Shown: one piece after another, positions 1 through 64,000 of the stretch
Layout: the number at the start of each line of letters is the position of its first letter
How positions within the stretch are numbered: the stretch's first letter is position 1
Source: Minisyncoccota bacterium
Lineage (GTDB): Bacteria; Patescibacteriota; Patescibacteriia; Patescibacteriales; UBA12465
DNA length: 64,000 nt
Assembly: GCA_021734405.1 (NCBI GenBank)
Contig: JAIPJA010000001.1
Coordinates: 1,586 to 65,585 of the forward strand
Reading direction: 5' to 3'
Program-made: the position numbers and the translations under genes
The notes under the pieces: generated by a model
Database searches by the model: none
Seen by the model: the letters and a program-made list of their open reading frames with translations, nothing else
What the model was told of the DNA's origin: nothing

Positions 1-11
1 TAAATTTATAA

Positions 12-2207
12 TTATAATTTAACCATTTTTTTAGATTTTTTTATTTTATAACTTTTAATATTATCTTTTGGTAAATAAAAATAAAAAATAGAACCCTTGT
101 TTTTATCAGGTTTAAATTTTAAATCACCACTATGCGCTCGAGCAATTTCCCTAGCAATATAAAGACCTAGACCAGTGCCATCAACATGTTCTGAGGCTGC
201 GTTTTTTGCTCTAAAAAATTTATTAAATAATTTTTTTCTCTCTTCTTTAGGAATGCCGATACCTTGATCCTTAACATAAAAAAATATTTTTTTAGCTTTA
301 AGCTCTTCATATAAAATCACAGTAGTATTATCAGGAGAATACTTAATTGCATTACCTATTAAATTCTGCCAAATTTGTTTAAACTTACCTTCGTCAGCCA
401 TCACTTCCCTGTCTGGAGATAATCTATTAATTATTTTTATATTTTTTTTATTAATTAAATAAGAATTTTCACTAATAACTGAATTGATGATTTTATCTAA
501 CTTAAAGTTTTCTTTATTAATATTAAATTTTCTGCCCGTATCTATATGGGAAACATCTAATAAATCATCCACTAACTTAATCATACTTAAATTATTTTCC
601 TCTACTTGTTTTAACATTTGTGACTGACGCTTATTTAATTTATTTTTTTTATCATTTAAAATAATACCCGTAAACCAACGAATACTGGTAAGAGGCGTTC
701 TTAGCTGATGAGAGACGATACTAATAAATTCATCTTTTAATTTATCTAATTTTTTTAAATCCTTATTCTGTTCTTCTAGTTTTACAGTAGCTTTTTTGAT
801 TTCTTTTTTCAATTTTAAATTAAATTTTCTAACATTTTCGTAAAGTAAAATATTTTCTAAAGCCACTCTAACTTCAATTCCTACTAAACTTAAAAGTTTT
901 AAATCTTTATTGTTATAAGCTTCTCCAGATTCTTTCTTATTAAAAACTAAAATTGTTATTTTTTTGACTTGTCGAATTTTTATTAATATAAACAATTCAG
1001 TTCCTAAATTATATAAGTACTGACAAGCCTCACAGTTTTTAACGAGTGAAGATTCTAAAAAATCATTTCTAACTAGCAAGGTGTTTTTAGAAACTAGCTT
1101 TTCTAAAGATTGACTATATTTCAATTTCTTAATATTTATTTTCTTAAAATTACTATTATAATCAGAGCTCCAGCTTTTAGTTTCATAATTATAACTTAAA
1201 GCTGCTATGGCCTGAACATGCATATTCCCTTGTAAAAGGGTAATTAGAGCTTTAAACATTTTTTTTATATCTAAAGTAGAATGCAAACGATTATTTATCT
1301 TATAAATCAAATCATCAAAGTCATAAAGGCCGGAAAAAAAATATTTATTAGAAACTCGATAATAGTACTTTTTCAATTTAGGAAAAGCTAAAAGAGCTAG
1401 CACAAATGCTATGGAAAAAACTATAAAAATTAATTGCGGATAAAATTTATATACTAAATATATAGCTAAATAAGAAGGCAAGAAAACTGAAACTAAAGAG
1501 GCTATATAAACTGAATAGCTTCTCATTATAACTTTAATGTTCATTAAACCAAAATATACAATCGCGTAAGTTATAACTACGGAAAATAAAAGCGGAGCTG
1601 CTAAAAACACTGGGTAAACAGAAACTTCATAAGCCGGTAAAAACCCTGTTATACCCAATAAGTTTAAACTGGCAAAGCCTAAAATATAATACAATAAACG
1701 CTTTTTTTCTAAAGCGCTTTGTTCGTCTTTGTATTTCTGTATTAAGGAAATAAAAAAAATCAAAGAATAAAAAACAAAAAAAACAACAAAAAAATGATGA
1801 AAAAATTGAGCCTTAGTATGCGCGCCCCAAGCATAATAAAAAACATCATTTAAAAAATAATTAGTTTGGCTGGCAAATAAAAACAACACCGAGAGTAAAT
1901 AGCCTAAACCTAAAAGAATTTTTCTATAAATACTAGTTTTAGTAATAGCTAAACTAAAATGATATTGCAAGGCAGGCCAAAAAACTATACCTACATATAT
2001 AATCCTATCCCAAAAAATTATTTGTTCTGCTCTATCAGCATTAAACATCATAATCGTGCCAAAAATCCAGACATCTAAAATTATAGTTAAAAGAAAAAAA
2101 AGCCTACTTATTAAGCTACGACTTCTTTTTAAAACAATATAGCCCAAAATAATAATAAAAATCAGGCTTAAAAAAGAAAATATTTGTGCAAATAGATAGT
2201 CAATCAT
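12..2207 (-). CDS. Sensor histidine kinase, multi-pass membrane N-terminus with C-terminal HisKA/HATPase
   Basis: The C-terminal half carries the H-box SHQLRTPLTSIRW and G-box GTGLGLYIAREIARAHSGDL. The N-terminal half has at least 7 hydrophobic segments. Confidence 0.8.
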   Translation of the reverse strand: MIDYLFAQIFSFLSLIFIIILGYIVLKRSRSLISRLFFLLTIILDVWIFGTIMMFNADRAEQIIFWDRIIYVGIVFWPALQYHFSLAITKTSIYRKILLGLGYLLSVLFLFASQTNYFLNDVFYYAWGAHTKAQFFHHFFVVFFVFYSLIFFISLIQKYKDEQSALEKKRLLYYILGFASLNLLGITGFLPAYEVSVYPVFLAAPLLFSVVITYAIVYFGLMNIKVIMRSYSVYIASLVSVFLPSYLAIYLVYKFYPQLIFIVFSIAFVLALLAFPKLKKYYYRVSNKYFFSGLYDFDDLIYKINNRLHSTLDIKKMFKALITLLQGNMHVQAIAALSYNYETKSWSSDYNSNFKKINIKKLKYSQSLEKLVSKNTLLVRNDFLESSLVKNCEACQYLYNLGTELFILIKIRQVKKITILVFNKKESGEAYNNKDLKLLSLVGIEVRVALENILLYENVRKFNLKLKKEIKKATVKLEEQNKDLKKLDKLKDEFISIVSHQLRTPLTSIRWFTGIILNDKKNKLNKRQSQMLKQVEENNLSMIKLVDDLLDVSHIDTGRKFNINKENFKLDKIINSVISENSYLINKKNIKIINRLSPDREVMADEGKFKQIWQNLIGNAIKYSPDNTTVILYEELKAKKIFFYVKDQGIGIPKEERKKLFNKFFRAKNAASEHVDGTGLGLYIAREIARAHSGDLKFKPDKNKGSIFYFYLPKDNIKSYKIKKSKKMVKL

Positions 2208-2254
2208 GATAAATAAAGGTTATATAAGAAAATTTTAGCATTTTTTATAAAAAT

Positions 2255-2283
2255 AAAAAAGAGGAACAACAAGCTCCTCTTAA
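2255..2283 (-). terminator. Rho-independent terminator downstream of the 2291..3322 gene
   Basis: Hairpin AGAGGA-acaacaagc-TCCTCT is followed by a T-tract on the minus strand. Confidence 0.45.
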
Positions 2284-2290
2284 TTTAATT

Positions 2291-3322
2291 TCAGAAATCG
2301 ATTACCTCCATACCCTTGTCTAGGCAGAAAAAATCCACTAAAGGAACTTTGGCTTGAATTTGCCTTAAATAATTTTGTAGTAAAGCTTGATTAGCATCAT
2401 TAACGCTAAAAAAGTTAAACTTTTTTAAATTTCCATTTTTAGATTTACTACTTGCCAAGGCCAAGCACAGGGCCTCAGTAAAACATCCATAAAAGAAATT
2501 CTTATTTGGAAAACTTAAAATTTCCGGAGAAAAACTATAATCTATATTCTCTAAATAAAAATCTCCGGCGCTCCAACGTTTAGGTCTTGGTTTAAGCTCT
2601 TTAAAGACTGGCCAAGATATTCCCGGAGGCGCAGCTACATCAATAACAATAGCGTCTTTAGCTAAAATTTTTTGCAAAGTTTGCGCGTCTAAGTTATGTT
2701 TATGAGTGCAAACAATCAAAATTTTAGCCCCCTCCTCTAATTGCTTCACGCCTTGCAAAATCTCAATGTTTGCATGTAAATTTTGAGTATGTGCACTTAA
2801 CAAACTTAAATTTTGTCGACCACCTCTTAACTTAGTTATAAACTTAACTGCCTCTAAACCAAGAAAGCCCCCGCCAATAACCACCACCTTTTCATGTTCA
2901 AAAGTAATTTTTAACCCTTGTTTAATAGTAGCTAAAAAAGAAAGAGTGGTAGCACTGTCACCTATAGAAAAAATAGTTTTTTTGTAATAGGGCTTTTCAA
3001 GCAGATAAACACCATTCTTGCCTGGTAATCTCTTAGTTGAAGCTGTAAAACATACAACTTTAGCGCCACTTTCAACTAACCTGTCAGTGGCTAAAAGACA
3101 GGCCTCTCTAGCTAAAGTCATTTTATGAGAGGAAAAAATATCCCCTGGCTGAATATCTAAAGGAATAATATGCCCCTTTAAATGACCAAAAGAAAATTTT
3201 AAAGGGGGAAAAAATCCCATTTGAGGCTCGCCAAGCTCAGCTTTAAGCGCTAAACGATTAGAAGGGGAAGTGCTGTTGGCAATAATACCAATATCAATTT
3301 CTGGTTTTAAAGAACTACTCAT
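2291..3322 (-). CDS. NAD(P)-binding Rossmann-fold protein (dehydrogenase-like, exact family unresolved)
   Basis: The central VVVIGGGFLGLEAV glycine-rich dinucleotide-binding motif follows an N-terminal substrate-like domain. Confidence 0.4.
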   Translation of the reverse strand: MSSSLKPEIDIGIIANSTSPSNRLALKAELGEPQMGFFPPLKFSFGHLKGHIIPLDIQPGDIFSSHKMTLAREACLLATDRLVESGAKVVCFTASTKRLPGKNGVYLLEKPYYKKTIFSIGDSATTLSFLATIKQGLKITFEHEKVVVIGGGFLGLEAVKFITKLRGGRQNLSLLSAHTQNLHANIEILQGVKQLEEGAKILIVCTHKHNLDAQTLQKILAKDAIVIDVAAPPGISWPVFKELKPRPKRWSAGDFYLENIDYSFSPEILSFPNKNFFYGCFTEALCLALASSKSKNGNLKKFNFFSVNDANQALLQNYLRQIQAKVPLVDFFCLDKGMEVIDF

Positions 3323-3380
3323 GATTCCTCCATTTTTTGATTAACAAATATTAACTTATTATCATAATAGCAAAAAATAA

Positions 3381-4721
3381 CTACAAAAGAAAGTTTTTTT
3401 TAATTTTTAAAAATTTCTTTTTACTTATAAAATATATAACTATAAATAAACAATAATAAATAAGTAAAAAAGATTTTGAAATTTCAGTTTCAAAATACCC
3501 AGCTTTAAAACTAGAAATCACTTCTATATATTTGCCAATAACCAAAACTGGCATAAAACCCAGCAATGGCACCGGTAAAAGTAGGCCTAAAATACCAAAA
3601 ATTAAAAATAAAGGTAAAACTGGTAAAACTAATAGGTTATACAACAAAAAAAGGTAATTGTAACTTTTAAAGTAATAAACTAAAAGTGGCCAAATTAAAA
3701 TATTTACTGCTAAAGAAGCTAAAATAATTCTTATAACTTCTTTTTTAAAATAAGAACTTTCCAAAGAACTTAAAGTAAAACTAAGTTTTAATATTTTATT
3801 TCTCTTTAACTTAAAAATTAATTTATTTAAAAAATACCAAAAACTTCCTTCCAGCTTAGGTAAAATAAACACTATACCTGCCACAGCCATAAAACTTAAT
3901 TGAAATCCAACTTCTCTAAGCCAGCTTGGTCTCATAGAAAGCATTAAAAATAAACACCGCCAGAATCTTCGCTTAAGGTTTTTTTCTTTAAATAAAAACA
4001 AAAAAGAAATCATAAAACCAGCCCTAATAGCAGAAATTGGGGCTCCTATTAAAAATATATAAAATATTAAAAAAAGTAAAAGTAAAAAATTTCTTACCTT
4101 TCTAAGTCTAAGCTTATTTAATAATTCTTTTAAACCGTAAACCAGTAAACCTAAGTGAAGACCAGAGACAGCTAATAAGTGAGCTAAACCTAACTTAGTT
4201 AAAGCTTCTTTTAAGCTTGGCTCTAACTCTGATTTCAAACCTAAAAGCATGGCTTTTAAAATTCCAGCCACTGGCTCTTCTAAATTCTTATCTATTTTTA
4301 AAACCAAGCCTTCCTTTATTTGCCACAGCTTAAAAGACCAATTTTTCCCAGTATAAGACTCTATTTTCTGTAACTGGGGATAAAAACATAATTTGCTTAT
4401 TCCCTGTTTTTCTAAATACCCCTTATAGTCAAAATCAGAATAATTTTCTGGGTTTTTTAAATCACAACTTAAATACAGAGTATCAAATAAATTTAACCTA
4501 GGCCAAGTTTCCAGTCTAGCTAGAAATTTCTGCTTATTTTTTAAACAAAGCACTACTTCCTGACGATCAAAATAGCGCTCAGGCTCCTGACAAACCACAG
4601 CTTTAAAAGAATTAGACTTAATTATATCGTCAAAAATTAGAGTTTTATCCTCTAAATAAAAACCGATTAACCTAAATAAGGCGAGTAAAAATAAGAAAAA
4701 TAAAAAATAACGACTTATCAT
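3381..4721 (-). CDS. ComEC/Rec2-like membrane protein (competence domain only, no MBL domain)
   Basis: It is polytopic and carries the ComEC competence-domain signature HLLAVSGLHLGLLV. Confidence 0.55.
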   Translation of the reverse strand: MISRYFLFFLFLLALFRLIGFYLEDKTLIFDDIIKSNSFKAVVCQEPERYFDRQEVVLCLKNKQKFLARLETWPRLNLFDTLYLSCDLKNPENYSDFDYKGYLEKQGISKLCFYPQLQKIESYTGKNWSFKLWQIKEGLVLKIDKNLEEPVAGILKAMLLGLKSELEPSLKEALTKLGLAHLLAVSGLHLGLLVYGLKELLNKLRLRKVRNFLLLLFLIFYIFLIGAPISAIRAGFMISFLFLFKEKNLKRRFWRCLFLMLSMRPSWLREVGFQLSFMAVAGIVFILPKLEGSFWYFLNKLIFKLKRNKILKLSFTLSSLESSYFKKEVIRIILASLAVNILIWPLLVYYFKSYNYLFLLYNLLVLPVLPLFLIFGILGLLLPVPLLGFMPVLVIGKYIEVISSFKAGYFETEISKSFLLIYYCLFIVIYFISKKKFLKIKKNFLL

Positions 4722-4755
4722 ATCGTTATCTTAATATCTTTTTACTTAAATTATT

Positions 4756-5862
4756 TTAAAGACTCTTTTTCTCTCTTTGCAAGCGTAAATAAGCTTCAAT
4801 AAATGGCTCGATTTCTCCATCTAGAACTTTATCCACTTGATCCGTACTAAAATTAGTGCGATGATCCTTTACCATTTTATAAGGTTGCATAACATACGAA
4901 CGAATTTGTTTGCCCCAAACAGCTACTTTAGCCTCTCCCTTCAATTTATTTTCTTTTTCACTTTGTTTATCTTCTTCTAGCTGATAAAGCTTGGCTTTTA
5001 AAATTTGTAAGGCAGTTTCTTTATTTTGGTGTTGTGATCTCTCTGACTGAGAAGTAGCTGACAGACCAGTAGACACATGAACAATTCTCACCGCTGAATC
5101 AGTCGTGTTAACACTTTGTCCTCCCTGACCAGAAGATCTAAAAACATCAATGCGTAAGTCCTTATCTTGCAACTCTACTTCTTTGGCCTCAGGTAAATCA
5201 GGCAAAACCTCTACCTTAGCAAAGGAAGTATGGCGCATACTCTCAGCGTCAAAAGGGGAAATTCTAACTAAGCGATGAACTCCATTTTCACTTTTTAAAT
5301 AACCATAAGAAAAAGAGCCTGAAATTTGAAAAGTCTGACTTTTAATACCAGCTTCCTGCCCAGGGCTACTATCCACTAATCTAATCTGCCAGCCTTTCTT
5401 TTCACAAAATCTCATAAGCATACGTGAAAGCATCTGAGCAAAATCTTGAGCATCAACCCCGCCTGTGCCTGCGTGTATGGACAAAATAGCATTAAAGCGA
5501 TCATATTTTTCTGAAAATAAAAGTAAAAACTCTAATTTAGAAAACTTATTCTCTAATATTTCCAGCTGAGCTTGAGCTTCCTGATACATAGAGGCGTCCC
5601 CCTCTTTTTGTCCTAAAGCTACTAATTTTTCTAATTCTAAAACTTCTTCTTCTAAATTTAACCATTTAGATATTTCTGCATCTAAATTTTCTGCTCTAGT
5701 GCTTATCTCCACAGCTTGTCTCTGATTCTGCCAAAAACCACTAGCTGTCATTTGTCTCTCCAGCTCTCTTTTTTCTGATTCTAAGCTAGCTATATCTAAA
5801 ATTTTTTTAGCAGAAATAATTTTCTCTCTAAGCTCCTCTAATTGTTTTAATAAATTTTCCAT
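4756..5862 (-). CDS. prfB: Peptide chain release factor 2 (continuous ORF, no programmed +1 frameshift)
   Basis: It has the SPF tripeptide-anticodon motif and the GGQ motif (SGQGGQSVNTTDSAVRIVH). Confidence 0.9.
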   Translation of the reverse strand: MENLLKQLEELREKIISAKKILDIASLESEKRELERQMTASGFWQNQRQAVEISTRAENLDAEISKWLNLEEEVLELEKLVALGQKEGDASMYQEAQAQLEILENKFSKLEFLLLFSEKYDRFNAILSIHAGTGGVDAQDFAQMLSRMLMRFCEKKGWQIRLVDSSPGQEAGIKSQTFQISGSFSYGYLKSENGVHRLVRISPFDAESMRHTSFAKVEVLPDLPEAKEVELQDKDLRIDVFRSSGQGGQSVNTTDSAVRIVHVSTGLSATSQSERSQHQNKETALQILKAKLYQLEEDKQSEKENKLKGEAKVAVWGKQIRSYVMQPYKMVKDHRTNFSTDQVDKVLDGEIEPFIEAYLRLQREKKSL

Positions 5863-5942
5863 AATACTCTGCTTATCACCTCTAATTATTTATTTTTAAC
5901 ATGTTTTTTTTGGGGGGGGTGATGGCATTAAAAATCCTTTAT

Positions 5943-6314
5943 CTAGGTTTCATTTATAAACTCAACTATTCTTTCTCTTTTTTCATTTGCCTGATCCGCT
6001 TTAAAATAAATTTCTAAAAATACAATCCTTTGATCACTGCCTAGATAAGCATATATAACACGAATACCGCTTTTTGCTCCACGCCCTTTTAGACTTTTAC
6101 ATTGAAATTTTTTTACTTTATAAAACTTTAAATTATCAGCATTACTCGCGCCCTCAATTTCAAAAATACTATTACTATCAACCTCCTGACAATGAAATAA
6201 CTCAATACGATATTGTTTGTTTGTTGCAAAATCATCTTTTAAAGTTGGAAATTTCTTCAAAAGCTTTTTGAAATCCCGTTTAAATTGAGCTGTTTCATCA
6301 TAATTAATTTTCAT
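5943..6314 (-). CDS. RelE/ParE-superfamily toxin (HigB/Gp49-like); the real start is probably the internal Met (MKINYDE)
   Basis: The C-terminal KSLKGRGAKSGIRVIYAYLGSDQRIVFLEIYFKADQANEKRE matches the Gp49/HigB fold pattern. Using the internal start gives an 11-nt overlap with the upstream antitoxin stop. Confidence 0.6.
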   Translation of the reverse strand: MKINYDETAQFKRDFKKLLKKFPTLKDDFATNKQYRIELFHCQEVDSNSIFEIEGASNADNLKFYKVKKFQCKSLKGRGAKSGIRVIYAYLGSDQRIVFLEIYFKADQANEKRERIVEFINET

Positions 6315-7086
6315 CGTATTTTCGAACGGAAAATTCATCGACACGAGAAAAAACCGCTTCATAATTAATAGGTTGCAAATCTTCAGTGCCGATCCATGGT
6401 ACGTCCTTATGGGAATAATCTCGCATTTTTGTTGCGTTAAAATCTTTAAATCTTTCAATTTCCCAATCAATCAGTTCTTTTTCTTGGGCAGAAAATTTCG
6501 ACAATTCAGCGGACCTCAGAGGTAAATATTTTTTTTGATCGTGCTGAAAATATTTCTTAGTTACTCTAACTAATTCTCCGTCTTGTTCCATCTGTGCAAC
6601 AATTTCCGGAAAAGCTACTGGTGTTGGTCCAAAATGATTCTTGATATACTTCGCTCCAATCAGCTGTTCTTCAAATTTTTCATAATAATCAAAGTCAATA
6701 AAGTACATAAGCTTGCACACTACGGCCTCTCCGATATTGGGGCGAGCGCCGATTCTTTCTAGAATATACAAGAGCGTTTCTTTAAATTTTTCAACTTTTT
6801 CCTGTGGCACAGAAATACGTACTTCTGGTTTTTGTGCTTTTGTTTTTTTAGCTTTTTTTAATTCAACTCTTGAAGAAGCTGGGTCTTGCCCGCTAATAAG
6901 CTCTTCAAAAGATAGTTTAAACAAATCACCAATTTTCTGAACTTCAGACAAATTAATCTCCCGCTCGCCTTTTTCTATTTGTATATAGGTCGGGCGCGAC
7001 AAACCAAGCTTACCTGCCATAAATTCCTGTGACAAACCTTTTTGTTCTCTTAGGCTTTTTATTCTTTTATATAAATTTTTAATCAT
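6304..7086 (-). CDS. Antitoxin: XRE-family HTH fused to a DUF4065/Panacea (SocA/GepA-like) domain
   Basis: The N-terminus is an HTH_XRE (LREQKGLSQEFMAGKLGLSRPTYIQIEKGEREI). The C-terminal KLMYFIDFDYYEKFEEQLIGAKYIKNHFGPTPVAFPEIV fits the DUF4065 core pattern (K-L-x-Y-F ... GP-x-P). Confidence 0.6.
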   Translation of the reverse strand: MIKNLYKRIKSLREQKGLSQEFMAGKLGLSRPTYIQIEKGEREINLSEVQKIGDLFKLSFEELISGQDPASSRVELKKAKKTKAQKPEVRISVPQEKVEKFKETLLYILERIGARPNIGEAVVCKLMYFIDFDYYEKFEEQLIGAKYIKNHFGPTPVAFPEIVAQMEQDGELVRVTKKYFQHDQKKYLPLRSAELSKFSAQEKELIDWEIERFKDFNATKMRDYSHKDVPWIGTEDLQPINYEAVFSRVDEFSVRKYDEN

Positions 7087-7099
7087 ATATTTAAAATTT

Positions 7100-7152
7100 T
7101 ACACATACTGAGTGTATATTTTTATTATACCTATGTAAAATATTTTTGTCAA
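7100..7152 (-). promoter_or_regulatory. Sigma70-like promoter (TTGACA-N17-TATAAT) plus operator palindrome for the toxin-antitoxin operon
   Basis: The minus-strand -35 is at 7147-7152 and the -10 at 7124-7129. The inverted repeat TACAC-N7-GTGTA (7100-7116) sits between the -10 and the antitoxin start. Confidence 0.5.
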
Positions 7153-7600
7153 ATAAAATGATAATTATTATTGACATTAATATAATAGTCTAACTTCTCA
7201 AGCAAACTTTTTAAAAGCTCTTCGTCATTAACAAGCGCCAATTCTTGTGTCTTATTTTTAGTAACTCGCCATCAACAAACAGCCTTTTATCTTTTTTAAG
7301 AATGTTTATAGGATCGTTTAATAAATTTTGCCTATTATAATATACTAAAAGTAAAATAATCATATTTTTACCTTATAATAGCCATTTTTTATCAGATTTT
7401 CTTGATTTAAAATTTTATAACTCCAAAAACACCCAATTTCGGAGTTATAAAAATTCATAACTCCATTTTCTGTCGTTTTTGGACATTATGACTATATCCA
7501 ATTACATCCAAAAGTATGCCATTGTGGAGCCAGCCAATCACCACTTTTCACTTATATCACTATAAGCGATTATGTGGGATTATTAGGTAAAAACAAAAAA

Positions 7601-7626
7601 CCCGCTGTATTTAGCGGATTTTTTGG
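7601..7626. terminator. Bidirectional intrinsic terminator
   Basis: Hairpin CCGCT-gtattt-AGCGG is flanked by an A-tract and a T-tract. Confidence 0.5.
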
Positions 7627-7759
7627 TATGTAATCTATAGAGATATATTGTCTTAACGTTTTGACCGTTAAGATGCGCGTCAGGCGTGCTTGAGTGAACG
7701 ATAACTTCTAAAAAATGGGCGTCGTTCGTAATGGAAACGATCGCCCGTTTTGTGTGCGT

Positions 7760-8038
7760 TTAGATTTCGTCGTACTTCATTCCAGATAATTCCTCAAGTC
7801 GAACTTTTCTTCCTTCTTGGCTACGAGCATCTTTTGTGGCTTCAACCACTCTTTTGGCTCCTTGCCAGTCTTCAGCTTTGTAAAAAGCTTGAAAAAGCTC
7901 TCTCTGACGATGGTCAAGCCATCGCTCGTCATACTGCGGAAATTGATCAGGATTGGAAGCAACCTCGGTTAAGAAGCTTTCTGCTTCGAAAAGTTTTCCA
8001 CTGTCCAGTGCATCTCGAAATTCTGTGGTGTTTTTCAT
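7760..8038 (-). CDS. Small acidic hypothetical protein (92 aa from the internal Met MKNTTEFRD); relatively GC-rich moron-like gene
   Basis: An AAGGAG Shine-Dalgarno sits 8 nt upstream of the ATG. GC content is clearly above the surrounding sequence. Imperfect ~20-bp direct repeats flank it (7676-7700 and 8117-8147). Confidence 0.4.
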   Translation of the reverse strand: MKNTTEFRDALDSGKLFEAESFLTEVASNPDQFPQYDERWLDHRQRELFQAFYKAEDWQGAKRVVEATKDARSQEGRKVRLEELSGMKYDEI

Positions 8039-8287
8039 CGGTGTCTCCTTTTTTTCTTGATTATCTGTTGGAAAATTTTCACTAAACATAAAATTTTTAA
8101 CGTTTACTCCATTATGGTGCCTGACAGGCACGCTTGAATAGTGGGATCTAATTATCAATATATGTCATTTTTTATCTAACATTACTATACCATACTGGTT
8201 GTAAATGTCAAGGCTTTTTCGTTCTCTTAATTGAGTAGGCTCGATGTTCCAAGTTCACCACAATGGAACACCGAACTCACTCAAGAA

Positions 8288-9196
8288 TTAAAACGCCATT
8301 TTTTGGCGATATACTTTCTCTAGCTCCGCATCCGCTACGCCCATATAAAACATAGTTGTGTTAAGTTTGGCGTGGCCAAGCATCTTCTGCAAATATCTTG
8401 GATGAACATCATGCTCCACTGCCCTCTTGCCAAATCCATGCCTAAATGAATGAGCTGTCACCTTTTTCTCAATCCCTGCAATTTTTCTCGCTTTCCTAAA
8501 CATTTTCTGAACTGCATCTTTGCCAATACGAGATCCAAACTTTTGATTTGATAAATTAATAAATAATGCACTACTCTTATACAATGCTTTCTTTTCTAGT
8601 TTATTTCTTACTTCGAGCCACTTTTGAAGCAACTCATTGGTTTTCTCATCCCAATATATTTCCCTTTTATGATTTGATCTTTTAAACGTTTTGCATACCG
8701 CTTTCATCTCTTCAAAGTTTAAATCAGCGTAATCTATGCTGATCATCTCACTTAACCTGACACCTGTCGCATATAAAAATGTTAATATTGTTTTATCTCT
8801 TAATTGATCGGGATAAAATTCATCAAATACATCCTGCATCCTTTTAACTTCCTCTTTTAACACAAACGGATAATGCTCTTTATCATCCTGCTTTGGCATA
8901 GGAATAACATCATCGCCAAATTCAACCAATTTCTGCCTATGTAACCACCTCCAGAATGTTCGCAAGCTACAAAAATAACTTGCCTGCGTACTCTTTTTAA
9001 CTTTCCTCATCTCTGTTAAATACAAACCGTATTCAACAAAGTCATGCTCTTTGATGTCTACAACATCCTTCTCGGTGCCATCGCACCAATCAATAAAGAT
9101 TTTAAGCCCCCAACGATAAGATTGTACGGTCTCCGGGGAGTGACCGATTGCCAGCCAATCCAAAAATTGGCCGTACAGTTGTTCATTTTGATTCAT
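8288..9196 (-). CDS. int: Phage tyrosine integrase (XerC/D family)
   Basis: The C-terminal catalytic signature is HSFRHGFGKRAVEHDVHPRYLQKMLGHAKLNTTMFY (R..H-R-H..Y). Confidence 0.85.
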   Translation of the reverse strand: MNQNEQLYGQFLDWLAIGHSPETVQSYRWGLKIFIDWCDGTEKDVVDIKEHDFVEYGLYLTEMRKVKKSTQASYFCSLRTFWRWLHRQKLVEFGDDVIPMPKQDDKEHYPFVLKEEVKRMQDVFDEFYPDQLRDKTILTFLYATGVRLSEMISIDYADLNFEEMKAVCKTFKRSNHKREIYWDEKTNELLQKWLEVRNKLEKKALYKSSALFINLSNQKFGSRIGKDAVQKMFRKARKIAGIEKKVTAHSFRHGFGKRAVEHDVHPRYLQKMLGHAKLNTTMFYMGVADAELEKVYRQKMAF

Positions 9197-9209
9197 AACA
9201 CTTTTTGGT

Positions 9210-9250
9210 CGAAAGCCCTTAATTAATGGTTAATTAATGACTTTCGTGTT
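9210..9250. promoter_or_regulatory. Near-palindromic 37-nt element upstream of int (CGAAAG-ccc-TTAATTAATG-gt-TAATTAATG-a-CTTTCG)
   Basis: The direct repeat TTAATTAATG occurs twice and is bracketed by inverted CGAAAG/CTTTCG. A further hairpin lies at 9271-9290. Confidence 0.35.
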
Positions 9251-9457
9251 AAATTAATAATAGCCCCCTACATGGATATGCACATCCATGATTGGGTTAG
9301 AAAAGGCGGATTTTTGGCCGTCTTTTCGTTTTTTAAATATATTAAAACACCCTTTATGGGGGTGTATAATAACGTCGCTTAGCCATTTAAGTCAAGTTTT
9401 GAAGATAAAATAATTATAAAGAAAATATAAAGAAAAAATAAAGTTTTTTCACCCCTC

Positions 9458-9497
9458 AAAAAGCCAAAAGGCCCTCCGAAAAGGGCCTCGTTTTTAT
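9458..9497. terminator. Bidirectional intrinsic terminator ending the XRE-ImmA-hsdRMS-cargo operon
   Basis: Hairpin GGCCCT-ccgaaa-AGGGCC has T-tracts on both strands. Confidence 0.6.
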
Positions 9498-9568
9498 ATA
9501 AATTGTAGAATATTAGCTTTTTCATATCATGATATGCGATTATACCACGATATTGCTCATCAGTCAAC

Positions 9569-10126
9569 CTATTTCTTATTAAAACTCTTAACAATACTAG
9601 GTATCAAAATTGCATTTCTTTTCCAAATATGAGTTGATGAAAATTTCTTTTCATCTAACTTTATTATATCGACAAAACCACGATCAATAATAGCATCTAA
9701 GCAACTCCCCCATTCAATAAATGTTGTTCCAAATAAACTCTTTTTATAAATACCAGCCTGCGTTAATTTTAAATTATGGATACTGACCTCTGTCCCTGAT
9801 TTGATATCATTGATAGTTTTTTGCACTAATGGAGATGTCGCTTTTGACAAAATATAATTAAAATTTTTAAATGACTCCTCACTAGTACTGCTAAAATTTA
9901 AATCAATCTTATTTTTTCTATTATCGACCAATATTATTCTATTAAAATTTCCATGAAAAGTTTTGGCTCCATAGTAACTGGCAAATTGTCGCCAAGACTT
10001 ACATTTAATACTAACAATATCTTTGAAAAATATTCTGTTGCCTTTTTTTTCAATAAAAGTATTGGAAATTTTAACTTTGTACTTTAAATAATTTACAAGC
10101 TCAATTTCCTTTACATCCTCTTGCAT
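9569..10126 (-). CDS. Hypothetical protein, last gene of the RM-associated cassette
   Basis: It is an ORF with no recognisable motif and sits 22 nt from the upstream gene. Confidence 0.45.
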   Translation of the reverse strand: MQEDVKEIELVNYLKYKVKISNTFIEKKGNRIFFKDIVSIKCKSWRQFASYYGAKTFHGNFNRIILVDNRKNKIDLNFSSTSEESFKNFNYILSKATSPLVQKTINDIKSGTEVSIHNLKLTQAGIYKKSLFGTTFIEWGSCLDAIIDRGFVDIIKLDEKKFSSTHIWKRNAILIPSIVKSFNKK

Positions 10127-10148
10127 ATTTTTTATTTTAATAATTAAT

Positions 10149-10685
10149 TTATCCTAGTCGTCCGTAAACAAATTGCTTAAGTAATTCATGTGCATCTTTG
10201 CCCTCTTGTGTTTCGTTGTACGGCTTCTCATCAGTAGACACCCAGTTATACTCATTTAAGATTTTTAATGCATTATTTATATCTTGATCACTAAACTGAC
10301 TTTTAAGATCTTCTATTCTTTCATCTTTATTCTTATCATTTTCCCGATAAACAGCTAAAAAAAGCCTTCTTGCAGATTCATCAATTTTAGAAAAAATGAT
10401 AAAAGGACTATTCTCAATTTCTTTAACCTTACCCTGAAGTTTTAAATAATTATTTTCATCTTTAAAGTCAGCGGGTCCATACAAATTATTTGATTTATTA
10501 TATAAAATGATAAAAAATCCAATTATTGTAAAAAACGGTAACACAAGAAAAGCAATATAAAAAAAATTTGACAGTTTGTCTGACTCAACAAGTTTTGCCA
10601 TAAAACCAAAACCAGTCTCTGATAACAAAAACATAAGTCCGATAATCTGTAATGGCTTATCAATTTTTAATGGGTTAATACTCAT
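10149..10685 (-). CDS. Hypothetical membrane protein (2 N-terminal TM helices plus cytoplasmic domain)
   Basis: Hydrophobic segments are IIGLMFLLSETGFGFMA and FFYIAFLVLPFFTIIGFFIILY. It lies 2 nt downstream of the preceding gene. Confidence 0.45.
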   Translation of the reverse strand: MSINPLKIDKPLQIIGLMFLLSETGFGFMAKLVESDKLSNFFYIAFLVLPFFTIIGFFIILYNKSNNLYGPADFKDENNYLKLQGKVKEIENSPFIIFSKIDESARRLFLAVYRENDKNKDERIEDLKSQFSDQDINNALKILNEYNWVSTDEKPYNETQEGKDAHELLKQFVYGRLG

Positions 10686-10687
10686 AC

Positions 10688-11596
10688 TTATATTGCATTA
10701 TATGATTGTTCAATTAAATTAAACACATAATTCAAATCACTTTCAGAAGCCAAGACTACTTCTGTAACTCCTCCTCCATAGTGACCGATTCTTGTGACAT
10801 CTCTAGCAATTTTCTTTGGATCGTCTAGTTTGTTTATTGGAACTATCAAATGAAGTTTAATTTGAGATTGTTGAAGATGTAAATACAAGAAAGCTGAACT
10901 AGTCCTATATGAAATATAGTGTTTTTTTGCTCTTTCTTCGATATTATCATTAAGAGATAAAATTTTATCTCTCAAAGAATTAAACAACTCTACAACCCCT
11001 TTATTGATGCCATTTGTATGATCTTCAACAGTATAAACCTTAACCTCCTTGCTCACTTTTTCAATTGTTTTATTTTTTGAAATCTTATTTATTGACTCGC
11101 TCCTCTCCGATGATTTTAACTGTTTGTAAAGAATTGTATCATTGTCATATTTTTCTACTTCCCATAATTCAATTGGTAGATCTTTAAAATTAATTGCATT
11201 TTGTTGATATGTAGTAAATGATTGGGAAACAAAAACAACTCTTGATTGCGACCAATCAACATCACTCTTTTTTAAATTATTTCCAGTTTTTTCATTATAC
11301 TCAAGGATAAAATCAGCCTTATTATTAAGCATCAATGACAAATAAGCAAAGCCTTGATCTACTACGCTGAAATTCTTGTCTCTTTTATACTCAATAATCA
11401 CAAAAGATTTATTTTCTTCATCAAATGCCAATGAATCTATTCTAAAATTATGTAAACTGAATTCAGTGCAAACAAAATTGAGACCAAAAATACATTCCAA
11501 ATTATCTTCAGTTAGTTTTTGCAAATCTTTTTCAAGTTTTATTGTAACTTCTTTTATTGGGTTAAGTTTCCCACTTTTGATATTAAATATTGGCAT
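10688..11596 (-). CDS. Hypothetical protein with an N-terminal PD-(D/E)xK-like (HsdR-N-like) nuclease motif
   Basis: NFRIDSLAFDEENKSFVIIEYKRDKN resembles the D...E-x-K core of restriction-endonuclease-fold / HSDR_N domains. Confidence 0.45.
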   Translation of the reverse strand: MPIFNIKSGKLNPIKEVTIKLEKDLQKLTEDNLECIFGLNFVCTEFSLHNFRIDSLAFDEENKSFVIIEYKRDKNFSVVDQGFAYLSLMLNNKADFILEYNEKTGNNLKKSDVDWSQSRVVFVSQSFTTYQQNAINFKDLPIELWEVEKYDNDTILYKQLKSSERSESINKISKNKTIEKVSKEVKVYTVEDHTNGINKGVVELFNSLRDKILSLNDNIEERAKKHYISYRTSSAFLYLHLQQSQIKLHLIVPINKLDDPKKIARDVTRIGHYGGGVTEVVLASESDLNYVFNLIEQSYNAI

Positions 11597-11891
11597 ATAA
11601 TTCCTTGATAATATCCTACAAACATTATCATTATTTTTTATTTCTTTTAAATATTTTTAAATCGCTTAAAGATACTTTCGTTGTTTTTATTTCGATTATT
11701 TCCATATTCCTCAAAATACCTACTACTCCTAGCAACCCATACACTGAACCAATAAAAATTGAAATACATATTGTTACAACTCCAAGCCAAGGAACTACAT
11801 CAAACTTATACATAAAAAAAACCCATTGCAAAAAGTGCCGGGACTATTCCAACCGCTTTCATCCATCCAATTTTTAAATACTGTGCCATAC

Positions 11892-12647
11892 TTATTGATA
11901 ATATTTTTTAACAGTTTTTACATAGCTACAATAATCACAATCATCACCTGACTCTGGAATCTTATCATTTTGCAAACATTTATGAGCCTCGACTATTTTC
12001 CCTTCAACCCAACTATCGCTTCCTTCGTATGGAATTAATGTAATATCAAATTCGAGCTTTGCATCAAATGCTTTTCTGTCTGTTTGGCCATTACAATAAA
12101 CGAAATATCCAGTATTAGAAACTTTGTAGCCATTCTTCCTGAGCAACCACTGATAAATTTCCATTTGTCTTTTATAGCCATCTTGCCAATCTTTATCAAG
12201 TGCCTCAATTTTTTCCGTCTTGCTGGTAGATTTATAATCAACTACGATATACTCCTCTTTTGAATTAATCCATAAATCATCAATCGCTCCAAACATTAAA
12301 AAATTTGTCGGTTCATGCAAGAACTGAACCCCTGTAAAGTTATGTCTCCAAACATCAAGATCTTCATGCTCAACTGGAATCGCATCAACTCCATATTTTT
12401 CTATCAAGGGGTGTTTTTCGTTCTTTAATCTTAAAATATCAAACTCTTTTTTCAATAAAGCATCAACCGCACTATTTAAAGCAAATGGAAATCCGGGCGG
12501 TCTCCCAACTCCCATTTTTCTATCCAAATAAAAACATCTTGGGCAATCAATAAAAAGCTCAAGTTTTGATCGACTTAATTTAAATGGATCCGATGATTTT
12601 GGATCGTAAAGCCCTTTTGTGCGTTGTGAATTATAGTATTGTGACAT
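11892..12647 (-). CDS. Cas4/RecB-like PD-(D/E)xK nuclease with a four-Cys cluster
   Basis: RecB-nuclease motifs are GAIDDLWI (II), IVVDYKST (III) and RQMEIYQW (QhxxY). Cys pairs CPRC at the N-terminus and CDYC at the C-terminus resemble the Cas4 Fe-S arrangement. Confidence 0.6.
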   Translation of the reverse strand: MSQYYNSQRTKGLYDPKSSDPFKLSRSKLELFIDCPRCFYLDRKMGVGRPPGFPFALNSAVDALLKKEFDILRLKNEKHPLIEKYGVDAIPVEHEDLDVWRHNFTGVQFLHEPTNFLMFGAIDDLWINSKEEYIVVDYKSTSKTEKIEALDKDWQDGYKRQMEIYQWLLRKNGYKVSNTGYFVYCNGQTDRKAFDAKLEFDITLIPYEGSDSWVEGKIVEAHKCLQNDKIPESGDDCDYCSYVKTVKKYYQ

Positions 12648-12654
12648 AGCTTAT

Positions 12655-13350
12655 TTATTCTGAAGTTGAAGTTGATATATTGTTTATTTTTTGATTATCA
12701 GGAATATCATTATTTAAATTGTTGTTTTTATTAATCAATTCTTTCATTATCTCTTGGTAAACTCCGATTGTCTCTTCTGATTTATTGTTGTTAATATTTT
12801 GAACAACATCTTCCAATATTTCTTTTCTAATTTCACTGTCCTTATTTGAAATATCATCTCTTAATTTATCTATTTCATTATTGAGAGATCCTGAAGCAAA
12901 AAAATATCCAATAATCAATGAGACTATGGTAGTTAAAATAAAAGCAAAAGAGTCAAAAATTAAATCAATTAAGTTATCTGCCCATTTTCTATTCCATCTA
13001 TTTTTAAATTCTTGCCATTTGGTTATTTTTTTAATCTTCTGTAAATCTTTTGTATCATAGCTTTCTTTTTCTTTTCCAGTTTTGTCTGTTCTATCTATCT
13101 CTTTGATTTTTTTATCACCAATAATCTCTATATCATCTATATCATCTCTTTCATCTTTCTTACTCACTGCATCTGATGTGCTCCTAATATAATTATCAGA
13201 TCGTATAAAATCAAAATATTCTTTTTTTTCATCATCGCTTTTTCCTACATGTCGATCTCTAACATCCAAAGGAGTATTTCTAATTTTTTTAATTTTTTCC
13301 TTTCTCTTTTTCTTTTTTCTTTCAAGTTTTTTTTGTCTACTGCTTATCAT
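12655..13350 (-). CDS. Hypothetical single-pass membrane protein with K/R-rich N-terminus and coiled-coil C-terminus
   Basis: The N-terminus is the charged MISSRQKKLERKKKKRKEKIKK. One TM helix is LIDLIFDSFAFILTTIVSLIIGYFF. It overlaps the upstream gene by 14 nt. Confidence 0.45.
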   Translation of the reverse strand: MISSRQKKLERKKKKRKEKIKKIRNTPLDVRDRHVGKSDDEKKEYFDFIRSDNYIRSTSDAVSKKDERDDIDDIEIIGDKKIKEIDRTDKTGKEKESYDTKDLQKIKKITKWQEFKNRWNRKWADNLIDLIFDSFAFILTTIVSLIIGYFFASGSLNNEIDKLRDDISNKDSEIRKEILEDVVQNINNNKSEETIGVYQEIMKELINKNNNLNNDIPDNQKINNISTSTSE

Positions 13351-14035
13351 ATGAGCTTAACCACTTCGAATACGTTGTCTCTAATTCTGACAATGCTTTT
13401 TTAAGTTGATCGTCTATATTAGCCTTACTTAGTTTACTTAAAGCTGGTATAAAAAACTTCTGGTAATCAAAATTAAATTCTAATTTATCAACCTCTTTGT
13501 TTTTATTTAATCCATAAATAATATTTATATAGTCTTTTACACCCTTTTTTATTAAACCTTCTGTAGTCTGCTTCTTTTGTGAAAATGACATGCTAAAATT
13601 TTGTAGATTATCTACCGTTTTATTTGTTAACAAATCAATTGTTTTTTCAGATATATCAGTATTTTCAATATCGCAATAAAAAAGAACTCCTACCCTATTG
13701 ATATTCTCTATTGAAAATAAATCAAATATAGAATAAAAATATTCAGTAACTTTTTTTGATAAAAAATTGAATTTTTCTTCAAAATTATTATCTACTTTAA
13801 TCGAAACAATAAAATCATCAGAAGTTATCTTTAAATTCTCACCATTATTGTTGTATAGGGTTTTTTCTTTTGAGGAGGTCTCTGTTATTTTTGGAAAGAA
13901 TTTATTGTCAAATGGTGAATTTGGATCGTTTAATATATTATCAATAATCTCACCAGACATGTCTGGGATTCTAAAAGATCTTGAAAATCTAATTCCAAGC
14001 GTTATACCAACTATACTTTTTTTAATTTCTTGCAT
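13337..14035 (-). CDS. Hypothetical protein immediately downstream of hsdS
   Basis: It is an ORF with no recognised motif, 21 nt from the hsdS stop. Confidence 0.45.
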   Translation of the reverse strand: MQEIKKSIVGITLGIRFSRSFRIPDMSGEIIDNILNDPNSPFDNKFFPKITETSSKEKTLYNNNGENLKITSDDFIVSIKVDNNFEEKFNFLSKKVTEYFYSIFDLFSIENINRVGVLFYCDIENTDISEKTIDLLTNKTVDNLQNFSMSFSQKKQTTEGLIKKGVKDYINIIYGLNKNKEVDKLEFNFDYQKFFIPALSKLSKANIDDQLKKALSELETTYSKWLSSYDKQ

Positions 14036-14056
14036 ATTTTTAAAATTATTTAATTT

Positions 14057-15358
14057 TTAGCTAACAGTTATTTGTCCATTCATAAGCATCGGCAAAAGCC
14101 AGTCGCGCAAAGAAGATAATCTTTGATTTTCCTCCAAATTTTTCTGTTTCTTCTCTTCTATTTTTTCCATAAATTCGAAAAAAACATCTAATATTTGATT
14201 ATCAGGAACTACAATATAATTTTTATCTACAAAATTATCAAATAAAAAGTTTTTTATTCCTGAAGTTTTACCTTCGTAGCCAAAAAAAACTTTGCCATCA
14301 TACATCCTGTTCCAAAAATAATAAAAACTATAAATTAACTTACTATTTTTAAGTGTTATTGCTTTACAAAAATTTGAACAAATTAATGGTTTTGAGAATC
14401 TGCCCATTTTCGAATTTGAGATATAAGCAATACGCCCTGTAGATTGAGTTGGACTCCCACCAGATATTTCAATAATCAAATCATAAGGATTTAATATTTT
14501 ATGCGAATTTTTTTCAAGTATAAATCGCCTAGGAGGGTCGCATTGTTCTTTACCATTCAAGCCATTTATATCTGTTCCACGGATGCAAAATACATCTTGA
14601 GTATAATTTCCGGTCTTTTGATCTTTCCCCCAATCACCACTCTTGTCAGCCGATATTAAATCTTTAACCTTCTCAACACTCCATCCTTTGGGAACTTCGG
14701 CAACAAGCTTATTATTCCTATACATTTTACCTCCACTACTTTTATACGGCTTTCCTTGCTTGTTAGGAAACTCGAATTGCACAAACCAGTATTCATAAAA
14801 TGTTTTTGCTATACTATCTAACTTGTCATTTATTTCGTTATTAAGTTTAATTTTGGAATCAATAAACGATAAAATTTCAGCAATTTTTTTTTGATCTTCC
14901 GCTCTTTCAGGCACTTCAAATTTTAAATTACCAATATCTTCTGGCTTAATCGACGGATAAGAAGATGTAGCGTTCATGCCTAGATTATGGAGATATTCAG
15001 TAATTTGCTTTTGTGTTAAAAGGTAATAAATAAATTTGGGATCGATATTTTCATCTACTATATCTATAGTCGTAAATCCAGTTGATACAATTAAATTTTC
15101 ATCTGGATTTTCTAAGTAACCATAATGTTCTTGATTTGGTCTAACTGTCGAATAGATGATTGAGTTATTTTTAACTCGCCTCTTTGCTCTACTAGGTATT
15201 TTATCTTCCTTTGTATCAAGTATTTTCAAATTAACAATACTATTCTTTGTAATATTTCCAGTATCTAGATATTTAATAACATTAAAATTATCATCCTTCC
15301 CTAATGATTTTAAATTAAGATTTGATATTTTACTGATTTGTATAATTCTTCTATTCAT
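14057..15358 (-). CDS. hsdS: Type I restriction-modification specificity subunit
   Basis: It has two target-recognition halves with conserved spacer/C-terminal HsdS blocks (FEVPERAEDQKKIAEIL, RDWLLPMLMNGQITV). It overlaps hsdM by 8 nt. Confidence 0.8.
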   Translation of the reverse strand: MNRRIIQISKISNLNLKSLGKDDNFNVIKYLDTGNITKNSIVNLKILDTKEDKIPSRAKRRVKNNSIIYSTVRPNQEHYGYLENPDENLIVSTGFTTIDIVDENIDPKFIYYLLTQKQITEYLHNLGMNATSSYPSIKPEDIGNLKFEVPERAEDQKKIAEILSFIDSKIKLNNEINDKLDSIAKTFYEYWFVQFEFPNKQGKPYKSSGGKMYRNNKLVAEVPKGWSVEKVKDLISADKSGDWGKDQKTGNYTQDVFCIRGTDINGLNGKEQCDPPRRFILEKNSHKILNPYDLIIEISGGSPTQSTGRIAYISNSKMGRFSKPLICSNFCKAITLKNSKLIYSFYYFWNRMYDGKVFFGYEGKTSGIKNFLFDNFVDKNYIVVPDNQILDVFFEFMEKIEEKKQKNLEENQRLSSLRDWLLPMLMNGQITVS

Positions 15359-16985
15359 ACTTCAAATTATTCAATTTATGCTCAATTTGATCTTCCAATT
15401 GTTTAGATTTATGAAAACATTCTGATAATTCTTTTTTAAAATTATTAATTTTTTCTTCAAATTCTTTTATCGAAATATCAATATGCTCAATATTTATATT
15501 GAAATATTGACCAGTGCTAAAACTATAATTTTTCTCTTTCACCTCATCGAAGCCAACTACGACTGAAAAATTATCGACTTTTTCCTTATTAGTAAAGACT
15601 CTTACAATCTCTTGCTCTTCCTCTAAACTTAATACGGTTTTTTCATTTTTTCCATCAACTTTAATTTTTTCTCCCATTTTAGAAGCATCCATGAATACAA
15701 CTTTTTCATCTATATTTTCCTTATCAATAAATATTACTGAAACATTTGTTCCAGTGGTGGCAAAAATATTACTGGGCATGCTTATCACACCTTTTAGCAT
15801 TTTTCGATCAATTAATTCTTCCCTGATTTTCTTTTCAATTCCGTTTTGTGCTGTTATAAATCCCGTTGGAACAACAACAGCTGATTTACCTTTCTGTGAT
15901 AACGAATAAATAATATGTTGAAGAAATAAAAGATATATTGCCATTGATTGTTTTTTCTTTTTAGGTACAGTTGGTATACCAGCAAAAAACCTCTCACCAT
16001 TCTCCTTGGTATCAATATCCTCTCTCCAATTACTAAAATCCAACTTGAAAGGAGGATTTGAAACAATATAATCAAATTTCATCAATTCCTTTCCTTGCCT
16101 ATGGTAGGGATCTTTTATTGTATTACCTTGGATAATGTTATGAATTGAATGAACTAAATTATTTAAAATAAGATTTAATCGCAAAAGATGTGATGATTTA
16201 TCTGACAAATCCTGCGAATAAATAGTACATTTATCTTCACCAATCGCATGAGCGACGTTCATTAATAAGGTTCCCGAACCTGCTGATGGATCGTATACCG
16301 TAACATTACTCACTGGCTTATCAACCAAAATAGATGCCATAATTTTAGCTATGGCATGGGGTGTGTAATATTCAGCATAAACACCTCCCCCATCTTTATT
16401 ATAATCTTTAATCAAATACTCAAATATCGTTGAAAAGAAATCAAACTTTTGTTCAAAAATATCTTCAAAGTTAACATCAACTAGCTGATTAATTATAGCT
16501 TTTGAAAAATTATCTTTTTGTTTTTCAGAAAAGTTTTTTAAATATTCATCGACGCCATAAAACAACTGAATTTTATTCCCCTCTTCAGTTTTAACCGAAA
16601 ACACGTCATTATTGATTTTTGAAATATCTCTCAATGTATCACTGAAAAGCTTAGCAAACTGTTCACTGTTTTGCTGATTCCATAATGTCGAAATAAAATG
16701 ATCAGGATATAATCTCGCACTATCAGGACTCATTTTTTTAAGCAAAAACTCATAATCACTCTTAGAGTATTTTTTTATTACTTCTTCCCAGTTATCCGCT
16801 TTTTTAAGTTTTGAATCAAGCTCTTTTACTTCATATCCAAATTTGTCATTCATGAACTTATACAAAAAAACTTGGGTGATAATTTTAAATTCATCCCCAC
16901 TATTACCTAATCCATAATCACTACAAATTCCTTTCAGATTATCGATTAACTGTTTAGTTTTTTGAGTAAAATTTTGCTCTACCAT
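15351..16985 (-). CDS. hsdM: Type I RM N6-adenine DNA methyltransferase subunit
   Basis: Motif I is DPSAGSGTLLMN and motif IV is NPPF (YIVSNPPFKLDF). Confidence 0.9.
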   Translation of the reverse strand: MVEQNFTQKTKQLIDNLKGICSDYGLGNSGDEFKIITQVFLYKFMNDKFGYEVKELDSKLKKADNWEEVIKKYSKSDYEFLLKKMSPDSARLYPDHFISTLWNQQNSEQFAKLFSDTLRDISKINNDVFSVKTEEGNKIQLFYGVDEYLKNFSEKQKDNFSKAIINQLVDVNFEDIFEQKFDFFSTIFEYLIKDYNKDGGGVYAEYYTPHAIAKIMASILVDKPVSNVTVYDPSAGSGTLLMNVAHAIGEDKCTIYSQDLSDKSSHLLRLNLILNNLVHSIHNIIQGNTIKDPYHRQGKELMKFDYIVSNPPFKLDFSNWREDIDTKENGERFFAGIPTVPKKKKQSMAIYLLFLQHIIYSLSQKGKSAVVVPTGFITAQNGIEKKIREELIDRKMLKGVISMPSNIFATTGTNVSVIFIDKENIDEKVVFMDASKMGEKIKVDGKNEKTVLSLEEEQEIVRVFTNKEKVDNFSVVVGFDEVKEKNYSFSTGQYFNINIEHIDISIKEFEEKINNFKKELSECFHKSKQLEDQIEHKLNNLKYE

Positions 16986-19978
16986 ACTTTTGTGTTATTA
17001 AAATCGTAAAGATATTCTTGAGTTGCACAATTATTAATTAAATCCGCTGACTTGTTGTCCAATTTAATGCCGTGATTTTCAAAGCTTCCAATCACAATAG
17101 GACTCATGAATTTTATAAAATAATCTTCATTTTGAATCATTCTTGCATTATCTAGGACTTTTTGATCAGCTTGTTTTTTGATATCTGTTAAAGTTTCAAA
17201 AATAGTTATTTCTCTAGCATCAACATTCCTCTCTTCTAAAATTCTTTTATGAATTCTTGCGTATTTTTCATCATTCTCATATTTCGCCTTTAGCTGATTA
17301 TTTCTTCTATTTAGATCCGTAATCGCCTCATATATTTTCTCAAGCTCTTTGATATTAGCACTCATTTCTTCTTGGGTAATTTCATCAAGATTTTTCTTAT
17401 CAAATAATCTTCTCAACTCTTCATATAAAGCCACGAATTCTTTGTCATTTTTATCAAAATTTTTACCCATTTCCTCTCTTGTCTTTTTGAGCGTATTCTT
17501 TAGTTTATCAGCTATAACCATTTCTTCCTCTGATACCTTACGGAAAGTAAATATAACGTCTTCTAACGCAACATTCAAGAGGTTGGTTGTTTCTGAATTA
17601 TTCTCCAAAGAATCCTTTAAATTCACCAAGTTTAAATGATTTTCTGCCTCATTATAAAGCATAGCAAGTTTTTTGAAATCTATTTTATCCAAAAGTTCAT
17701 AATGCCCCATCAAACGAATGATATTATAAAGATTTTTTGCACTCATTAAAGCTTTTTTAATCTCTAAAATTTCTTGCTTATCTTGAATGGCAGATATTTG
17801 TTTAGAAAAATTCTCGGCGTTGACTAAATCAAATCTAAAAAGCCTGTCTTTAATAATTTCAATTTCCGATTCTATTTCTTCTTTAGATAAGAAAATATTT
17901 GAATAAGTCTCCATCTCATCACCAAGTTCGTCTTGCAACTCATCAAAATATGCTTTATTTGTGGCATCAAATTCTTTTCGAATATCGGCAAAATCCACTA
18001 CATATCCAAAATGAAAATCTTTATAAGGTCGGTTTACACGAGTTAATGTTTGTAATAAGTTATGTTTTTTTATAACTCTGCCTAGATATAACTTCTTTAA
18101 CCGCTTAGCATCAAAACCTGTTAAAAGCATATTGTACACAAATAGAAAATCAATCTTACCTTCTTTGAATTGGTCAATTTCATCTTTTCTTTCATCTTTT
18201 GTGCCGATATCATGTAAAATCAAACTCGCTGTTAAATTCTCGCTGTGTTTCTTATTAAATACTTCAAACATTTTTTTTGCCTGATCTGAACTATCACAGA
18301 CCACCAACGCACCAATACTATCATCACCGTACATAATTCTACTTTTATCAAAATCTGCAACAATATAGTCTAACATCGGTTCAACAAATTTTGGATGAGA
18401 ATAAACTTTCCTTTTATCAGCATCACCTTTCAATATTTTTATATCTTTTAATGCTTCTTGTAATTTAATCTTGTAACTAGTTTCAATATCCTCTCTTATT
18501 AATTTTAGAGTATATCCATCAGCTATCGATGAATTATAATAATATTTGTGAATATAGTCACCAAAAATAGCTTTTGAGCTTTTATCTTTACCGATGAGCG
18601 GAGTTCCTGTTAGTCCGATAATTATCGCTTCTCTGTCTGAAGTCATTAAATTAGCAAGAAAGCTTCCTTTTGGATCATAACTTCGGTGTACTTCATCTAG
18701 GAAATAAATTCTTTGAATGTTTGTACTATAAAGTCCGCAGTTTAAAACAGCGGTATCTTCTTTGAATTTTTGGATGTTAACTACAGTAATCTCAAGTTGC
18801 CCCTTTAAATTATGTATATTTTTATTACTCTGAAAATCCTTTAATAACTCATCTTTTGAATTTACAGTATGTACTACCAATCCTCGACTTGAAAATTCTT
18901 TTTTAGCTTGAATCAAAAGATCCAAACGATCAACTATAAAATAAAACTTAGGTATGATTTGTTTTTTCTGAAAATAATCAGTTAAATACTTAACATTATA
19001 ATAAGATAATGCAGTTTTTCCGCTTCCTTGGGTATGCCAAATAATCCCCTTTTTAATACCTTTATCAATTGACTGCTCGATTGCTTTGGTAGCAAAAAAT
19101 TGAGGGTATCTCATTACATGCTTTTGAAGTCCATCATGCTCTTTTACGTATGCGATTGCATATCTCAATAACATTGATAATCTATCTCTGCTAAATAATG
19201 AACTTAAGATTCTGTTAGTTGGTGAATCTATATCCTTGTTAGTTATAAACTCTGGGCTATGTTTTATAACATTTAAATTATTATCTTTTAAAACATAATT
19301 CTCTACTTCTTCGTCTTCTGGTTTTATGATCGAATTAACATCGAGCTTCTCCACTGCCACATCCTCTTTAAAAGCGTTAAATATTGCTCTATTATGTGAA
19401 GTGCTTGAATAATAAGCACCCTCAACCTGACCAATTGATTCCGAATCATACTCCATGTTATTTGAGAAAACAAGGAGTTGAGTAATATTAATAAATTTTC
19501 TAAATTTTTTATTTTGAAAACGAGTATTTATTCTATTCCTTTCAGCGATTATCCCCTCTCTATTGTTTGGCTTTTTTACTTCTATAAATGCCAAAGGCAT
19601 ACCGTTTATTAAAAGCGTGATATCTGGTCGAAATTCCTCATCTCCGTTTTTACAAGTAAGTTCTGTAACGACATGGAGTGAATTGTTATCAAAATTATCA
19701 AAATCTATTAATTTTATTTCATTTGATAGCAACATCTCATAAAACTCCTTTCCTAAGTCCTCATTATCCAAAACCAAAGATATCTTTTCGTATAATTTTT
19801 TTATCTCATCATCTTCAACATCTTTATTTATTGCCTTGATGCTATCAAAAAAAATATCTGTAAAAATATTTGTTTCAACATCCCATTTAGATGTTTTTAG
19901 TGATAAGTATTTATACCCCAATCTACAAAGATGTAATATTGCTGGTATTTTTACCCTTGTATCTTCATTGTAAGCCAT
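16979..19978 (-). CDS. hsdR: Type I restriction enzyme R subunit (endonuclease/helicase)
   Basis: The N-terminal nuclease motif is FRPDITLLINGMPLAFIEVKKPN. The helicase Walker A is HTQGSGKTALS and the DEAH-like box is FLDEVHRS. Size is 999 aa. Confidence 0.9.
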   Translation of the reverse strand: MAYNEDTRVKIPAILHLCRLGYKYLSLKTSKWDVETNIFTDIFFDSIKAINKDVEDDEIKKLYEKISLVLDNEDLGKEFYEMLLSNEIKLIDFDNFDNNSLHVVTELTCKNGDEEFRPDITLLINGMPLAFIEVKKPNNREGIIAERNRINTRFQNKKFRKFINITQLLVFSNNMEYDSESIGQVEGAYYSSTSHNRAIFNAFKEDVAVEKLDVNSIIKPEDEEVENYVLKDNNLNVIKHSPEFITNKDIDSPTNRILSSLFSRDRLSMLLRYAIAYVKEHDGLQKHVMRYPQFFATKAIEQSIDKGIKKGIIWHTQGSGKTALSYYNVKYLTDYFQKKQIIPKFYFIVDRLDLLIQAKKEFSSRGLVVHTVNSKDELLKDFQSNKNIHNLKGQLEITVVNIQKFKEDTAVLNCGLYSTNIQRIYFLDEVHRSYDPKGSFLANLMTSDREAIIIGLTGTPLIGKDKSSKAIFGDYIHKYYYNSSIADGYTLKLIREDIETSYKIKLQEALKDIKILKGDADKRKVYSHPKFVEPMLDYIVADFDKSRIMYGDDSIGALVVCDSSDQAKKMFEVFNKKHSENLTASLILHDIGTKDERKDEIDQFKEGKIDFLFVYNMLLTGFDAKRLKKLYLGRVIKKHNLLQTLTRVNRPYKDFHFGYVVDFADIRKEFDATNKAYFDELQDELGDEMETYSNIFLSKEEIESEIEIIKDRLFRFDLVNAENFSKQISAIQDKQEILEIKKALMSAKNLYNIIRLMGHYELLDKIDFKKLAMLYNEAENHLNLVNLKDSLENNSETTNLLNVALEDVIFTFRKVSEEEMVIADKLKNTLKKTREEMGKNFDKNDKEFVALYEELRRLFDKKNLDEITQEEMSANIKELEKIYEAITDLNRRNNQLKAKYENDEKYARIHKRILEERNVDAREITIFETLTDIKKQADQKVLDNARMIQNEDYFIKFMSPIVIGSFENHGIKLDNKSADLINNCATQEYLYDFNNTKVW

Positions 19979-20033
19979 ATTTATTATTTCTGTTTATTTG
20001 AATTATTTTATTCTTTTCAAATAAAATTGTTAA

Positions 20034-20579
20034 TTATATAACTAAGCTTCCGATTCTAATCATCATTGCTTGTTGACTAACATTATATTTTTTAGCCAAT
20101 TCAGCTATTGTTTTTAAATCATCATCATTATTCTTTATCTTATATTTACCTGATAAATCATTAATCATTTCATTTCTTGGCATCAATAATTCAGCTGCAA
20201 ATTGATTTGCCTGAATTTCTTTTATATTATTTGTATTTGATGTTGCGTTTGCATCTCTAAAATAAACATCAGATGAATCTACATGCATACTGCTGATGTT
20301 GTGCAACATAAAATGCCCAATTTCATGGGCGATTGTAAACCTTTGCCTATGTTCACAATGATCTTCATTTACAACAATAACAGGTTGGCCATCTTTACCT
20401 TTCATCTTTATAGCACCAGAAATTTCATCTTTTGAGAACTTCATCTTAGCTACTTTTATTCCAAGTGATTTTGCCACATCTTCAATTTTTACCGGGTAAC
20501 TATCAATCTCAAGCTTATTCGATATTTTTTCAGCTTCCTTGACGGCTAATTTAATTTTTTGATTAATAAAATTAGACAT
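20034..20579 (-). CDS. ImmA/IrrE-family metallopeptidase (anti-repressor protease)
   Basis: The HEXXH motif is TIAHEIGHFMLH. It pairs with the upstream XRE gene. Confidence 0.8.
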   Translation of the reverse strand: MSNFINQKIKLAVKEAEKISNKLEIDSYPVKIEDVAKSLGIKVAKMKFSKDEISGAIKMKGKDGQPVIVVNEDHCEHRQRFTIAHEIGHFMLHNISSMHVDSSDVYFRDANATSNTNNIKEIQANQFAAELLMPRNEMINDLSGKYKIKNNDDDLKTIAELAKKYNVSQQAMMIRIGSLVI

Positions 20580-20583
20580 ATGT

Positions 20584-20871
20584 TTATATATTATCTAAAT
20601 TCTTAGTATCATCTTTATTTAATAATTTAACATTATTACTAGTATCAATTCCTTTCATTACTTCTGTAATTTTCAAATCTAAAGCCTCTGCAACCAAATA
20701 AAGCTGAAAAGCTGAGATTTGTTGTTTTCCATTTTCTATTGCAGACAATGTGCTTTTATTAATATTTAAACCAGATTCTTTGCTAAATTCATCCAAAGAA
20801 TACCCCTTTTTGGTTCTTTCATCTTTGATTTTTTTCCCTAAATTTAAATAAAAACTTGCTTTATCAAGCAT
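20584..20871 (-). CDS. XRE-family HTH transcriptional repressor (phage cI/ImmR-like)
   Basis: The HTH is KGYSLDEFSKESGLNINKSTLSAIENGKQ. It sits directly upstream of ImmA. Confidence 0.8.
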   Translation of the reverse strand: MLDKASFYLNLGKKIKDERTKKGYSLDEFSKESGLNINKSTLSAIENGKQQISAFQLYLVAEALDLKITEVMKGIDTSNNVKLLNKDDTKNLDNI

Positions 20872-20903
20872 ATATTTTTTTTATCGTAATAATATCTATT
20901 ATT

Positions 20904-20974
20904 AGTATAGTTCAATCAAATATGTTTGTCAATAACAAACAGTGTTGACCTACACAAAACTCTTATGGTAAAAT
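20904..20974. promoter_or_regulatory. Back-to-back divergent sigma70-like promoters (phage genetic switch)
   Basis: On the minus strand, TTGACA (20927-20932) -N17- TATACT (20904-20909) drives the XRE operon. On the plus strand, TTGACC (20945-20950) -N17/18- TAAAAT (20969-20974) drives the small rightward ORF. Confidence 0.5.
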
Positions 20975-20977
20975 AGA

Positions 20978-20997
20978 ATGTGAGCGGTAACTCACAT
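20978..20997. promoter_or_regulatory. Operator-like perfect palindrome ATGTGAG-cggtaa-CTCACAT at the predicted +1 of the rightward promoter
   Basis: The arms are perfect 7-bp inverted repeats. The left arm TGTGAGCGG matches the first 9 nt of lacO1. A related inverted repeat (CCTCACAT-taa-TGTGAGG) recurs at 21254-21271. Confidence 0.45.
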
Positions 20998-21094
20998 CTA
21001 TTTACAGACACGACTTTGACAAGTCAAAGGTCGAGTGCCTTATCAACATATCTAGATTATACCGCTTTTTAAGAAAAATAACAATCGGAAGATT

Positions 21095-21229
21095 ATGTCC
21101 TGCAAAAAACAGCCAAGGCGAACAGCCTACAGGGATTCCGGCACTGGTCAATTCATAACAAAGCGTAAAGCTGAAAGAATGCCCCAGAGAGAAGTTGAAA
21201 AAGAGCGGATTAGAGTTGGAAAAAGATAA
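21095..21229 (+). CDS. Small basic protein (44 aa, MSCKKQPRRTAYRDSGTGQFITKRKAERMPQREVEKERIRVGKR); candidate Cro/Xis-like switch protein
   Basis: It is the only plus-strand gene in the prophage. It has its own promoter/operator and a terminator, with a weak GGAAG ribosome-binding site. The sequence is GC-richer than its surroundings. Confidence 0.35.
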   Translation: MSCKKQPRRTAYRDSGTGQFITKRKAERMPQREVEKERIRVGKR

Positions 21230-21246
21230 AGTCGTGCCTAATCGAC

Positions 21247-21280
21247 AAAAAAACCTCACATTAATGTGAGGTTTTTTTAT
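21247..21280. terminator. Bidirectional intrinsic terminator
   Basis: Hairpin ACCTCACAttaaTGTGAGGT has an A-tract before and a T-tract after. It terminates the plus small ORF and the minus late operon. Confidence 0.6.
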
Positions 21281-21295
21281 ATTATTGGCTATGGC

Positions 21296-21622
21296 TTACT
21301 CAACCAATAATATTTTTGATAAATATTCCTTTATTTCACTACTTCTCCCTCCCAAGCTCCATTGCTTAATTTGCTCTAGGGGAAATCGACTTTTATAATC
21401 ATAAATCGTAAAAACCAAATTCTTGTCATTATTTATTACAAAAGCCCATTCAACTCTTACCTTTTTATCACCTGACTCCCAGTCTCCCGACACAGTACAA
21501 TCATGAGGATCTCCCAACTTTTCTTTTAACTCCTCAAAACTTGAATGAATTGTACCAATCCTACTTGTGCCATTAACCTGCTTGGGGGTTGCGTGTTTAA
21601 TTTTAAAATCTGTTTTTATCAT
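21296..21622 (-). CDS. Hypothetical phage protein
   Basis: ORF sits at the end of the late operon. Confidence 0.4.
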   Translation of the reverse strand: MIKTDFKIKHATPKQVNGTSRIGTIHSSFEELKEKLGDPHDCTVSGDWESGDKKVRVEWAFVINNDKNLVFTIYDYKSRFPLEQIKQWSLGGRSSEIKEYLSKILLVE

Positions 21623-21810
21623 AATCTCTTTAACTCGTCATCTAAATCATCAATGACAATTTTTATTATTTCTTTTCTTGTTCTATTTTTATTCTTGTAA
21701 TACAAACCATGATAAAGCTCAACATGAACATCTATATTCTCGCCAACAATTTCAAGCAAGCTAGAGCCATTCTTAATATCATCCTTCAAATTTCTCTTTG
21801 AGTTCACCAT
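21619..21810 (-). CDS. Small hypothetical phage protein
   Basis: ORF overlaps its neighbours by 4 nt. Confidence 0.35.
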   Translation of the reverse strand: MVNSKRNLKDDIKNGSSLLEIVGENIDVHVELYHGLYYKNKNRTRKEIIKIVIDDLDDELKRL

Positions 21811-21961
21811 AATTTTTCATAATTACATGGATAGTCATGCGACCCAATTTTGACAATTGCGAAACCTTACGAGTGTCAAACATATTTGTAACACCCGATG
21901 CCCTGACTCTCTCATAAGCATTAAATTGTTCTTGGGTTATCTGATCCATAACATTAAACAT
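21779..21961 (-). CDS. Small hypothetical phage protein
   Basis: ORF. Confidence 0.3.
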   Translation of the reverse strand: MFNVMDQITQEQFNAYERVRASGVTNMFDTRKVSQLSKLGRMTIHVIMKNYGELKEKFEG

Positions 21962-22037
21962 AATTTTATTATTGAGGATAGTAACGTAACATCAAACTAT
22001 TGGCAAGTCCCCAATTTGCCCCAGTTTTGCACGCTTT

Positions 22038-22565
22038 CTAAAGCCTTTTTATTAATTCAATTGCTTTGTTTAAAATATTAATCAATTCTTCTTTTATGTT
22101 TTCGTCATCATTTTGAGCCTCTGTCTGGCCATTTACCAAGCTCCGTATAAAAACAATATCCAAATTACTGCCTGGGCAACTTTTTGAAGCATAATCCCGA
22201 TGAAAAATAATATTATCTTTTTTTATTTTGTATTTATCAACCAATTTTCTTAATAAATCCCGTAAAGCGAAAATTTGTGCTGGCTGTGGCTTTTCATTAT
22301 CAAAATGACCATCCAAGCAAACATGAATACATCTGCCGTCATTCATATTTTGCTGATAGCAAGCCGCCGTTGTCTCGCCATCAGCTCTCGCCTGCCTGAC
22401 CTTGCCATTTTTAGCAATCTCATAATTGTATCCCAAATAAAAACCAAGACTGCTTTTAAAATCCCATTGAGCCTTGTGATAATTATTATTTGCCTCAAAT
22501 TGATCGGAATTTCTATCATAAGATACAGCACTATGATGAATCATTATATATTCTGGTTTTTTCAT
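22038..22565 (-). CDS. Endolysin: N-acetylmuramoyl-L-alanine amidase (Amidase_2/PGRP fold)
   Basis: Zinc-amidase signatures are IMIHHSAV near the N-terminus and HRDYASKSCPG near the C-terminus. Confidence 0.75.
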   Translation of the reverse strand: MKKPEYIMIHHSAVSYDRNSDQFEANNNYHKAQWDFKSSLGFYLGYNYEIAKNGKVRQARADGETTAACYQQNMNDGRCIHVCLDGHFDNEKPQPAQIFALRDLLRKLVDKYKIKKDNIIFHRDYASKSCPGSNLDIVFIRSLVNGQTEAQNDDENIKEELINILNKAIELIKRL

Positions 22566-22566
22566 A

Positions 22567-22794
22567 TTAATTTTTGAAAAACATGTAAATTAAATTCAAA
22601 ACATTGCCAATTCCCAAAAGACCTATAAACCATTTTAAGTTTTTTATAGTTGTTGAAACCTCAATGCGAAACTGTGTGTTTTTCTTTACATTTCCATTGG
22701 TCAAATCAAGCCTTTTAATAATTCCGCCATGCTCGGTTGTGTTGTCGTTTTTTAGATCCTTGATTTTATCAAGTATCAAATCCAGCTTATCCAT
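22567..22794 (-). CDS. Holin-like protein with a C-terminal TM segment (the ORF may extend to 22830)
   Basis: The C-terminal hydrophobic stretch is WFIGLLGIGNVLNLIYMFF. It sits immediately upstream of the endolysin. Confidence 0.4.
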   Translation of the reverse strand: MDKLDLILDKIKDLKNDNTTEHGGIIKRLDLTNGNVKKNTQFRIEVSTTIKNLKWFIGLLGIGNVLNLIYMFFKN

Positions 22795-22796
22795 AT

Positions 22797-22954
22797 TAAT
22801 CGATATACTTTTTATAAAATCCCCTACCAATAAAGACAGCTACCCCGATTAAAAGTAAAATCGTGCCTTGCCAAATATTGCTTTGAATAACTGCCACGCC
22901 AGTGCTTACAAAAATTGTAGCCACTGACAATAATAATTCTTTTGTGTAATCCAT
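22797..22954 (-). CDS. Small 2-TM membrane protein (52 aa, MDYTKELLLSVATIFVSTGVAVIQSNIWQGTILLLIGVAVFIGRGFYKKYID); candidate class II holin
   Basis: I translated this myself. It is below the 60-aa ORF cutoff, has two hydrophobic helices, and sits in lysis-cassette position. Confidence 0.35.
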
Positions 22955-22964
22955 ATATTTATTG

Positions 22965-24701
22965 TTAAAAATAATTCCAATTTATCTCTTTTAATTTAAT
23001 CTCATTTGTATTATTTGATCTGCCCTTTAATTTTACGCAACCGATAAGCCTAACTCCTGCATCTTGATTATTCATAGCTTTTACAGTCTTGCTATAAGAT
23101 AAATACCAAATATTATCACCCAAATCTTCGACTGACTGCAACATCATGTCTTGTAAATTCTCGTCATCATCTACAGGCTCTAGACTTATTAATCCATATG
23201 CATCAATTCTTAATAATTGAGCTCCAGTATAATAAGTATTTTTCAAATCTTCAGTCATGGTCAATTTATTGGTAGATATGCTCTGAATTTCTACAATTTC
23301 CATTTTTTCATCTTCCAATAATATTGCTTTATCTCCAACTTCAAAATCACTAGCATCAATTAAATCAACATCTGCTTGCCCTAAATTTGCAATAGCCGAT
23401 AAATTTATTTTTATTGTCACTTCTTGCTTAAAATAACCATTAACAGTAATCGTCTCATTTAAAGCTTTAATTTCTTTCGTAAAATACCAACCATACTTTG
23501 CATATCCTCCCAGATTTGTAATAAAACCACTTACAAGGGTTGGACTTGTGGATCCATCAATTTTGCCTGCCTCAATTCTAATTCGCCCCTTTCCACCATT
23601 TCCTCCATATCCCCAAATATCTCCGCTGGTATTTTTCCCACCGCTTCTTATTCCGCCGTTTGAATGAACTAGGTTAGTTCCCAGTGTCGCTTTATTTAAA
23701 ACCTGAAGATAGATAGTTCCTCCAGCACCACCTCCACCACCTCCTGTGTAATAATTATACGGAGTACCAGCCTCTGTCGCATCTCCTCCATCACAATCAA
23801 TCTCACCATTTACAATCAAGTTTTTGCAATGAATTCTTATAATACCTCCTCCATATCCACCCCTTGAATGTCCTGAACTCTCTGCTCCAGCACCGCCTCC
23901 ACCGCCTGAACCTTTTAAATAGCTTTCTGAAAAATTTGATAATTCACTATCATTATAAGCAAGTCCACCCTGCGGTGTGTTATTCGGTGATGATCCATAA
24001 GTGTAGCCATTTCCACCATTCGTTCCATATCCACCACCTGCTCCACAACTTCTTGATATTGAAGATCCTGATGCATATCCACCGCCTCCACCTCCACCGT
24101 TTCTCTCCCATTGTTGAGTAGATCCTCCCAACTCACTTGCTCCGCAATTTCCATAATATCTTGCTCCGTAACCGCCAGCATGCCCCTTAGCTTTTGCACT
24201 TATTTTTCCACCTGCCTCAATCTCAAAAGTACCTTGGCACTTTATGGGAAAATTTCCATTAACAGTAATGGTGTGTCCGTCTTTTATAAGAACACTTGTA
24301 AAGTTTTTCTCACTTGACCACGTTTCGTTGCCTGTACTTTCAAAGGCTCCGTCACCCCCATCACCAAGATCGGGTGACTGCAATCTTAAATATTGATTAT
24401 TCACCGTATCTAAAACACCTAAAAATTTTCCAATATACGAACCTTCAGGGTACGAATTAGATAAGTTTTCTGTCATTGTCAAAATATTTCCATTAATACT
24501 TTCTATAACTGCATTTTCAAACATCTCATAGCCATCATAAATAATAACCATCTCTCCTACGCTGAATTTTGAGCCATCACCTACAACCACATCTTTCTGC
24601 CCTGAATTAGCAACACTATCAATAAAATCTTTTGTTTCATTGATTTGATCATTTGACGTGAAATCATCTTGTAATATTCCTGTTAATTTTAATATCGGCA
24701 T
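22965..24701 (-). CDS. Tail fibre / receptor-binding protein with a central Gly-rich region and duplicated terminal domains
   Basis: Low-complexity GGGGGGYASG...GGGYGTNGGNGYTYG blocks are present. The N- and C-terminal segments share the repeat VGD.S.F.VGE...ESI.GN.LTMTE.L.N.Y. Confidence 0.55.
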   Translation of the reverse strand: MPILKLTGILQDDFTSNDQINETKDFIDSVANSGQKDVVVGDGSKFSVGEMVIIYDGYEMFENAVIESINGNILTMTENLSNSYPEGSYIGKFLGVLDTVNNQYLRLQSPDLGDGGDGAFESTGNETWSSEKNFTSVLIKDGHTITVNGNFPIKCQGTFEIEAGGKISAKAKGHAGGYGARYYGNCGASELGGSTQQWERNGGGGGGGYASGSSISRSCGAGGGYGTNGGNGYTYGSSPNNTPQGGLAYNDSELSNFSESYLKGSGGGGGAGAESSGHSRGGYGGGIIRIHCKNLIVNGEIDCDGGDATEAGTPYNYYTGGGGGGAGGTIYLQVLNKATLGTNLVHSNGGIRSGGKNTSGDIWGYGGNGGKGRIRIEAGKIDGSTSPTLVSGFITNLGGYAKYGWYFTKEIKALNETITVNGYFKQEVTIKINLSAIANLGQADVDLIDASDFEVGDKAILLEDEKMEIVEIQSISTNKLTMTEDLKNTYYTGAQLLRIDAYGLISLEPVDDDENLQDMMLQSVEDLGDNIWYLSYSKTVKAMNNQDAGVRLIGCVKLKGRSNNTNEIKLKEINWNYF

Positions 24702-24705
24702 AAAT

Positions 24706-25158
24706 TTATCTGTAATAATAAGCTGTTACGCTAAAATTTCTATAAGTGCTATTCCAGCTTGATCCGCAAGTTTGAGTGCATGTTAATACATCACCTGATA
24801 TAGAACTTGCAACTTGACTCCAATAACTCTCACTATCAACACCAGGTTGCTGTTTTAATGTTTGACTCGTAATGCCTTCTCTTGCTAAAACAATTTGACC
24901 GCTCCAATTCCAGCCACTAACTGAATGGGATATTCTTAAAACAATAAAATTACAATCTGGCGGAATTGTTCCTGTGTCAGTGCATGGTGTTGAAGAATTT
25001 GACTGACTATTACTTATACCCTCTGAACTGATAAACTCCCAATGAGCCGATCTGTTCAAAGAAATAATGTTTTGAGCCAAAGCCCTCAAAGCCTTCATTA
25101 TATTATTTATCTCAAAAGCAAATAGCTTATTTTGTCCCTGTTTTTTGTCTAAACTCAT
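24706..25158 (-). CDS. Hypothetical tail-associated protein
   Basis: ORF lies in the tail-tip region. Confidence 0.35.
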   Translation of the reverse strand: MSLDKKQGQNKLFAFEINNIMKALRALAQNIISLNRSAHWEFISSEGISNSQSNSSTPCTDTGTIPPDCNFIVLRISHSVSGWNWSGQIVLAREGITSQTLKQQPGVDSESYWSQVASSISGDVLTCTQTCGSSWNSTYRNFSVTAYYYR

Positions 25159-25345
25159 AACTTCTATATTTTGATATATTCGTTTTATTATTCTTTAAAA
25201 ATAATGCTGGTTTATTTTTCTGATCAAAAACTTCTTTTTTACCGCTAAACTCCGCTTCCTTTATTTTATGTTGCAAGCCAAGCCTGCTAACAATATCATA
25301 TGCTTCCAGTTTATTTTTAACTTCAATTTTTATATTTAAAATCAT
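25127..25345 (-). CDS. Small hypothetical protein
   Basis: ORF. Confidence 0.3.
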   Translation of the reverse strand: MILNIKIEVKNKLEAYDIVSRLGLQHKIKEAEFSGKKEVFDQKNKPALFLKNNKTNISKYRSYEFRQKTGTK

Positions 25346-25908
25346 ACGCTTACAAATGTATATTTTTGGCTTATCACTAAAACCGTATTGTTATCCTTAA
25401 CCCAGTTAATGCCAGTAATATGCGACCACAAACTGCCAGTGTCGAGATTTTCGTTTCCGTCAATTACATTTCCAAATTCTGTAAATGTGCCAGCACATTC
25501 TGTCTCTGTAAAAAATGCAGTTAACAAAACAACATTTTCATCATCTGTTCCACTGGCCATATCATTCCTATAAACCTCATTTATCAAAGTCGTATCACCA
25601 TCACTCGCACTGCCACTACCATCACCCAACAAGGCTTTATTGATATAGCCTGTATAAGTAGTGTCCCCGACCAATCTTTTTATAAGAGCATTGAAACCAG
25701 TTCTGCAAATCACATTAAACCGCCTATTTTCTTGCACTAAATCTCCCAAAATATAATACTTCATAATACTAGGAAATAACGGCCGTAAATTACGCAAAAT
25801 CTTATTAAAAGCTATTTCTCGCTTATTCAGTCTTGATTGATCATAAAACTTAGCCGTAATATCTCCGACTGCATGGGCATTTTCTTTTGTGTGTTTTTTT
25901 ATAATCAT
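25342..25908 (-). CDS. Hypothetical tail protein
   Basis: ORF. Confidence 0.35.
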   Translation of the reverse strand: MIIKKHTKENAHAVGDITAKFYDQSRLNKREIAFNKILRNLRPLFPSIMKYYILGDLVQENRRFNVICRTGFNALIKRLVGDTTYTGYINKALLGDGSGSASDGDTTLINEVYRNDMASGTDDENVVLLTAFFTETECAGTFTEFGNVIDGNENLDTGSLWSHITGINWVKDNNTVLVISQKYTFVSV

Positions 25909-25912
25909 ATTA

Positions 25913-27412
25913 TTAACTTAACTCGCTTGTATCTAAACAAAATTCTCTCTCCGGGTCTGCATGTCCTACTGGAATATATGGTGCCAAAACAAATGTCGGT
26001 CTAACTCCTGCTCCAAACGGATCTTTTTCAATTGACTCTGCCACCTCAATTGTTTTGTAATCCTCCATTTCCTCAACCACACCGATCTCCTCATCGACCT
26101 GAACATCTTGATAATCAAGATAATATTTTTTTAAAACTGCGTTTTCATTCAATGTCACTTTTTTATTTTCTCCGACAAGTAAACTCTGCAAAAAGCTGAT
26201 CATGCCTAAAGTCTTGAGTGTGGCTAGTTCAACCGTCCATTCTCCCTCGGTTGCAGTAAACATTTTTAAACTAACTCTCATTATCAAAAAGTTTTCATTT
26301 ATGCTCCTTGTTGATAAATTAATACTTATTGTCTGTCCTGAACTTAATCCACTTAAATACGTCCTAAACCCTCCCTCTCTTATCGTATTTGCATAAGCTG
26401 ACAATTGAGCCTCTCCGTATTGTTTAGCTTCATTTGTCGTTTTAATGCTTTTATCAATTTTCTTGAACTCAAATCTCCCATACCTTGAAATACTGGCATT
26501 ATCTTCCACCTGAGCCATAATCGGAATAAGATAATATCCGCTAATCTCAATTAAATCTCCGCTTACTGGTGGAACTACAAACCTGACATATTTCTCGTTA
26601 TAACTCCAAAGACAATCATAATCATCATCACTATTTAAAAACTCCGTTCCAACACTCACTTCAATGCTATTCACTTTCACAGTCGGCTTTTTAGAAAATT
26701 TATAATCAGTGGCAAAACTCTTTTGGTTTCCATCGCCTGTGTGCGGTTTTGTCCGCTCATTATCTGATGTAATCTCTCCGCCCTCAATTATTACTACATT
26801 TCTAAGCTGGCTTAAATCATTCTCTATACTCAAACTATCCCTGATGTAGTTATCACTACTGTCTGCAATATTAAACGGTGCAGGTTCATCATTTTTTGCA
26901 AAAAAATGAATATCACGCTCATAATCGATATACCAGCTATAATTGAATAGTTCGCAAAGCTCTGTTAAACACTTACTGACACTTAAATTATTAAAAGCCA
27001 CTACCGTCACTTCTAAATTGCAATTTACATTGTTATAAGTAATTCCAGTACTAGCTAAATAATTTGTAACCAAAAATTCAATAATTTCATTAACTGTTTT
27101 ATTTTCAAATCTTTCAATGACCAATATTCTGTCTAAATCCAAAGTATAATCCTTGGTTTCAATTTCATAATAAATAACATCGCCTTCCGCATAGTTTCCT
27201 ACTCTAATAATTTTGCCTGCAAATATCTTTTCCGCTCCGTCAAATACCTCTACAATATCGCTAATCTCTGGCTTATAATTTTGCCCCTCAAAAACCTTAA
27301 TTGTAAAATTACACAAATTAGGCTGTTCATTGATATTGTCTTCAATTCCAAAGCTTTCCCAATCAACCAAATTTGTCTTTTCCTCTCCCTCAATTTTTAC
27401 AATAATATTCAT
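25913..27412 (-). CDS. Tail component (distal tail/Dit-like, by position after the tape-measure protein)
   Basis: It is a 499-aa ORF immediately downstream of the tape-measure gene. Confidence 0.45.
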   Translation of the reverse strand: MNIIVKIEGEEKTNLVDWESFGIEDNINEQPNLCNFTIKVFEGQNYKPEISDIVEVFDGAEKIFAGKIIRVGNYAEGDVIYYEIETKDYTLDLDRILVIERFENKTVNEIIEFLVTNYLASTGITYNNVNCNLEVTVVAFNNLSVSKCLTELCELFNYSWYIDYERDIHFFAKNDEPAPFNIADSSDNYIRDSLSIENDLSQLRNVVIIEGGEITSDNERTKPHTGDGNQKSFATDYKFSKKPTVKVNSIEVSVGTEFLNSDDDYDCLWSYNEKYVRFVVPPVSGDLIEISGYYLIPIMAQVEDNASISRYGRFEFKKIDKSIKTTNEAKQYGEAQLSAYANTIREGGFRTYLSGLSSGQTISINLSTRSINENFLIMRVSLKMFTATEGEWTVELATLKTLGMISFLQSLLVGENKKVTLNENAVLKKYYLDYQDVQVDEEIGVVEEMEDYKTIEVAESIEKDPFGAGVRPTFVLAPYIPVGHADPEREFCLDTSELS

Positions 27413-27413
27413 A

Positions 27414-29078
27414 CTAGCCTAACAAATTACTTGTTTTTAATTTTCTAATCATCAAGTCTCCAATTCTTTCCGCTCCCTTTCTATCCATTATGGTATTGCC
27501 TGAAATATTTACATTGATAATCATTCCTCTTGACCCTAGCTTGTTATTTGGGATAATATTGCCATTTGAGCTTGGCACAAATAACTCGGGTCCTTGCTCG
27601 CCGACAATATACGCCTTGCTAGGACTTACAAATCCACCGCCCGCTCTTGCACCGCCAAATCCCAATGCATTGCCAATTGCGTTTTTGGCACCTTGTACTA
27701 CATTCAACTTTTTTATTCTCTCAATTAACTTATCAATCCAGCCAACAACTTTTGAAATTGTACTTGTGGTTGCATCCCAAATTCCTTTGAACTTTTCGAT
27801 TCCTGCATTTGCCACTTCAACAATTTTTGTCAAAGTCTGAATCAACACTATTAAACTAACCTCCAATATTTTCACTACTGCAATTAAAGCTCCCAATAAA
27901 ATAACGCCGATAATTTTGGCAAACAACTCTAAAAATGGTTTTAATGGCTCAAGTGCCTCCCAAAGTTTTTGCAATTCAGGAAGTAAATTCTCTTTAAATA
28001 CAAGTGCAACATTTTCCCATGAAGTTCTAAATATTGTTAAAAGCCCTTTGTATTTATCAACCACCTCAATCCCAGCTTTAACTACGTTTATAAAACTTCT
28101 TGAAATATCAATAACCGATTTAATTACTATTTTTAAAGCCTCAAAGGCTTTTAATAACACCTGCCCGATTATATCGGCTGTCGCTTTCAATTGCGGATTA
28201 ATTTCATTCTCCTCGGTAAACGCCCATGACCTAAAGCTTTTAATTGAGCTATAAACATATTCAATCATCGGTTTCATGGCATTATCAAGCATCTCTCCTA
28301 AAATAAGTTTTAAACTGACTATTCCATCCTTTACTGAATTAGACATTTTATACCAACTCCCCATCGCCTCTGTATAAGATCCTTCCATTCTGGTTGCCTC
28401 TCCAATTATTGCGTTATACATAGCTTGGGTTTTTTGAGCATATGTCATTTCGCTGGTTTTAATCCCCAGCTGTTCTGATGCATCTTTGTAAACTTTGACC
28501 AAATTCATCTCAATGCCATATTCACTTAAAAGCTCCGGGCGAAGTTTAACTACCGCCTGCATCATTGCCTTAATTGCCTCATTTGAATTTTTATTTGAAG
28601 CGGCTGCAACATCACGTCCTCTGGCTACAATCTCCAAGGCTTGAGATTCGCTCATATTTGTCATTATCGCCGTCTTTGTTAATTCAATTGCAGTGAGCAT
28701 GTCCTTGTTCTCATCTCTAATGCTTTTTACCAGTCCGTCAATCTGCTTTTTGCTCCAATTATTATTTTCACCCAACTTATAAATAACTGCTTTTGACTGT
28801 CCTAGTTGACCTGTTAAAGTAATGCTTTCTTTGATCAATCCCGATAAACCGCTTGCTAGCCTGCTAACAGTACCCACTATCGCCCCATATGCTAAATTAC
28901 CAACTGTCACAGCTTTGGCCATGGCACCAAAAGAACTTGATGTATTCTTTACATCATCTGTCATACCGTTCAATGCACTGCTGACCTTTTTCATTTCAGA
29001 ACTTGCATTGTCTACGGCTTTTAAAATAATTTGTAGTTCTTTATTATTTGCCATTTTGCTTTTTATTTTTTTCTGCAA
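27414..29078 (-). CDS. Tail tape-measure protein (probable start at MANNKE, 29054)
   Basis: It is alpha-helical and repeat-rich. The conserved C-terminal YIVGEQGPELFVP motif (GE-x-GPE) is typical of tape-measure proteins. Confidence 0.65.
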   Translation of the reverse strand: MQKKIKSKMANNKELQIILKAVDNASSEMKKVSSALNGMTDDVKNTSSSFGAMAKAVTVGNLAYGAIVGTVSRLASGLSGLIKESITLTGQLGQSKAVIYKLGENNNWSKKQIDGLVKSIRDENKDMLTAIELTKTAIMTNMSESQALEIVARGRDVAAASNKNSNEAIKAMMQAVVKLRPELLSEYGIEMNLVKVYKDASEQLGIKTSEMTYAQKTQAMYNAIIGEATRMEGSYTEAMGSWYKMSNSVKDGIVSLKLILGEMLDNAMKPMIEYVYSSIKSFRSWAFTEENEINPQLKATADIIGQVLLKAFEALKIVIKSVIDISRSFINVVKAGIEVVDKYKGLLTIFRTSWENVALVFKENLLPELQKLWEALEPLKPFLELFAKIIGVILLGALIAVVKILEVSLIVLIQTLTKIVEVANAGIEKFKGIWDATTSTISKVVGWIDKLIERIKKLNVVQGAKNAIGNALGFGGARAGGGFVSPSKAYIVGEQGPELFVPSSNGNIIPNNKLGSRGMIINVNISGNTIMDRKGAERIGDLMIRKLKTSNLLG

Positions 29079-29207
29079 TATAAATTAAAACTTCGTTTAT
29101 AAACTCCCATCTCTGCATATTAAACTCATGTTCAGTCCAACCAAGCTCCGCACAAAAATACGCCCTAATTGCTCTAAAACTTCTGTCGCCAAATCTAACA
29201 AACCTTG

Positions 29208-29525
29208 CTATTTCATAGCTTGTTGACTGGCTCGGGCTAAAAAATCTTTTACAAAGCTCAAATTCTCTTGAATAAATTTAATATCATCAATGCTTAGTAA
29301 ATTCACATTTTCAATATTTATCGGTATTTTTTGTTCACTCTCATCAGTTGCATCCCAGTCTTCAATGATTCTAGTTAATAAAACCAGAATTTGCTTAATG
29401 TCGCTTTTTTCTTTTTCTATTTCTTCAATGTCATTTGCTAAAATACCGTCACGCACTCTAACTGTTATTCCGCTTTTGGGAAGCTTGATATTTTTGACAT
29501 CTCTCAAATCTTTAAGTATTGGCAT
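29208..29525 (-). CDS. Tail assembly chaperone (G-like)
   Basis: It is a 105-aa acidic ORF between the major tail and tape-measure genes, with a slippery UUUUUUA heptamer near its 3' end. Confidence 0.4.
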   Translation of the reverse strand: MPILKDLRDVKNIKLPKSGITVRVRDGILANDIEEIEKEKSDIKQILVLLTRIIEDWDATDESEQKIPINIENVNLLSIDDIKFIQENLSFVKDFLARASQQAMK

Positions 29526-29529
29526 ATGT

Positions 29530-30501
29530 TTAATAATTACTTACTTCATTAGTTAGTGTAGCCACCATGCTTTTTGCATCGCTGGCAGAATAAAACGCTT
29601 TAAAGCCGACCGTTACTTTTGCGATTTCATTATTATCTCCAGCCACCAATGGCTCTTTAAATTTTATTTTTGCTAAATCAACCACCAGTTTTGGATTTGA
29701 GCTTGCACCAATGGTTATTCCACTATTTACTATCTCCAATCTCATTGCCTTTTTATTTCCGTTTAAAGCATAATCAAGCAAATCGGTATTTTTAAAAAGC
29801 ATTTCAATATTACCCTCGATTGCCAGCTGTTTATTAAGAAAATCATTCGGCTCAACACTTCCCAACTTATCATCATCTTCAATATTTTTGTTTACGTTTA
29901 TCTCAACGTTTTGCACGTCAATTGCACTGGCACCGCCTATACCTGACAAATCATCAGCTAGCTTAATGCTTATATCCTTACCAAGAAAATAATTCTCTGT
30001 GATATAAGCTGGAATACTCGTTGATGCGAAACCAGCCTTGCCTCTAATTACTGCCTCAAATTTTAAATAATCTTTAGCTACTGCATTGATTTTAAAATTC
30101 TCAATAACCGAATTGGCATATGCTTTTTGCTCATTATCTCCTCTTTTTACTTCCACTGTTAATGTCGGGTGTTTAGCTGACTGTAAAACTTCAAATACAT
30201 GATCATAAACACCTGAATCGGCTGATTCCGTTGAAGTAACATTGCCCAATGTGGCCAGTAAAAATAAACCAAAGCTTTTATCAAAAACTTCGCCTGAAAT
30301 TGTGCCTCCGCTTAATTTTTTACTTATCTCCTGATCTTCACTGTCTTCAATAACTCCAACAGCTCTCTCGCTGGCTATAACCTCTATTTTGTCGTTTATG
30401 TCTTCTGACAATGGTTTAAGCCAATAAGCTGGAGTAATAGCAGTTCCTCTGCTTGTTTCTTTGCCTATACCAATATTAAATTTTCTTTTTAATGTTTCCA
30501 T
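29530..30501 (-). CDS. Major tail protein (by position)
   Basis: It is a 323-aa ORF upstream of the chaperone/tape-measure genes. Confidence 0.45.
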   Translation of the reverse strand: METLKRKFNIGIGKETSRGTAITPAYWLKPLSEDINDKIEVIASERAVGVIEDSEDQEISKKLSGGTISGEVFDKSFGLFLLATLGNVTSTESADSGVYDHVFEVLQSAKHPTLTVEVKRGDNEQKAYANSVIENFKINAVAKDYLKFEAVIRGKAGFASTSIPAYITENYFLGKDISIKLADDLSGIGGASAIDVQNVEINVNKNIEDDDKLGSVEPNDFLNKQLAIEGNIEMLFKNTDLLDYALNGNKKAMRLEIVNSGITIGASSNPKLVVDLAKIKFKEPLVAGDNNEIAKVTVGFKAFYSASDAKSMVATLTNEVSNY

Positions 30502-30505
30502 ATAA

Positions 30506-30691
30506 TTATTTATTCTTTAATTTTTTAAATTTTTCGTCAGCCTCCTCCTTTGAACTGGCTTTTATAGTTACCTTGCCAGGATAATTATATTCTTCCTGAC
30601 CGTCCGAATCCTTAGGACGCTTTTCTTCTAAACCGTCCGAATCTTTCAGACGGATACTTTTGTCCTCAATTTTTGATTTTTTTATAGACAT
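30506..30691 (-). CDS. Small hypothetical protein
   Basis: ORF. Confidence 0.3.
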   Translation of the reverse strand: MSIKKSKIEDKSIRLKDSDGLEEKRPKDSDGQEEYNYPGKVTIKASSKEEADEKFKKLKNK

Positions 30692-30697
30692 AATGAT

Positions 30698-31108
30698 TTA
30701 TATTAATTGTTTTAATTTAATGCATGTTATTTCTATCTCCAACACCCTCATGAGTAGTTCCCTATCTTCCCAAACAAAACTGCTTGAAACTTGAACATCA
30801 TCGCAAATACCGCCCAAGGTGTCATCATTATCGAAAACATCATCTATGGTGTCGGATAAGTTTACAAGCAAATTTTCACCGTCAACTTGACCTCGTGCTT
30901 TCTCGTTAACTTCCTGAAATATTTGAATCTTAAATTTATAAACTTTTTTAATGGTTTTTACGCTTTCTCTTATTTTTTCATTTTCACTGCCTAAAATTAC
31001 AGCGACAGGAAAAGCACTGAAATAACCTTTGTTGTATTTGTAAACATCCTTAATATCCCCTATATTTTTTAATTTTAAATAGATTGCATTTAAAATATTA
31101 TTTCTCAT
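30698..31108 (-). CDS. Tail completion/terminator-like protein (by position)
   Basis: ORF. Confidence 0.35.
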   Translation of the reverse strand: MRNNILNAIYLKLKNIGDIKDVYKYNKGYFSAFPVAVILGSENEKIRESVKTIKKVYKFKIQIFQEVNEKARGQVDGENLLVNLSDTIDDVFDNDDTLGGICDDVQVSSSFVWEDRELLMRVLEIEITCIKLKQLI

Positions 31109-31566
31109 ATTCTTTTGATTATTTTTTCTAAAACTTGAACAAATATCTTCCGTACCTTTGTATTGGTCATATCAACAGTCCTGTCTACAAATGGGTTCGC
31201 CTTTGTGCCTTTTCGCATAATTGATTTTTGCACTGCATAAGGATTTAAACCCTTCTTAATAGCCCAAATTCTAAGCGGTGCTCTTTTATTGTGAACTGGC
31301 ACATAGTGCGGTCTTGTTCCTTCATGGACTGGAATAGCGTATTCTTTCTTAGGCACAATAACCACGCTATTTGCATTTAACCTCATACCAATGCTCTGTC
31401 TTAGATGATTTGTGACACCAATAGGTACTTCTCTTTTTTCTGTCCCGACAATCATTTTTCCAGCTTGCAAAAGCCCCTTACTGATCTCCTGATTAACAAT
31501 CGTGGGATAAGCTTGAAAAAGCTCCCTGATTTCTTTTAAATTTTCTATTTCAATCTCAAATGGCAT
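31105..31566 (-). CDS. HK97 gp10-family tail component
   Basis: The N-terminal pattern EIENLKEIRELFQAYP...GTEKREVPIGVTNHLRQSIG resembles gp10-family proteins. Confidence 0.5.
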   Translation of the reverse strand: MPFEIEIENLKEIRELFQAYPTIVNQEISKGLLQAGKMIVGTEKREVPIGVTNHLRQSIGMRLNANSVVIVPKKEYAIPVHEGTRPHYVPVHNKRAPLRIWAIKKGLNPYAVQKSIMRKGTKANPFVDRTVDMTNTKVRKIFVQVLEKIIKRI

Positions 31567-31567
31567 A

Positions 31568-31876
31568 TTAATTATTTGGCTTAATAACTATGGCTTCAAT
31601 TCTTGATAATGAACGATGCTCAAGTTTTCTTAAATTTTTTACTATATAAACCTCATTATCACATTCAATCTTGTCTGTTTCTTTAATATCCGAATAAATA
31701 TCAGCATACAATTTATGCATTTCCGCTGGGTTCCCCTCGCTAATCATAAGATCTTCTGCTTTTACTGGCATTATTACTCCAAAAATATCATCTATTCGTT
31801 TATACTCTTCTGTTTTATTTATAGAATCGCTCAAGAGTCTATAAACCATTATTCTTTTTTCAAACACAAATCTCAT
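31568..31876 (-). CDS. Head-tail adaptor/head closure protein (by position)
   Basis: ORF. Confidence 0.4.
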   Translation of the reverse strand: MRFVFEKRIMVYRLLSDSINKTEEYKRIDDIFGVIMPVKAEDLMISEGNPAEMHKLYADIYSDIKETDKIECDNEVYIVKNLRKLEHRSLSRIEAIVIKPNN

Positions 31877-32412
31877 ACATTAATCTTTTTATACTTGGAC
31901 AATAAGGCTGATATTTCAGGAGATAAATAATTTTCCCAAGCAACTCCAGCATCTCCCAAGTTCTCATTGCTAATTCCATCGCTTTTGCGTTTATTCCATA
32001 ATCTGCCGACAATTTTTAGAATTGCCACTTTTATATCGCTTGGAATATTTTTGCTGGTAAATCCTGTCTTATAAGTTGCTCTATAATTCATTTCACCCAT
32101 ATTCACATAATTAAATTTAACTACTCCCTCATCATCATAAAAAACATAATTATCACTTGATACTTCCTGCCATGATCCATTTCTTTCATTTTCAATAACT
32201 AAATTTTGCAGATTTAAGTTATAAGTCAAAAACATTTCATTGTTAATTTCATCACCATCAAAATACTCCTCAATCTCAATTTCTTCAATTTTGTTATTAG
32301 TCATAGCCTCTGCCCATTTAACTGCCGACTTTATAAGCAAAGCAATAACATCATCAAAATCATTGGTGTTCAATGTTATATATGTTTTAAAATCTTCTGT
32401 GTTTATAATCAT
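31873..32412 (-). CDS. gp6-like head-tail connector protein
   Basis: The N-terminal pattern EDFKTYITLNTNDFDDVIALLIKSAVKWAE is typical of gp6-like connectors. Confidence 0.5.
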   Translation of the reverse strand: MIINTEDFKTYITLNTNDFDDVIALLIKSAVKWAEAMTNNKIEEIEIEEYFDGDEINNEMFLTYNLNLQNLVIENERNGSWQEVSSDNYVFYDDEGVVKFNYVNMGEMNYRATYKTGFTSKNIPSDIKVAILKIVGRLWNKRKSDGISNENLGDAGVAWENYLSPEISALLSKYKKINV

Positions 32413-32462
32413 AAATTTAAAGCTGTAATTCCTGACCCTATAAAGGGTCAGACATCAAAGTT

Positions 32463-32672
32463 CTAAACCTTTTCACAAAACTTGCCTTTGATTAGCTTTT
32501 CAGCTTCTTCCGGTTCAAGCCCGGCAACATCTCCCTTAACATAAGGAGTATAACTTTTTGCAAATTTTACTCGAACAAGCTTTGTTTTCTTTTTCTTGTC
32601 CTTTTTTTCTTCTTCGGCTGAATTATTATTTTTGTTTTCATCAGCCTGATTGTTTTTGTTGTCGTTTGCCAT
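32463..32672 (-). CDS. Small hypothetical head protein
   Basis: ORF. Confidence 0.3.
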   Translation of the reverse strand: MANDNKNNQADENKNNNSAEEEKKDKKKKTKLVRVKFAKSYTPYVKGDVAGLEPEEAEKLIKGKFCEKV

Positions 32673-32764
32673 AAAATTATCGCTTAATTATTAATAACTA
32701 ACTGCTTTCTCCCTCCCTGCTAAAAATCCCCATGCAGGGAGGGAGTATAGCAATAAGCCAAACT

Positions 32765-33823
32765 CTATTTAACCGCTGTCAACTTTTTACCTGCATCAGG
32801 CAAGGTGTAAACACCATCTACTGCCTCTGCTACAACCAATTCGGTTTGAAGTTTACTAATAACCTTGTCGGTATCAACAAACATCTTCTCGCCATCTTTA
32901 ATCCAGTAGTACCAAGGGTCGAAAAAGAAAATCTCGGTTTCATCAGTTCCTGCCCCCAAATTTGCTGGGATATCAGCACTTTCAAATACTGGTCTGTTAA
33001 AAATGGTTTGATCACGCACATCAAAAATCGGTAGTCCGTTATTATCTTTCAGTTTACGCAACAATTTCATACCAGCACTGGAAGTCATAAACACCGCATT
33101 TTGCCTATACTGCTCTGGCAACTCATAAAACAAATCAACCAAATCATCATAAGAAAATTCAGCACCTGCTTGAGCTAGTGTGCCTAAACTAGCCCCTCTA
33201 AGACCTGTCGGCTTTTCAGAACCGTCTCCTGCTACAAAAGCCACTTCCTCTGTATCTCTTAACTTCCTTGAACATAATTCGCCAATAAAATTGACTATGT
33301 TATAAGCGGAAGTGTTCAACAGTTTGCGTGGAATAAGAACCCTAGCGGCTAAATAATAGTCGTAAAGATTCTTTTTGCTTACAGTTGGGTTGCTTTCGGT
33401 GATTTCTTGATTTTCAGCCACCCAATAAGCAGTAACTCCAGCACCTTCTGTAGGCAACTGAAAATCTCCGCTTAACTGAAAAACAAATGCCAATTTTCTC
33501 ATCTTGGAAATTTTATCCTTTTTAGTAAGAATAAAATCAGCCAATTCAGTCGGCACAGTGTGTCCAAAAGAAGTGTCGCTTGAATCTATAGCTTTCTCTT
33601 CAACCTGTCCTAAACAAACCTTTCTGATAAAATCTGCAGATTTATTTATTTTCTCCTCATCTGTGTCAGACTTTACGTCTTTCACATCCCTTTTAACTTC
33701 TTTCAAAATTTCGCTTTTCATATCAGGCAAAATTTCTTTTATACCATCAGTGATGATATTTTTTAACTCATCCATAGTCACTTCTTTGACTTGGGTTTGA
33801 GTGTTGTTTTTTTCTTTGTCCAT
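32765..33823 (-). CDS. Major capsid protein, HK97 fold
   Basis: Length and conserved blocks (VAENQEITESNPT..., AFVAGDGSEKPTGL) match HK97-family major capsid proteins. Confidence 0.75.
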   Translation of the reverse strand: MDKEKNNTQTQVKEVTMDELKNIITDGIKEILPDMKSEILKEVKRDVKDVKSDTDEEKINKSADFIRKVCLGQVEEKAIDSSDTSFGHTVPTELADFILTKKDKISKMRKLAFVFQLSGDFQLPTEGAGVTAYWVAENQEITESNPTVSKKNLYDYYLAARVLIPRKLLNTSAYNIVNFIGELCSRKLRDTEEVAFVAGDGSEKPTGLRGASLGTLAQAGAEFSYDDLVDLFYELPEQYRQNAVFMTSSAGMKLLRKLKDNNGLPIFDVRDQTIFNRPVFESADIPANLGAGTDETEIFFFDPWYYWIKDGEKMFVDTDKVISKLQTELVVAEAVDGVYTLPDAGKKLTAVK

Positions 33824-33841
33824 ATATTCGTTTAAATTAAA

Positions 33842-34612
33842 TTATTTAGTTATTTTGAGTACAAATTCACATGCCTTGTCGGCTTGCTTTATTGCTTGTC
33901 TGATTCGGAGTATTTTTTTGTCCGTTTCAGGGTCGACCTTTGTCCCTTTTTGATCTGCCAGGGACTTTAAATGCAAAATATATTTATTGCTTAATTTTAG
34001 TCTGGCTATATTACCATCCTTATAATAAATTTTTGCTCTTTCTTTTTTATAATCAATATCAATAAAATTGATTTCCTTTTCCAGCTTCTCCTCTTTAATA
34101 TCAACTAACTCCGTATCAGGATTTGCTCCAGCTAATACTGGTGACCATTCATACAATCTAACTTTTTTAATAATTCTATTGTCATTTTCGTCCCATTCAT
34201 AATCAAGGACCCGAAATCCAATGCTAAACTCGTCAATAATTCCAAATTTAACATCACTGTATGCTTCCTTGCCTCTTTGTGTTTCCAGATTAAATTCCGC
34301 TTTTATAAACAAGCCTTTAGTATCTTCCCTTGCCTCAAGAGTCCTAGCAATCGGCAAATCCCAATTATGCATCCAAACACCCTTGGGTAGTTTCTTTTTT
34401 ATGCTTTCGGCAAATGCACCCTGCTTGATAATATCGCCTACTAAATCAATATTATTGAAAATAGAAACATAAGCCTCAATTATTCCTTTTTGCTTATCGT
34501 CTTTCTCTTCAAGCAATTTAATGTCAGCCTTAACCTTAACCCTGATTAATTTATCAAAATTAAGCTTTTTATCATTTCTTTTTTCTTTTATTTCTTTTAT
34601 AGTTTTTCCCAT
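33842..34612 (-). CDS. Prohead maturation protease (HK97 family, S78)
   Basis: GIIEAYVSIFNNIDLVGDIIKQGAF...WMHNWDLPIA matches the HK97 protease core. Confidence 0.7.
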   Translation of the reverse strand: MGKTIKEIKEKRNDKKLNFDKLIRVKVKADIKLLEEKDDKQKGIIEAYVSIFNNIDLVGDIIKQGAFAESIKKKLPKGVWMHNWDLPIARTLEAREDTKGLFIKAEFNLETQRGKEAYSDVKFGIIDEFSIGFRVLDYEWDENDNRIIKKVRLYEWSPVLAGANPDTELVDIKEEKLEKEINFIDIDYKKERAKIYYKDGNIARLKLSNKYILHLKSLADQKGTKVDPETDKKILRIRQAIKQADKACEFVLKITK

Positions 34613-34631
34613 ATATTTGATTGATTATTAT

Positions 34632-36689
34632 TTAAAGTGGCGTAAAATCACATTTGCAATTTGGATGCACTGGAATTTCACCTTCTATCGATTTAACTGA
34701 CCATTCTTCCTCTGATTTCGCTTGGCAAGTTGGGCATGCCTCAGGCGACAATAGCCATTCAACATCAGTAAATCCATAATGTTCATATGTTTTGCGATGA
34801 GCCTCAACCACTCCTCTCGCACTTTCAGTCCTTGCTATCATTTCCGCCCTGTAATCAACGGCAAACTTAAACACTTCCTCAACCCTCTTTTTTAAGCTTT
34901 CCAAATCTTCTCCTGCCTCTACACCCTCTTTCATTGTTTTTTCAAATGCCTCAATAGTTGTGTTGTTTATACTCTCGCCAATTTCCAGCTCAACTTTGGC
35001 TATCCATTCTTTTATAAAATCCATGTCTACAATCATATCTTCTCCAATAAGCTCGCTAGCTCCAGCAACACCAGTCATGACTGTCTCGTAAAGCAAGGGG
35101 TCTATAATTGCTATAGCTGCTCCCAACTCCTCGGTTTTACTAATCCCGTACTGGGTAGCTACATCTTTTTTATGATTTTCCTCGAGTGATTTTATAAACC
35201 TCTCAAGTTGTCCTTTAAAAAAATCCGCAAATTTCTTTTTCCACAATTTCTCTAGCTTAGCCTCATTATCCATTCTGATTTTATAAAATCTTTCTCGCTG
35301 TTCATTGTCTATCTTAAATTCTTTTTTCTCTACTATTTTTAAAACAACTCCCTTTTTATCAACTAAGCCATTTAATATTTTATTACCTGCCTTTTCACTG
35401 ATTAACTTAAGTTTTAAATTCCTGTTTACGATCCTTTTTTTAATTTCTTTCTGCAATTTTAAATTTAATCTGCCAGTACCTCCTGCCTTTATTTTTATAA
35501 AATCCTTTTTCTCTCCACCGATAACTGGCATAGCTGATAAAGGCATATAAATATAATCTCCACCGTTTACTGGATCTAAGCCCTCACTTTCCCTGATTTC
35601 ATTAGTTGTCCTCCATTTATTCCAGCTGATCTCTTTTTGCTTTAAATTCATCTCTTCATCTTCCTTGGCCAAGGGTTCAAATGACAGCCATAAGTCCGAT
35701 CCGAACATTGGCACTAAAAACTCATTTAATTGTTCAACTAACTCTGTTGCCAAAGGTTCAAGTGTCCATTTATTAAAAACATATTCAGCTGCGATTGCAC
35801 TGGCTCTATTAACATCCTCAAAAACTCCCAAAACTGGCTTTGGCACGCCAAATATTGAAAGTATTTCATCTCGGTTCATTTTTCTGCTTTCAATGAAATC
35901 CAAATCCTTTGGCGGTAAAGTTACGGGTTTAAATTTTATGCCCCCTTCAAGCAATTGCACATTATATGAATTCTCATAACCTTGATATTTTTTTCTAAAC
36001 TCCTTCTTAAGCCTTTTAATCATTTTAGTGTCGGCATTCCCTTCCATTTCCAAAAATCCGCTTGGTCTGGCATTGTTTTTTAAAAGATTACTGTTTGACT
36101 GCAATATATAATCATCATTTTCAGCGGTCATTCTTACCGCTTCAATAATACCAATTCCCTTCTCGGGATTTTTTGGATTGTAATTTTTTAAAAAGATAAC
36201 CTCATCCTTATCAAACTCCTTTTTATACATGCCTATCTCATAGGTGTATCCCACTATATTGCCGTCATCGTCTTTTTTTACTTTAAAAAACTCTGGTCTT
36301 GCAATAAAAATATTGCTCGGCAATTTATCTTCCTTGTTTGTTTTGCTTAATATCCATGGACTGGCACCAAGCAAATCCCTATAAATAACGCTCAACTGGA
36401 TAAAATTATATTTAGTCATTTCAGGATTAACCCGATAAAGCAATTCCAATAATTCGTGCTCGATAATCTCTTCTACTTCGCCGTTTTTTTTAAGCCTATA
36501 TAATTTAAATTCAATTTGAGCCAAGCCCATGCTTCGCCTAGCCACACATGCATAAACCCATGACTTGTAAAAATCCAATGCATCCGACTTGGTAACCACT
36601 GACGACATAACACCTGAATTCACAAAAAATGAATATGGCACCGCCTGTTTTTTAACTATTTGATTGTAAATTTTTTTTATAATATTCAT
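34632..36689 (-). CDS. Portal protein (HK97-type) fused to a C-terminal SPP1 gp7/Mu F-like head morphogenesis domain with a Cys4 ribbon
   Basis: The first ~410 aa are portal-like. The C-terminal third carries head-morphogenesis motifs and CPTCQ...CKC. Confidence 0.7.
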   Translation of the reverse strand: MNIIKKIYNQIVKKQAVPYSFFVNSGVMSSVVTKSDALDFYKSWVYACVARRSMGLAQIEFKLYRLKKNGEVEEIIEHELLELLYRVNPEMTKYNFIQLSVIYRDLLGASPWILSKTNKEDKLPSNIFIARPEFFKVKKDDDGNIVGYTYEIGMYKKEFDKDEVIFLKNYNPKNPEKGIGIIEAVRMTAENDDYILQSNSNLLKNNARPSGFLEMEGNADTKMIKRLKKEFRKKYQGYENSYNVQLLEGGIKFKPVTLPPKDLDFIESRKMNRDEILSIFGVPKPVLGVFEDVNRASAIAAEYVFNKWTLEPLATELVEQLNEFLVPMFGSDLWLSFEPLAKEDEEMNLKQKEISWNKWRTTNEIRESEGLDPVNGGDYIYMPLSAMPVIGGEKKDFIKIKAGGTGRLNLKLQKEIKKRIVNRNLKLKLISEKAGNKILNGLVDKKGVVLKIVEKKEFKIDNEQRERFYKIRMDNEAKLEKLWKKKFADFFKGQLERFIKSLEENHKKDVATQYGISKTEELGAAIAIIDPLLYETVMTGVAGASELIGEDMIVDMDFIKEWIAKVELEIGESINNTTIEAFEKTMKEGVEAGEDLESLKKRVEEVFKFAVDYRAEMIARTESARGVVEAHRKTYEHYGFTDVEWLLSPEACPTCQAKSEEEWSVKSIEGEIPVHPNCKCDFTPL

Positions 36690-37018
36690 ACTGCTTTTGG
36701 TAAATCGCTTTTACAATTGATAACAATATCTCCATAAGTAACCAGTTGCCCATCTTCAAAAGTTGCTTCAATTTCTGCATAATATTTTCCTGCCTCATCA
36801 AAATCACCTTCCTGCACTGTATATTTAACTTCGCCTCCGGGGCTGTCTATGATATTCATTTCACCTGAAAACTTAAGCTCACTTTCCCCGGGGACTTGGG
36901 CTTTAAACAAAATACTGGAAACGCCGTTTAAATTAACCGCTTCTCCGTTGTAATCCGTTAAAGAAAAAAATAAGTCATATCCTTTGTCGTCTTTTGTTAT
37001 ATCAATTATTGTCCTCAT
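36686..37018 (-). CDS. Hypothetical protein between portal and terminase
   Basis: It is an acidic ORF, possibly with an Ig-like fold. Confidence 0.35.
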   Translation of the reverse strand: MRTIIDITKDDKGYDLFFSLTDYNGEAVNLNGVSSILFKAQVPGESELKFSGEMNIIDSPGGEVKYTVQEGDFDEAGKYYAEIEATFEDGQLVTYGDIVINCKSDLPKAV

Positions 37019-37733
37019 GGTTTTGTCTTAAAATAAATTTTCTTGCTTTGGCTTTGATTGAATAAATCTTTTTCTTTACGCTCCTAAATTGCTTTGCAAA
37101 AGTATCCAGATTAACAATCAAAAATGTGTTTTTATTAAATATCACCTGCCTGACTCGAGCTAAAATAAAACTTAATCCTGTATTTACTGTTGCCTGAAAT
37201 TGCCTTATATAATTTGCTGTTTTATTTAATCCAGCCATTCCTGTAGATATCGCATTAAACTGCTCGCTATAAATATTGATTGGTACAAACTCATCATCGT
37301 GCCAAATAATAAACATCGTATCTTTACCGTCTGTATATGGATTTTTGTTATAGGTCATTACTCCGTCTGGATAAGCATCTCCCGTTCTGTACGGTGCTCC
37401 TGACCAAAATCCTGATGTCACTTTAAAATCAACAAAATATTCTGCATTCAAATCGATTTGCAAGGGTTCTGGGAGCACAAATTCTTTCCAACCCACCCCA
37501 TTATTTTGAGGTATTGTTCTTTGATCGGTATAAATCACATCGCCCCCAATACCCCGATAAATTTTCATCTCTATTCCATAGCTTCCTGTATAGTTGTTAT
37601 TGACCTGATAAAATGAAACTTTCGATATATTATTCAAACTGCCTGAATTAAATGTCTGACCGATGCTGGAACCAGTGCTAACATTCCATTGACTACTCCT
37701 TAAATCTTGTTTTATCCCTTCAACTACTGCCAT
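37002..37733 (-). CDS. Hypothetical protein between portal and terminase
   Basis: ORF. Confidence 0.35.
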   Translation of the reverse strand: MAVVEGIKQDLRSSQWNVSTGSSIGQTFNSGSLNNISKVSFYQVNNNYTGSYGIEMKIYRGIGGDVIYTDQRTIPQNNGVGWKEFVLPEPLQIDLNAEYFVDFKVTSGFWSGAPYRTGDAYPDGVMTYNKNPYTDGKDTMFIIWHDDEFVPINIYSEQFNAISTGMAGLNKTANYIRQFQATVNTGLSFILARVRQVIFNKNTFLIVNLDTFAKQFRSVKKKIYSIKAKARKFILRQNHEDNN

Positions 37734-37735
37734 AT

Positions 37736-38149
37736 TTATTGAATTTCAAGCTGGAATGTAAATTCAATCTTGTCTCCTGTTTCCAAGGTAATGCCTGAAA
37801 AATCCCCATGCATCAATAAACTGCCAGCTGTTATATTATTAAATAATCCTGCCTCTGTAATTGTTTTTGCCGATTCGGCTGTTAATGTACCAATCCATTC
37901 AATCACATCAGCACTAGCCTGACTCCTGCTTGCCTCAATTCTTGCTTCGCTTTCTTCATTAAATAAAGTAGTGTTGTTTTTTGATAACGATCCGCTTCCT
38001 GATCCCCATGCTATATGCTCAACGTTGGTCGTTACTTGATTATCAATTTTGTCCACTATCCATTCTTCACAATACTGCGTCATTACAACCGCCATATATA
38101 AAAATTTATTAATGGCTTTTTGAATTTCATTGTTTAATGCTAATATCAT
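37736..38149 (-). CDS. Hypothetical protein between portal and terminase
   Basis: ORF. Confidence 0.35.
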   Translation of the reverse strand: MILALNNEIQKAINKFLYMAVVMTQYCEEWIVDKIDNQVTTNVEHIAWGSGSGSLSKNNTTLFNEESEARIEASRSQASADVIEWIGTLTAESAKTITEAGLFNNITAGSLLMHGDFSGITLETGDKIEFTFQLEIQ

Positions 38150-38312
38150 ATTTTTACTTTTGGCTTATTGTTTAAAATTACTTTATTTGACCATTTTCCT
38201 TCTTTCGCCCTGTAAACCCTTGCCTGAATTGATGATCTGCCAAGAATAACAACTTTTAAACCGCCCTTTATTCCTCTAATAATTTTTAACAATAATTTTA
38301 ATATTAAATTCT

Positions 38313-39677
38313 TCATAAACTTGTAATTTTTGGCGTTGGTTTTTTATCTATTTCAAAATACATTCTAAACATCAATGCATCTGCAATATCTGGCGACCTG
38401 CCAATATTCTCTTTTATCTTATCTTTATCCTCTAAAGTGATTTTGCTGTCCTTATCAATATTCTTCTGCTTTATCTGCTCCAACTCTTCAATAAGCAAAT
38501 GTTTTATTTGGATGTCGTGCGGTTCATCTATTCCGATTTTTCCTTCTTCGGCAAGTTGTGCCATTTTGAAATAACACTGTGTTTTTAAATTGGCATAGTT
38601 TACATGCTTTGTTTTATCTCGCTTAGCTTCATCTGGCTGAATTGCTTGTGAATTATTTATAAAGCCTATACTGCCGTCAATCTGATCAACTACGCCACCT
38701 CCCACACCGTCTTCGTCTAAAATGATATGTGATCTTCTTACTTGTTTCTTTTGGGCATATTTTATAATCCACTCGGCTGAAAGGCTCGTATTTTTTTTAA
38801 TGTCATAATCTAAAATTGTTATTTCCTTTACTTGCAATCCCTCCCAATAAACAATCACCATTTTATCTCTACCCTTTCTTGCAACATCTCCTGTAATAAA
38901 CCTCTCTCTGCTTGGCTCTGCAATATTGGTAAACAAATCACTGATAACGTCATAATCGAACAAGCACGCTGGGTCATCATCATAATTCCAATTACCAAGC
39001 AAAAGCCTTTCTCTCGTTGCCTTATCTTTAATGCTCTTTAAATTATTGATGTAATGTTTTGAAATGTACGGATTGTCAACAGCCAATGCCTGTATAAACT
39101 TTTTTTCCAATTCAAGCTTCTTCTCCTCCCATGGCTTATAAAACTCCTGATATACCCACTGCTTGCTCGGGTTACATGTTCCCAATATTTTCGGTATCAA
39201 TCCAAACTCATCTAGCTTATATCTGATTCTTGATCTAACAATGCTCCAAGCCTTAAAAGTTATCTGGTTAACCTCGTCAATAAACGCTCCTGATATTTCC
39301 AGACTTCCTAAACTGTCAAAATTGGGGTCACTCGGATATAAAAATAAATCTTTTAACAAAATTGAACTGCCATTGGTAAATGTGATTACACCCTCAATTG
39401 AGTTATACTTAAAATCCTCTTCATTTTTTATTTCCCACATTTTGCAAAGATCGAAAAATGTCTGCAATGTTGTTTCTTTCAAACTTTTCAACTTTGACCT
39501 GCCCATTAACCACCTACTCCCGGGATACTGACCGCACATAATAATCAACCATGCACACCCGAGTAAACTCTTTCCTCCACCAGCTCCTCCGCCAAACAAA
39601 ACTTCCAATGTGACTTGATCTATCAAATAGCCCCAAGCTTCATTTTGCTTTTTTGTTTGTTGCCAATTTATCTCCAT
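38313..39677 (-). CDS. Terminase large subunit
   Basis: Walker A is LFGGGAGGGKS, with a nuclease C-terminal domain. The gene ends with a TGA stop. Confidence 0.8.
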   Translation of the reverse strand: MEINWQQTKKQNEAWGYLIDQVTLEVLFGGGAGGGKSLLGCAWLIIMCGQYPGSRWLMGRSKLKSLKETTLQTFFDLCKMWEIKNEEDFKYNSIEGVITFTNGSSILLKDLFLYPSDPNFDSLGSLEISGAFIDEVNQITFKAWSIVRSRIRYKLDEFGLIPKILGTCNPSKQWVYQEFYKPWEEKKLELEKKFIQALAVDNPYISKHYINNLKSIKDKATRERLLLGNWNYDDDPACLFDYDVISDLFTNIAEPSRERFITGDVARKGRDKMVIVYWEGLQVKEITILDYDIKKNTSLSAEWIIKYAQKKQVRRSHIILDEDGVGGGVVDQIDGSIGFINNSQAIQPDEAKRDKTKHVNYANLKTQCYFKMAQLAEEGKIGIDEPHDIQIKHLLIEELEQIKQKNIDKDSKITLEDKDKIKENIGRSPDIADALMFRMYFEIDKKPTPKITSL

Positions 39678-40062
39678 CTTTTTTGTCTCCCACTGTTGAT
39701 ATGCTTATCTTGAACTCCCTGCCTTCCTCGTTTGACCACTCAACGCTTTCTTTGGCTTTACCTAACTGTCTGTCCAAATACTCTTTAATTGCGGTAATAT
39801 TCCCCTTGGCACCTTCTCTAAAAAGAACTGTTAAAAGTATTGCTACTCTAGCCACCTTCTTGCCGTTTACTTCCTCTTCCTCAAGTCCATGACCTGCGAT
39901 TATTTCTTTCATTTCCCTAACTTTTTCATTATCTTCTTTTGGCTTTCTACCTGCATTATTCCTTGCTCCGCCATGCTTTTTTTTGCAACTTGAATTCCGA
40001 TTTTTTTTCAAGTTTTCAAGTTTGGCTGACTTTTTTTGCTTTTTGCCCTGTGTAGTTTTCAT
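39640..40062 (-). CDS. Basic protein, possible terminase small subunit (by position)
   Basis: It is a K/R-rich 140-aa ORF directly upstream of terL. Confidence 0.3.
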   Translation of the reverse strand: MKTTQGKKQKKSAKLENLKKNRNSSCKKKHGGARNNAGRKPKEDNEKVREMKEIIAGHGLEEEEVNGKKVARVAILLTVLFREGAKGNITAIKEYLDRQLGKAKESVEWSNEEGREFKISISTVGDKKDGDKLATNKKAK

Positions 40063-41263
40063 ATCTTTTTATAATCACATCAACGTATTTGGGGTCTAAT
40101 TCCATTGAATAACAAACTCTATCTAACTGTTGGCAAGCCATTAATGTCGAACCTGAACCGCCAAATAAATCAATAACAATATCATTTTTTTCACTATTCT
40201 TTTTTAATGCTCTTTCAGGTAATCTCAAGGGTTTTTGCGTTGGATGCACATAATTTTGCGTAACATCTCTTTTCTCAAACCAAACATCCAGCATCTCGTT
40301 ATAATCATCAAAATCAAGATTAAACACGTCCTTTAAATTATTAATTTTCTTATTTTTATAATGTGTTTTCTTTTTCTTCCAACCAACCACACAAGGCTCA
40401 TATTGCCTGTGATAATCCTGTCCTCGGCTAAACACCATTGAATTTTTAAGCCAAATGATAATTTGACTCATATGCCAACCTGCATTCTCAAATGCAAATC
40501 TGTTTAAATGATTATTTTTATTGGCAAACCACCAATAAATTGTCACATCATCTGTAGTAAAATGATAAAGATTAAACAAAATATCAGTGTAAAAATCTAC
40601 GCAATCTTTATCGCTTTTATTATCATTAAAAATCTTGCCTCCAGTACCTCCGAATTTAGTTGAGCTATAATCCAATCCTCCGGGTGATTTATAATTTACG
40701 TTGTATGGCGGATCGGTAAAAATCATTCTCCCAAGATTGCCATCCATTAATTTCTCAACATCTTCTCTGCTTGCAGAATCACCGCACATTAATCTATGTC
40801 TACCCAGTTGATAAATATCTCCCACTTTTGCTTTTGGTTCTTTTATCTTTTCGTATTCTTTCCCTGCATCAAAATCATCTTCTTTGATTTCAATAATTAA
40901 ATCCGTATCAAATCCTGTAATTTCAATTTTTTCTTTATCAAGCAATTTCAATTCTTCAATAACCAAGTCCATATCCCAATCACTCTCATTCAATTTATTA
41001 TCCGCCAAGCGATAAGCTCTAGCCTGTTTCTCATCCAAATCAACCACTATGCAAGGTATCTCTTTTAAATTTAATATTTGAGCCGCCTCATATCTTCCAT
41101 GACCGACTATAATCATTTTTTTCTTATCCAGTACTAATGGCTGATTAAAACCAAACTCTTTAATGCTTTCCGCAATTTTATTAATTTGTTTAACAGGATG
41201 CTTTTTTGCATTCTTTTCGTATGGTTTGATTTCTTCAATTTTTATCAATTGTTCTTTTTTCAT
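40016..41263 (-). CDS. ParB-like nuclease domain fused to a beta-class N6-adenine/N4-cytosine DNA methyltransferase
   Basis: The ParB-N segment is MIIVGHGRYEAA. MTase motif IV is IFTDPPYNV, followed by motif I DLFGGSGSTLMA. Confidence 0.8.
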   Translation of the reverse strand: MKKEQLIKIEEIKPYEKNAKKHPVKQINKIAESIKEFGFNQPLVLDKKKMIIVGHGRYEAAQILNLKEIPCIVVDLDEKQARAYRLADNKLNESDWDMDLVIEELKLLDKEKIEITGFDTDLIIEIKEDDFDAGKEYEKIKEPKAKVGDIYQLGRHRLMCGDSASREDVEKLMDGNLGRMIFTDPPYNVNYKSPGGLDYSSTKFGGTGGKIFNDNKSDKDCVDFYTDILFNLYHFTTDDVTIYWWFANKNNHLNRFAFENAGWHMSQIIIWLKNSMVFSRGQDYHRQYEPCVVGWKKKKTHYKNKKINNLKDVFNLDFDDYNEMLDVWFEKRDVTQNYVHPTQKPLRLPERALKKNSEKNDIVIDLFGGSGSTLMACQQLDRVCYSMELDPKYVDVIIKRYENYTGQKAKKVSQT

Positions 41264-41639
41264 GTTTTGTAAATTTTATAACCAAGAGCTTATCGATGTC
41301 TTTATTATTAAATTTTCCCTCTTTGATTATTTTTCTAAATACTTTCTCAAGTTCAACTATAATAGCTTTGACTTGTGGCTTATAAGGACCAATATTTTTG
41401 CTGTCTTTACCTTTAATCCCCTGCAAATTTCTTAAATATGGATCTTGTTTTACTGTGATGTGCCTGCTTAAACTGGCAGTTTCCTGTTCTCCGTTTTTAT
41501 AAAATATCGCAATCGGCAATACTCCGATTAAGAAAAAATCTGTTGACTGGCTGACTCCCCCTTTTTTCTTCTTATATTTATTATCGAAATCAACTCTCAA
41601 ATATAAATTATTTCTAATTAGTGATTTTAAATTCTTCAT
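41235..41639 (-). CDS. Hypothetical phage protein
   Basis: ORF. Confidence 0.35.
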   Translation of the reverse strand: MKNLKSLIRNNLYLRVDFDNKYKKKKGGVSQSTDFFLIGVLPIAIFYKNGEQETASLSRHITVKQDPYLRNLQGIKGKDSKNIGPYKPQVKAIIVELEKVFRKIIKEGKFNNKDIDKLLVIKFTKHEKRTIDKN

Positions 41640-42343
41640 AGTCGGTCTTTGTTCGGTCTAAAAAATTTTTTATAACCTGCCTTTTTGGCAAGCCCCATTG
41701 CACATGCTCCTTTGTTTTTTGCATCCATGCTTTGTGATACATCTATTAAAATATTTATAACTGTTTGAAATCCGATCTGACCAACAACCTCTAACCAAGC
41801 TTTGACATTTCTTTGATCATTAATTTTTTCCAAATGATATTCCAACTGTCCCCTTTCAGTGTCTGATAAATTTGCCAATTTTTTGACAACGTTAACGTTC
41901 TTTTTAATATAATGATTATTAGTATTATGATTGTGTTCGTTTTGACGAACGCTAGAGGGGGTTGAGCGTTCGTTTTGACGAACGGTTGGGATTGTAAATT
42001 GGGACGGTGGGGATAAGTCGTTCGTTTTGACGAACACTTCGTCTATTTTTTCTGTTAATTCCACATAAAATTTATTGCCGTCCCTCATTGTTCTTAAAAA
42101 CCCCTCCTTTGCTATTTTTCTAATTCTTTCAGAAATCCTGCTTTTTGACTTAATGCCAAGCATCGGCATCTCTTCCATTAAATAATTAAAATTCACCCAG
42201 GTATACCCATTTTTGCGTTTTTCTTCAACCCTTTTATTACGAGATGAGCATAGATAATATAAATAATCCAAAATAGCTCCATCTATGATATCGAGCCTAG
42301 TTTGCGAAAGCACTATTTGATTGATATTTATATTATATTTCAT
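41636..42343 (-). CDS. Replication initiator / replisome organiser (winged-helix N-terminus) with iterons inside the gene
   Basis: The N-terminal wHTH is MLGIKSKSRISERIRKIAKEGFL. The DNA repeats encode the repeated VRQNE peptide. Confidence 0.5.
   Translation of the reverse strand: MKYNININQIVLSQTRLDIIDGAILDYLYYLCSSRNKRVEEKRKNGYTWVNFNYLMEEMPMLGIKSKSRISERIRKIAKEGFLRTMRDGNKFYVELTEKIDEVFVKTNDLSPPSQFTIPTVRQNERSTPSSVRQNEHNHNTNNHYIKKNVNVVKKLANLSDTERGQLEYHLEKINDQRNVKAWLEVVGQIGFQTVINILIDVSQSMDAKNKGACAMGLAKKAGYKKFFRPNKDRL
41935..42035. repeat. Three iterons GTTCGTTTTGACGAAC embedded in the replication gene (candidate phage origin)
   Basis: Exact 16-mer copies lie at 41935-41950, 41968-41983 and 42020-42035. 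Each is internally inverted (CGTTCG/CGAACG). G-rich spacers separate them. Confidence 0.6.
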
Positions 42344-42471
42344 GTGACAAGCATGGATTATGAGACCGCTTATAGACTTATGAAACGAGAGGTAAGATCA
42401 GCAAAAACCGATCCCACGGACTGTCCCGACCTCTCGCATCACAAGGCTATAAGCCTTGTGTGTTCCATATG

Positions 42472-42678
42472 TTAAAAAAACAAAAATGATTTATATACTC
42501 TGGGCTTTCCAATGTTAAGTTTTTTCTCAATTTCAGCAATTCTCTGACTATCTCTTGCATTTTCCCTTTTTACAATCTGCCTAAATTCACCAAGCAAATA
42601 ATTCCTTGATTGAATTCTTGATTTAAGCCTTATCTTCTCAGAAATTAAATGCGGAACGCTTGGTGATTTACTTAACAT
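42472..42678 (-). CDS. Small hypothetical protein
   Basis: ORF overlaps the upstream ATPase gene by 11 nt. Confidence 0.3.
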   Translation of the reverse strand: MLSKSPSVPHLISEKIRLKSRIQSRNYLLGEFRQIVKRENARDSQRIAEIEKKLNIGKPRVYKSFLFF

Positions 42679-43825
42679 CCTTGCCCTCCTTTCTAGTCTT
42701 TACTGTCTTCTTAGTTGCTGTTTTTTTCTCTTCTGCCTTATCAGGAAACTGCTCGGCAAAATAATCCTGAATAGCTATTTTTAAAGCTTCCAGACCAGCC
42801 TCAAGCTCATCAAGTCCTTTTCTTTTGATTTCCTCCCAACTATTGGTATTAAATATTTTTTCTGATATTTCTATTCTTGATTTTTTATCAGCTGCTCCTG
42901 TGCTTGGCCATGCCTTAACCAATTCGTTGGAAATTTTCTCAAGTACAATTTCTTTGTTTCTAATGTACTCCCTCTTGTCTTCTTCAGTTTTAAAAAGACC
43001 ACTTGAATCGGTTTCCTGCATTTCTCTTGCATCAGGATCTGCCAACATATCATCAATTGCCGGTTCAAAATTCTCAAAACTAGGATTGATAAATGTCATA
43101 CCATCAATTTGAGTTGATCTATCTTTAACAACCGTAGCCTGACGATAAACCTTTTTATCTTTGCCCAAAATTTCCTCAAACCTTTCCATGAGGACCAAAA
43201 TGTCTGGTTCATAAGCTGTTTCACCCTCGACTTTCATTTTGACTCCCGATTTATAAATTTCCCTTTTTCCAGTGTCAGAATTTATCTCATTTTCATACTC
43301 ATATCCTGCTCTACCGCACATAATGATATGATATGGGTCTCTAACCAATGGATCAGAAAATTCAGACTTCCACATTGGCTTCAAAACTCCCCAATCCTGA
43401 AATTGAAGATGGTTGCGGTTCATTTTACGCTTATAAGCCTCGACTGTGTCCTCCCAAACGTGGGAGATAGAATCAATAATGAAAATATCAGAGATTTGTT
43501 GTTCTCTCATAATTCTCATTGATTCTTTCAAATCAGCTAAAGTTCTAGATTCTTTAACTAGCAACTCAATCCCAGCCTCTTTGAATACACGCTTCAAAAA
43601 TTTAGCTGCTTTTTCAGTGTCGAACATAACAATCGGTTTCTTTGATTTAATCTTTTGATGAAGCCCGATTGCTACAAGTGCTGAAGTGTAAGTTTTACCT
43701 GATCCAGCGAAACCCTCAAAAGCCGCCTTAAAATAAGGCTTAGTGTTGGAAACCTCCATAAAAAAGTTCCCAAAATTACCAGTTTTCTGCTTAATAGCAG
43801 TCTTTGTCATAGTTTTAGTTTGCAT
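42668..43825 (-). CDS. Walker-A P-loop ATPase (RecA/Sak4-like phage recombination or replication ATPase)
   Basis: Walker A is GFAGSGKT. It is the first gene of the early leftward operon, with a GAGGA ribosome-binding site. Confidence 0.55.
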   Translation of the reverse strand: MQTKTMTKTAIKQKTGNFGNFFMEVSNTKPYFKAAFEGFAGSGKTYTSALVAIGLHQKIKSKKPIVMFDTEKAAKFLKRVFKEAGIELLVKESRTLADLKESMRIMREQQISDIFIIDSISHVWEDTVEAYKRKMNRNHLQFQDWGVLKPMWKSEFSDPLVRDPYHIIMCGRAGYEYENEINSDTGKREIYKSGVKMKVEGETAYEPDILVLMERFEEILGKDKKVYRQATVVKDRSTQIDGMTFINPSFENFEPAIDDMLADPDAREMQETDSSGLFKTEEDKREYIRNKEIVLEKISNELVKAWPSTGAADKKSRIEISEKIFNTNSWEEIKRKGLDELEAGLEALKIAIQDYFAEQFPDKAEEKKTATKKTVKTRKEGKDVK

Positions 43826-43877
43826 ATTTTTTCCTCATTAACCCCGTGCATAAAGGTTAATATTATTGTTTATTAGA

Positions 43878-44005
43878 TTGACTAATCAGCTTTTTGCTGA
43901 TATAGTTGATTTGAGCCTTTTAATCGGAATGCACTCTGATTAAAAGTGATTCATAACACTTAAGACATCTACCCTGCGAATTCATGGGTAGGTGTCTTAT
44001 TTTAT
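43878..44005 (+). ncRNA. Candidate small RNA or attenuated leader: plus-strand promoter (TTGACT-N17-TATAGT) followed about 50 nt later by a strong intrinsic terminator
   Basis: The -35 is at 43878-43883 and the -10 at 43901-43906. The terminator hairpin AAGACATCTACCC / GGGTAGGTGTCTT (43962-43998) is followed by TTTTATTT. No ORF lies between them. Confidence 0.3.
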
Positions 44006-44140
44006 TTGACCTAATCTGTGTCTGGCATTTTCCAGCATTTGCAAATCACGCCAAATATCATAAGGTTCAAGAGATCCTCCTAATGGATAATCGTCACTAC
44101 AATCAACCACTTCGGTGACCTCTTGGGGTTCTTGATCCAT
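43997..44140 (-). CDS. Small acidic hypothetical protein (47 aa, MDQEPQEVTEVVDCSDDYPLGGSLEPYDIWRDLQMLENARHRLGQIK)
   Basis: I translated this myself. It has a strong AAGGGGGTG Shine-Dalgarno 8 nt upstream and lies in a GC-rich island at the prophage right end. Confidence 0.35.
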   Translation of the reverse strand: MDQEPQEVTEVVDCSDDYPLGGSLEPYDIWRDLQMLENARHRLGQIK

Positions 44141-44211
44141 AAAATCACCCCCTTTCTAGTTATCCCGGACTCTGCCGGAATAAATTATTTTATTAAATTG
44201 TTAAATTAAAC

Positions 44212-44248
44212 AAAAAAATCCACAGATAAAATGACATTTATCTGTGGA
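44212..44248 (-). terminator. Intrinsic terminator of the ribosomal-protein operon (after rpsI)
   Basis: A perfect 12-bp stem TCCACAGATAAA/TTTATCTGTGGA is followed by a T7 tract on the minus strand. A second 13-bp hairpin lies at 44273-44310. Confidence 0.65.
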
Positions 44249-44373
44249 TTTCCACATGAATAATACAAACCAAAAAGGATTGTAATATCGATAATTACAA
44301 TCCCTTTTAAATATATAATGGTTTGAGTTTTTCTGCTAAGGTTACAAGACCTTTTCCATTGTGATACTGAAAC

Positions 44374-44844
44374 CTATCTCTTTGACCACTGTGGTCTTTT
44401 TCTAGCTTTTTTAAGTCCTGGTTTCTTTCTCTCTTTCTTTCTAGCATCTCTAGTTAGCCAACCATGAATTTTTAAAGTCTCTCTTAATTTTTCATCATTT
44501 ATGAGTAAAGCTCGGCTAACACCATGCCTAATAGCTTCGGCTTGAGCTTTAATACCTCCGCCTTTTACCAACACAGATAGGTCAAAGTCCTTAGATACTC
44601 CTAATTCTTTAAGTGGTTGCAAAGCAATATTATGATTCTCTAATTGAAAAAAATCTTTAATCTTTTTATCATTAACCAAAGTCTGACCCTTACCTTTTAA
44701 ATAAAGTCTTACTTGAGCTACAGCTGTTTTTCTTCTGCCTACAGCTCTGATATATTTGCCGGAAAACTTAATTTCTTCTTTAGTCTCTTTAACTTTAGCT
44801 TCCTTTTTTTCAGCAACTTTTTTGGTTTTAGTTTCAGTGGCCAT
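44374..44844 (-). CDS. rpsI: 30S ribosomal protein S9
   Basis: The C-terminus ends ...RKKPGLKKARKRPQWSKR. Confidence 0.9.
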   Translation of the reverse strand: MATETKTKKVAEKKEAKVKETKEEIKFSGKYIRAVGRRKTAVAQVRLYLKGKGQTLVNDKKIKDFFQLENHNIALQPLKELGVSKDFDLSVLVKGGGIKAQAEAIRHGVSRALLINDEKLRETLKIHGWLTRDARKKERKKPGLKKARKRPQWSKR

Positions 44845-44855
44845 AATAAGCTAAA

Positions 44856-45212
44856 TTATTTTATAATTAATCTTTTTAACATATTGTCTCTAAATTTTAC
44901 TGGAGGTAACATTTCTCTAACTGCTCTTTTTAAAACTTCTCCAGGGTTTTGACTATAAACGTCTTTCATTTTCTTTTCTTTTAATCCACCTGGATAACCT
45001 GAGTAACTAAAATATTTTTTTTGTTCCATTTTTTTTCCGGTAAACTTAGCTTCTGAAATATTTACAACCTCAACTATATCACCACCATCTAAATGTGGTT
45101 GAAATTCAGGCTTATTCTTCCCTCTTAAAATTAAAGCTATCTCTGAAGCTAATCTGCCAATAGCTTTATCAGTGGCATCAAATTTATGTATTTGTCTTGT
45201 TATTTCCTTCAT
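44856..45212 (-). CDS. rplM: 50S ribosomal protein L13
   Basis: The motif is AIGRLASEIALILRGKNKPEFQPHLDGGD. Confidence 0.9.
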   Translation of the reverse strand: MKEITRQIHKFDATDKAIGRLASEIALILRGKNKPEFQPHLDGGDIVEVVNISEAKFTGKKMEQKKYFSYSGYPGGLKEKKMKDVYSQNPGEVLKRAVREMLPPVKFRDNMLKRLIIK

Positions 45213-45223
45213 AATTTTAATAT

Positions 45224-45574
45224 CTATACTAATTGAATTTGTACAGTTTTAGCTCCGTCTCCTTGACGATTGCCCAACTTAATTAAGCGAGTATAGCCAC
45301 CTTCTCTATCTTTATATCTTTCACCTAAAACTTCCATGGCTTTTTTTACTGCTAATTTTTGTGGTAAAAAACTTATTAACTCTCTCCTGGCACTAAGATC
45401 TCCTTTTTTAGATAAAGTAATTAGCTTCTCTACTAAAGGTTTAACCGCCTTAGCTTTAGCTTCAGTAGTAGTAACCTTTTCATACATCAAAACACTAGCT
45501 GCTAAATTTCTTAACATCATTTCACGAGGGGCTTTTTTTCTATCTAAAATTGTGCCTTTTTGTCTGTGTCTCAT
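45224..45574 (-). CDS. rplQ: 50S ribosomal protein L17
   Basis: The N-terminus is MRHRQKGTILDRKKAPREMMLRNLAASV. Confidence 0.9.
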   Translation of the reverse strand: MRHRQKGTILDRKKAPREMMLRNLAASVLMYEKVTTTEAKAKAVKPLVEKLITLSKKGDLSARRELISFLPQKLAVKKAMEVLGERYKDREGGYTRLIKLGNRQGDGAKTVQIQLV

Positions 45575-45586
45575 GTTCGTAAATTA

Positions 45587-46372
45587 TTATTTTTCTTTTT
45601 TATCTTTGGTTTCTTTTTTTGAATCTTTTTTATCTTCATCTTTTTCATCCTTTTTGTCTTTAGCCACTTTTTTTTCTTTAGTGCCTTCAGCAAAAGTTAA
45701 AACTGAGAATTGCTCCACTAAAATCTGCACTGCCTTATTAAAAGCATCTTTAGGAGAAATTGTGCCATCAGTAGCAATATTTAAAATCAACTTATCCCAA
45801 TTAGTCATTTTACCTACACGAGCATTTTCCACTTTCAAGCTTACAGCTGTAATAGGAGAAAAAACAGAATCAATTTCTAAATAGCCTATATCTTTATTTT
45901 CTTTCTTATCTGAATCACTCATTTTATAGCCTAAACCTTTAGCTACAAAAATCTCCATATCTAAAGAACCTTTATCATCAGTTATAGTAGCTATTTCTAA
46001 ATCATTGTTTATAATCTCCACATCTGAATTAGCTTCTATATCTTTAGCAGTAACTTTCTTTTTGCCAGTTACATGAAGTTCTAACTTTACCTCTTCATCA
46101 GTAAATACTTTTAGTCTTAATTCTTTCAAATTTAAAAGAAGTTCTAAAACATCTTCCTTAATATGGTCTAGAGCCATAAACTCATGATTAGCTCCTTTTA
46201 TTTTAACACCGGTAACAGCCGCTCCTTCTAAAGAAGATAATAAAACTCTGCGCAAAGAATTACCTAAGGTCATACCATAGCCTATATATAAAGGTTCTAT
46301 AGTAACAATACCTGAATTAGGCTCGTCTCCTTGGCTAAATTCTATTTTATTAGGTAAAGCGACGTTGTCCAT
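45587..46372 (-). CDS. rpoA: RNA polymerase alpha subunit, N-terminal domain only (261 aa; the alpha-CTD is replaced by a short K/E-rich tail)
   Basis: The alpha-NTD blocks are present. The protein ends in KEKKVAKDKKDEKDEDKKDSKKETKDKKEK with no alpha-CTD fold. Confidence 0.85.
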   Translation of the reverse strand: MDNVALPNKIEFSQGDEPNSGIVTIEPLYIGYGMTLGNSLRRVLLSSLEGAAVTGVKIKGANHEFMALDHIKEDVLELLLNLKELRLKVFTDEEVKLELHVTGKKKVTAKDIEANSDVEIINNDLEIATITDDKGSLDMEIFVAKGLGYKMSDSDKKENKDIGYLEIDSVFSPITAVSLKVENARVGKMTNWDKLILNIATDGTISPKDAFNKAVQILVEQFSVLTFAEGTKEKKVAKDKKDEKDEDKKDSKKETKDKKEK

Positions 46373-46392
46373 AAATTTAAAATTAATTTTAA

Positions 46393-46995
46393 TTATTTGG
46401 AATAAAACTCTACAATTGCCTGACTATCAATACTTTGATCTAAATCTTCTAGTTTAGGTTCATGTAAAATTTTACCTGTAAAAGTTTTAATATCAAAATT
46501 TAACCAACTAGGTAAATCTTTTAAATCAAAAGATTGCTTTATGTTTTCAAAATATTTACTTTTCTGACTTTTAGGTCTAACCTGAATTTCATCGCCTAGC
46601 TTTACTTTAAATGAAGGAATATTAACTTTCTGACCATTAACTAAAATATGAACATGATTTACCACCTGTCTAGCTCCAGGACGACTATTGGCTAAGCCTA
46701 AACGATAAACTACATTATCAAGTCTCATTTCTAAAAGCTTTAGGAAATTAAATCCAGCATCACCTTTTAGCTTCTTGGCTTTATCAAAAGTAAGTCTAAA
46801 TTGTTTTTCACGTAGGTTATAAATAACTTTAGCCTTTTGTTTTTCAGCTAACTGCTGACCAAAAGAACTTAATCTACCCCTACCTTTAGGACCGTGAAAT
46901 CCAGGAGGGTAATTTCTTCTTACTAAAGGTGATTTTTTATTGTCTGAAATTTTAATGCCGTAACGGCGACAAATTTTATTGTTATAGAAATTCAT
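46393..46995 (-). CDS. rpsD: 30S ribosomal protein S4
   Basis: The S4 domain is RQVVNHVHILVNGQKVNIPSFKVKLGDEI. Confidence 0.9.
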   Translation of the reverse strand: MNFYNNKICRRYGIKISDNKKSPLVRRNYPPGFHGPKGRGRLSSFGQQLAEKQKAKVIYNLREKQFRLTFDKAKKLKGDAGFNFLKLLEMRLDNVVYRLGLANSRPGARQVVNHVHILVNGQKVNIPSFKVKLGDEIQVRPKSQKSKYFENIKQSFDLKDLPSWLNFDIKTFTGKILHEPKLEDLDQSIDSQAIVEFYSK

Positions 46996-47009
46996 AACTG
47001 TATATATTA

Positions 47010-47717
47010 TTAAACTCTACGTGGTTTTTTAGGTCGACAGCCATTATGAGGGACTGGCGTAATATCTTTTATAGAAGTAACTTCTAATCCATTAGCATTT
47101 AAAGCTCTAACAGCTGATTCCCTGCCTGTGCCAACTCCTGAGACGAAAACAGAAACTTCTTGTAAGCCAAATTCTTCCTTAGCTTTCATGGCTGCAATTT
47201 TTACAATAATAGAAGCTGCATAGGGAGTAGCCTTTTTAGCCCCTTTAAACCCAGCCACACCAGCACTGGCCCAAGAAATAACATTACCTTGCAAATCAGT
47301 TAAACTAACAATGGTATTGTTGTAAGTAGCTTGAATAAAAGCCTTGCCTACTTTAACCTTTACAGCTGTAGTTTTCTTTTTTCTCTTCTTTACTATTTTC
47401 TTCTTAGCTCTAGCAGCCTTATTTTGTTCTAATTTTTTCTTAATTTCCTCAGGTAAATCTTCATCGTCAGAAGTTAGAGAAATTTGAGTTTCTTCCTCTT
47501 CGTCTAACTCATTTTTTAAATCTTCTTTTTTAACGCTAGATTTAACCTTCTTTTTATCATCTAAAACTTTAGTTTTGCTTTTTTTGTCAGCAGAATCTTT
47601 AACTGTTTCAGCCTCTTTCGCTAATTCAGTCTTTTGACCAGCTTCCTCTAAGGAAGTAGTTTTCATTTCTTCTTCCTTAACTTCTTTTTTTGTATCTTTA
47701 GCTTTATTATCACTCAT
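47010..47717 (-). CDS. rpsK: 30S ribosomal protein S11 with a ~100-aa K/E-rich N-terminal extension
   Basis: The S11 core begins around [32 protein letters not shown]. Confidence 0.85.
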
Positions 47718-47765
47718 AAATAATGCCTTAATAATGCTTTCTTATTTAAACTATTAATTAATATC

Positions 47766-48161
47766 TTAAGTTTTTTGAGCAGCTGCCTTATTCTTTCCTG
47801 ATCCCATAGTAAGACGCTTATTACCTCTAACTGTACGACTATTAGTTTTAGTTCTCTGACCTCTAGCCGGTAAACGTTTAGTATGTCTTGAGCCTCTATA
47901 TGAATTTATTTCTTTTAGTCTTTTAATATTACCACTAATTTGTCTACGCAAATCTCCTTCAACTATGTAATTTTTATCAATATATTCTCTAATTTTATTA
48001 GCATCATCTTCTTTCACATCTTTAACCCTAGTACTAGGGTCAATTTTTAAAGAAGATAAAATGCCTTGAGACTGCTTTAAACCAATGCCATAAACGTAAG
48101 TTAAGGCAATTTCAATTCTTTTTTCATTAGGGATGTTTACCCCAGCAATTCTTATAGCCAT
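47766..48161 (-). CDS. rpsM: 30S ribosomal protein S13
   Basis: The N-terminus is [28 protein letters not shown]. Confidence 0.9.
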
Positions 48162-48170
48162 AAATAATAA

Positions 48171-48284
48171 TTAACCTTGTCTTTGTTTATGTTTAGGATT
48201 TTTGCAAATAACATAAACTCTGCCCTTTCTGCGGACAACTTGACAATCTTTACATATTTTTTTTGCACTTGCTCTAACTTTCAT
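48171..48284 (-). CDS. rpmJ: 50S ribosomal protein L36 (37 aa, [37 protein letters not shown])
   Basis: I translated this myself; it is below the ORF-track size cutoff. It has the conserved C..C..C..H zinc-ribbon. Confidence 0.85.
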
Positions 48285-48355
48285 AGTTAAAAATTAAAAG
48301 ACAAACAGCTGAAACTTCCAGCTTTTAATTATTCTTCACCTCAAGATCTAAAAAA

Positions 48356-48625
48356 TTAGAGCCTGTAGGTAATCCTGCCCTTGCTTAAATCGTAAGGACT
48401 AATTTGCAATTTCACTCTGTCGCCAGGCAATAATCTAATTTTGTTCATTCTCATCTTACCTGATAAGTGCGCTAAAATTTCATGCCCATTATCTAAAGCT
48501 ACCTTAAAAGTAGTAGCAGGCATTAATTCTAGAACTTCACCTTCTGTTTCAATAAAGTCTTTGGAGTTTTGCGCTTGCGACTGATTGTTTTGCATTTCTT
48601 GTTTATTGTTTTTTTCCATTAACAC
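48356..48625 (-). CDS. infA: Translation initiation factor IF-1 (the real start is probably internal)
   Basis: The S1-like core is [57 protein letters not shown]. Confidence 0.85.
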
Positions 48626-48660
48626 AAAAAAATTTGATAAAGAAAATAACGCTTTATCAA
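48623..48660 (-). terminator. Intrinsic terminator after alaS
   Basis: A perfect 9-bp stem TTGATAAAG/CTTTATCAA is followed by a T-tract on the minus strand. Confidence 0.5.
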
Positions 48661-48755
48661 AATATATTTAGCAAAATTTTTACCTTGCTTATAAATATAA
48701 GGCTATTATATACACTTAAAGTTTCCTTGTCAAGAGCAAAGAGGATAATAAAAAA

Positions 48756-50528
48756 TTACTCTAAAATCGCCTTAATTCTTCTCACTCCCGCACTGCTACT
48801 TTCTTCTTTTTTTATTTTAAATTTACCTAACTCTCCAGTTCTCTCTACATGAGGACCACCACAAATTTCTTTAGAAAAATAATTTTCTTTCTGACCCACA
48901 CTATAGACTTTAACCATTTCTCCATACTTAGAAGCAAAAACTCCCATAGCTTTTTCTGCTCTAGCTTGTTCTAGGCTAACCTCTCTACAAGTAACTGGCA
49001 AATCTTGAGCAATTGCTTCATTAACTAATTGTTCTACTTCTTGCTTTTGATCTTCAGTCATTTTTTCTCCATGAGAAAAATCAAAACGCAATCTTTCTGT
49101 GGTAATATTGCTGCCTTTTTGTTCAACATGATCACCTAAAACCTGTCTTAGTGCTGCTAAAAGTAAATGAGCCGCTGTATGAAGCCTGACTGTCTCCTTA
49201 TCATCACCTGACAAGCCACCTTTAAATTTACCAGCTGAAGCAGTACGAGAAAGCTCTTGGTGCTTTTCCAGGGCTACAAGATATTCTTTATTAAAATCCT
49301 TACTCAATTTTATTCCTTTTTCTTTAGCTATTTCTTTAGTCATCTCTACTGGGTAACCAAAGCTTTGAAAAAGATTAAAAGCAGTTGCACCATCTATCTC
49401 ACCCTTTATTTGCTCTATTTTCTTCTCCCCCACTACTAAGGTTTTTTCAAACTTCTCCTCTTCTTTTTTAAGTTCTTCCAGTATAAAGTTTTGATTTGAA
49501 GAAAGTTCCAAATATGTATCTTTATATATTTCTATGGTTTTTTTAGCTAAATTAGGCAATAAATTATTATCTTCAATTTCTAAACGACTTTTTAGACCTA
49601 AGGCCCTTCTAATTAGTCGTCTTAAAACATAGCCTTGATCAGTATTGGAAGGAGAAACTCCTTTATGATCTCCCATGATAAAGACAGAGGCACGAATATG
49701 ATCAGCTATAATTCTCATCTCTCGTGTGTAGTTATCATAACTTTTATTACTAGCTAACTCTATTATTTCTATAAGTGGCCACAACAGTTCAGTTCTATAA
49801 ACATCATCTAAACCATTTACTACTGCCAAGACTCTTTCCAGGCCTAAACCAGTATCAATATTTTTTTGCTCTAACTCAACATAAGTATGTTCAGTTTTTT
49901 TATATTCCATAAACACATCGTTCCAAATCTCTACCCAATTTTTATCCTCTGGATTAAAAACTTCTGGCACTGGGTTTGTGCCTGTCCAATAAAACATTTC
50001 TGAATCTGGTCCAGCTGGAGTATTTAAAGAGCCCAGTTCCCACCAATTATCTTTTCTATCTAATTTAGCAATTCTTTTCTCAGAAATCCCTAAATCAAGC
50101 CAAGCTCTATAGGCCTCATCATCAAAAGGCACCTTATCATCGCCTTTAAAAACAGTAAAAGCTAATTTGTTCACATCTAAACCTAAATACTCTTTGGCAG
50201 TTAAAAACTGATAACTCAAAGAAATAGCTTCTTTTTTAAAGTAATCACCTAAGGACCAATTACCACACATCTCAAAGAAAGTATTATGACTAGTATCTCC
50301 TACCTCATCTATATCTCCAGTACGAATACATTTTTGCACATTAGCTAATTTTTTGCCTCCAGCATGCTTCTGTCCTAACAAGTAAGGCACTAAAGGGTGC
50401 ATGCCAGCGGTAGTAAAAAGTACGGAAGGGTCATTTTCAGGAATTAAAGAAGCGCTGGATATAATAGCATGTCCATGTTTTTTAAAAAAATTTAAATATT
50501 TATCTCTAAGTTCTTGAGCTGTTAACAT
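48756..50528 (-). CDS. alaS: Alanine--tRNA ligase, short form (590 aa: catalytic plus editing core, no C-Ala domain)
   Basis: The class II catalytic N-terminus is FTTAGMHPLVPY. The editing signatures are HTAAHLL and CGGPHV. The protein ends soon after them. Confidence 0.8.
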   Translation of the reverse strand: MLTAQELRDKYLNFFKKHGHAIISSASLIPENDPSVLFTTAGMHPLVPYLLGQKHAGGKKLANVQKCIRTGDIDEVGDTSHNTFFEMCGNWSLGDYFKKEAISLSYQFLTAKEYLGLDVNKLAFTVFKGDDKVPFDDEAYRAWLDLGISEKRIAKLDRKDNWWELGSLNTPAGPDSEMFYWTGTNPVPEVFNPEDKNWVEIWNDVFMEYKKTEHTYVELEQKNIDTGLGLERVLAVVNGLDDVYRTELLWPLIEIIELASNKSYDNYTREMRIIADHIRASVFIMGDHKGVSPSNTDQGYVLRRLIRRALGLKSRLEIEDNNLLPNLAKKTIEIYKDTYLELSSNQNFILEELKKEEEKFEKTLVVGEKKIEQIKGEIDGATAFNLFQSFGYPVEMTKEIAKEKGIKLSKDFNKEYLVALEKHQELSRTASAGKFKGGLSGDDKETVRLHTAAHLLLAALRQVLGDHVEQKGSNITTERLRFDFSHGEKMTEDQKQEVEQLVNEAIAQDLPVTCREVSLEQARAEKAMGVFASKYGEMVKVYSVGQKENYFSKEICGGPHVERTGELGKFKIKKEESSSAGVRRIKAILE

Positions 50529-50578
50529 AAATAATCTATTTAATTACAATATTTTTTTATTAAATTAATAATCTTTAA

Positions 50579-50845
50579 TTATTTGTTCAAGTTCTCTTTT
50601 ACGGCTTTTATAAGCTCCTCCTTATTTTGCAAGCCTTTAAGCCTAAACATTTCTTCGCCTTCTTTATCTAGAAAAATAAAGACAGGAATTTCTTTAACAT
50701 CATATTTTTTTAAAAGCTCTTCATTTTCATCAGCATCAAAGTATTCACTTTGCAGTTCTGGAACCTCTTTGGCTATTTCTTCCCACATTGGTTTCATAGT
50801 TAGACACTCTGCGCACCAAATAGCGCCAATTTTTAATACTTTCAT
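50579..50845 (-). CDS. Thioredoxin-family protein
   Basis: It has the WCAEC CxxC active-site motif and is 88 aa. Confidence 0.7.
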   Translation of the reverse strand: MKVLKIGAIWCAECLTMKPMWEEIAKEVPELQSEYFDADENEELLKKYDVKEIPVFIFLDKEGEEMFRLKGLQNKEELIKAVKENLNK

Positions 50846-50935
50846 ATATTTATATTAATTATTAATACTATTAGATTAGTCTATTATCAATTAAAGCCCT
50901 AAAACTTAAATTAAAACAAAATTTTTCTTTATAGA

Positions 50936-51961
50936 TTATTCAATTATATTTACTTCCGGAGTTAGCTCAATGCCAAACTTATCTTTTACTTCACAAATAA
51001 TAGTCTTAGTTAAAAATTTAATATCATTAAAACTAGCTCCACCCTTATTTACAACTATTAAAGCTTGTTGATGCCAAACTCCAGCTAATCCTAAATCTTT
51101 GCCTTTCCAGCCAGCCCTTTCTATTAACCAACCAGCTGGCACTTTAACTAAACCTGAAGGTAAATCATAATACTTTATATCTGGAAATTTTTCCTTTAAT
51201 TTTTCAAATTCTTCCTGACTTATTTCAGGATTTTTAAAAAAGGAACCAGCATTACCAAATTCTTTCGGCTCTGGTAGTTTTGACTTTCTAATTTTCTCCA
51301 CTGCTAACCTCACATCTTCAGCATTAATATTTACCACTTCTTTGTTTATTTCTTCTTGCAAACTACCATAGTCTAAAGCTGGAGCAGGTAAAAGAGATAA
51401 TTTAAAAGTAACTGAAACAATAATATATTTTCCTTTTAAACCTTCCTTAAAAATACTGGATCTGTAGCCAAAATTACAATCTTTTAAATAAAAAGTTCGA
51501 AGGGTTAAATCTTCAATATTTAAAGCCTCTAAAGATACAAAAGTATCTTTAATTTCCCTGCCATAAGCGCCAATATTTTGTACTGGGCAAGCTCCAACTG
51601 TTCCTGGGATATAAGCTAAGTTCTCTAAGCCCCAATAATTTCTTTTAGTAGTATACTTTACTAAATCATCCCAAACCTCTCCAGCTTTAGCTGTAACTAA
51701 AACCTCATTAGAATTTCTCTCTCTGATCTCTTTAATGCCTTTTAGCTTATTAACAATAACTAAGCCCTCAAAATCTCTATCAGAAATTAAAAGGTTAGAA
51801 CCCCCGCCAATTATTAAAAGTGGAACTTCTTTGTCCTTAGCAATCTCTACAGCTTGTCTGATATCAGCTAAATTTTCAGCTTCAACCAAGTATTTAGCTT
51901 TACCACCTATACTAAAAGTGGTGTATGTAGCTAATTTAACATTATTTTGAATATTTAACAT
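50936..51961 (-). CDS. murB: UDP-N-acetylenolpyruvoylglucosamine reductase
   Basis: The FAD-binding block is LLIIGGGSNLL and the C-terminal MurB domain is present. Confidence 0.8.
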   Translation of the reverse strand: MLNIQNNVKLATYTTFSIGGKAKYLVEAENLADIRQAVEIAKDKEVPLLIIGGGSNLLISDRDFEGLVIVNKLKGIKEIRERNSNEVLVTAKAGEVWDDLVKYTTKRNYWGLENLAYIPGTVGACPVQNIGAYGREIKDTFVSLEALNIEDLTLRTFYLKDCNFGYRSSIFKEGLKGKYIIVSVTFKLSLLPAPALDYGSLQEEINKEVVNINAEDVRLAVEKIRKSKLPEPKEFGNAGSFFKNPEISQEEFEKLKEKFPDIKYYDLPSGLVKVPAGWLIERAGWKGKDLGLAGVWHQQALIVVNKGGASFNDIKFLTKTIICEVKDKFGIELTPEVNIIE

Positions 51962-52026
51962 AAAAACTAAACAATTTTAAGATATAATAATTATAATAAG
52001 GATTAGATATTAAAGCAAACTAATAA

Positions 52027-52683
52027 ATTAAAAAACAAGATCTGGGACAATCACCGCAAACAATTAACTTAGCCCTTAATGCTATTAAATTTCTATATTT
52101 AAAAATATTAAAAGATACCAAGAAAATTGATATAAAATTTACTAAAAGAAGTCAAAAGCTCCCTATAGTTCTCTCCCGTTTAGAGATTAAAAAAATTATT
52201 TCAGCTACCACTAACTCTAAATACCGCCTTATTATTTCCCTAGCTTATGGTTCTGGGTTGAGGGTTGGTGAAGTTGCTAAATTAAAAGCCAAAGATTTGG
52301 ATATAGAAGAGTTAGTTATATATATTAAAGAAGGTAAAGGAAGAAAAGATAGAATTAGTATACTACCAGAAACGTTAATAAAGGAGTTGCAAACCCTGTT
52401 AATTTCTAAAGATGGGGACGATTTTCTCTTTGAGTCTAATAGGGGAGCTAAGTTGACCACTGCTTCAATGCAAAAAATGTTTTATAAAAGTCTAAAGCTA
52501 GCTGAAATAAATAAAAAAGCCAGTTTCCATTCTTTAAGGCACTCTTTTGCTACGCACTTATTAGAAAATGGAACTGATTTGCGTTATGTTCAAAAATTAC
52601 TAGGACATAGAAATATTCGCACTACTCAAGGTTATACCCAGGTTACCAACCCTACCTTAAAAAATATTAAAAGCCCGTTATAG
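52027..52683 (+). pseudogene. 5'-truncated tyrosine recombinase (XerC/D-like) fragment; about 100 N-terminal residues are missing
   Basis: The catalytic C-terminus HSLRHSFATHLLENGTDLRYVQKLLGHRNIRTTQGYT is intact. The frame is open upstream to a double TAA at 52021-52026 with no ATG. The first possible start is a TTG at 52258. Confidence 0.55.
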
Positions 52684-52763
52684 GTTTTTAAGTCATTTAT
52701 TAATAAACTTATTTTAATTTTAAATATAAAAATATTAACTTTAAGTATTTAAAACAATTTTTA

Positions 52764-53783
52764 TTATTTATTTCTTAAAAAATAATTCTGAATTCCAATA
52801 GAAAAATCTTCACCGACATCCTCAGAAACAACATCACCGCAAAGACCTTTAATTGGGTCCAAAACCTTACAAATCTGTATCTTTATCTTATAATTCCCTG
52901 GAATTTCATAAATAGGAATTTTTGAAATAACAGGCCATTCATAAAAATTTTCCTTTGAGATAATCAGTGATTCAGCAAAAATTTTATTATTATCACCTAA
53001 AAGCACTAAATTAACAGCTTCTTCTCTATTTAAATTTTCCGTCTTCCAACTTACAGGAATCTTCGTATCTCGACCTAAATTAAAACTTTCTCCACCAGTA
53101 GGCGATAGTAACTTAAGAAATGGCTTAGAAAAAGGATTGTACCAGCTCTTCCAATTTTCTTTGTTGCCAAAATTATCCAATAAAGTAATATAAATCTGCT
53201 CCCATACAGGCAAGTCTTCGTTTTCAGTAAATAAAACAAAATCAACCAAAAAACTAATTAAAGCAAAATTATTATCATTAATATCTTTTATTTTTTCTTC
53301 AGGCATTTTTGCTATAATTTCCTTATTCTCCTTAGCACTTAAAGTAAAATATTTCTTATTTTTATAATAATATTCAATGCAATCGCCTGGGCATCCCCCT
53401 GTATTATTTACTGAATCTTGCAAACTTAAATCTAAAGCAATTGTATGGTCCTGATCACTGCTATTATTAATTATAACCTTATAAGCTTTAGAAATAGTAG
53501 TATTTTCAAATAAATCAGCACTGGCATAAACTTCTATAGTAACGCCATAGTCATTAATCACTCTTTCATCTATTTGCTTAAATTCAAATTGCTCACCTAA
53601 ATCCTGTAATTTTTGTTCAGGCTCACCAGTATCAATTCCTTCAGCAACAAATTCTATTTGCTCTAAATCAATTTGTCTTTCCTTAACTTTTTTTAATGTT
53701 TCTTGAGAAAGATATATTCCTATAGCCAACACAAACAAAATAAATAGGAACATCAAGAATTTAACTTCTTTTTTAATTTGCAT
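52764..53783 (-). CDS. Hypothetical secreted or membrane-anchored protein
   Basis: It has an N-terminal signal/anchor FLMFLFILFVLAIGIYL. Confidence 0.45.
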   Translation of the reverse strand: MQIKKEVKFLMFLFILFVLAIGIYLSQETLKKVKERQIDLEQIEFVAEGIDTGEPEQKLQDLGEQFEFKQIDERVINDYGVTIEVYASADLFENTTISKAYKVIINNSSDQDHTIALDLSLQDSVNNTGGCPGDCIEYYYKNKKYFTLSAKENKEIIAKMPEEKIKDINDNNFALISFLVDFVLFTENEDLPVWEQIYITLLDNFGNKENWKSWYNPFSKPFLKLLSPTGGESFNLGRDTKIPVSWKTENLNREEAVNLVLLGDNNKIFAESLIISKENFYEWPVISKIPIYEIPGNYKIKIQICKVLDPIKGLCGDVVSEDVGEDFSIGIQNYFLRNK

Positions 53784-53811
53784 AATTATAATTAGTTAAT
53801 AAAGATTTAAA

Positions 53812-55338
53812 CTAATATTTATCTAATTCGTTAATCTGCTCTCTTATTTTATTAACTCTATCAAGCTCATGACCATATTTTTTAATTATAGATAAAGTAT
53901 TGTTGTTTATATAATAATCAAGTGCTTCACTATTTAAATCTCTTTGTATATCCAAAGCCTTGTTGTAAAAAGTATAATTTTTACCAACATTAATTTTCAT
54001 TAAAAAACCACCCAGCGTACCAATTAAAGACTCTCCTATACTAGGTTTAAACTCACCAAAATCATTATCTATAAAACTGTAATATATGTAATATATAATT
54101 GGTAAATCCATAGAATAAAAAGTATACTCAATTATTGGTTTAGGAAAAATTATCCCCTTGTAATTATCATAAAGTTTAAAATAACTTGCTGAATTTTTAT
54201 TTTTAAAAAATTCATTATTAACGCTATATTCTAGATTTATTAACTTGCTAAGATTATCTTTAGCCTCTTCAAACTCATCAACATATTTTATTAAACCTTC
54301 ATTAGAGTAATTTAACTCATTCATTTTATCAATACTCAATCTCATTATTGATATCCCCACCAATCTAAAAATATCTTCGTCATCTTTGTCACGAGCTAAT
54401 TGGTCACCAAATAAAAATAATTGCTCAAGATTTTCTCTGGCTAAATCACCTTCACCTTGAGAGGCCTGCTTGTCTGCTAAAACAACTAAACCTCTGCTCC
54501 AAGCTCGCAACCTATCAAGTCTTATTAACAAGCAATCTTTGCATAATATAATATCATCTGGAATATATTGTTCTGATAAACTGAAATGTTTAAATTGATT
54601 AATCTCATATAATAAATTTAAATCTTTTTCCGTCACTTCAATATAATCCTTACTATATCCTTGTATTTTTTTATCAGATTCTAAAAGCTGTCTGTTTGCC
54701 AATGAATTACTTAATTTCACTACCTTCTTAGCTGAATTACCCTCTCTAGTGTGATTATCTGGAAATTGTTCCCAAATATTTGTATTTGGATACAGATAAA
54801 AATCACTCGCTATCCTTGCTTCATCATAGTTCTTATTAAAACTAAAGACATAAACCGAAAAATTGACAGCGTATAAAGCAACTAACAATAACACAATGGC
54901 CCAAAATAGCTTAACATGATTTTTTAAAACAAAAACTGAATAAATAATATTTAAATATATATACATAAACAGGCAGGCTAACAGTGCGCATATAAAAAAC
55001 GAGCTATATAAATCATTAATATTAATATTATTAATATAAGAATATAAAAATAAAATAACATGGTCTAATATAAACTTTAAAACTACAGTGACTAATATTA
55101 GCTTAGAAATATTTTTTTGAATAAACTCTTTATTTTTATCTAATATCTTTACAACAAAAAGGAAAACAATAGCTGACAGAATAAGTGTCACTACTTCATG
55201 AATTAATAAAATAGAAAACCACCTAGTTACTGAGTAATTAAATAATCTAAAAAAACCATCATAAAGCTCAGATAATCCTAAATTAATAAGAATTATTAAA
55301 AAGGAAAATTTAAGATATAAAATTATAATTTTTTTCAT
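53812..55338 (-). CDS. Hypothetical polytopic membrane protein with a C-terminal soluble domain
   Basis: About 6 N-terminal TM helices are present. Confidence 0.45.
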   Translation of the reverse strand: MKKIIILYLKFSFLIILINLGLSELYDGFFRLFNYSVTRWFSILLIHEVVTLILSAIVFLFVVKILDKNKEFIQKNISKLILVTVVLKFILDHVILFLYSYINNININDLYSSFFICALLACLFMYIYLNIIYSVFVLKNHVKLFWAIVLLLVALYAVNFSVYVFSFNKNYDEARIASDFYLYPNTNIWEQFPDNHTREGNSAKKVVKLSNSLANRQLLESDKKIQGYSKDYIEVTEKDLNLLYEINQFKHFSLSEQYIPDDIILCKDCLLIRLDRLRAWSRGLVVLADKQASQGEGDLARENLEQLFLFGDQLARDKDDEDIFRLVGISIMRLSIDKMNELNYSNEGLIKYVDEFEEAKDNLSKLINLEYSVNNEFFKNKNSASYFKLYDNYKGIIFPKPIIEYTFYSMDLPIIYYIYYSFIDNDFGEFKPSIGESLIGTLGGFLMKINVGKNYTFYNKALDIQRDLNSEALDYYINNNTLSIIKKYGHELDRVNKIREQINELDKY

Positions 55339-55416
55339 AATTAATTATTAAGGCTCTAAACTGGCAGGCCAACCTATTAGCAGTATTTTTTAATATTTAT
55401 ATTTATAAATTTAGTC

Positions 55417-56832
55417 TTATTCTTTATTAAGTAAAGCCTCCCCCACCCTAAACACATCCCCTGCTCCCATAAGCACTGCTACTTCTTGAGGCTCTAAGTT
55501 GTTGGCTAAATACTTAGTGGTTTCTTTTAAATTCCCTGAAGCTAAGACCTCCTGTTTAATTTTAGCTTTTTTATTATATGCTTGTATTTTTTTAACTAAA
55601 TCATAACTACTAATTCCTCCCTGCTCTTCCCTGGCAGAGCCATAAATATCTACTACTAATACTTTATCAGCCAAATAAAAACTACGACTAAACTCACTTA
55701 AAAGCGCTTTAGTCCTAGTGTAGGTATGAGGGTGAAATACTACAGTCAAATTATTATCCTCATATTTCTGCCTTAAGCCCTCTAAGGTGCTTTTTATTTC
55801 AGTAGGATGATGACCATAATCATCAATTAAAAGAGCTTTCCTGTAGCGTCCCATAATCTCCTGTCTTCTGGCTGTACCTTTAAAATTAAAAACTCCCTTT
55901 TTTAAAAGCTCTTCCTTAGCTCCCAACTGAAAGCCGGTGGCTATGGCAGAAATAGCATTAGCGAGGTTGTGTCTACCTAAAAGCTTAATTTTAAAATTTT
56001 TGTAAATTTCGTCATTATACTGTAGTGAGAAAATTTGATCACCTTTTTCAAAATCATGTTTTCTAAGTTGCCAAACATTTTTCTTAGTTTTTAATTTTTG
56101 ATTAATAGAAAAACCTATTACTTCCCCCTGGCATTGTTTGGCTATCTTTCTGCAATTTAAATCATCATAGTTATATATTAAAAAGCCTGAAGCTGGGATT
56201 TTTTTTACAAAATCAGAAAAAGCCTTTAAATATTTGTTAAAGGTAGTAAAATAGTCATGATGGTCCCAGTCGATATTGGTTAATATAACTGCCTTTGGCT
56301 GAAAATGTTGTAGTTTATTTTGATATTCATCAGCTTCAATAATTAAAAGCTCTGATTTACCAACTAAACTACTACCTTTAAGTTGAGGCACCCTAGCCCC
56401 TATCAAAGCCTGAGGTGAAAGTTTAGCTTGTTTAAGGGCAAAAGCTGTCCAAGCTGAGACAGTAGTTTTGCCATGACTGCCACAAACTGCTAAACCTTTG
56501 TGGTTATTAAAAATTTCCGCCAACGCTTGAGCATAACTTTTTACAGGAATTTCTTTTTGCTCTAAAACTTGTTTAAGTTCAATATTATTTTTTTCAGTAT
56601 AAGCGCTGGAGTAAACAATTAAATCACAATCTTTTAAAGATTTTATATGTTCTCTGTTAAAACCCTCTAAGACCTTAATTTTACTAGCTTGTAAAACCTC
56701 ATCCGTCATAAAAGTTTCCTTTATGTCAGAGCCTTGCACTTTAACACCGTGCTGGCTCATAAACTGAGCTAACATAGTCATACCCACACCTTTTATGCCT
56801 ATAAAGTAAACTGATTTATAGTTATTTAACAT
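55417..56832 (-). CDS. murC: UDP-N-acetylmuramate--L-alanine ligase
   Basis: The N-terminus is GIKGVGMTMLAQ and the Mur ligase P-loop is GSHGKTT. Confidence 0.85.
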   Translation of the reverse strand: MLNNYKSVYFIGIKGVGMTMLAQFMSQHGVKVQGSDIKETFMTDEVLQASKIKVLEGFNREHIKSLKDCDLIVYSSAYTEKNNIELKQVLEQKEIPVKSYAQALAEIFNNHKGLAVCGSHGKTTVSAWTAFALKQAKLSPQALIGARVPQLKGSSLVGKSELLIIEADEYQNKLQHFQPKAVILTNIDWDHHDYFTTFNKYLKAFSDFVKKIPASGFLIYNYDDLNCRKIAKQCQGEVIGFSINQKLKTKKNVWQLRKHDFEKGDQIFSLQYNDEIYKNFKIKLLGRHNLANAISAIATGFQLGAKEELLKKGVFNFKGTARRQEIMGRYRKALLIDDYGHHPTEIKSTLEGLRQKYEDNNLTVVFHPHTYTRTKALLSEFSRSFYLADKVLVVDIYGSAREEQGGISSYDLVKKIQAYNKKAKIKQEVLASGNLKETTKYLANNLEPQEVAVLMGAGDVFRVGEALLNKE

Positions 56833-57904
56833 ATTTTTCTATTACCTCTGTTATTTTTTCTTCTGCCTGCTTAGGAATTAAATTAAATAAATTATTAGCT
56901 AAATCCTGTCTTTTGTTATCATCTTGCAGTAACTGTAATATATTATTTGTAAAACTAGTTATTGTTAATTGATTTTGATCTAATACTTTACCAGCTTGGT
57001 TTTTTTTAATAATCTCAGCATTATCTTCCTGATGACTAAAGGGCATAGGGATAAAGATTACTGGCTTTTTTAAAAAGGAAAGTTCTGTAATAGAACCCAA
57101 GCCACAACGAGAGATAATTAAATCTGAAGCTATAAAAATACGATTTAGTTTTTCAGCTGACACAAAATTAAAAGCCAAATAACTATCTTGGCTATTTAAA
57201 GTTTTAGCTAAAGAACCAGCAATATGAATAATTTGTATTTCCTTAGTTAAACTATCTAAAGATTCTTTAACTAGATCATTAATAGCTTTAGCTCCTTGAC
57301 CTCCGCCCACCACAGCGATAGTTGGTCTATCGGTTTTTAAACCTAAAGACTCTAAACACTCTCTTTTAGAAAAATTTTGTTTAAAAGCTTGTCTAACTGG
57401 ATTGCCAGTTAAAACAGCTTTATTTCCATAATCTTCCAAGGACTTAGAAAAAGTCACTGTAATTTTTTTAGAGGCTTTAGCCATTAACTTATTAGCCAAA
57501 CCAGGCCTCACATCTTGTTGATGAACTATTACAGGAATATTTAATATTTTAGCAGCCCAAACTAAAGGCACACTCACAAAAGCACCTGCACTCATCACTA
57601 AATCAGGGGAGAGTTTTTTTAAATAAATAAGGCTTTGAAAAAAAGCTAGTATTATTTTAAAAATATCAAGAAAATTTTTAAAAGAAAAATAGCGCCTCAG
57701 CTTACCACTGGATATAGCTATATACTTTAAACCTGCTTCAGCAATCATTTTCCTTTCTAAGCCTGTTTTGGTGCCAAACCAAACAAATTGCCAATTGTCA
57801 TGTTTTTTAGCTAGAAACTGCTTTAAACCTAAAAGAGGAGCAACTGATCCACCAGTGCCTCCACCTGAGAGAACTATTAATTTCTTATTACCTGTCTCTG
57901 GCAT
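56822..57904 (-). CDS. murG: UDP-GlcNAc:undecaprenyl-PP-MurNAc-pentapeptide GlcNAc transferase
   Basis: The N-terminus is LSGGGTGGSVAP and the protein has a GT28 fold. Confidence 0.85.
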   Translation of the reverse strand: MPETGNKKLIVLSGGGTGGSVAPLLGLKQFLAKKHDNWQFVWFGTKTGLERKMIAEAGLKYIAISSGKLRRYFSFKNFLDIFKIILAFFQSLIYLKKLSPDLVMSAGAFVSVPLVWAAKILNIPVIVHQQDVRPGLANKLMAKASKKITVTFSKSLEDYGNKAVLTGNPVRQAFKQNFSKRECLESLGLKTDRPTIAVVGGGQGAKAINDLVKESLDSLTKEIQIIHIAGSLAKTLNSQDSYLAFNFVSAEKLNRIFIASDLIISRCGLGSITELSFLKKPVIFIPMPFSHQEDNAEIIKKNQAGKVLDQNQLTITSFTNNILQLLQDDNKRQDLANNLFNLIPKQAEEKITEVIEKYVK

Positions 57905-59030
57905 ATTTACTAATATTTATTAAAATCCCCATAGCCATAAGTAAAGCTATTATCGAAGAGCCTCCAGCGCTAACAAAAGGTAAAGGCACTCCTGTCATAG
58001 GCACTAAAGCTATCATTCCGCCTATATTTAAAAACACTTGTATTATTATCCAGGTTACTATCCCTAAAGATAGCAAGCTACCAAAGTTATCGTCAATTTT
58101 TTTAGAGATAATAATACCTCGATAAAAAATAAAAATAAACAAGGAGATAAATAATAAGGAGAAAATAAAGCCTATCTCTTCAGAAATAATAGGAAAAATG
58201 GCATCAGCGCTAACTTCTGGCAAGTATAGAAACTTCTGACGACTCTCCCCTAAACCTCTACCTTCTAAACCCCCTGAACCAACAGCAATTAAAGATTGAT
58301 TAATTTGATAACAAATGTATCGAGGGCTAAAACTTGGATCTTGCATGCATTTAAAACGATTAGCCTGATATTCATTAGTACTAACAATGCCATAACCCAA
58401 CAAAGCAATAACGATTACAAAACCTATTAAAAGTCGTTTTTTCACCCCACTGACAAAAATAACCACCAAAGAACTAAAAGCAATTATAGATAAAGTCCCT
58501 AAATCTGGTTGCTTATACATTAAAAAAGCGATAACACCTAAAATAATTAAAAAAGGCCAAAAAACTTGATGAGCATCTTTAACTTGCGACTGCTTAGCCT
58601 CTAACCAAGCCGCTAAGTAAATTAAAAAAGATAATTTAACAAATTCTGAAGGTTGTAAAGAAAAACCAAAGATCTCTATCCAGCTACTGGCACTGCCATA
58701 ATTAGCTCTCAGTCCTGGAATAAAAACCAAAATTAAAAAAACAATTGAACCTAGAAGAAAATATAAAGCATTTTTCCTCCAAAAACGATAATTAATCTTA
58801 GAAAAAATAAATAAAAAAAACAAACCCACAAGAGTAAAAAGTAGTTGCTTCTCTAAATAATAATAACTATTTTCAAATTTAATATAAGCAACTACAGCTG
58901 AGGCTGAAGCTAACATTAAAAGACCAAAGACCAGAGCTATAATAACAGCTATAATTAGAGGCTTGTCCGGTTTATGCGCGCCTTTTCCTTCTTTAGTGAT
59001 TTTTTTAAAAAAATTTTTAAGTCCTAGCAT
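57888..59030 (-). CDS. ftsW: Peptidoglycan glycosyltransferase FtsW/RodA (SEDS family)
   Basis: It is polytopic and ends in GVPLPFVSAGGSS. Confidence 0.8.
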   Translation of the reverse strand: MLGLKNFFKKITKEGKGAHKPDKPLIIAVIIALVFGLLMLASASAVVAYIKFENSYYYLEKQLLFTLVGLFFLFIFSKINYRFWRKNALYFLLGSIVFLILVFIPGLRANYGSASSWIEIFGFSLQPSEFVKLSFLIYLAAWLEAKQSQVKDAHQVFWPFLIILGVIAFLMYKQPDLGTLSIIAFSSLVVIFVSGVKKRLLIGFVIVIALLGYGIVSTNEYQANRFKCMQDPSFSPRYICYQINQSLIAVGSGGLEGRGLGESRQKFLYLPEVSADAIFPIISEEIGFIFSLLFISLFIFIFYRGIIISKKIDDNFGSLLSLGIVTWIIIQVFLNIGGMIALVPMTGVPLPFVSAGGSSIIALLMAMGILINISKYARDR

Positions 59031-59033
59031 AAA

Positions 59034-60083
59034 TTAAAGTCCGCGATCAAGAAAAAATAATACTAAACCAATACTAGCTGAAACCAAGGCAATTAGCCAA
59101 AAACGCATAACTATTTTGGGCTCAGTCCAGCCAATAGCTTGAAAATGGTGATGTATGGGAGTAGATAAAAATATTTTCTTTTTTCTAATCTTTTTAGAGC
59201 TAAGTTGTAAAATTACAGATAAAGACTCAACTACAAAGATTAAACCTATTACTGGCAAAAGTAAAGCATAGTTTGTAAGCATGGCAATGACAGCCAAGGT
59301 GACCCCCAAACTCATGGAACCAGTATCACCTAAATAAAACCGAGCGGGGTTTATATTAAACCATAAAAATGCTAATAAAGCACCGATAATAACTGCACAG
59401 AAAACCGCTAAGTCATAACGTCCCAGAGAAAAAGCAATTACACCATAAACAGCATAAGCTATAAGCATGGTGCCTCCAGCTAAGCCATCTAAACCGTCGG
59501 TTTCATTAACTGAAAAAGCTGTAGCTACAATCACAAAAATAAAAACCGGTATATACCACCACCCGATCTCAAAACTTCCTAAAAAAGGCACATGTAAAAC
59601 TGTCCAATCTAACTTAAAATAAAACCATAAAGCTCCAACTAAAGCTATAAAAGCAAAGATTGCCAATCTATGAGAAAGACTAAGACCACCACCGCCAAAA
59701 ATTCCTTTACCTCTCACATCAAGCCAATCGTCAACTAATCCTATCAAAGCTGTAGCTATTAAAGCGCCTAGAGGTAAAAGAGTTTCTTGTCGAGACAAAA
59801 AATTTAAAGAGCCTAAAAGGGTTCCAGGAAAAATATCACTTAAAAAAGCAAACACAATGATAAACAATAAGACGGTTAACCAAATTAAAATACCTCCCAT
59901 GGTTGGAGTACCGGCTTTATGAGCGTGTAATTTAGAAAAAATTGGTGTCTTGCCACTACTTCTAATGGACTTACCTAACTTATATTTATACAAAAAATGA
60001 GTTAAAAGTGGGGTCCATAAAATAGCAAAAATAAAAGCTAGAGTGGAGAATAAAAGAATTCTTGTAATTTGAAATTCAGGCAT
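59034..60083 (-). CDS. mraY: Phospho-N-acetylmuramoyl-pentapeptide transferase
   Basis: MraY membrane topology and conserved Asp-rich loops are present. Confidence 0.8.
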   Translation of the reverse strand: MPEFQITRILLFSTLAFIFAILWTPLLTHFLYKYKLGKSIRSSGKTPIFSKLHAHKAGTPTMGGILIWLTVLLFIIVFAFLSDIFPGTLLGSLNFLSRQETLLPLGALIATALIGLVDDWLDVRGKGIFGGGGLSLSHRLAIFAFIALVGALWFYFKLDWTVLHVPFLGSFEIGWWYIPVFIFVIVATAFSVNETDGLDGLAGGTMLIAYAVYGVIAFSLGRYDLAVFCAVIIGALLAFLWFNINPARFYLGDTGSMSLGVTLAVIAMLTNYALLLPVIGLIFVVESLSVILQLSSKKIRKKKIFLSTPIHHHFQAIGWTEPKIVMRFWLIALVSASIGLVLFFLDRGL

Positions 60084-60084
60084 A

Positions 60085-60480
60085 TTATCTAAAGTTTATA
60101 AAATAAAGGCTTAACATAGCCATAAGTAAAAATATATTAACAAGTAAAGCGGTTAGGGGTAAAAAATGAGCTAAAAGCGCATAAGCCTTACGTCGATAAG
60201 AACTTAAAACTAATATTAAATTAAGGAGAAAAACCACCAGACCTACTAAGGGTAAAAGGAAAATTTCTTTAGGGTCTCCCACTAAGTCAATACCAAAATC
60301 TATATTATAATGTAAAATTAAAAGAGCTCCGCTGGTATTTTTAAAGATAAAATAGGCTGATAAAAACAGCCCTACATTTAAAAATAAAGTCAGAAGAAAA
60401 TAAATACGTAAATAAACAGGTCTAAAAACCTGCTTAAAAAGCCACAGCCTCCTTCTTAGAAATACTGATATTTTAAGCAT
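60085..60480 (-). CDS. Small hypothetical membrane protein downstream of mraY
   Basis: It has 3-4 TM helices. Confidence 0.4.
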   Translation of the reverse strand: MLKISVFLRRRLWLFKQVFRPVYLRIYFLLTLFLNVGLFLSAYFIFKNTSGALLILHYNIDFGIDLVGDPKEIFLLPLVGLVVFLLNLILVLSSYRRKAYALLAHFLPLTALLVNIFLLMAMLSLYFINFR

Positions 60481-60592
60481 AAATTAAAAGATAAGCTAAA
60501 TTAACCAATACTTAACTAATTAAATCTTATCATATTTTTTAATAATAGAAAAATAATGTTATAATTATAATAGCTTAAAGTTAAAACAAACT

Positions 60593-61681
60593 ATGAAAAA
60601 CTCTATCTTCAATAAAATCATAAACTTATGTCTGTGGGAAAGCTCTGACAAGCTCTTTTTAGAACTTAACCCCAATGGTTTAAGTGTAGACTATAACCAG
60701 GATCAAAGCCAGGACCTATACCTCTCTGAGCTTAGCCGAGATAAACTGGAAAAAGAAATATTAAATCTTAACCATGGTTACTCATTAAATTCAGGAGAAA
60801 GTCTTACTTTTATAGAAACCACTTCTTTTGGTCCTAAAGAAATTACCTTAACTCGATTAGCTGGAGAATCTAAAAAATATTCTTTAGCTATAAAAAAACC
60901 TCTTAAAACTAATTATCGTTTATCAGAATTAGGTTTGCATCATTTCCTACTCAAAAAATTAAAAAATCATTTAATTAATAAAGCTCCTAAAGGATTAATA
61001 ATAGTAGCTGGTGAAAAAGCTACTGACAGAGATAAAACTATTGTGGCTCTAGCCAATCTTTTTAAAGATAAGCCCTACTCACTTCTAAACCTTAATAGTC
61101 AACTTCCCTTACAAGATGTTCTGTCTTTAGATTTAAGTTGGGGACAATCTTTGGGTTTGAGTGCTCCAGAAATTAGTAGCTTAATACGTAAACATCAGCC
61201 TGATGTGGTAATAAGCAACTTAGATAAAAAAGAATTGAAAACAGCCTTATTAGATTTAGCTCAAGAAGACCGCCTAATTATTGCTGGCATTAACTCTCCT
61301 AGCTTACAACAAGCTCTAAGTTCTTTAGCTGAGATTTGCCCTACTTCTTACCTGCAAGAAAATATTAATTTAGCTATATATCAAAAATTTCTGCCTAGAC
61401 TCTGTCCTTTTTGCCAAGCAAAACAATCATTAAATAAATATGAAAAAAATCTTTTAGATGATTTGCAGTATAGATATAATTGGAAAGAACTAGACAAAAA
61501 ATCAAGACAAGCCTTAGGTTGCAAAGAATGTCTTTACAGTGGCAGTCCTGGAGAAATTGGTCTCTTTGAGTTTTTGTCTTTTCGTGATAGAAACTTAAGT
61601 ACTGCTAATTTAATAGATGATGCTAGAAAAAAATATGAGCTAGGATTAATTGATACAACTAGCCTACTTAGCCTTAATTAA
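60593..61681 (+). CDS. GspE/PilB-family ATPase homologue lacking Walker A (probably catalytically dead)
   Basis: The C-terminal tetracysteine CPFCQ...CKEC...GEIGLFEF is typical of GspE. The P-loop position reads GLIIVAGEKATDRDKTIVALANLF, with no GxxxxGK[ST]. Confidence 0.5.
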   Translation: MKNSIFNKIINLCLWESSDKLFLELNPNGLSVDYNQDQSQDLYLSELSRDKLEKEILNLNHGYSLNSGESLTFIETTSFGPKEITLTRLAGESKKYSLAIKKPLKTNYRLSELGLHHFLLKKLKNHLINKAPKGLIIVAGEKATDRDKTIVALANLFKDKPYSLLNLNSQLPLQDVLSLDLSWGQSLGLSAPEISSLIRKHQPDVVISNLDKKELKTALLDLAQEDRLIIAGINSPSLQQALSSLAEICPTSYLQENINLAIYQKFLPRLCPFCQAKQSLNKYEKNLLDDLQYRYNWKELDKKSRQALGCKECLYSGSPGEIGLFEFLSFRDRNLSTANLIDDARKKYELGLIDTTSLLSLN

Positions 61682-62348
61682 AATGACTAAAATTTTTTGC
61701 ATAATTCCCGCCTACAACGAAGAAAAAAATATTTATCAAACTGTTAAAAAAGCTCAAAAATACCTAGAAAATATAGTAGTGGTAAATGATGGCTCTAAAG
61801 ATCAAACCGCTATTAAAGCTAAAGAAGCCGGAGCTAAGGTGTTAACTCACCCTATAAACAGAGGGCAAGGAGCAGCTCTGCAAACTGGCAACGACTATGC
61901 TTTAAAGAGGCAAGCTGATATAGTTGTTCATTTTGATGGAGACGGGCAATTTCTAGGGTCTGAAATTTTTGACTTAATAAACCCTATACAAGAAGAGGGT
62001 TATGAAGCAGTTTTTGGCTCTAGATTTTTAGAAAAAAAATCAGCTATACCTAAATTTAAAACTTATATTATTTACCCTTTAGCTAGAACTATTAACCGAA
62101 TATTTTTAAATGTTAAAACTACTGATCCGCAAAATGGTTTTAGAGCTTTAAGTAAAACCGCTTTACAAAAGATTAGAATTGACAATGACGGTATGGCTCA
62201 TTGCAGTGAAATCCTTTACAAAACTAAAAAAGCTGGGTTAAAATTCAAAGAGGTGCCAGTAACAGTTATATATAATCATTTTGGACAAAAGCTTTCCTCT
62301 GGTATTAAAATATTGAAAGATCTTTTTGTTAATAAATTAAATCAATAA
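61650..62348 (+). CDS. Family 2 glycosyltransferase (polyprenol-phosphate sugar transferase-like)
   Basis: The N-terminus is IIPAYNEEKNI...VVNDGSKDQT and a DxD-like region follows. Confidence 0.75.
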   Translation: MIQLAYLALIKMTKIFCIIPAYNEEKNIYQTVKKAQKYLENIVVVNDGSKDQTAIKAKEAGAKVLTHPINRGQGAALQTGNDYALKRQADIVVHFDGDGQFLGSEIFDLINPIQEEGYEAVFGSRFLEKKSAIPKFKTYIIYPLARTINRIFLNVKTTDPQNGFRALSKTALQKIRIDNDGMAHCSEILYKTKKAGLKFKEVPVTVIYNHFGQKLSSGIKILKDLFVNKLNQ

Positions 62349-62349
62349 T

Positions 62350-62694
62350 ATGTGGCAACAAATTATCGCTCTAATAGTTATCTTATTTTTTTTAACTCGC
62401 CTATTTTCTCAAAAGAATAAAAAAAATATTAGTCAAGCTGAATTCGCTCTTTGGTTAGTTTTTTGGGCACTGGCAGCAGTAGCCATTATATTTCTAAAAC
62501 AAATTGATGCCTTCTTGTATGAATTAGGATTTTCTGGTGGAGGTATTAATTTTCTTCTTTACTTAGCGGTAATGATATTATTTTTCCTAATTTTCCGTTT
62601 GCGCTTAAAATATCAACAGCTAAATCAAAAATTAACTGAAGTTGTGAGAAAAATAACTTTAGAAACCGCTAATAAAGAGGATAGACAAAAGTAA
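62350..62694 (+). CDS. Small membrane protein coupled to the GT2 gene (DUF2304/GtrA-like context)
   Basis: It has 3 TM helices and a 1-nt gap from the GT2 gene. Confidence 0.4.
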   Translation: MWQQIIALIVILFFLTRLFSQKNKKNISQAEFALWLVFWALAAVAIIFLKQIDAFLYELGFSGGGINFLLYLAVMILFFLIFRLRLKYQQLNQKLTEVVRKITLETANKEDRQK

Positions 62695-62696
62695 TT

Positions 62697-63812
62697 ATGA
62701 AAATTGCACAAATAGTCTGCTCATTTCCTCCCTATAAGGGTGGTATAGGTAATTCTGCTTGGCGCTTAAAAAAACTCATAGAACCAGAAATAGACTTAGA
62801 AACCTTTACTTTTAAACAAAGCGACTTAGGTGAAAATGAATTAACAGATAAAAACACTTATTACTTAAAACCTTTAATAAAAATGGGGCAAGCAGCTTTT
62901 TTGCCTCAGATTTTTTTTAAATTAAACAAATTTGATAGTATTATACTTCACTATCCTTTTTTTGGTGTTATGGAAGTAGTTTGGCTACAACGCCTTTTAA
63001 GTCGAAAAAAGTCCAAGCTAATAATTTTCTATCACATGGATGTGCCTCGACTGTCTTACTTAAATCAAATACTGAGCTTACCTGGTCGCTTGTTAGGCAG
63101 GCAACTTATAAAACAAGCTGATAAAGTTGTTGTCTCTAGTTATGACTACCTAGAAAATAGTGCTATAAAAAATATATACAAAAAATATCCTGAAAAATTT
63201 ACTGCCATTCCCTTTGCTATAGATACTGAAAAATTTAGACCTGAAAAAATTGACTACGCCCAAGAAAAAAACTCCCAGGTTCGCTTATTATTCGTGGGGG
63301 GATTGGATAAAGCCCACTACTTCAAAGGCGTAGACAAGTTAATAAAAGCTGTTTCTAATCTAAGAAACAGTAATTGGCACTTAGATATTATTGGTTCAGG
63401 CTCTTTAGTGCCTGAGCTAAAAAACTTAAGTCAAAAATTAAATTTAGAAGCTAAGATAAACTTTGGACAAAAACTTTCTGATAAGGCTTTTCTAGAAAAA
63501 TATAGACAAGCTGATATATTAATATTACCTTCAATAAATAAACACGAAGCCTTTGGCTTGGTAATTATAGAAGCCATGGCTTCAGGCACGGCTATTATTG
63601 CCAGTTCTCTACCTGGGGTGCGAACGGTTTTTTCTGAAGGTAGTGGCTTAAAAGTTAAGCCTGGAGATATAAAAGATTTAGCTAAAAAAATTGATTATCT
63701 TATAGACAGACCTAGACTTTTAGTGGCCATGAAAAAAAAAGCCCGCCAAGAAGCTAAAGATAAATATAATCTAAATAAAGCTAAGGAGTCTTGGCTAAAA
63801 TTACTTACATGA
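62697..63812 (+). CDS. Family 1 (GT4) glycosyltransferase
   Basis: The C-terminal motif is EAFGLVIIEAMASGTAIIAS. Confidence 0.75.
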   Translation: MKIAQIVCSFPPYKGGIGNSAWRLKKLIEPEIDLETFTFKQSDLGENELTDKNTYYLKPLIKMGQAAFLPQIFFKLNKFDSIILHYPFFGVMEVVWLQRLLSRKKSKLIIFYHMDVPRLSYLNQILSLPGRLLGRQLIKQADKVVVSSYDYLENSAIKNIYKKYPEKFTAIPFAIDTEKFRPEKIDYAQEKNSQVRLLFVGGLDKAHYFKGVDKLIKAVSNLRNSNWHLDIIGSGSLVPELKNLSQKLNLEAKINFGQKLSDKAFLEKYRQADILILPSINKHEAFGLVIIEAMASGTAIIASSLPGVRTVFSEGSGLKVKPGDIKDLAKKIDYLIDRPRLLVAMKKKARQEAKDKYNLNKAKESWLKLLT

Positions 63813-64000
63813 AGATTGGGATTATAAACAATTTATACAAACCTTATGAGCGAGGTGGAGCTGAGACTGTAATAGAGACTATTAAATTAGGTTTAGAAAA
63901 AAAGGGTCATCAAGTTTTTGTTATTAGCTCTTATCCTAGTTTTTTTGCTTTTAAGCAGATTAAGATTATTTCTAAAAATTATTTTCTGCCTTCTGCTTAT
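63809..64000 (+). CDS. GT4 glycosyltransferase, N-terminal part (truncated by the window end)
   Basis: MKIGIINNLYKPYERGGAETVIE is a typical GT4 N-terminus. Its ATG overlaps the previous stop (ATGA). Confidence 0.6.
   Translation, partial: MKIGIINNLYKPYERGGAETVIETIKLGLEKKGHQVFVISSYPSFFAFKQIKIISKNYFLPSAY

Follow-up and report, generated by a model that had tools for sequence, protein, structure and literature searches.

The window analysed here, a stretch of 64,000 nucleotides from a Minisyncoccota contig, holds a compact cassette of two genes beside a prophage. Its features, with coordinates given as window positions, are as follows.

5948..7193, minus strand: panA-toxin cassette of ~1.25 kb (promoter/operator, panA and toxin), delimited by the limits of DNA similarity to related loci
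6304..7086, minus strand: panA, predicted 260-aa antitoxin/autorepressor with HTH, Lys-rich linker and Panacea domain (ORF, Pfam, synteny)
6898..7062, minus strand: XRE-type helix-turn-helix, PanA residues 9-63 (HTH_3/PF01381, E 3.2e-14; PF12844, E 3.2e-11)
6394..6717, minus strand: Panacea/DUF4065 core, PanA residues 124-231 (SocA_Panacea PF13274, E 1.2e-16)
5943..6314, minus strand: panT, predicted 123-aa RelE-fold, HigB2-like toxin (translation, AF2, Foldseek, profile match)
7147..7152, minus strand: -35 hexamer TTGACA (consensus match)
7124..7129, minus strand: -10 hexamer TATAAT, lying 37 nt before the start codon (ATG) of panA
7140..7183, unstranded: imperfect inverted repeat TGTCAA...TTGACA overlapping the -35 hexamer, candidate operator for the HTH
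7093..7144, unstranded: inverted repeat TTTTACA / TGTAAAA bracketing the -10 hexamer, candidate operator half-sites

The antitoxin gene (7086 to 6304) precedes the toxin gene (6314 to 5943), with the panT start overlapping the panA stop (6304-6306) by 11 nt. Translation from the internal ATG at 6314 yields a product that reads MKINYDET...FINET and ends at 5943. A TTG-initiated ORF of 175 aa is a calling artefact and was rejected because the homologues comprise 120-130 aa and start at the position of the 123-aa reading; the 11-nt overlap with an internal start and the 123-aa downstream protein, both proposed from the letters of the DNA, are thus borne out. The sequence-only reading is confirmed in all its sequence-level statements, which hold on the minus strand. 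No third gene is conserved beside the pair across 53 genome loci, and no Rfam element was found near the cassette.

The promoter upstream of panA (TTGACA-N17-TATAAT, 7152..7124 on the minus strand) agrees with the consensus at 12 of 12 positions, and perfect sites of this kind occur twice in the window against 0.04 expected. Of 28 related loci, about 23 keep TTGACA and the adjoining TTTACA element, and the element TTTTACAT in the promoter spacer is conserved across loci. The operator palindrome that had been proposed along with the consensus promoter is found as two imperfect inverted repeats that overlap the promoter, both candidate operators. The arms of the repeat over the -35 hexamer (7140-7159 and 7164-7183; 20 nt) are 75% complementary and conserved in two related loci, L059 and L060, while those of the repeat around the -10 hexamer (7093-7103 and 7134-7144; 11 nt) are 91% complementary. 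A tighter palindrome, TGTAAAAATAcCTGTCAA-N-TTGACAGGtATTTTTACA, is present in the main clade.

Both HTH_3 and SocA_Panacea exceed the Pfam cut-offs in PanA, the PF13274 match reaching 62 bits (gathering cut-off 25.7) and spanning profile positions 2-112 of 113. Judged by these curated thresholds, the upstream protein is a predicted antitoxin of the HTH + Panacea (PanA) type, and the N-terminal XRE HTH and the DUF4065 C-terminal region ascribed earlier to the 260-aa protein are both recovered; the accession then cited for DUF4065, PF13443, is however that of HTH_26, DUF4065/Panacea being PF13274. According to the family conservation profile, the conserved Panacea region spans about residues 99-260. 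It includes the nearly invariant FGPTPV (residues 151-156), which resembles the GPV signature motif described in beta2 of the Panacea domain (PMC8832971), with GPT or PV as a possible counterpart. Multidomain PanAs do not always neutralise through their Panacea domain (PMC10440598). Since the window's PanA is devoid of a zinc-binding domain (ZBD), neutralisation is probably effected by the Panacea region itself, by the linker or by the C-terminal tail.

For the downstream protein, an AF2 model based on a diverse alignment (pLDDT 96.4, pTM 0.89; an earlier model from a shallow alignment of 42 sequences with 81% mean identity had a pLDDT of 50 and was discarded) exhibits the topology beta-alpha-alpha-beta-beta-beta-beta-alpha, that is, the two N-terminal helices on an antiparallel sheet and the C-terminal helix of the RelE/ParE fold. 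The best-ranked Foldseek matches in the PDB are ribosome-dependent mRNases, with P. horikoshii RelE (1wmi) at the top (E 2e-4) and VcHigB2 (8a0x/5ja8/5mje), E. coli RelE, YafQ, YoeB and HigB among the other leading matches. The E-values are modest (2e-4 and weaker), TM-scores on the target are 0.5-0.74, and the probability of a match to RelE, HigB2, YafQ and YoeB is 0.99-1.00. Among the sequences of PDB chains it is HigB-2 that is matched (E 0.007 with the single sequence, 0.001 with a close profile and 6e-5 with a diverse profile), the similarity being limited to the C-terminal ~47 residues of the toxin. The toxin has no Pfam match even at E <= 1, matches no NCBIfam or PADLOC model, and gave nothing significant in a search of viral folds (BFVD); among the 67 family representatives, only three touch PF06296 (E about 0.001, below the Pfam threshold). 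Gp49/PF05973 and HigB/PF05015 were likewise without a match, both for the toxin (E <= 1) and among the 67 representatives (E <= 0.01). Because the HigB2 profile match is accompanied by retention of putative active-site residues, the nearest toxin family is HigB-2/PF06296, seen only at the profile and fold level, and not Gp49. Hence, of the previous description as a HigB/Gp49-like RelE-fold toxin, the fold stands on the AF2 model and Foldseek, whereas Gp49 has to be replaced.

Of the characterised toxins, V. cholerae HigB2 (PF06296; 5ja8, 5mje, 8a0x) is the nearest. In this enzyme alanine substitution of R51, R64, Y82 or K84 lowers activity 170- to 3000-fold, and the beta2-beta3 loop is needed for activity (PMC5416850). 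R85, Y103 and K105 of the window's toxin align with R64, Y82 and K84 (HMM alignment) and are kept in 66, 62 and 66 of the 67 family representatives, respectively, and its Gly/Lys-rich basic beta2-beta3 loop resembles that of HigB2. The two proteins share the RelE fold beta1-alpha1-alpha2-beta2-beta3-beta4-alpha3 and the motif KG+G..SG.R.IY....(7-8)...IY.K. However, they are only 17-20% identical, the position of Arg51 is occupied by Gln71 in the window's clade (other parts of the family have A, R or S), and the window's toxin has longer N-terminal helices and an extra short strand. The operons differ as well: the cassette is antitoxin-first with an HTH-Panacea protein, whereas the HigB2 system is toxin-first with HigA2, which carries a disordered N-terminal neutralising segment and a C-terminal HTH. 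The cassette thus lacks the toxin-first order and HigA-type antitoxin of a higBA-type module. The AF2 model, the Foldseek matches, the HigB2 profile match and the conserved equivalents of catalytic residues support the prediction of a RelE-fold toxin for the downstream gene.

The toxin family comprises at least 3,331 clusters at 90% identity. Of 53 genome loci, 51 have an HTH-PanA gene directly upstream of the toxin gene and overlapping it. Five further members, including those from WOR-3 and Thermodesulfobacteriota, have such a gene directly upstream in all of their loci that were retrieved; there the overlap holds in most loci, with a gap of about 180 nt in L057/L058. No flanking gene family recurs across the 53 loci. 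PanA and toxin co-evolve (r = 0.95 between their pairwise distances, a value reached by none of 2000 Mantel permutations), and both are under purifying selection, the median dN/dS being about 0.11 for PanA and 0.14 for the toxin, with synonymous sites near saturation. The proposed two-gene toxin-antitoxin pair is therefore corroborated as a conserved, co-evolving bicistron.

Our findings suggest, with a probability of roughly 75%, to classify the locus as a type II PanAT cassette, in which one promoter serves two translationally coupled genes for a PanA of XRE-HTH/basic-linker/Panacea architecture and a RelE/ParE-superfamily toxin nearest V. cholerae HigB2. As a PanA antitoxin with a RelE-type toxin the cassette is ordinary, and this assignment is well supported. 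PanA antitoxins are known to form complexes with their toxins and to neutralise them independently of ClpXP and Lon (PMC8832971). Toxicity of the protein and its neutralisation, DNA binding by PanA, dependence on the ribosome and the biological role of the cassette are matters of inference, for which we propose the following scheme. The Panacea region of PanA (about residues 99-260) would bind the toxin directly and hold it off the ribosome, while a PanA dimer would bind, via its HTH, the inverted repeats over the -35 and -10 hexamers and repress the operon. Upon loss or inactivation of PanA, free toxin might enter the ribosomal A site and cleave mRNA with Arg85, Tyr103 and Lys105 along with the basic beta2 strand and beta2-beta3 loop (K66, K68, K69, KGRGAKSG), so that translation would stop.

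The prophage noted earlier beside the cassette is real: its integrase is located at 8288-9196, the interval from 23 to 40 kb carries genes for tail, tape-measure, major head, portal and terminase proteins, and host ribosomal genes begin at 44.4 kb. Since this prophage carries a type I R-M system, and homologous cassettes are found beside a Gabija-like pair (L057/L058) and an AAA_13 protein (L054/L055), one might think of anti-phage abortive infection, with Panacea as a sensor that releases the toxin upon infection, instead of a plain addiction or stress module. Such a role would fit the molecular mechanism proposed above, and we regard it as possible but doubtful: the support from neighbourhoods is anecdotal, no flanking family is recurrent across the 53 loci, and the toxin matches no PADLOC model.

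On the question, raised earlier, of whether the pair moves with the prophage, the evidence speaks against it: at other loci the sequence around the cassette is unrelated, and the searches turned up neither viral nor plasmid copies. Positions 80-1325 of L059 match window positions 7193-5948 (88% identity, blastn) and positions 1621-2860 of L060 match 7186-5952 (79%, blastn), and apart from prfB (69%) the flanks of the cassette in these two loci cannot be aligned to the window. In a related contig the cassette adjoins prfB and has unrelated sequence upstream, where the contig ends after 186 nt, too short a distance to show absence of a prophage. Directly upstream of prfB the cassette occurs in two genomes, in which prfB is 50% identical and the cassettes are about 88% identical at the DNA level; a non-random link of the cassette to release factor 2 (prfB) is possible. 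A tblastn search with the toxin of phage and plasmid collections gave no match, and a pattern scan of IMG/VR found no relative. The comparison argues that the cassette is a module independent of the neighbouring prophage, with the L059 alignment favouring the host side. Its position relative to the att sites does not follow from the candidate att repeats, because these are chance-level matches, the best being a 12-mer at 7247 and 43992 where about 0.7 is expected; the window contains no tRNA.

A rival to sequestration of the toxin, as assumed in the type II reading, is the mode of the type VI system SocAB of Caulobacter crescentus, in which SocA, sharing the DUF4065/Panacea domain with the window's PanA, acts as a ClpXP adaptor (PMC8832971). 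By analogy, PanA might deliver the toxin to ClpXP for proteolysis instead of sequestering it, and the co-evolution of PanA and toxin (r = 0.95) would fit adaptor and sequestration alike. We consider this improbable, however, since all PanAs tested by Kurata et al. worked without ClpXP or Lon and complexed with their toxins (PMC8832971). SocA lacks an HTH, and SocB is a replication (beta-clamp) inhibitor that is not RelE-fold (PMC8832971).

RelE and ParE have the BECR fold in common, and Pfam separates them poorly (PMC11980606), ParE-type PanT groups such as T59 occur in the Panacea dataset (Kurata et al. 2022, PMC8832971), and the fold alone cannot settle the target (PMC10440598), so that a ParE-type DNA gyrase poison of the same fold has to be weighed against an mRNase. 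Yet mRNases rank highest among the Foldseek matches (within the top 50, only the chains of the PfiAT complex, ranks 14-24, are unclassified, and Cami1 is also present), the only significant sequence match is to the mRNase HigB2, and the Arg, Tyr, Lys and basic loop of RelE/HigB2 type are nearly invariant in the family, which makes a gyrase poison a rather remote prospect. Least probable of all is that the 123-aa protein represents a degenerate, non-toxic RelE-fold relic beside a PanA that is merely a transcription factor: although it has no curated family match and eight PanTs were non-toxic in E. coli (Kurata et al., PMC8832971), strong purifying selection, near-invariance of the catalytic-site equivalents, the sheer size of the family and the strict pairing with overlapping genes in the loci examined (51 of 53) all speak against it.

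Among known systems, the PanAT group T14/pT15 is closest to the predicted type II cassette. It likewise combines an HTH + Panacea antitoxin, an antitoxin-first order and a short overlap with a toxin that has no CDD/Pfam match and HigB-2 as its best remote match. T14 (e.g., WP_015641600.1, WP_067091868.1), catalogued by Kurata et al. 2022 and marked 'notest' (PMC8832971), includes HTH-PanA pairs of Candidatus Saccharimonas aalborgensis and of a second TM7 genome; these pairs, whose genes overlap by exactly -11 nt, share both the phylum-level group and the layout of the window's cassette. The likeness is one of architecture, overlap, taxon and best match; look-ups of toxin-family clusters for a link to T14 returned no WP accessions, and the profile-search listing gave no named RefSeq organisms. 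The window's clade, which consists of Paceibacteria-type MAGs, was probably missed by the RefSeq-based survey of Kurata et al. MqsR:PanA of Burkholderia fungorum (Ernits et al. 2023, PMC10440598) provides an experimentally validated pairing of a RelE-superfamily RNase with an HTH-containing PanA; it is, however, toxin-first and neutralised by an MqsA-type zinc-binding domain. Finally, the E. coli and archaeal RelE toxins of RelBE resemble the window's toxin in fold, antitoxin-first order and an active site of Lys/Arg/Tyr type without a His-Glu pair, but similarity to PF05016 is not detectable, the catalytic Tyr is on alpha3 in RelE and on beta4 in the window's toxin and HigB2, and PanA is unrelated to RelB.

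The combination of domains has been on record as a prediction since 2022, and our understanding of toxin-antitoxin biology is unchanged. It is tempting to go further and to view the window's toxin as the main representative of a large HigB2-like family that has no Pfam model and is tied to HTH-Panacea in the loci examined, forming in Patescibacteria a mobile module for abortive infection in which Panacea would sense the phage and act as the trigger, but we consider this extended view unlikely. The finding adds the annotation of a toxin-antitoxin cassette to a CPR bacterium with a reduced genome. It also implies that the 'hypothetical' 123-aa proteins of a large family are predicted RelE/HigB2-type toxins missed by the current Pfam, NCBIfam and PADLOC models. 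This is of use for annotation, since thousands of proteins could be labelled with a new HMM. Moreover, the cassette offers a natural test case for a Panacea domain that would neutralise a RelE-fold toxin without a dedicated neutralisation domain.

The sequence-only reading of the cassette as a Panacea-antitoxin/toxin (PanAT) pair is supported by our analysis, which refines it with respect to the family of the toxin and the absent link to the neighbouring prophage. The open reading frames (ORFs), their overlap, the promoter and inverted repeats were all found, which confirms the observation at the coordinates given for it.

Features of the cassette and its surroundings in the window
Host genes on one side: histidine kinase, comEC and prfB (4756-5862), followed by the cassette
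6314 (internal ATG) to stop at 5943, (-): toxin gene, 123 aa (MKINYDET...FINET), from translation
6304..7086, (-): panA, 260 aa, from the ORF listing
PanA residues 9-63: HTH_3 (Pfam E 3.2e-14)
PanA residues 124-231: SocA_Panacea (PF13274, formerly DUF4065; Pfam 62 bits, cut-off 25.7; profile positions 2-112 of 113)
7152..7124, (-): perfect TTGACA-N17-TATAAT, 37 nt upstream of the panA ATG
7140-7159 and 7164-7183: arms of an imperfect inverted repeat, TGTCAA...TTGACA, overlapping the promoter
7093-7103 and 7134-7144: arms of an imperfect inverted repeat, TTTTACA/TGTAAAA, overlapping the promoter
1.1 kb between cassette and integrase: small ORFs
8288-43825: prophage or island, ~36 kb, lying between prfB with the cassette and rpsI/rpoA
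8288-9196: tyrosine integrase
Between integrase and type I R-M system: DUF5655 and PD-(D/E)XK genes
14057-19978: complete type I R-M system (hsdS/M/R)
20034-20871: HTH and ImmA/IrrE pair, followed by an amidase
23-41 kb: tail, tape-measure, major-head, portal and large-terminase genes, ParB-methylase
From 44.4 kb: host genes resume (rpsI, rpoA, rpsD, rpsK)

The toxin ATG (6314-6312) falls within the final panA codons and the panA TAA occupies 6306-6304, so that the genes overlap by 11 nt, and translation from the internal start yields the 123-aa product, both as claimed. A 175-aa ORF starting from TTG at 6470 was rejected as the toxin gene because the homologues listed and aligned comprise ~120-137 residues and the aligned ones start at an equivalent M(M/I)(M/I)NYDET. 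The family profile retrieved 53 genome loci, and in 51 of them the toxin is directly preceded by an HTH + Panacea ORF (usual overlap 17 nt); of the other two, one has a truncated toxin and one a copy whose frame is disrupted. Precomputed annotation likewise assigns PF01381 + PF13274 to the upstream gene of all five further members (from WOR-3, Thermodesulfobacteriota, an unclassified 455-kb contig and two close relatives). Median pairwise dN/dS values are low (toxin 0.14, PanA 0.11; synonymous sites near saturation versus the window), and the pairwise identities of PanA and toxin are correlated with r = 0.95, a value reached in none of 2000 Mantel permutations; selection and co-evolution thus support the pair as a functional unit. 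No third gene is conserved across the loci, and their flanks are unrelated from one to the next. In one locus (L008) both genes recur 1.8 kb further downstream, at 5846-6935, as a diverged second pair (E 2e-57 for PanA, 7e-13 for the toxin).

The domain assignment proposed for PanA, an N-terminal HTH and a C-terminal DUF4065 domain, agrees with the Pfam matches; PF13443, named as the DUF4065 model, was an error, since this entry is HTH_26 and matches the PanA N-terminus weakly. Across 47 orthologues the constrained region begins near residue 99 and continues to the end of the protein. It includes a conserved tail (241-257) as well as FGPTPV (151-156), a motif similar to the GPV signature, whose importance for neutralisation by Panacea antitoxins has been demonstrated (PMC8832971). 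Residues 83-256 also match NF048014, the NCBIfam model of the DarG antitoxin, weakly and over its C-terminal half (E 8.5e-5), which hints that the DarT-binding region of DarG may be related to Panacea.

The toxin belongs to a large family: searches yielded 948 matches with the single sequence, 582 representative clusters at the 50% identity level and, with the profile, no fewer than 3,331 clusters (90% identity). No precomputed Pfam domain is found on any member among the matches listed, and some carry the JGI label COG 'RelE'. Pfam, NCBIfam and PADLOC models do not match the toxin even at permissive E-values, the sole library match being PHROG 5869, of unknown function. The only meaningful sequence match among PDB chains is V. 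cholerae HigB-2 (E 0.007 with the single sequence, 0.001 with a close-homologue profile and 6e-5 with a diverse profile of 67 representatives), confined each time to the C-terminal ~47 residues. AlphaFold failed with a shallow alignment (pLDDT 50); the diverse alignment gave a model with pLDDT 96.4, pTM 0.89 and topology β1-α1-α2-(β)-β2-β3-β4-α3. Foldseek matches it in the PDB to P. horikoshii RelE, VcHigB2, E. coli RelE, YafQ, YoeB, HigB and M. tuberculosis RelE/HigB1 (probabilities 0.9-1.0; target-normalised TM-scores 0.55-0.74), all of which are ribosome-dependent mRNases. Of the suggested Gp49/HigB-like RelE-fold toxin, the fold is thus retained; the Gp49 assignment is not, given that none of the 67 representatives matches the Gp49 or HigB models and three touch PF06296. 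By homology, the protein is therefore predicted to be a divergent RelE-type toxin, with HigB-2/PF06296 as its nearest family; most probably it acts as an mRNase that depends on the ribosome.

In VcHigB2, alanine substitutions at Arg51, Arg64, Tyr82 and Lys84 reduce activity 170- to 3000-fold, and the Gly/Lys-rich β2-β3 loop is required (Hadzi et al., PMC5416850). HMM alignment pairs GSRIIY of HigB2 with G83-I-R85-V-I-Y88 of the toxin, TIYGK with E101-I-Y103-F-K105, and ASKGKGKRGGS with S74-LKGRGAKSG83; R85, Y103 and K105 are conserved in 66, 62 and 66 of the 67 representatives. Arg51, in contrast, is replaced by Gln71 in the window toxin, and the position varies elsewhere in the family; the same strand bears K66 (61/67), K/R68 and K69.

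The perfect TTGACA-N17-TATAAT promoter occurs twice in the 64-kb window versus 0.04 expected from shuffles, with the other site at 48705-48733 (-) in the host ribosomal-protein region. The operator palindrome claimed alongside it corresponds to imperfect repeats (7093-7183) with a putative operator role. In ~23 of the 28 loci whose upstream sequence is long enough, the pattern is TGTAAAAATAcCTGTCAA-tttaC-TTGACA-GGtATTTTTACA-TTTGm-TAnnAT, which in the main clade forms a long palindrome with the -35 and spacer inside its right arm. The window, L059 (an ENA contig) and L060 constitute one sub-clade, in which the TGTCAA-TTGACA distance is 18 nt versus 6 nt in the main clade and the spacer element ATATTTTACAT is kept; in the window a TGTAAAA element lies 3' of the -10. 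Because the HTH of this same sub-clade (6898-7086 in the window) is diverged (~42% identity to the main clade) and the Panacea part conserved (~83%), the altered operator layout suggests that DNA-binding domain and operator were replaced together as modules. Such a joint change would be expected for an autoregulated type II operon, with PanA presumably binding the candidate operator.

As had been described, the window gene order places the cassette beside one prophage end; 1.1 kb separates it from the integrase. Nevertheless, it is not part of the prophage in any way detectable from sequence, and the check whether pair and prophage move together in relatives gave no backing for it: DNA similarity to related cassettes is limited to 5948-7193, an integrase is near the cassette in 1 of 53 loci, and searches of 50,697 phage records, 72,556 plasmids and IMG/VR yielded no relative. 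A repeat search of the window identified no prophage att repeats. In L059 the cassette is 88% DNA-identical, and the sequence beyond its left edge is unrelated to the window; as only 186 nt of this contig precede panA, it does not show that a prophage is missing there. Inside the prophage (41935-42038), three copies of the palindromic 19-mer GTTCGTTTTGACGAACGCT, spaced by 33 and 52 nt, could represent an operator or iteron array.

The cassette lies directly upstream of, and co-directional with, prfB (RF2) both in the window (4756-7193) and in L059 (80-2509). The two cassettes differ by a dS of 0.46-0.62 (proteins 87-91% identical), whereas prfB is saturated (dS 2.6; 50% amino-acid identity), which indicates that horizontal movement of the cassette postdates the divergence of the hosts, and yet its position is the same in both. 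To explain this recurrence, the site could be a hot spot for insertion, or a predicted A-site mRNase and a release factor could be functionally linked. No terminator is predicted in the 80-nt gap between toxin stop and prfB start, so that prfB could be transcribed by read-through from the cassette promoter. The gap contains a T8G8 homopolymer tract (5904-5919). In L002, another cassette locus, prfB lies 2.7 kb downstream.

Panacea antitoxins were defined by Kurata et al. (2022), with direct, protease-independent neutralisation for nine pairs and validated toxins comprising MazF-like RNases, toxSAS, Fic/Doc, membrane toxins and a cyclase (PMC8832971). Their Dataset S1 lists the RelE/ParE-fold toxin groups T14, T28, T58, T59 and T60, untested there; T14, with HigB-2 as its best HHpred match (99.7%), includes HTH-PanA pairs from Candidatus Saccharimonas aalborgensis and another TM7 genome (PMC8832971). 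As these share with the window pair the antitoxin-first layout and an overlap of -11, the latter very likely belongs to T14. In the validated MqsR:PanA pair, a zinc-binding domain and not Panacea neutralises the toxin, and Panacea was proposed as a possible sensor (Ernits et al. 2023, PMC10440598); PanA of the window has no such extra neutralising domain. Immediately downstream of homologous cassettes are a Gabija-like pair (AAA_15/AAA_21 + OLD-TOPRIM; UvrD helicase) in L057/L058 (3326-6098) and a 766-aa AAA_13 protein in L054/L055 (3486-5786), an anecdotal defence-island context.

Taken as a PanAT of the kind already catalogued in 2022, the window pair is well supported bioinformatically and mechanistically unsurprising. 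A large unannotated toxin family becomes recognisable as HigB2-like, and leads come from the defence-gene neighbourhood, the recurrence by prfB and the way in which HTH and operator vary together.

Follow-up and report, generated by a model that had tools for sequence, protein, structure and literature searches.

A probable mosaic defence island in a prophage of Candidatus Pacebacteria

Background

Six genes, X1 to X6, follow a type I restriction-modification (RM) system at positions 9569-14035 of the 64,000-nucleotide stretch of DNA analysed here (the window). Do they form one new multi-component defence system, as the original prediction held, or is the region a collection of separate acquisitions? 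We find that, with a probability of roughly 0.75, it is a mosaic prophage defence island of independently acquired units and not a new six-gene system. The cargo consists mostly of uncharacterised anti-phage-type genes that travel separately.

Results

The window contains a prophage of about 43 kb in a MAG of Candidatus Pacebacteria (CPR). The predicted prophage setting is borne out by structural genes at 23-40 kb (portal, TerL, tape measure, tail) and by genes of the host towards either edge of the window (12-7086; about 50.9 kb onwards). The accessory region, with lysis genes on one side and the integrase on the other, runs from an HTH gene through an M78 gene and hsdRMS to X1-X6 (Table 1), and the six genes are probably the distal part of an accessory 'defence island' of about 11.4 kb (about 9.5-20.9 kb). 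Recombination sites were looked for around the island, and none were found. A Falkowbacteria MAG (L016) has three small genes that match window positions 21296-21961 at 58-70% identity, and past these it carries a type III RM system, an ABC-3C system, an intact homologue of Xs (a seventh gene, described below), an Mrr-like gene, X4 (79%) and an M23-like gene. The two elements represent the same hotspot with different cargo; the hotspot is thinly documented, because its upstream flank is common to just one related element.

Table 1. Features of the accessory region and its borders, in window coordinates
Feature	Position	Strand	Evidence
Tyrosine integrase of the prophage	8288..9196	-	Phage_integrase 1.3e-33
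Intrinsic terminator, end of the string; plus-strand hairpin too	9468..9489	-	9-bp stem, 5 GC pairs, T-run
X6, near-orphan, 185 aa, last gene ahead of the terminator	9569..10126	-	One homologue found
X5, small membrane protein, 178 aa, rare family	10149..10685	-	TM helix 43-61
X4, PD-(D/E)xK nuclease + DUF5655, PADLOC PDC-S18	10688..11596	-	PDC-S18 3e-121, residues 1-299
Xs, seventh gene, 85-aa two-helix membrane protein, frameshifted	11631..11889	-	Collinear with intact homologues
X3, solo Cas4-like PD-(D/E)xK nuclease, conserved cysteines	11892..12647	-	PDDEXK_1 8.4e-14
X2, single-pass membrane protein	12655..13350	-	TM helix, residues 130-148
X1, soluble alpha/beta protein, unnamed family, first of the X1-X2 pair	13337..14035	-	
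hsdS, type I specificity subunit	14057..15358	-	PADLOC Specificity_I 4.1e-70
hsdM, type I methyltransferase	15351..16985	-	PADLOC MTase_I 9.1e-253, full length
hsdR, type I restriction subunit	16979..19978	-	PADLOC REase_I 1.7e-40; Pfam HSDR_N, ResIII, T1R_D3-like
M78 (ImmA/IrrE-type) metallopeptidase	20034..20579	-	Pfam Peptidase_M78 3.2e-23
HTH protein, XRE-type, 95 aa, first in the co-directional string	20584..20871	-	HTH by reading the sequence
Best sigma-70-like promoter match, TTGACA-17-TATACT	20904..20932	-	11/12 match to the consensus; putative

The six open reading frames lie where they had been predicted, on the minus strand and in the direction of hsdRMS, for which the Pfam and PADLOC calls agree. 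Also as predicted, they follow a type I RM system that is intact, and the region is composed like a defence island, with two nucleases of the PD-(D/E)xK type alongside small membrane proteins and unassigned genes. The HTH gene is spaced 4 nt from the M78 gene, and the M78 gene 55 nt from hsdR. The predicted junctions of 21, -14, 7, 2 and 22 nt are correct in value, but a sixth junction, X3-X4, had been omitted, and its gap of 295 nt contains Xs. The terminator that had been placed at the end of the string is present and strong (9489-9468; fold -23.2 kcal/mol, z -2.5); upstream of it, where none had been expected, are four weak terminator-like hairpins on the minus strand inside coding sequence (16357, 15755, 12508 and 11853), which are probably chance matches. 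The spacing and the single strong terminator suggest that X1-X6 and hsdRMS are co-transcribed. The promoter match upstream of the HTH gene (20932-20904) is a possible start of the whole string, and the spacing would be consistent with the lysogeny promoter that had been proposed.

X1 and X6 had been described as proteins without recognisable domains, and searches of Pfam, NCBIfam, PHROG and PADLOC left both blank. The prediction that X2 and X5 are membrane proteins is likewise supported: X5 has a strong TM helix and perhaps another, while X2 is basic at its N-terminus, carries a GKxxxEKxxYxxF motif and one TM helix, and has a coiled coil at its C-terminus. X1 and X2 overlap by 14 nt. In all eight contexts that we read besides the window (loci L001-L011, L137-L140 and L144-L146), the X1 homologue has an overlapping partner of X2 architecture, and this includes a member at 31% identity. 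The pair adjoins RM or methyltransferase genes in five of nine contexts including the window (four of the eight others). The RM genes are of type I in the window, of type III in both L004 and L011, and of HinfI type in L144; L007 has methyltransferases. In three of these (the window, L007, L144) the pair comes immediately 3' of the RM operon, and in L004 one small gene (DUF1508) separates it from the type III system. X1-X2 is thus a conserved pair that recurs behind restriction systems.

The assignment of X3 to the Cas4/RecB-type nucleases is confirmed by its PDDEXK_1 match and by the conservation of its Cys cluster (CPRC...CDYC) and catalytic motifs (D123/D124, D137-x-K139 and Q161..Y165). 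Cas4 and AddB usually have their cysteines in a 1+3 arrangement, unlike the CxxC...C...C...CxxC of X3. Solo-Cas4 and Cas4-like proteins of pfam12705 are common in CPR genomes, adjacent to RM genes, and a role in uncharacterised defence pathways has been proposed for solo-Cas4 (Hudaiberdiev et al. 2017, PMC5704561). X3 belongs to this group: it has the PD-(D/E)xK core and conserved cysteines and is encoded away from CRISPR-cas, although unlike solo-Cas4 it falls short of the thresholds for the Cas4 families (TIGR00372, 33.5 against 65 bits; PF01930, 15.1 against 22.7). Relatives at 73-79% identity occur on at least 409 metagenome contigs. Conservation is strong (110 of 251 positions at least 98% identical) in a sample made up of close relatives alone, because the loci were located by exact 8-mer patterns. 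On both sides the neighbours run in the direction of X3 (upstream in 72 of 74 cases) and are packed at 2-15 nt, but they are highly variable, falling into 41 and 50 distinct clusters on the two sides. Upstream they match RM, DRT reverse transcriptase, GajB, AriA and MADS models, and downstream GajA, AbiE, TIR, SspH and PDC models.

No named defence family had been recognised among the six genes; X4, however, corresponds over its full length to the catalogued PADLOC candidate PDC-S18, and it carries a C-terminal DUF5655 domain (Pfam, 2.4e-12). The PD-(D/E)xK-type block predicted at its N-terminus stands, with the motif D54...E69-x-K71 kept in at least 95% of 34 homologues. PDC-S18 is a defence-island-derived candidate, as yet unvalidated, and a search for functional literature on PDC-S18 or DUF5655 found none. 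No feature sets X4 apart from this family of single, independently moving genes. Homologues were found at 39 genome loci and on 46 plasmids, usually solitary and sometimes within type I RM operons: they lie in or beside such operons on Acinetobacter, Cupriavidus, Staphylococcus and Rhizobium plasmids. On those of Acinetobacter and Cupriavidus they sit between hsdS and hsdR, whereas in the window 2.5 kb separate X4 from the type I system.

Xs is disrupted at a T8 run (about 11811-11818) by a +1 frameshift, with 27 N-terminal codons followed by a stop and the rest contained in the frame 11631-11831. Deleting one T gives a reading frame collinear with the intact homologues in L016, L051 and L142. 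A homologue search with X5 gave four matches; X5 neighbours Xs in L051/L052, X4 in L053 and L142, and X3 in L143. The sole homologue of X6 is 59% identical and lies downstream of X4-X5 in L053; a single-sequence AF2 model of X6 has a pLDDT of 36.

The six genes had been proposed as one module, with co-occurrence outside this genome set in advance as its test, and we observe that the full set never recurs elsewhere and only sub-blocks do. X1 and X2 always occur together in the contexts read, and no homologues of X3-X6 lie near X1 in the eight others. None of X1, X2, X5 and X6 was found near X4 in the 39 genome loci, where X3 is within 10 kb twice, and none of the other five genes was found near X3 in 83 loci. 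X4-X5-X6 stand together once, in L053. Among close relatives, L142 has X3 (92%), an intact Xs, X4 with an internal deletion and X5 (87%), and L143 has X3 (87%) and then directly X5, frameshifted, without Xs and X4. Xs-X5 is found without X4 in L051/L052, inside an AAA_21/RloB...AbiJ island. The close relatives show loss and decay gene by gene. In this uneven sample (four homologues of X5, one of X6, metagenome contigs mostly short), X4-X5-X6 and X3-Xs-X4-X5 each recur once, so some sub-blocks may be functional units; the tight junctions could also be compatible with functional coupling.

Discussion

The P2/P4 hotspots of E. coli are defence hotspots encoded by prophages and satellites, and defence islands were reportedly described by Makarova in 2011. 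As in P2/P4-type hotspots, the accessory region occupies a fixed site in a temperate phage (here between lysis genes and integrase), it holds RM genes together with others of defence type, and its cargo varies among related elements (the window against L016, L142 and L143). Unlike them, its host is a CPR bacterium, and most of its cargo (X1-X2, Xs, X5, X6) is in no catalogued system.

The mosaic would comprise six units: the HTH-M78 pair with the complete type I RM system; X1-X2, probably translationally coupled, with a soluble X1 and a single-pass, N-in X2 bearing a coiled coil; X3; the decayed Xs; X4; and X5 with the near-orphan X6. What we observe is which genes are present, the families they belong to, how they are linked and where they decay; from this we infer the biochemical and defence functions as follows. 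The RM system would cut incoming unmodified DNA, and X3 may process the ends of DNA broken by the upstream restriction or defence system, a role suggested by analogy with Cas4, AddB and ACE1. X4 would be a stand-alone, RM-linked DNA endonuclease, and its DUF5655 may be a DNA-recognition module, because GmrSD-like DUF262/DUF1524 enzymes also carry this domain as a fusion. X1-X2 could pair a sensor or enzyme in the cytoplasm with an effector or exclusion protein in the membrane, and Xs, X5 and X6 would be individually dispensable add-ons. For X1-X2, X5, X6 and Xs, guilt by association is what points to defence.

A tentative alternative is that X3, and possibly X1-X2 and X4, are not autonomous but accessory factors of the adjacent restriction systems. 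The unit would then be an RM system plus a downstream helper that degrades restriction fragments or backs up an inhibited RM system in the manner of PrrC. PrrC, the back-up effector embedded in the EcoprrI type I operon, is an anticodon nuclease that has an ABC ATPase domain. The plasmid X4 homologues between hsdS and hsdR occupy its position, but X4 is of the PD-(D/E)xK DNA-nuclease type, and most of its homologues lie away from type I genes (present at most 10 kb from X4 in 6 of 39 genome loci). RM-type genes precede X3 on the same strand, at 2-15 nt, in 38 of 60 distinct loci, and X1-X2 repeatedly follows RM genes directly. However, the genes that precede X3 belong to many unrelated classes (types I, III and IIG, RT, AAA), 22 of the 60 loci have no RM cluster there, X1-X2 occurs without RM in four of nine contexts, and adjacency in defence islands is expected without functional coupling. 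For X3, pAgo-ACE1 (APACE1), a small Cas4-family nuclease that adjoins and boosts an unrelated DNA-targeting defence effector and is a proven accessory to pAgo (PMC12094033), may serve as a working precedent; unlike that case, the window has no Argonaute, and the partners of X3 differ between loci.

It is unlikely that these are ordinary phage accessory or housekeeping functions and not anti-phage defence, with X3 serving recombination or repair as an exonuclease, X2, Xs and X5 taking part in lysis or being membrane 'morons' not directed at other phages, and X1-X2 a toxin-antitoxin or addiction pair stabilising the element. X3 does match phage exonuclease PHROGs (phrog_31195, 8.5e-17; phrog_69 and others), and X5 matches phrog_26238 (6e-6). 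The near-invariance of X3, far beyond that of typical fast-evolving defence genes, would suit a role in DNA metabolism. Small membrane proteins are a classic kind of prophage moron, with diverse functions, and some X1-X2 contexts (L009/L010 and L137) have no defence neighbour. Yet no relatives of X3 were found in 50,697 GenBank phage genomes, and those we located are not beside recombinases or replication genes but within RM, RT, Gabija, TIR and Abi strings. X4, as a defence-island-derived candidate built into plasmid type I operons, and X1-X2, beside RM or methyltransferase genes in five of nine contexts, also argue against this explanation, as does the placement of the island outside the phage replication and morphogenesis modules.

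A single new defence or abortive-infection system, comprising hsdRMS with X1-X6 or X1-X6 alone, would suit the co-directional genes, their short or overlapping junctions, the one strong terminator in common, the two nucleases with membrane proteins and the recurring sub-blocks of L053 and L142, but it is very improbable and largely refuted by the gene distribution: X1-X2, X3 and X4 each have many homologues elsewhere without the others, members are lost or broken in relatives (X4 in L142; Xs and X4 in L143) and Xs in the window itself, and the homologous hotspot of L016 holds other genes.

Conclusions

We favour a mosaic prophage defence island in a CPR bacterium. That X3 is strongly conserved while the genes flanking it on either side vary greatly is new with respect to the earlier study of solo-Cas4 (PMC5704561), and this neighbourhood pattern and the X1-X2 pair are the leads that the locus provides.

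The prophage and its accessory region

The window carries a tailed-phage genome between two blocks of host genes, the first encoding a histidine kinase, ComEC, a release factor and an HTH-Panacea protein, and the second including a Mur ligase and FtsW. Because the phage genes lie between these two blocks, the gene string from the HTH gene to X6 can be placed in an accessory region of the prophage, between the lysis genes and the integrase. The GC content is 30%. Several proteins encoded in the interval match, with 100% identity, proteins of a 'Candidatus Pacebacteria bacterium' metagenome-assembled genome (K9M44_00060 to 00090; 81 kb contig), and megablast of positions 9200-21000 against GenBank phages returned no match.

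Features of the prophage, its accessory region and the adjoining host DNA (positions in the window)
Feature	Position	Strand	Description
First host-gene block	12-7086		four host functions
HTH_3 + SocA/Panacea protein	6304-7086	-	just outside integrase end
Direct repeat, 16 nt	7208-7223 and 50707-50722		candidate att core
Integrase	8288-9196		prophage
Terminator hairpin	9489-9468	-	after X6
Promoter-like site	9567-9539	-	extended -10
X6	9569-10126	-	last of string
X5	10149-10685	-	membrane protein
X4	10688-11596	-	PDC-S18
Xs	11631-11889	-	85-aa two-helix membrane protein, frameshifted, between X3 and X4
X3	11892-12647	-	Cas4-like nuclease
X2	12655-13350	-	membrane protein
X1	13337-14035	-	unnamed family
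M78 peptidase	20034-20579	-	after HTH gene
HTH gene	20584-20871	-	first of string
Three small genes	21296-21961		precede the island
Lysis genes	~22 kb		prophage
Tail and tape-measure genes	23-29 kb		prophage
Portal	34.6-36.7 kb		prophage
Large terminase	38.3-39.7 kb		prophage
ParB-methyltransferase	40016-41263	-	phrog_498, 1.4e-128
Second host-gene block	~50.9 kb onward		host genes resume
MurB-like ORF	50936-51961		resemblance by eye
Recombinase fragment	~52040-52683	+	tyrosine recombinase

Exact 16-nt direct repeats, TTTTTAAAAGCTCTTC, flank the phage genes on either side, and by a rough estimate about 0.02 chance matches of this kind are expected between the two boundary regions. The repeat is a candidate att core, which would give a prophage of ~43.5 kb; no other clear att pair was found, and the window contains no tRNA. 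Between 7 and 21.5 kb we found no integron-like or other repeats. Among the host genes just past the right prophage end, next to the MurB-like ORF, there is a fragment of a second tyrosine recombinase that retains the C-terminal catalytic region (HSLRHSFATHLL...LLGH) and has no proper N-terminus. The HTH_3 and SocA/Panacea protein at the other end is of the antitoxin type (Pfam 3e-14, 1e-16). The ParB-methyltransferase joins a ParB-like domain to a DNA methyltransferase and is a methylase typical of self-protection or anti-restriction; the type I restriction-modification (RM) system is carried by the same element.

Organization of the gene string

PADLOC assigns REase_I, MTase_I (9e-253) and Specificity_I to three adjacent overlapping genes, and the Pfam domains from an independent gene call on the same DNA agree with a type I RM system. 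HsdR, HsdM and HsdS are thus encoded together as a complete system. The six ORFs X1 to X6 are confirmed on the minus strand, co-directional with the three genes upstream, and the order of the whole string is HTH gene, M78 peptidase, hsdRMS, X1, X2, X3, Xs, X4, X5, X6 and terminator. The five intergenic distances quoted in the original prediction (21, -14, 7, 2 and 22 nt) are correct, but there are six junctions, and the one left out, X3-X4, spans 295 nt and contains a seventh gene, Xs. The hairpin following X6 is the only strong minus-strand terminator after hsdR, as had been proposed, and the best promoter-like match (11/12) is located just upstream of the HTH gene. This layout makes it plausible that the string is co-transcribed in the lysogen.

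Directly behind the stop codon of X6 we also observed a near-consensus promoter-like site (TTGACT-17-TATAAT), ~50 nt upstream of the terminator hairpin, with a predicted transcript of ~70-80 nt. It may specify a small RNA or may have arisen by chance; Rfam has no match for this region (9450-9567), and over 7-21.5 kb the only matches, near 21.24-21.33 kb, were below threshold and due to chance.

Xs starts 2 nt after the X3 stop codon and reads for 27 codons before a stop, with the rest of the gene in another frame (ORF 11631-11831). The break is a +1 frameshift in a T8 run, and removal of one T restores an 85-aa ORF that is collinear with intact homologues in three other loci, L016 (70% identity), L051 (58%) and L142 (94%). 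A second assembly (L141, from sequencing run SRR12088350) matches the region over 12.3 kb with 100% identity and carries the same T8 run; this assembly was probably made from the same reads, so that an assembler artefact is ruled out but a read-level error may still be the cause. The frameshift could mark a pseudogene, a tract prone to slippage or a homopolymer error in the reads.

X1 to X6 are not one conserved set

The genes observed behind the type I system were largely as first described, but their reading as a single six-gene module does not stand. No locus besides the source contig has more than four of the genes, and X1-X2, X3 and X4 each occur many times without the others. What recurs instead is a series of smaller blocks. 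One locus (L053) has X4 (84% identity), X5 (49%) and X6 (59%); L142 has X3 (92%), an intact Xs, an X4 that has lost residues 132-192, and X5 (87%); and in L143, X3 (87%) is followed directly by a frameshifted X5, with neither Xs nor X4. In L051 and L052, Xs and X5 are found in the order AAA_21-RloB-Xs-X5-M23-like gene, with AbiJ/Abi_C further along. Individual members are thus broken or absent while their neighbours persist (Xs frameshifted in the window, X4 deleted internally in L142, Xs and X4 both absent from L143), and this pattern of gene content argues against mutual dependence of the components.

A related element, L016 from a Falkowbacteria MAG (JAZDLN010000039.1, 1260-15212), has counterparts of the three small genes located ahead of the island in the window (58-70% identity). 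It also has Xs and X4 (79%) in common with the window and differs in its other cargo, which comprises a type III RM system, ABC-3C (SMEK_N/CTD12, DUF2326), an Mrr-like nuclease and an M23-like gene. The M23-like gene is the same as the one after X5 in L051 and L052, and L016 also carries a 1168-aa protein without a domain. The downstream flank with the integrase was not found in relatives, of which few exist. Given the separate distributions, the sub-blocks, with indels inside the block in L142 and L143, and the different cargo of L016, the locus looks like a hotspot with shuffling cargo rather than an obligate multi-gene system.

The genes X1, X2, X5, X6 and Xs have no significant match in Pfam, NCBIfam or PADLOC, and their relatives likewise gave no PADLOC match. 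X2 has one transmembrane helix, and X5 has one strong helix and possibly a second. X5 matches an unannotated PHROG (phrog_26238, 6e-6) and has four homologues, and X6 has one. The single-sequence AF2 model of X6 is unusable (pLDDT 36), and a weak match of X6 to PDC-S02 (E 0.0046) was rejected, as it is absent from the homologue in L053. Xs, X5 and X6 may be dispensable add-ons.

X1 and X2 form a conserved gene pair

X1 has 18 close homologues, and a profile search extends the family to 466 representative clusters, all of them single-domain proteins of ~230 aa without a name or Pfam domain; Pfam searches and source names gave no annotation for 49 diverse members. No relatives were found in IMG/VR, either by single protein or by profile; a separate, diverse X1 alignment was too variable for scanning. 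Across the eight further contexts read, every X1 homologue has an overlapping gene directly downstream (about -8 to -23 nt, compared with -14 nt in the window), and the partner is present even behind a member with 31% identity. X1-X2 is a conserved, translationally coupled gene pair, a feature also expected of toxin-antitoxin or abortive-infection modules. The partner always combines a basic N-terminus, a polar linker, a single transmembrane helix and a coiled coil at the C-terminus; in the closer forms the basic N-terminus includes a GKxxxEKxxYxxF motif. Because the basic stretch precedes the helix, the positive-inside rule predicts a cytoplasmic N-terminus and an external coiled coil.

None of X3-X6 occurs near the X1 homologues in those eight contexts, and RM or methyltransferase genes adjoin the pair in five of nine contexts when the window is counted: type I genes in the window, type III genes in L004 and L011, methyltransferases in L007 and, 8 nt upstream of the pair, HinfI REase-Dam-N6_N4 methyltransferase genes in L144. 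As an RM-proximal conserved cassette absent from PADLOC, X1-X2 appears to be new. A distant pair was also observed in a chromosomal setting (L137-L140, 7483-8733, with DprA, ribosomal S9/L13 and TopA), followed by DUF6978 and DUF1828/DUF1829 genes; in the L139 variant other genes lie further downstream, including an HNH_3 protein, and the stretch may be another small variable island.

The predicted X1 model is confident (pLDDT 86, pTM 0.85) and has a large antiparallel sheet backed by helices. Foldseek found nothing in the PDB, and we do not claim a kinase-like function for X1, since the fold searches gave only one unnamed match, in BFVD, with a TM of about 0.5. Five residues (G14, G116, D190, Q192 and P197) do not vary across the 49 diverse members, and three more (R114, D32 and N171) hardly do, a pattern compatible with an enzyme or ligand-binding site. 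Our best guess is that X1 would be a cytoplasmic sensor or enzyme and X2 a membrane effector or exclusion protein.

X3 is a near-invariant Cas4-like nuclease in variable defence strings

X3 matches PDDEXK_1 (Pfam, 8.4e-14), and its motifs D123/D124, D137-x-K139 and Q161..Y165 show at least 98% conservation across 70 sequences. It falls below the curated Cas4 thresholds (33.5 vs 65 bits for TIGR00372, 15.1 vs 22.7 for PF01930). The Cas4 family has four conserved Fe-S-binding cysteines (PMC5704561); X3 has six conserved cysteines (C35, C38, C185, C224, C237, C240), enough in number but with a spacing unlike the usual pattern. There is no CRISPR-like array in the window, and no cas gene among the X3 neighbours in the window or among the Pfam-named neighbour-cluster representatives, so that 'solo' or Cas4-like is the most that X3 can be called.

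Relatives with 73-79% identity are present in at least 409 metagenome contigs and three IMG/VR contigs, and none of the other five genes was found near X3 in 83 loci. The protein itself is near-invariant, with at least 98% identity at 110 of 251 positions across 70 distinct sequences, and it is embedded in strings of changing composition. Among 74 loci the upstream neighbours fall into 41 different clusters and the downstream neighbours into 50. The flanking genes are co-directional on both sides (upstream in 72/74) and tightly spaced (2-15 nt upstream, -10 to +8 nt downstream), and no DNA is conserved beyond the X3 coding sequence across 63 loci. Since the upstream stop codon is usually 2-10 nt from the X3 start, the exchange breakpoints are placed at the gene borders. 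In these 63 non-redundant loci (L054-L136), conservation ends at the coding borders, and only a ~7-nt A-rich stretch before the start is shared.

The neighbours, judged by their domains and model matches, are defence genes. Upstream of X3 we find type III Mod/Res, type I, Eco57I/TaqI_C-type, SNF2+PLD, reverse transcriptase and SMC/AAA genes and matches to GajB, AriA and MADS, with an RM-type cluster in 38 of 60 distinct loci; downstream there are TIR and trypsin-like genes and matches to GajA, AbiE, SspH and PDC-S13/S04. By analogy with Cas4, AddB and ACE1, X3 would probably process or degrade DNA ends (PMC5704561; PMC12094033). Because X3 sits immediately behind many different DNA-targeting systems, it could be a helper of the upstream systems, a role we regard as tentative and on balance doubtful. 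Solo Cas4-like genes in CPR genomes and beside RM systems were noted in 2017 (PMC5704561); the quantitative picture, of a near-invariant X3 placed with gene-border precision inside highly variable defence strings, appears to be new.

X4 is a catalogued defence candidate

X4 is already catalogued as the PADLOC defence candidate PDC-S18 (PDLC04945, 3e-121; residues 1-299 vs profile positions 1-301 of 302). Among the papers searched, none mentions PDC-S18, and the one mentioning DUF5655, the domain at the C-terminus of X4, is a genome report. The N-terminal D54...E69-x-K71 motif shows at least 95% conservation among 34 homologues. Homologues occur at 39 loci in GTDB species genomes (CPR, archaea, Proteobacteria, Bacteroidota), none of which has X1, X2, X5 or X6 nearby and only two of which have X3 within 10 kb.

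On plasmids, homologues appear in 46 records, annotated only as 'DUF5655 domain-containing protein'. Acinetobacter and Cupriavidus have the gene between hsdS and hsdR; in Staphylococcus it directly follows a type I operon, in Rhizobium it is divergent from such an operon, and in Streptomyces no such operon accompanies it. Some X4 relatives are thus wired into type I operons, as PrrC is wired into that of EcoprrI. An obligate type I partner for X4 was rejected as a general rule, since type I genes lie within 10 kb in only 6 of the 39 genome loci. In other plasmid matches the DUF5655 half (residues ~136-300) is the C-terminal part of DUF262 or DUF262+DUF1524 proteins, which we take to be GmrSD-like type IV restriction enzymes, with such fusions in cyanobacteria, Arthrobacter, Deinococcus and Ruegeria. 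These fusions hint that DUF5655 serves as a module for recognizing DNA or its modification. X4 would be a stand-alone PD-(D/E)xK endonuclease in which DUF5655 may read DNA or a DNA modification.

Implications for defence in CPR bacteria

Prophage-borne defence islands and hotspots are a well-known kind of thing, and the island most likely consists of layered units, autonomous or loosely coupled, that the prophage expresses and among which the type I system would restrict unmodified DNA. Two leads emerge from it. The first is that X1-X2 would be an undescribed two-gene system, made of a soluble protein of an unnamed family and an N-in single-pass coiled-coil membrane protein, whose preferred location would be the 3' end of type I, II and III RM operons and which may act as an RM-coupled back-up by abortive infection or injection exclusion. 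The second is that the near-invariant X3, inserted by CPR with gene-border precision, may be a universal end-processing helper for many upstream systems. Small genomes may be without RecBCD/AddAB, and X3 could substitute for this type of degradation of broken foreign DNA. We give this reading about one chance in four.

In practical terms, the six-gene construct is the wrong unit to test, and the analysis yields ranked units instead, with X1-X2 first because it is a robustly conserved pair, RM-linked and absent from PADLOC, and then X3 with or without the upstream RM genes, X4 alone and X4-X5-X6. The result maps candidates in a lineage that has been little studied and does not demonstrate a new system. 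To our knowledge, the defence systems of CPR/Patescibacteria and of their phages are almost unexplored experimentally, and here a CPR prophage carries a layered island with a type I RM system, a PDC-S18 candidate, a CPR-typical solo Cas4-like nuclease and several nameless families. [quoted passage not shown]

Follow-up and report, generated by a model that had tools for sequence, protein, structure and literature searches.

An ImmR/ImmA-like repressor-protease pair as putative controller of a type I restriction-modification operon behind a patescibacterial prophage

Main finding

In a 64,000-nucleotide stretch of DNA from a Patescibacteria bacterium (hereafter the window), genes for an XRE-family repressor and an M78 metallopeptidase head a complete type I restriction-modification (R-M) system directly behind a prophage. 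The reading that we favour, with moderate confidence, is that this pair is an ImmR/ImmA-like controller of a defence operon, autorepressed and released by the protease, which occupies the variable arm (or hotspot) that follows the prophage. Judged by comparison with related loci, the region is a patchwork laid upon a conserved host backbone, and the repressor-protease switch is an interchangeable front piece that several unrelated patescibacterial R-M systems have acquired.

A repressor-protease pair heads tightly packed R-M genes

The first gene (20584-20871, minus strand) encodes a 95-aa XRE-family helix-turn-helix (HTH) protein, a putative repressor (Pfam HTH_3, 3e-12), which matches a PHROG transcriptional repressor (4e-11) and, among PADLOC models, HTH_VI (5.5e-10), capH (5e-7) and an RM control protein (3e-5, with other control-protein models to 6e-3); its nearest solved structures are SinR and C.BclI. 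Co-oriented with it and 4 nt downstream lies the gene for a 181-aa zinc metallopeptidase of the M78 (ImmA/IrrE) family (20034-20579, minus strand; Pfam Peptidase_M78, 3e-23) with a HEIGH motif, in which H85, E86 and H89 are invariant across 37 homologues. The protein consists of the peptidase domain alone, without a GAF domain: its best PADLOC match, capP (5.5e-34), covers profile positions 6-150 of 242, and the nearest PDB structures, CapP (7t5t) followed by IrrE (3dte), align with it only over their residues ~85-178 of ~291-301 (for CapP, 88-177 of 291). Homologues in metagenome-assembled genomes of Patescibacteria are annotated as ImmA/IrrE.

Behind the protease lies the type I R-M system (14057-19978, minus strand), with overlapping coding regions. 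It comprises hsdR (16979-19978; Pfam HSDR_N, SWI2_SNF2, ResIII and T1R_D3; TIGR00348 at 3e-72, where the score of 244 bits is under the 284.55-bit cut-off), hsdM (15351-16985; N6_Mtase, 1.5e-67) and hsdS (14057-15358; Methylase_S in two stretches), and PADLOC matches include REase_I and Specificity_I (4e-70). No frameshift was found in hsdRMS, and an independent assembly (L213, SRR12088350) was 100% identical over 8082-20434 with the same gene calls, so that degeneracy of the R-M genes, a possibility raised earlier, was not borne out. The type I genes are intact and encode an HsdR with an N-terminal nuclease domain and an SF2 motor, an HsdM N6-adenine methyltransferase and an HsdS with two target-recognition domains, which would methylate a bipartite target and restrict DNA at the expense of ATP. 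The last two genes of the variable cassette, c1 (13337-14035, minus strand, 232 aa) and c2 (12655-13350, minus strand, 231 aa), gave no family match in Pfam, PADLOC, PHROGs or NCBIfam and no counterpart was found for them in relatives; the AF2 model of c1 was unusable (pLDDT 44), and c2 reads as a charged, coiled-coil-like protein with one membrane helix.

From the XRE gene onward, successive genes are separated by 4, 55, -7, -8, 21, -14 and 7 nt, with hsdR starting 55 nt past the protease stop codon and with overlapping stop and start codons between hsdM and hsdS. A search of the protease-hsdR gap revealed no terminator, and the sole promoter match there (10/12; 20033-20005) did not rise above background; the first strong intergenic terminator on the minus strand from XRE onward is at 9489-9468. 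The XRE, ImmA, hsdR, hsdM, hsdS, terminator and int features listed in the earlier note were all recovered at the coordinates given there, the genes on the minus strand, and its description of an XRE/HEXXH pair of the ImmR/ImmA type at the head of co-oriented, tightly packed R-M genes stands.

Three promoters and a candidate operator precede the repressor gene

The promoter TTGACA-17-TATACT proposed upstream of the XRE gene was found at 20932-20904 on the minus strand (11/12 match). A lone match of this quality carries little weight, because many such sites occur in DNA of 30% GC (111 sites in our scan versus 88 +/- 10 in shuffles). Rather, the predicted promoter owes its weight to conservation across the 10 related loci, in all of which the -35 TTGACA is invariant and the -10 is kept. 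Its -35 is covered by an inverted repeat, TGTTTGT-N5-ACAAACA (20923-20941), a candidate operator that is retained at the related loci L005, L007, L009, L173 and L174; in the L001/L003 group, where XRE is just 55% identical, the sequence is different. No further copy with ≤2 mismatches was found in the 64-kb window, and hence none elsewhere in the phage.

Back-to-back with the XRE promoter, a second promoter (TTGACC-18-TAAAAT with an extended TG; 20945-20974, plus strand) drives only a divergent, very basic and conserved 44-aa ORF, MSCKKQPRRTAYRDSGTGQFITKRKAERMPQREVEKERIRVGKR (21095-21229, plus strand). Across the 10 loci there is little or no change in its elements, which read GTCAAC and TATTTTAnCA on the opposite strand. 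The ORF had no match in Pfam or PHROG; it is 56-98% identical in L001, L005, L007, L010 and L171-L175, and gene callers predicted it independently at related loci. A terminator ends this unit: between the 44-aa gene and the phage gene p108 lies a perfect hairpin of 16+16 nt flanked by A and T runs (21247-21278), predicted to be a strong bidirectional terminator, and a similar CCTCAC...GTGAGG hairpin stands 3' of the 44-aa gene in L001, L005, L007, L009 and L174.

A third promoter, P2 (TTGTTA-17-TATAAT; 21056-21084, minus strand), is conserved and reads towards XRE, with GCGGTATAAT and a TTG 17 nt upstream retained in 10/10 loci. A transcript of ~90 nt would result, running antisense to the 44-aa gene's 5' leader. 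On the XRE strand, a first hairpin at about 21030-20998 is followed by a terminator-like hairpin with a T-run (20977-20998, minus strand); both are retained, with double changes at 5 of 24 predicted pairs, which amounts to modest covariation.

The position of the operator over the -35 favours autorepression with induced release. In the mechanism that we propose, XRE would occupy the inverted repeat that covers the -35 of its TTGACA promoter, and XRE, the protease and hsdRMS would be co-transcribed and thereby held low by autoregulation. A stress signal, for example DNA damage or infection, may then switch the protease on, and cleavage of XRE would derepress the restriction operon. The same logic underlies ImmR/ImmA, DdrO/IrrE and CapH/CapP, and cleavage of a repressor by a protease is established for the M78 family (10.1101/2022.04.27.489752; 10.64898/2026.05.16.725639).

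The switch recurs in front of unrelated R-M systems

Ten distinct loci share a conserved 1.25-kb switch composed of the XRE gene, the M78 protease gene and the divergent 44-aa gene. Among the nine with known downstream sequence, seven carry R-M genes 3-55 nt behind the protease, of differing types and in orders as different as R-M-S, M-x-S-x-R and R with a fused M-S, while none of 124 generic M78 loci has R-M genes in that position. Overall, the defence genes behind the switch in relatives comprise RM, SMODS and others. DNA homology among the switch loci stops precisely at the protease stop codon and restarts precisely at a nuclease gene (11892-12647). HsdR and HsdM are 69-70% identical to their L001 counterparts and HsdS only 29-34%. 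The short gaps, the constant orientation and the homology boundary at the protease stop argue for operon fusion rather than chance adjacency.

This distribution bears on two further explanations of the pair. It could act in addiction or abortive infection, like a toxin-antitoxin module of the RosmerTA or spr1629 type, and adjoin the R-M genes only through a shared insertion hotspot. The matches of the protease do include PADLOC RmrA models (4e-20 and below) and the spr1629 repressor/antitoxin family of NCBIfam (2.6e-16), and the interval between rpsI and the nuclease gene holds unrelated defence genes in L209 and L211. Yet in RosmerTA and spr1629, HTH and M78 are fused in one protein of about 380 aa that has a toxin as its partner, whereas here there are two separate genes with no toxin candidate ahead of them, the spr1629 score is 59.7 against a cut-off of 335 bits, and the arrangement is found in 0/124 background loci. 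We thus regard this explanation as highly improbable.

Somewhat less remote, though still distinctly unlikely, is that XRE is an R-M controller (C) protein, which times the restriction subunit in a new, unmethylated host, with the protease an accessory and no stress sensing. Such a role would fit the matches to RM control-protein models (3e-5 to 6e-3), the closeness of C.BclI among solved structures, the mobility of the cassette between contexts, and a related phage in which a 66-aa XRE, without a protease, heads a type I system in the same position. An inverted repeat does overlap the -35, where an autoregulatory C-box might lie, but the matches to control-protein models are weak. The role does not fit the protease gene, which is always present in the switch clade (67-93% conserved) and sits between XRE and the R-M genes, and the XRE scores are generic HTH matches. 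To our knowledge, moreover, the C proteins characterised so far belong to type II systems, and self-restriction after entry is avoided in type I systems by other means.

The switch occurs in several settings. At L005 and L174 a phage (lysis module, p108) precedes the switch, as here, with phage proteins at 57-75% and switch proteins at 63-70%. L003 carries the cassette in full but no phage genes ahead of it, and L007 and L010 have the switch, without RM, beside a serine integrase at the end of an element. The order immR-immA-int is thus reproduced in L010 (XRE-M78-recombinase) and nearly so, with serine recombinases, in L001, L007 and L009.

A host gene and an independent recombinase lie beyond the cassette

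The backbone of this region, rpsI...PD-(D/E)XK nuclease...prfB-comEC, belongs to the host and is kept in the phage-free L209 (85% identity for the nuclease, 64% for RpsI and 63% for PrfB). The nuclease (11892-12647, minus strand; Cas4/RecB-like) has >8000 homologues, the top 120 of them at ≥74% identity, and its conservation, which exceeds that of the ribosomal proteins, together with its kept position marks it as a host core gene, not cargo, that parts the R-M cassette from the recombinase downstream. It ends variable region 1 (44,373 to 12,648), which consists of the phage core and, directly behind the last phage gene, an 8.6-kb cassette made of the 1.25-kb switch, the type I R-M genes, c1 and c2. 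The nuclease gene starts 7 nt past the cassette, which implies read-through into a host gene. The same rpsI-nuclease interval is a hotspot, filled with unrelated defence genes in L209 and in L211.

Variable region 2 starts beyond the nuclease (9569-11813, minus strand). It holds a 60-aa membrane ORF (11631-11813), which, to judge from L209, is probably a host TM+FtsK-gamma gene truncated to its 5' part, c4 (10688-11596; DUF5655, PADLOC PDC-S18 at 3e-121), a candidate defence gene, c5 (10149-10685) and c6 (9569-10126), all on the minus strand. Where six cargo genes were counted earlier, seven ORFs lie between hsdS and the terminator, the 60-aa membrane ORF included, and the third of the cargo genes is the host nuclease.

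An XerC/D-like tyrosine recombinase unit follows (8288-9567, minus strand), with its own promoter (9567-9539), the terminator at 9489-9468, a palindrome (9271-9290) and the gene itself (8288-9196; Phage_integrase, 1e-33). The recombinase and about 370 nt upstream of it are kept in L176 (86% protein, 80% DNA identity) and L177 (70%); there the genes further upstream include RadC, and the switch and RM are absent. From the XRE-M78 pair the recombinase is 10.8 kb away, past the host core gene, a terminator and its own promoter, and this arrangement and its occurrence in L176 and L177 mark it as an independent unit inherited separately from the cassette. The recombinase's own promoter and upstream region, its occurrence without switch or RM, and the intervening host nuclease therefore argue that immR, immA, cargo and int are not one unit; the single lysogeny operon ending in int that the earlier note envisaged has to be given up, since a host gene interrupts it and the recombinase has a conserved promoter of its own.

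The prophage and its variable arm

The adjacent prophage core is siphovirus-like and 22.5 kb long (21296-44140, minus strand), with relatives in IMG/VR. Its genes include p47, AAA_24, a ParB-methyltransferase, TerL, portal, protease, capsid, tail, amidase and p108; no integrase or repressor was recognisable in this core, and no att repeats were found. Its integration site lies behind rpsI both here and in L201; in L193 it is ftsZ that precedes the phage. Its closest relatives (88-95% tail-protein identity) have no XRE-M78 pair in the 3-14.6 kb searched after p108 and bear other cargo there, including XRE(66 aa)-hsdM-hsdS-hsdR. The slot after p108, the last lysis-side gene, thus holds RM or other accessory genes that vary among related prophages.

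These observations can be set against the model of the earlier note, which we consider rather unlikely but the least so of the alternatives. In it, the XRE-M78 pair is the ImmR/ImmA module of the prophage itself and the R-M genes are cargo of its lysogeny operon, with expression from the repressor promoter in lysogens that changes once the repressor is cleaved by the protease at induction. With no other recognisable repressor or integrase in the phage core, XRE-M78 could double as the phage immunity module. The protease has the size of ImmA and its gene runs in the same direction as XRE, the order p108-then-switch recurs in L005 and L174 with similar phage and switch divergence, and the switch of L007 and L010 adjoins a serine integrase, as expected of a lysogeny module. 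Against this, the nearest phage relatives are without XRE-M78 after p108, so the pair is not the conserved lysogeny switch of that lineage, and one of them, or its close kin, is integrated at a different site. In addition, the operator repeat is absent from the rest of the phage, the L003 cassette lacks upstream phage genes, a strong terminator stands between the switch and the late genes of the phage, and int lies past a host core gene and is separately inherited. The proposal that the R-M system is prophage cargo gains some support from the RM and accessory genes that related prophages carry after p108; its link to XRE-M78 does not, since the nearest relatives lack the pair. We give roughly even odds to packaging of the cassette with the phage and to its residence in the chromosomal hotspot.

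Relation to known systems

The pair resembles ImmR/ImmA of Bacillus subtilis ICEBs1 and phi105 in that an XRE-type repressor precedes a short (about 170-180 aa) HEXXH M78 protease in one operon, in its divergent promoter facing the repressor promoter, and in its occurrence on mobile elements, adjoining integrases in the relatives L007 and L010. It differs from ImmR/ImmA in that type I RM rather than int follows the protease, the nearby recombinase lies past a host gene with its own promoter, the divergent gene is a terminated 44-aa ORF and not an excision/transfer operon, a third, antisense promoter is present, and the closest phage relatives are without the module. With CapH/CapP it shares an HTH repressor and an M78 peptidase beside an anti-phage defence operon, which here would be under their control. 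CapP, however, senses single-stranded DNA through a C-terminal GAF domain and has a cysteine-switch loop, whereas the 181-aa protein aligns over the peptidase domain only; and CapH/CapP lie on the strand opposite the operon, whereas XRE-M78 are its first two, co-directional genes. Type I RM is not among the CapH/CapP-associated systems named by Lau et al. (2022; 10.1101/2022.04.27.489752). The proposed cleavage of an XRE repressor also recalls DdrO/IrrE of Deinococcus, but IrrE is about 300 aa long with HTH and GAF domains, and DdrO/IrrE govern a chromosomal DNA-repair regulon rather than a mobile defence cassette.

As in prophage variable arms, a fixed slot after p108 holds differing defence-like genes, including two different type I RMs; a difference is that this stretch of the chromosome gathers defence genes even in a genome without a phage. 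Defence cargo of prophages and satellites is well represented by the P2/P4 hotspots, lambda rexAB with cI and prophage-mediated defence in mycobacteriophages. The locus likewise resembles the R-M islands of Patescibacteria (PMC12455944) in having a complete, horizontally acquired type I RM in a Paceibacteria-type genome; no XRE-M78 head, prophage neighbour or rpsI-nuclease hotspot is described there.

The recurrent fusion of repressor and protease to R-M genes suggests that restriction is kept low and freed by a stress signal. Type I R-M is generally regarded as constitutively expressed, and stress-released restriction would alter views on the cost of defence and on self-damage at genomes of about 1 Mb. 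The ImmR/ImmA, DdrO/IrrE and CapH/CapP regulators would gain a GAF-less, co-directional and R-M-attached form in Patescibacteria. In a bolder and unlikely version, the 1.25-kb module (44-aa gene, antisense RNA, XRE and GAF-less M78) would be a portable bistable switch, shared and exchanged between integrase-less tailed prophages and serine-integrase islands of Patescibacteria; capture of R-M operons behind the protease gene would tie the strength of restriction to the element-inducing signal, and the rpsI-nuclease interval would be a dedicated docking site. If this were true, type I restriction would be damage- or infection-inducible in these ultra-small bacteria. The rpsI-nuclease defence hotspot and the small prophage family without a recognisable integrase offer handles on mobile DNA in uncultured bacteria.

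An intact type I system behind a repressor-protease pair

The earlier note had read the type I restriction-modification (RM) genes of this stretch as prophage cargo within one lysogeny operon, in the order XRE, ImmA, hsdRMS, cargo genes, terminator and int. Its genes and promoter lie where it had placed them, on the minus strand throughout: the XRE gene (20584-20871; HTH_3, E = 3e-12) with its promoter TTGACA-17-TATACT (20932-20904), the protease gene (20034-20579; Peptidase_M78, E = 3e-23), hsdR (16979-19978), hsdM (15351-16985), hsdS (14057-15358) and a tyrosine recombinase gene of the XerC/D/A kind (8288-9196). The protease carries a HEIGH motif, and H85, E86 and H89 are invariant among 37 homologues. 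The overlapping hsdR, hsdM and hsdS coding regions together encode the complete domain sets of a type I system, and across 8082-20434 a second public assembly matches at 100% identity and yields the same gene calls. Judging from its sequence, the RM system is intact rather than degenerate.

The genes are tightly packed, with successive gaps of 4, 55, -7, -8, 21, -14 and 7 nt from XRE onward. No terminator was found in the 55-nt spacer between protease and hsdR, as the operon reading would have it, and the sole promoter-like match there (10/12) carries no weight because the region has 111 such sites where shuffled sequences have 88 ± 10. Neither was a strong intergenic terminator found ahead of 9489. 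The RM system is very probably co-transcribed with the ImmR/ImmA-like pair.

The GC content of host (0.30-0.32), phage (0.35) and cassette (the switch described below, hsdRMS and the next two genes, c1 and c2; 0.28-0.30) differs too little to decide origin. Missing Shine-Dalgarno sites do not mark the cassette as foreign, since the genes of host and phage seldom have such motifs either. For c1 (13337-14035) the AlphaFold model was set aside (pLDDT 44). An exact-sequence look-up of the protease returned no record, single-protein IMG/VR scans with the protease and with the recombinase returned nothing, no tRNA or Rfam family was found within the window, and megablast searches of GenBank phages with the region and with the phage gave no match.

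A portable switch joined to diverse R-M genes

The pair is part of a 1.25-kb module, hereafter the switch, common to 10 distinct loci: the window (with L173, 93-98%), L001/L002/L172, L003/L004, L005/L006, L007/L008, L009, L010, L171, L174 and L175, of which L171 and L175 are close to one another. It comprises an oppositely oriented, very basic ORF of ~44 aa (21095-21229, plus), an intergenic region of ~220 nt, XRE and the protease. DNA homology between loci is bounded on one side by the small ORF's terminator and on the other, exactly, by the protease stop codon. Three intergenic promoters are kept in all ten loci. That of XRE (minus), with TTGACA invariant in 10/10, stands back-to-back with that of the 44-aa ORF (plus, TGnTAAAAT); the third (minus, TTG-17-TATAAT, 21084-21056) is convergent with the latter and points toward XRE through two hairpins. 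A T-run comes after the second hairpin, so the third promoter would be expected to make a two-hairpin RNA of ~90 nt (20977-21084, minus) that closes with a terminator and is antisense to the leader of the 44-aa ORF; covariation in the hairpins is modest, with double changes in 5 of 24 pairs. No known family was found for the 44-aa ORF, which together with the antisense promoter suggests a second layer of control. A candidate operator, TGTTTGT-N5-ACAAACA, covers the -35 element of the XRE promoter and occurs once in the 64 kb.

Behind the protease, R-M genes follow at gaps of 3-55 nt in seven of the nine loci whose downstream sequence is known. They are hsdR-M-S in the window and L001, an 836-aa R-like helicase with a (fused) methylase and then a SMODS gene in L003 (contig JAQWEL010000003.1) and L005 (contig JAPLVY010000009.1), hsdM-PemK-hsdS-x-hsdR in L009, and hsdM-hsdS(-x-hsdR) in L171 and L175. 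The two exceptions are L007, with a 59-aa gene and then a CHAP lysin, and L010, with a serine recombinase directly after the protease. As background we used 124 loci of generic M78 proteins (IMG/VR, 59; GTDB genomes, 65; 30-46% identity), each followed by 3 kb or more of sequence, such proteins being all that profile scans of these two collections returned. A tblastn search with nine R and M queries, which is not exhaustive, found no hsdR- or hsdM-like gene in the same orientation within 6 kb at any of the 124. Given seven of nine switch loci against 0/124, the fusion of switch and R-M genes is a trait of the switch clade and not of M78 proteins generally, and the lack of homology among the RM partners points to repeated capture.

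A host gene between two variable regions

The protease and other genes have homologues that carry the names Parcubacteria, Falkowbacteria, Pacebacteria or Patescibacteria, and the window includes alaS, rpsM, rpsK, rpsD, rpoA, rplQ, rplM and rpsI at one flank, with prfB and comEC at the opposite one. Within the supposed cargo lies a gene for a PD-(D/E)XK, Cas4/RecB-like nuclease of 251 aa (11892-12647, minus), with more than 8000 homologues, the best 120 of which are all at least 74% identical. In the relative L209 (GCA_054038795.1), which has neither phage nor switch, the order is rpoA-rplQ-rplM-rpsI, 7.6 kb of defence-like genes (Eco57I-like methylase, Fic, T5orf172/ResIII), the nuclease, a small TM+FtsK-gamma gene, prfB and comEC; identity to the window is 85% for the nuclease, 78% for RplQ, 73% for RplM, 64% for RpsI, 63% for PrfB and 59% for RpoA. 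This conserved order and the high identity of the nuclease make it a host core gene flanked by two variable regions, and the stretch in question therefore covers parts of both regions and one host gene. The first region (44,373 to 12,648) contains the prophage, the switch, the RM system, c1 and c2 (12655-13350), the second (11,891 to ~5,900) a 60-aa ORF, c4, c5, c6, the recombinase unit, a 92-aa ORF and an XRE-Panacea antitoxin-like gene. The "six cargo genes" of the earlier note thus need correction: seven ORFs lie between hsdS and the terminator, counting the 60-aa membrane ORF (11631-11813), and one of them is the nuclease, a host gene. A role of the nuclease as recombination partner of the phage AAA_24 protein was likewise ruled out once it proved to be host core.

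In every genome seen (the window, L209, L211, L001, L003, L005 and L175) variable R-M or other defence-like genes stand ahead of the nuclease, co-oriented with it and often only a few nt away, and across Patescibacteria it is more conserved than ribosomal proteins (85% vs 64-78% in one genome pair). Its appearance is that of a defence-hotspot anchor or of the common last gene of those operons. The 60-aa ORF is probably what remains of the TM+FtsK-gamma gene, its 5' end having been truncated off. The 302-aa product of c4 (10688-11596) matches the PADLOC candidate defence gene PDC-S18 nearly end to end (E = 3e-121); its N-terminal region is NucS-like by a weak match (E = 0.003), its C-terminus is DUF5655, and its neighbours in the second variable region are two unknown genes, c5 (10149-10685) and c6 (9569-10126). 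Between recombinase and prfB, an XRE-HTH fused to a SocA/Panacea antitoxin domain (6304-7086) overlaps a 175-aa ORF (5943-6470), a probable toxin-antitoxin pair. Elsewhere, a 141-aa fragment adjoining murB (52258-52683, plus) resembles phage tyrosine integrases over their C-terminal half alone (PHROG, E = 5e-34) and is probably a remnant of another integrated element.

The recombinase is a separate unit

The recombinase gene and ~370 nt upstream, with a promoter (9567-9539), a terminator (9489-9468) and a palindrome (9271-9290), are kept as a unit in L176 (86% protein and 80% DNA identity) and L177 (70%), where RadC and unrelated genes lie upstream and both switch and RM are absent beside it. 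Since the unit is conserved without them, and no recombinase homologue was found in the switch loci or the phage relatives, the recombinase is not the end of an immR-immA-int operon; the reading as one lysogeny operon that runs to int finds no support, and the gene most likely belongs to the second variable region. The palindrome, CATGGAT-GTGCAT-ATCCATG, lies 75 nt 5' of the recombinase start and could be a site for the recombinase or a regulator. The promoter and the terminator ~75 nt further on (9468-9567), conserved with L176 and L177, possibly encode a small RNA, and another conserved promoter with a structured element lies directly 3' of the gene (8100-8211).

A 15-bp exact direct repeat, AAGTGTTATGAATCA, rare by chance, occurs at 43947-43961 and 9189-9203. 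The latter copy overlaps the recombinase start codon, with the native upstream region seen in L176 and L177, and the former lies within the phage spacer p47-AAA_24, conserved in L201, L192 and L193. Because both flanks are native, the repeat is not an integration duplication and was ruled out as an att core. Near-identical motifs are kept in both contexts among relatives (L201, L176).

Phage cargo or resident island

The adjacent phage core spans 22.5 kb from p47 and AAA_24 (44140/43825) to p108 (21296), its last gene, and encodes a ParB-methyltransferase, TerL, portal, prohead protease, capsid, connector, tube, tape measure, tail proteins, a holin-like protein and an amidase; no integrase or repressor was recognisable in it. 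Close relatives in IMG/VR are integrated after rpsI, as in the window (L201), or after ftsZ (L193), and two or more insertion sites indicate a mobile prophage family. Across this family of small tailed prophages of Patescibacteria, too, neither integrase nor repressor is recognisable. About 60 nt just 3' of the rpsI stop (44300-44373, CACAATGGAAAAGGTCTTGTAACCTTAGCAGAAAAACTCAAACCATTA) are kept in L201 (120-190) and not in L209 or L003; they may represent a small RNA, a leader or a portion of the phage's attachment site. In L196 and L198-L200, AAA_24 has a p108 homologue immediately upstream, which would fit a genome circle that closes at this point.

Comparison of gene order in related prophages bore out part of the cargo reading: accessory genes follow p108 in every relative and are often defence genes. 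The switch itself is absent from the close relatives that reach past p108. There we found a 452-aa ORF (AlbA-like by eye) and a reverse-strand ORF resembling an IS30 transposase in L178 (95% tail-protein identity), a Fic-like gene in L184 (88%), ATPase-like genes in L187 (66%), and 14.6 kb with XRE (66 aa), hsdM, x, hsdS, DUF4238, hsdR, a YgjP-like gene and more in L190/L208 (88%). The more distant L005 (67%) and L174 have p108 and then the switch. Content after p108 therefore varies, often with defence genes, and the XRE-M78 pair is one of several alternative heads at this position rather than a conserved part of the phage. In L208 (IMGVR_UViG_3300035698_030367, 6811-16166) the type I RM directly after p108 is an independent, XRE-headed one without an M78 protease, its hsdR followed by the YgjP-like peptidase.

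That the cassette is phage cargo has roughly even odds: besides the accessory genes, the phage-then-switch order is seen at three loci, and phage and switch proteins are similarly diverged between the window and L005. About as probable is that it is a resident island of a chromosomal hotspot. The interval from rpsI to the nuclease is a defence hotspot in phage-free L209, L003 reads rpsI, EamA, switch, RM, SMODS, nuclease with no phage, between p108 and the cassette lies a strong terminator, and a search for att repeats at the rpsI-phage, p108-switch, c6-int and post-int junctions yielded nothing above shuffled controls. Homology between the Fic genes of L184 (after p108) and the L209 hotspot was uninformative at 25% identity.

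Predicted control and known systems

By analogy with the behaviour of ImmR/ImmA, DdrO/IrrE and CapH/CapP (10.1101/2022.04.27.489752; 10.64898/2026.05.16.725639), XRE would bind the repeat over its own -35 element and hold the operon low; the protease, once activated, would cut XRE, and XRE, protease, hsdR, hsdM and hsdS would then rise together. The GAF domain of CapP and IrrE senses single-stranded DNA (10.64898/2026.05.16.725639), whereas for ImmA a response by way of RecA or a signalling protein has been reported (10.1101/2022.04.27.489752). The window protease has no GAF domain, unlike CapP and IrrE and like ImmA. The window pair lacks two defining features of CapH/CapP, the GAF domain and divergent orientation; it shares the gene pair of ImmR/ImmA but not the linkage to int. 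We infer that it works like both systems. RM systems on genomic islands of Patescibacteria have already been reported (PMC12455944), but without an XRE-M78 regulator, which the RM system of the window has. What is new is that, specifically in this clade, a portable switch of repressor and protease has been fused to diverse R-M genes, in a hotspot by an integrase-less prophage.

The prophage in L007 that carries the switch beside a serine integrase also encodes an S24 (LexA/CI-like) peptidase with SAVED and SMODS genes behind it (17997-20552), a CBASS-like operon headed by a different type of self-cleaving repressor.
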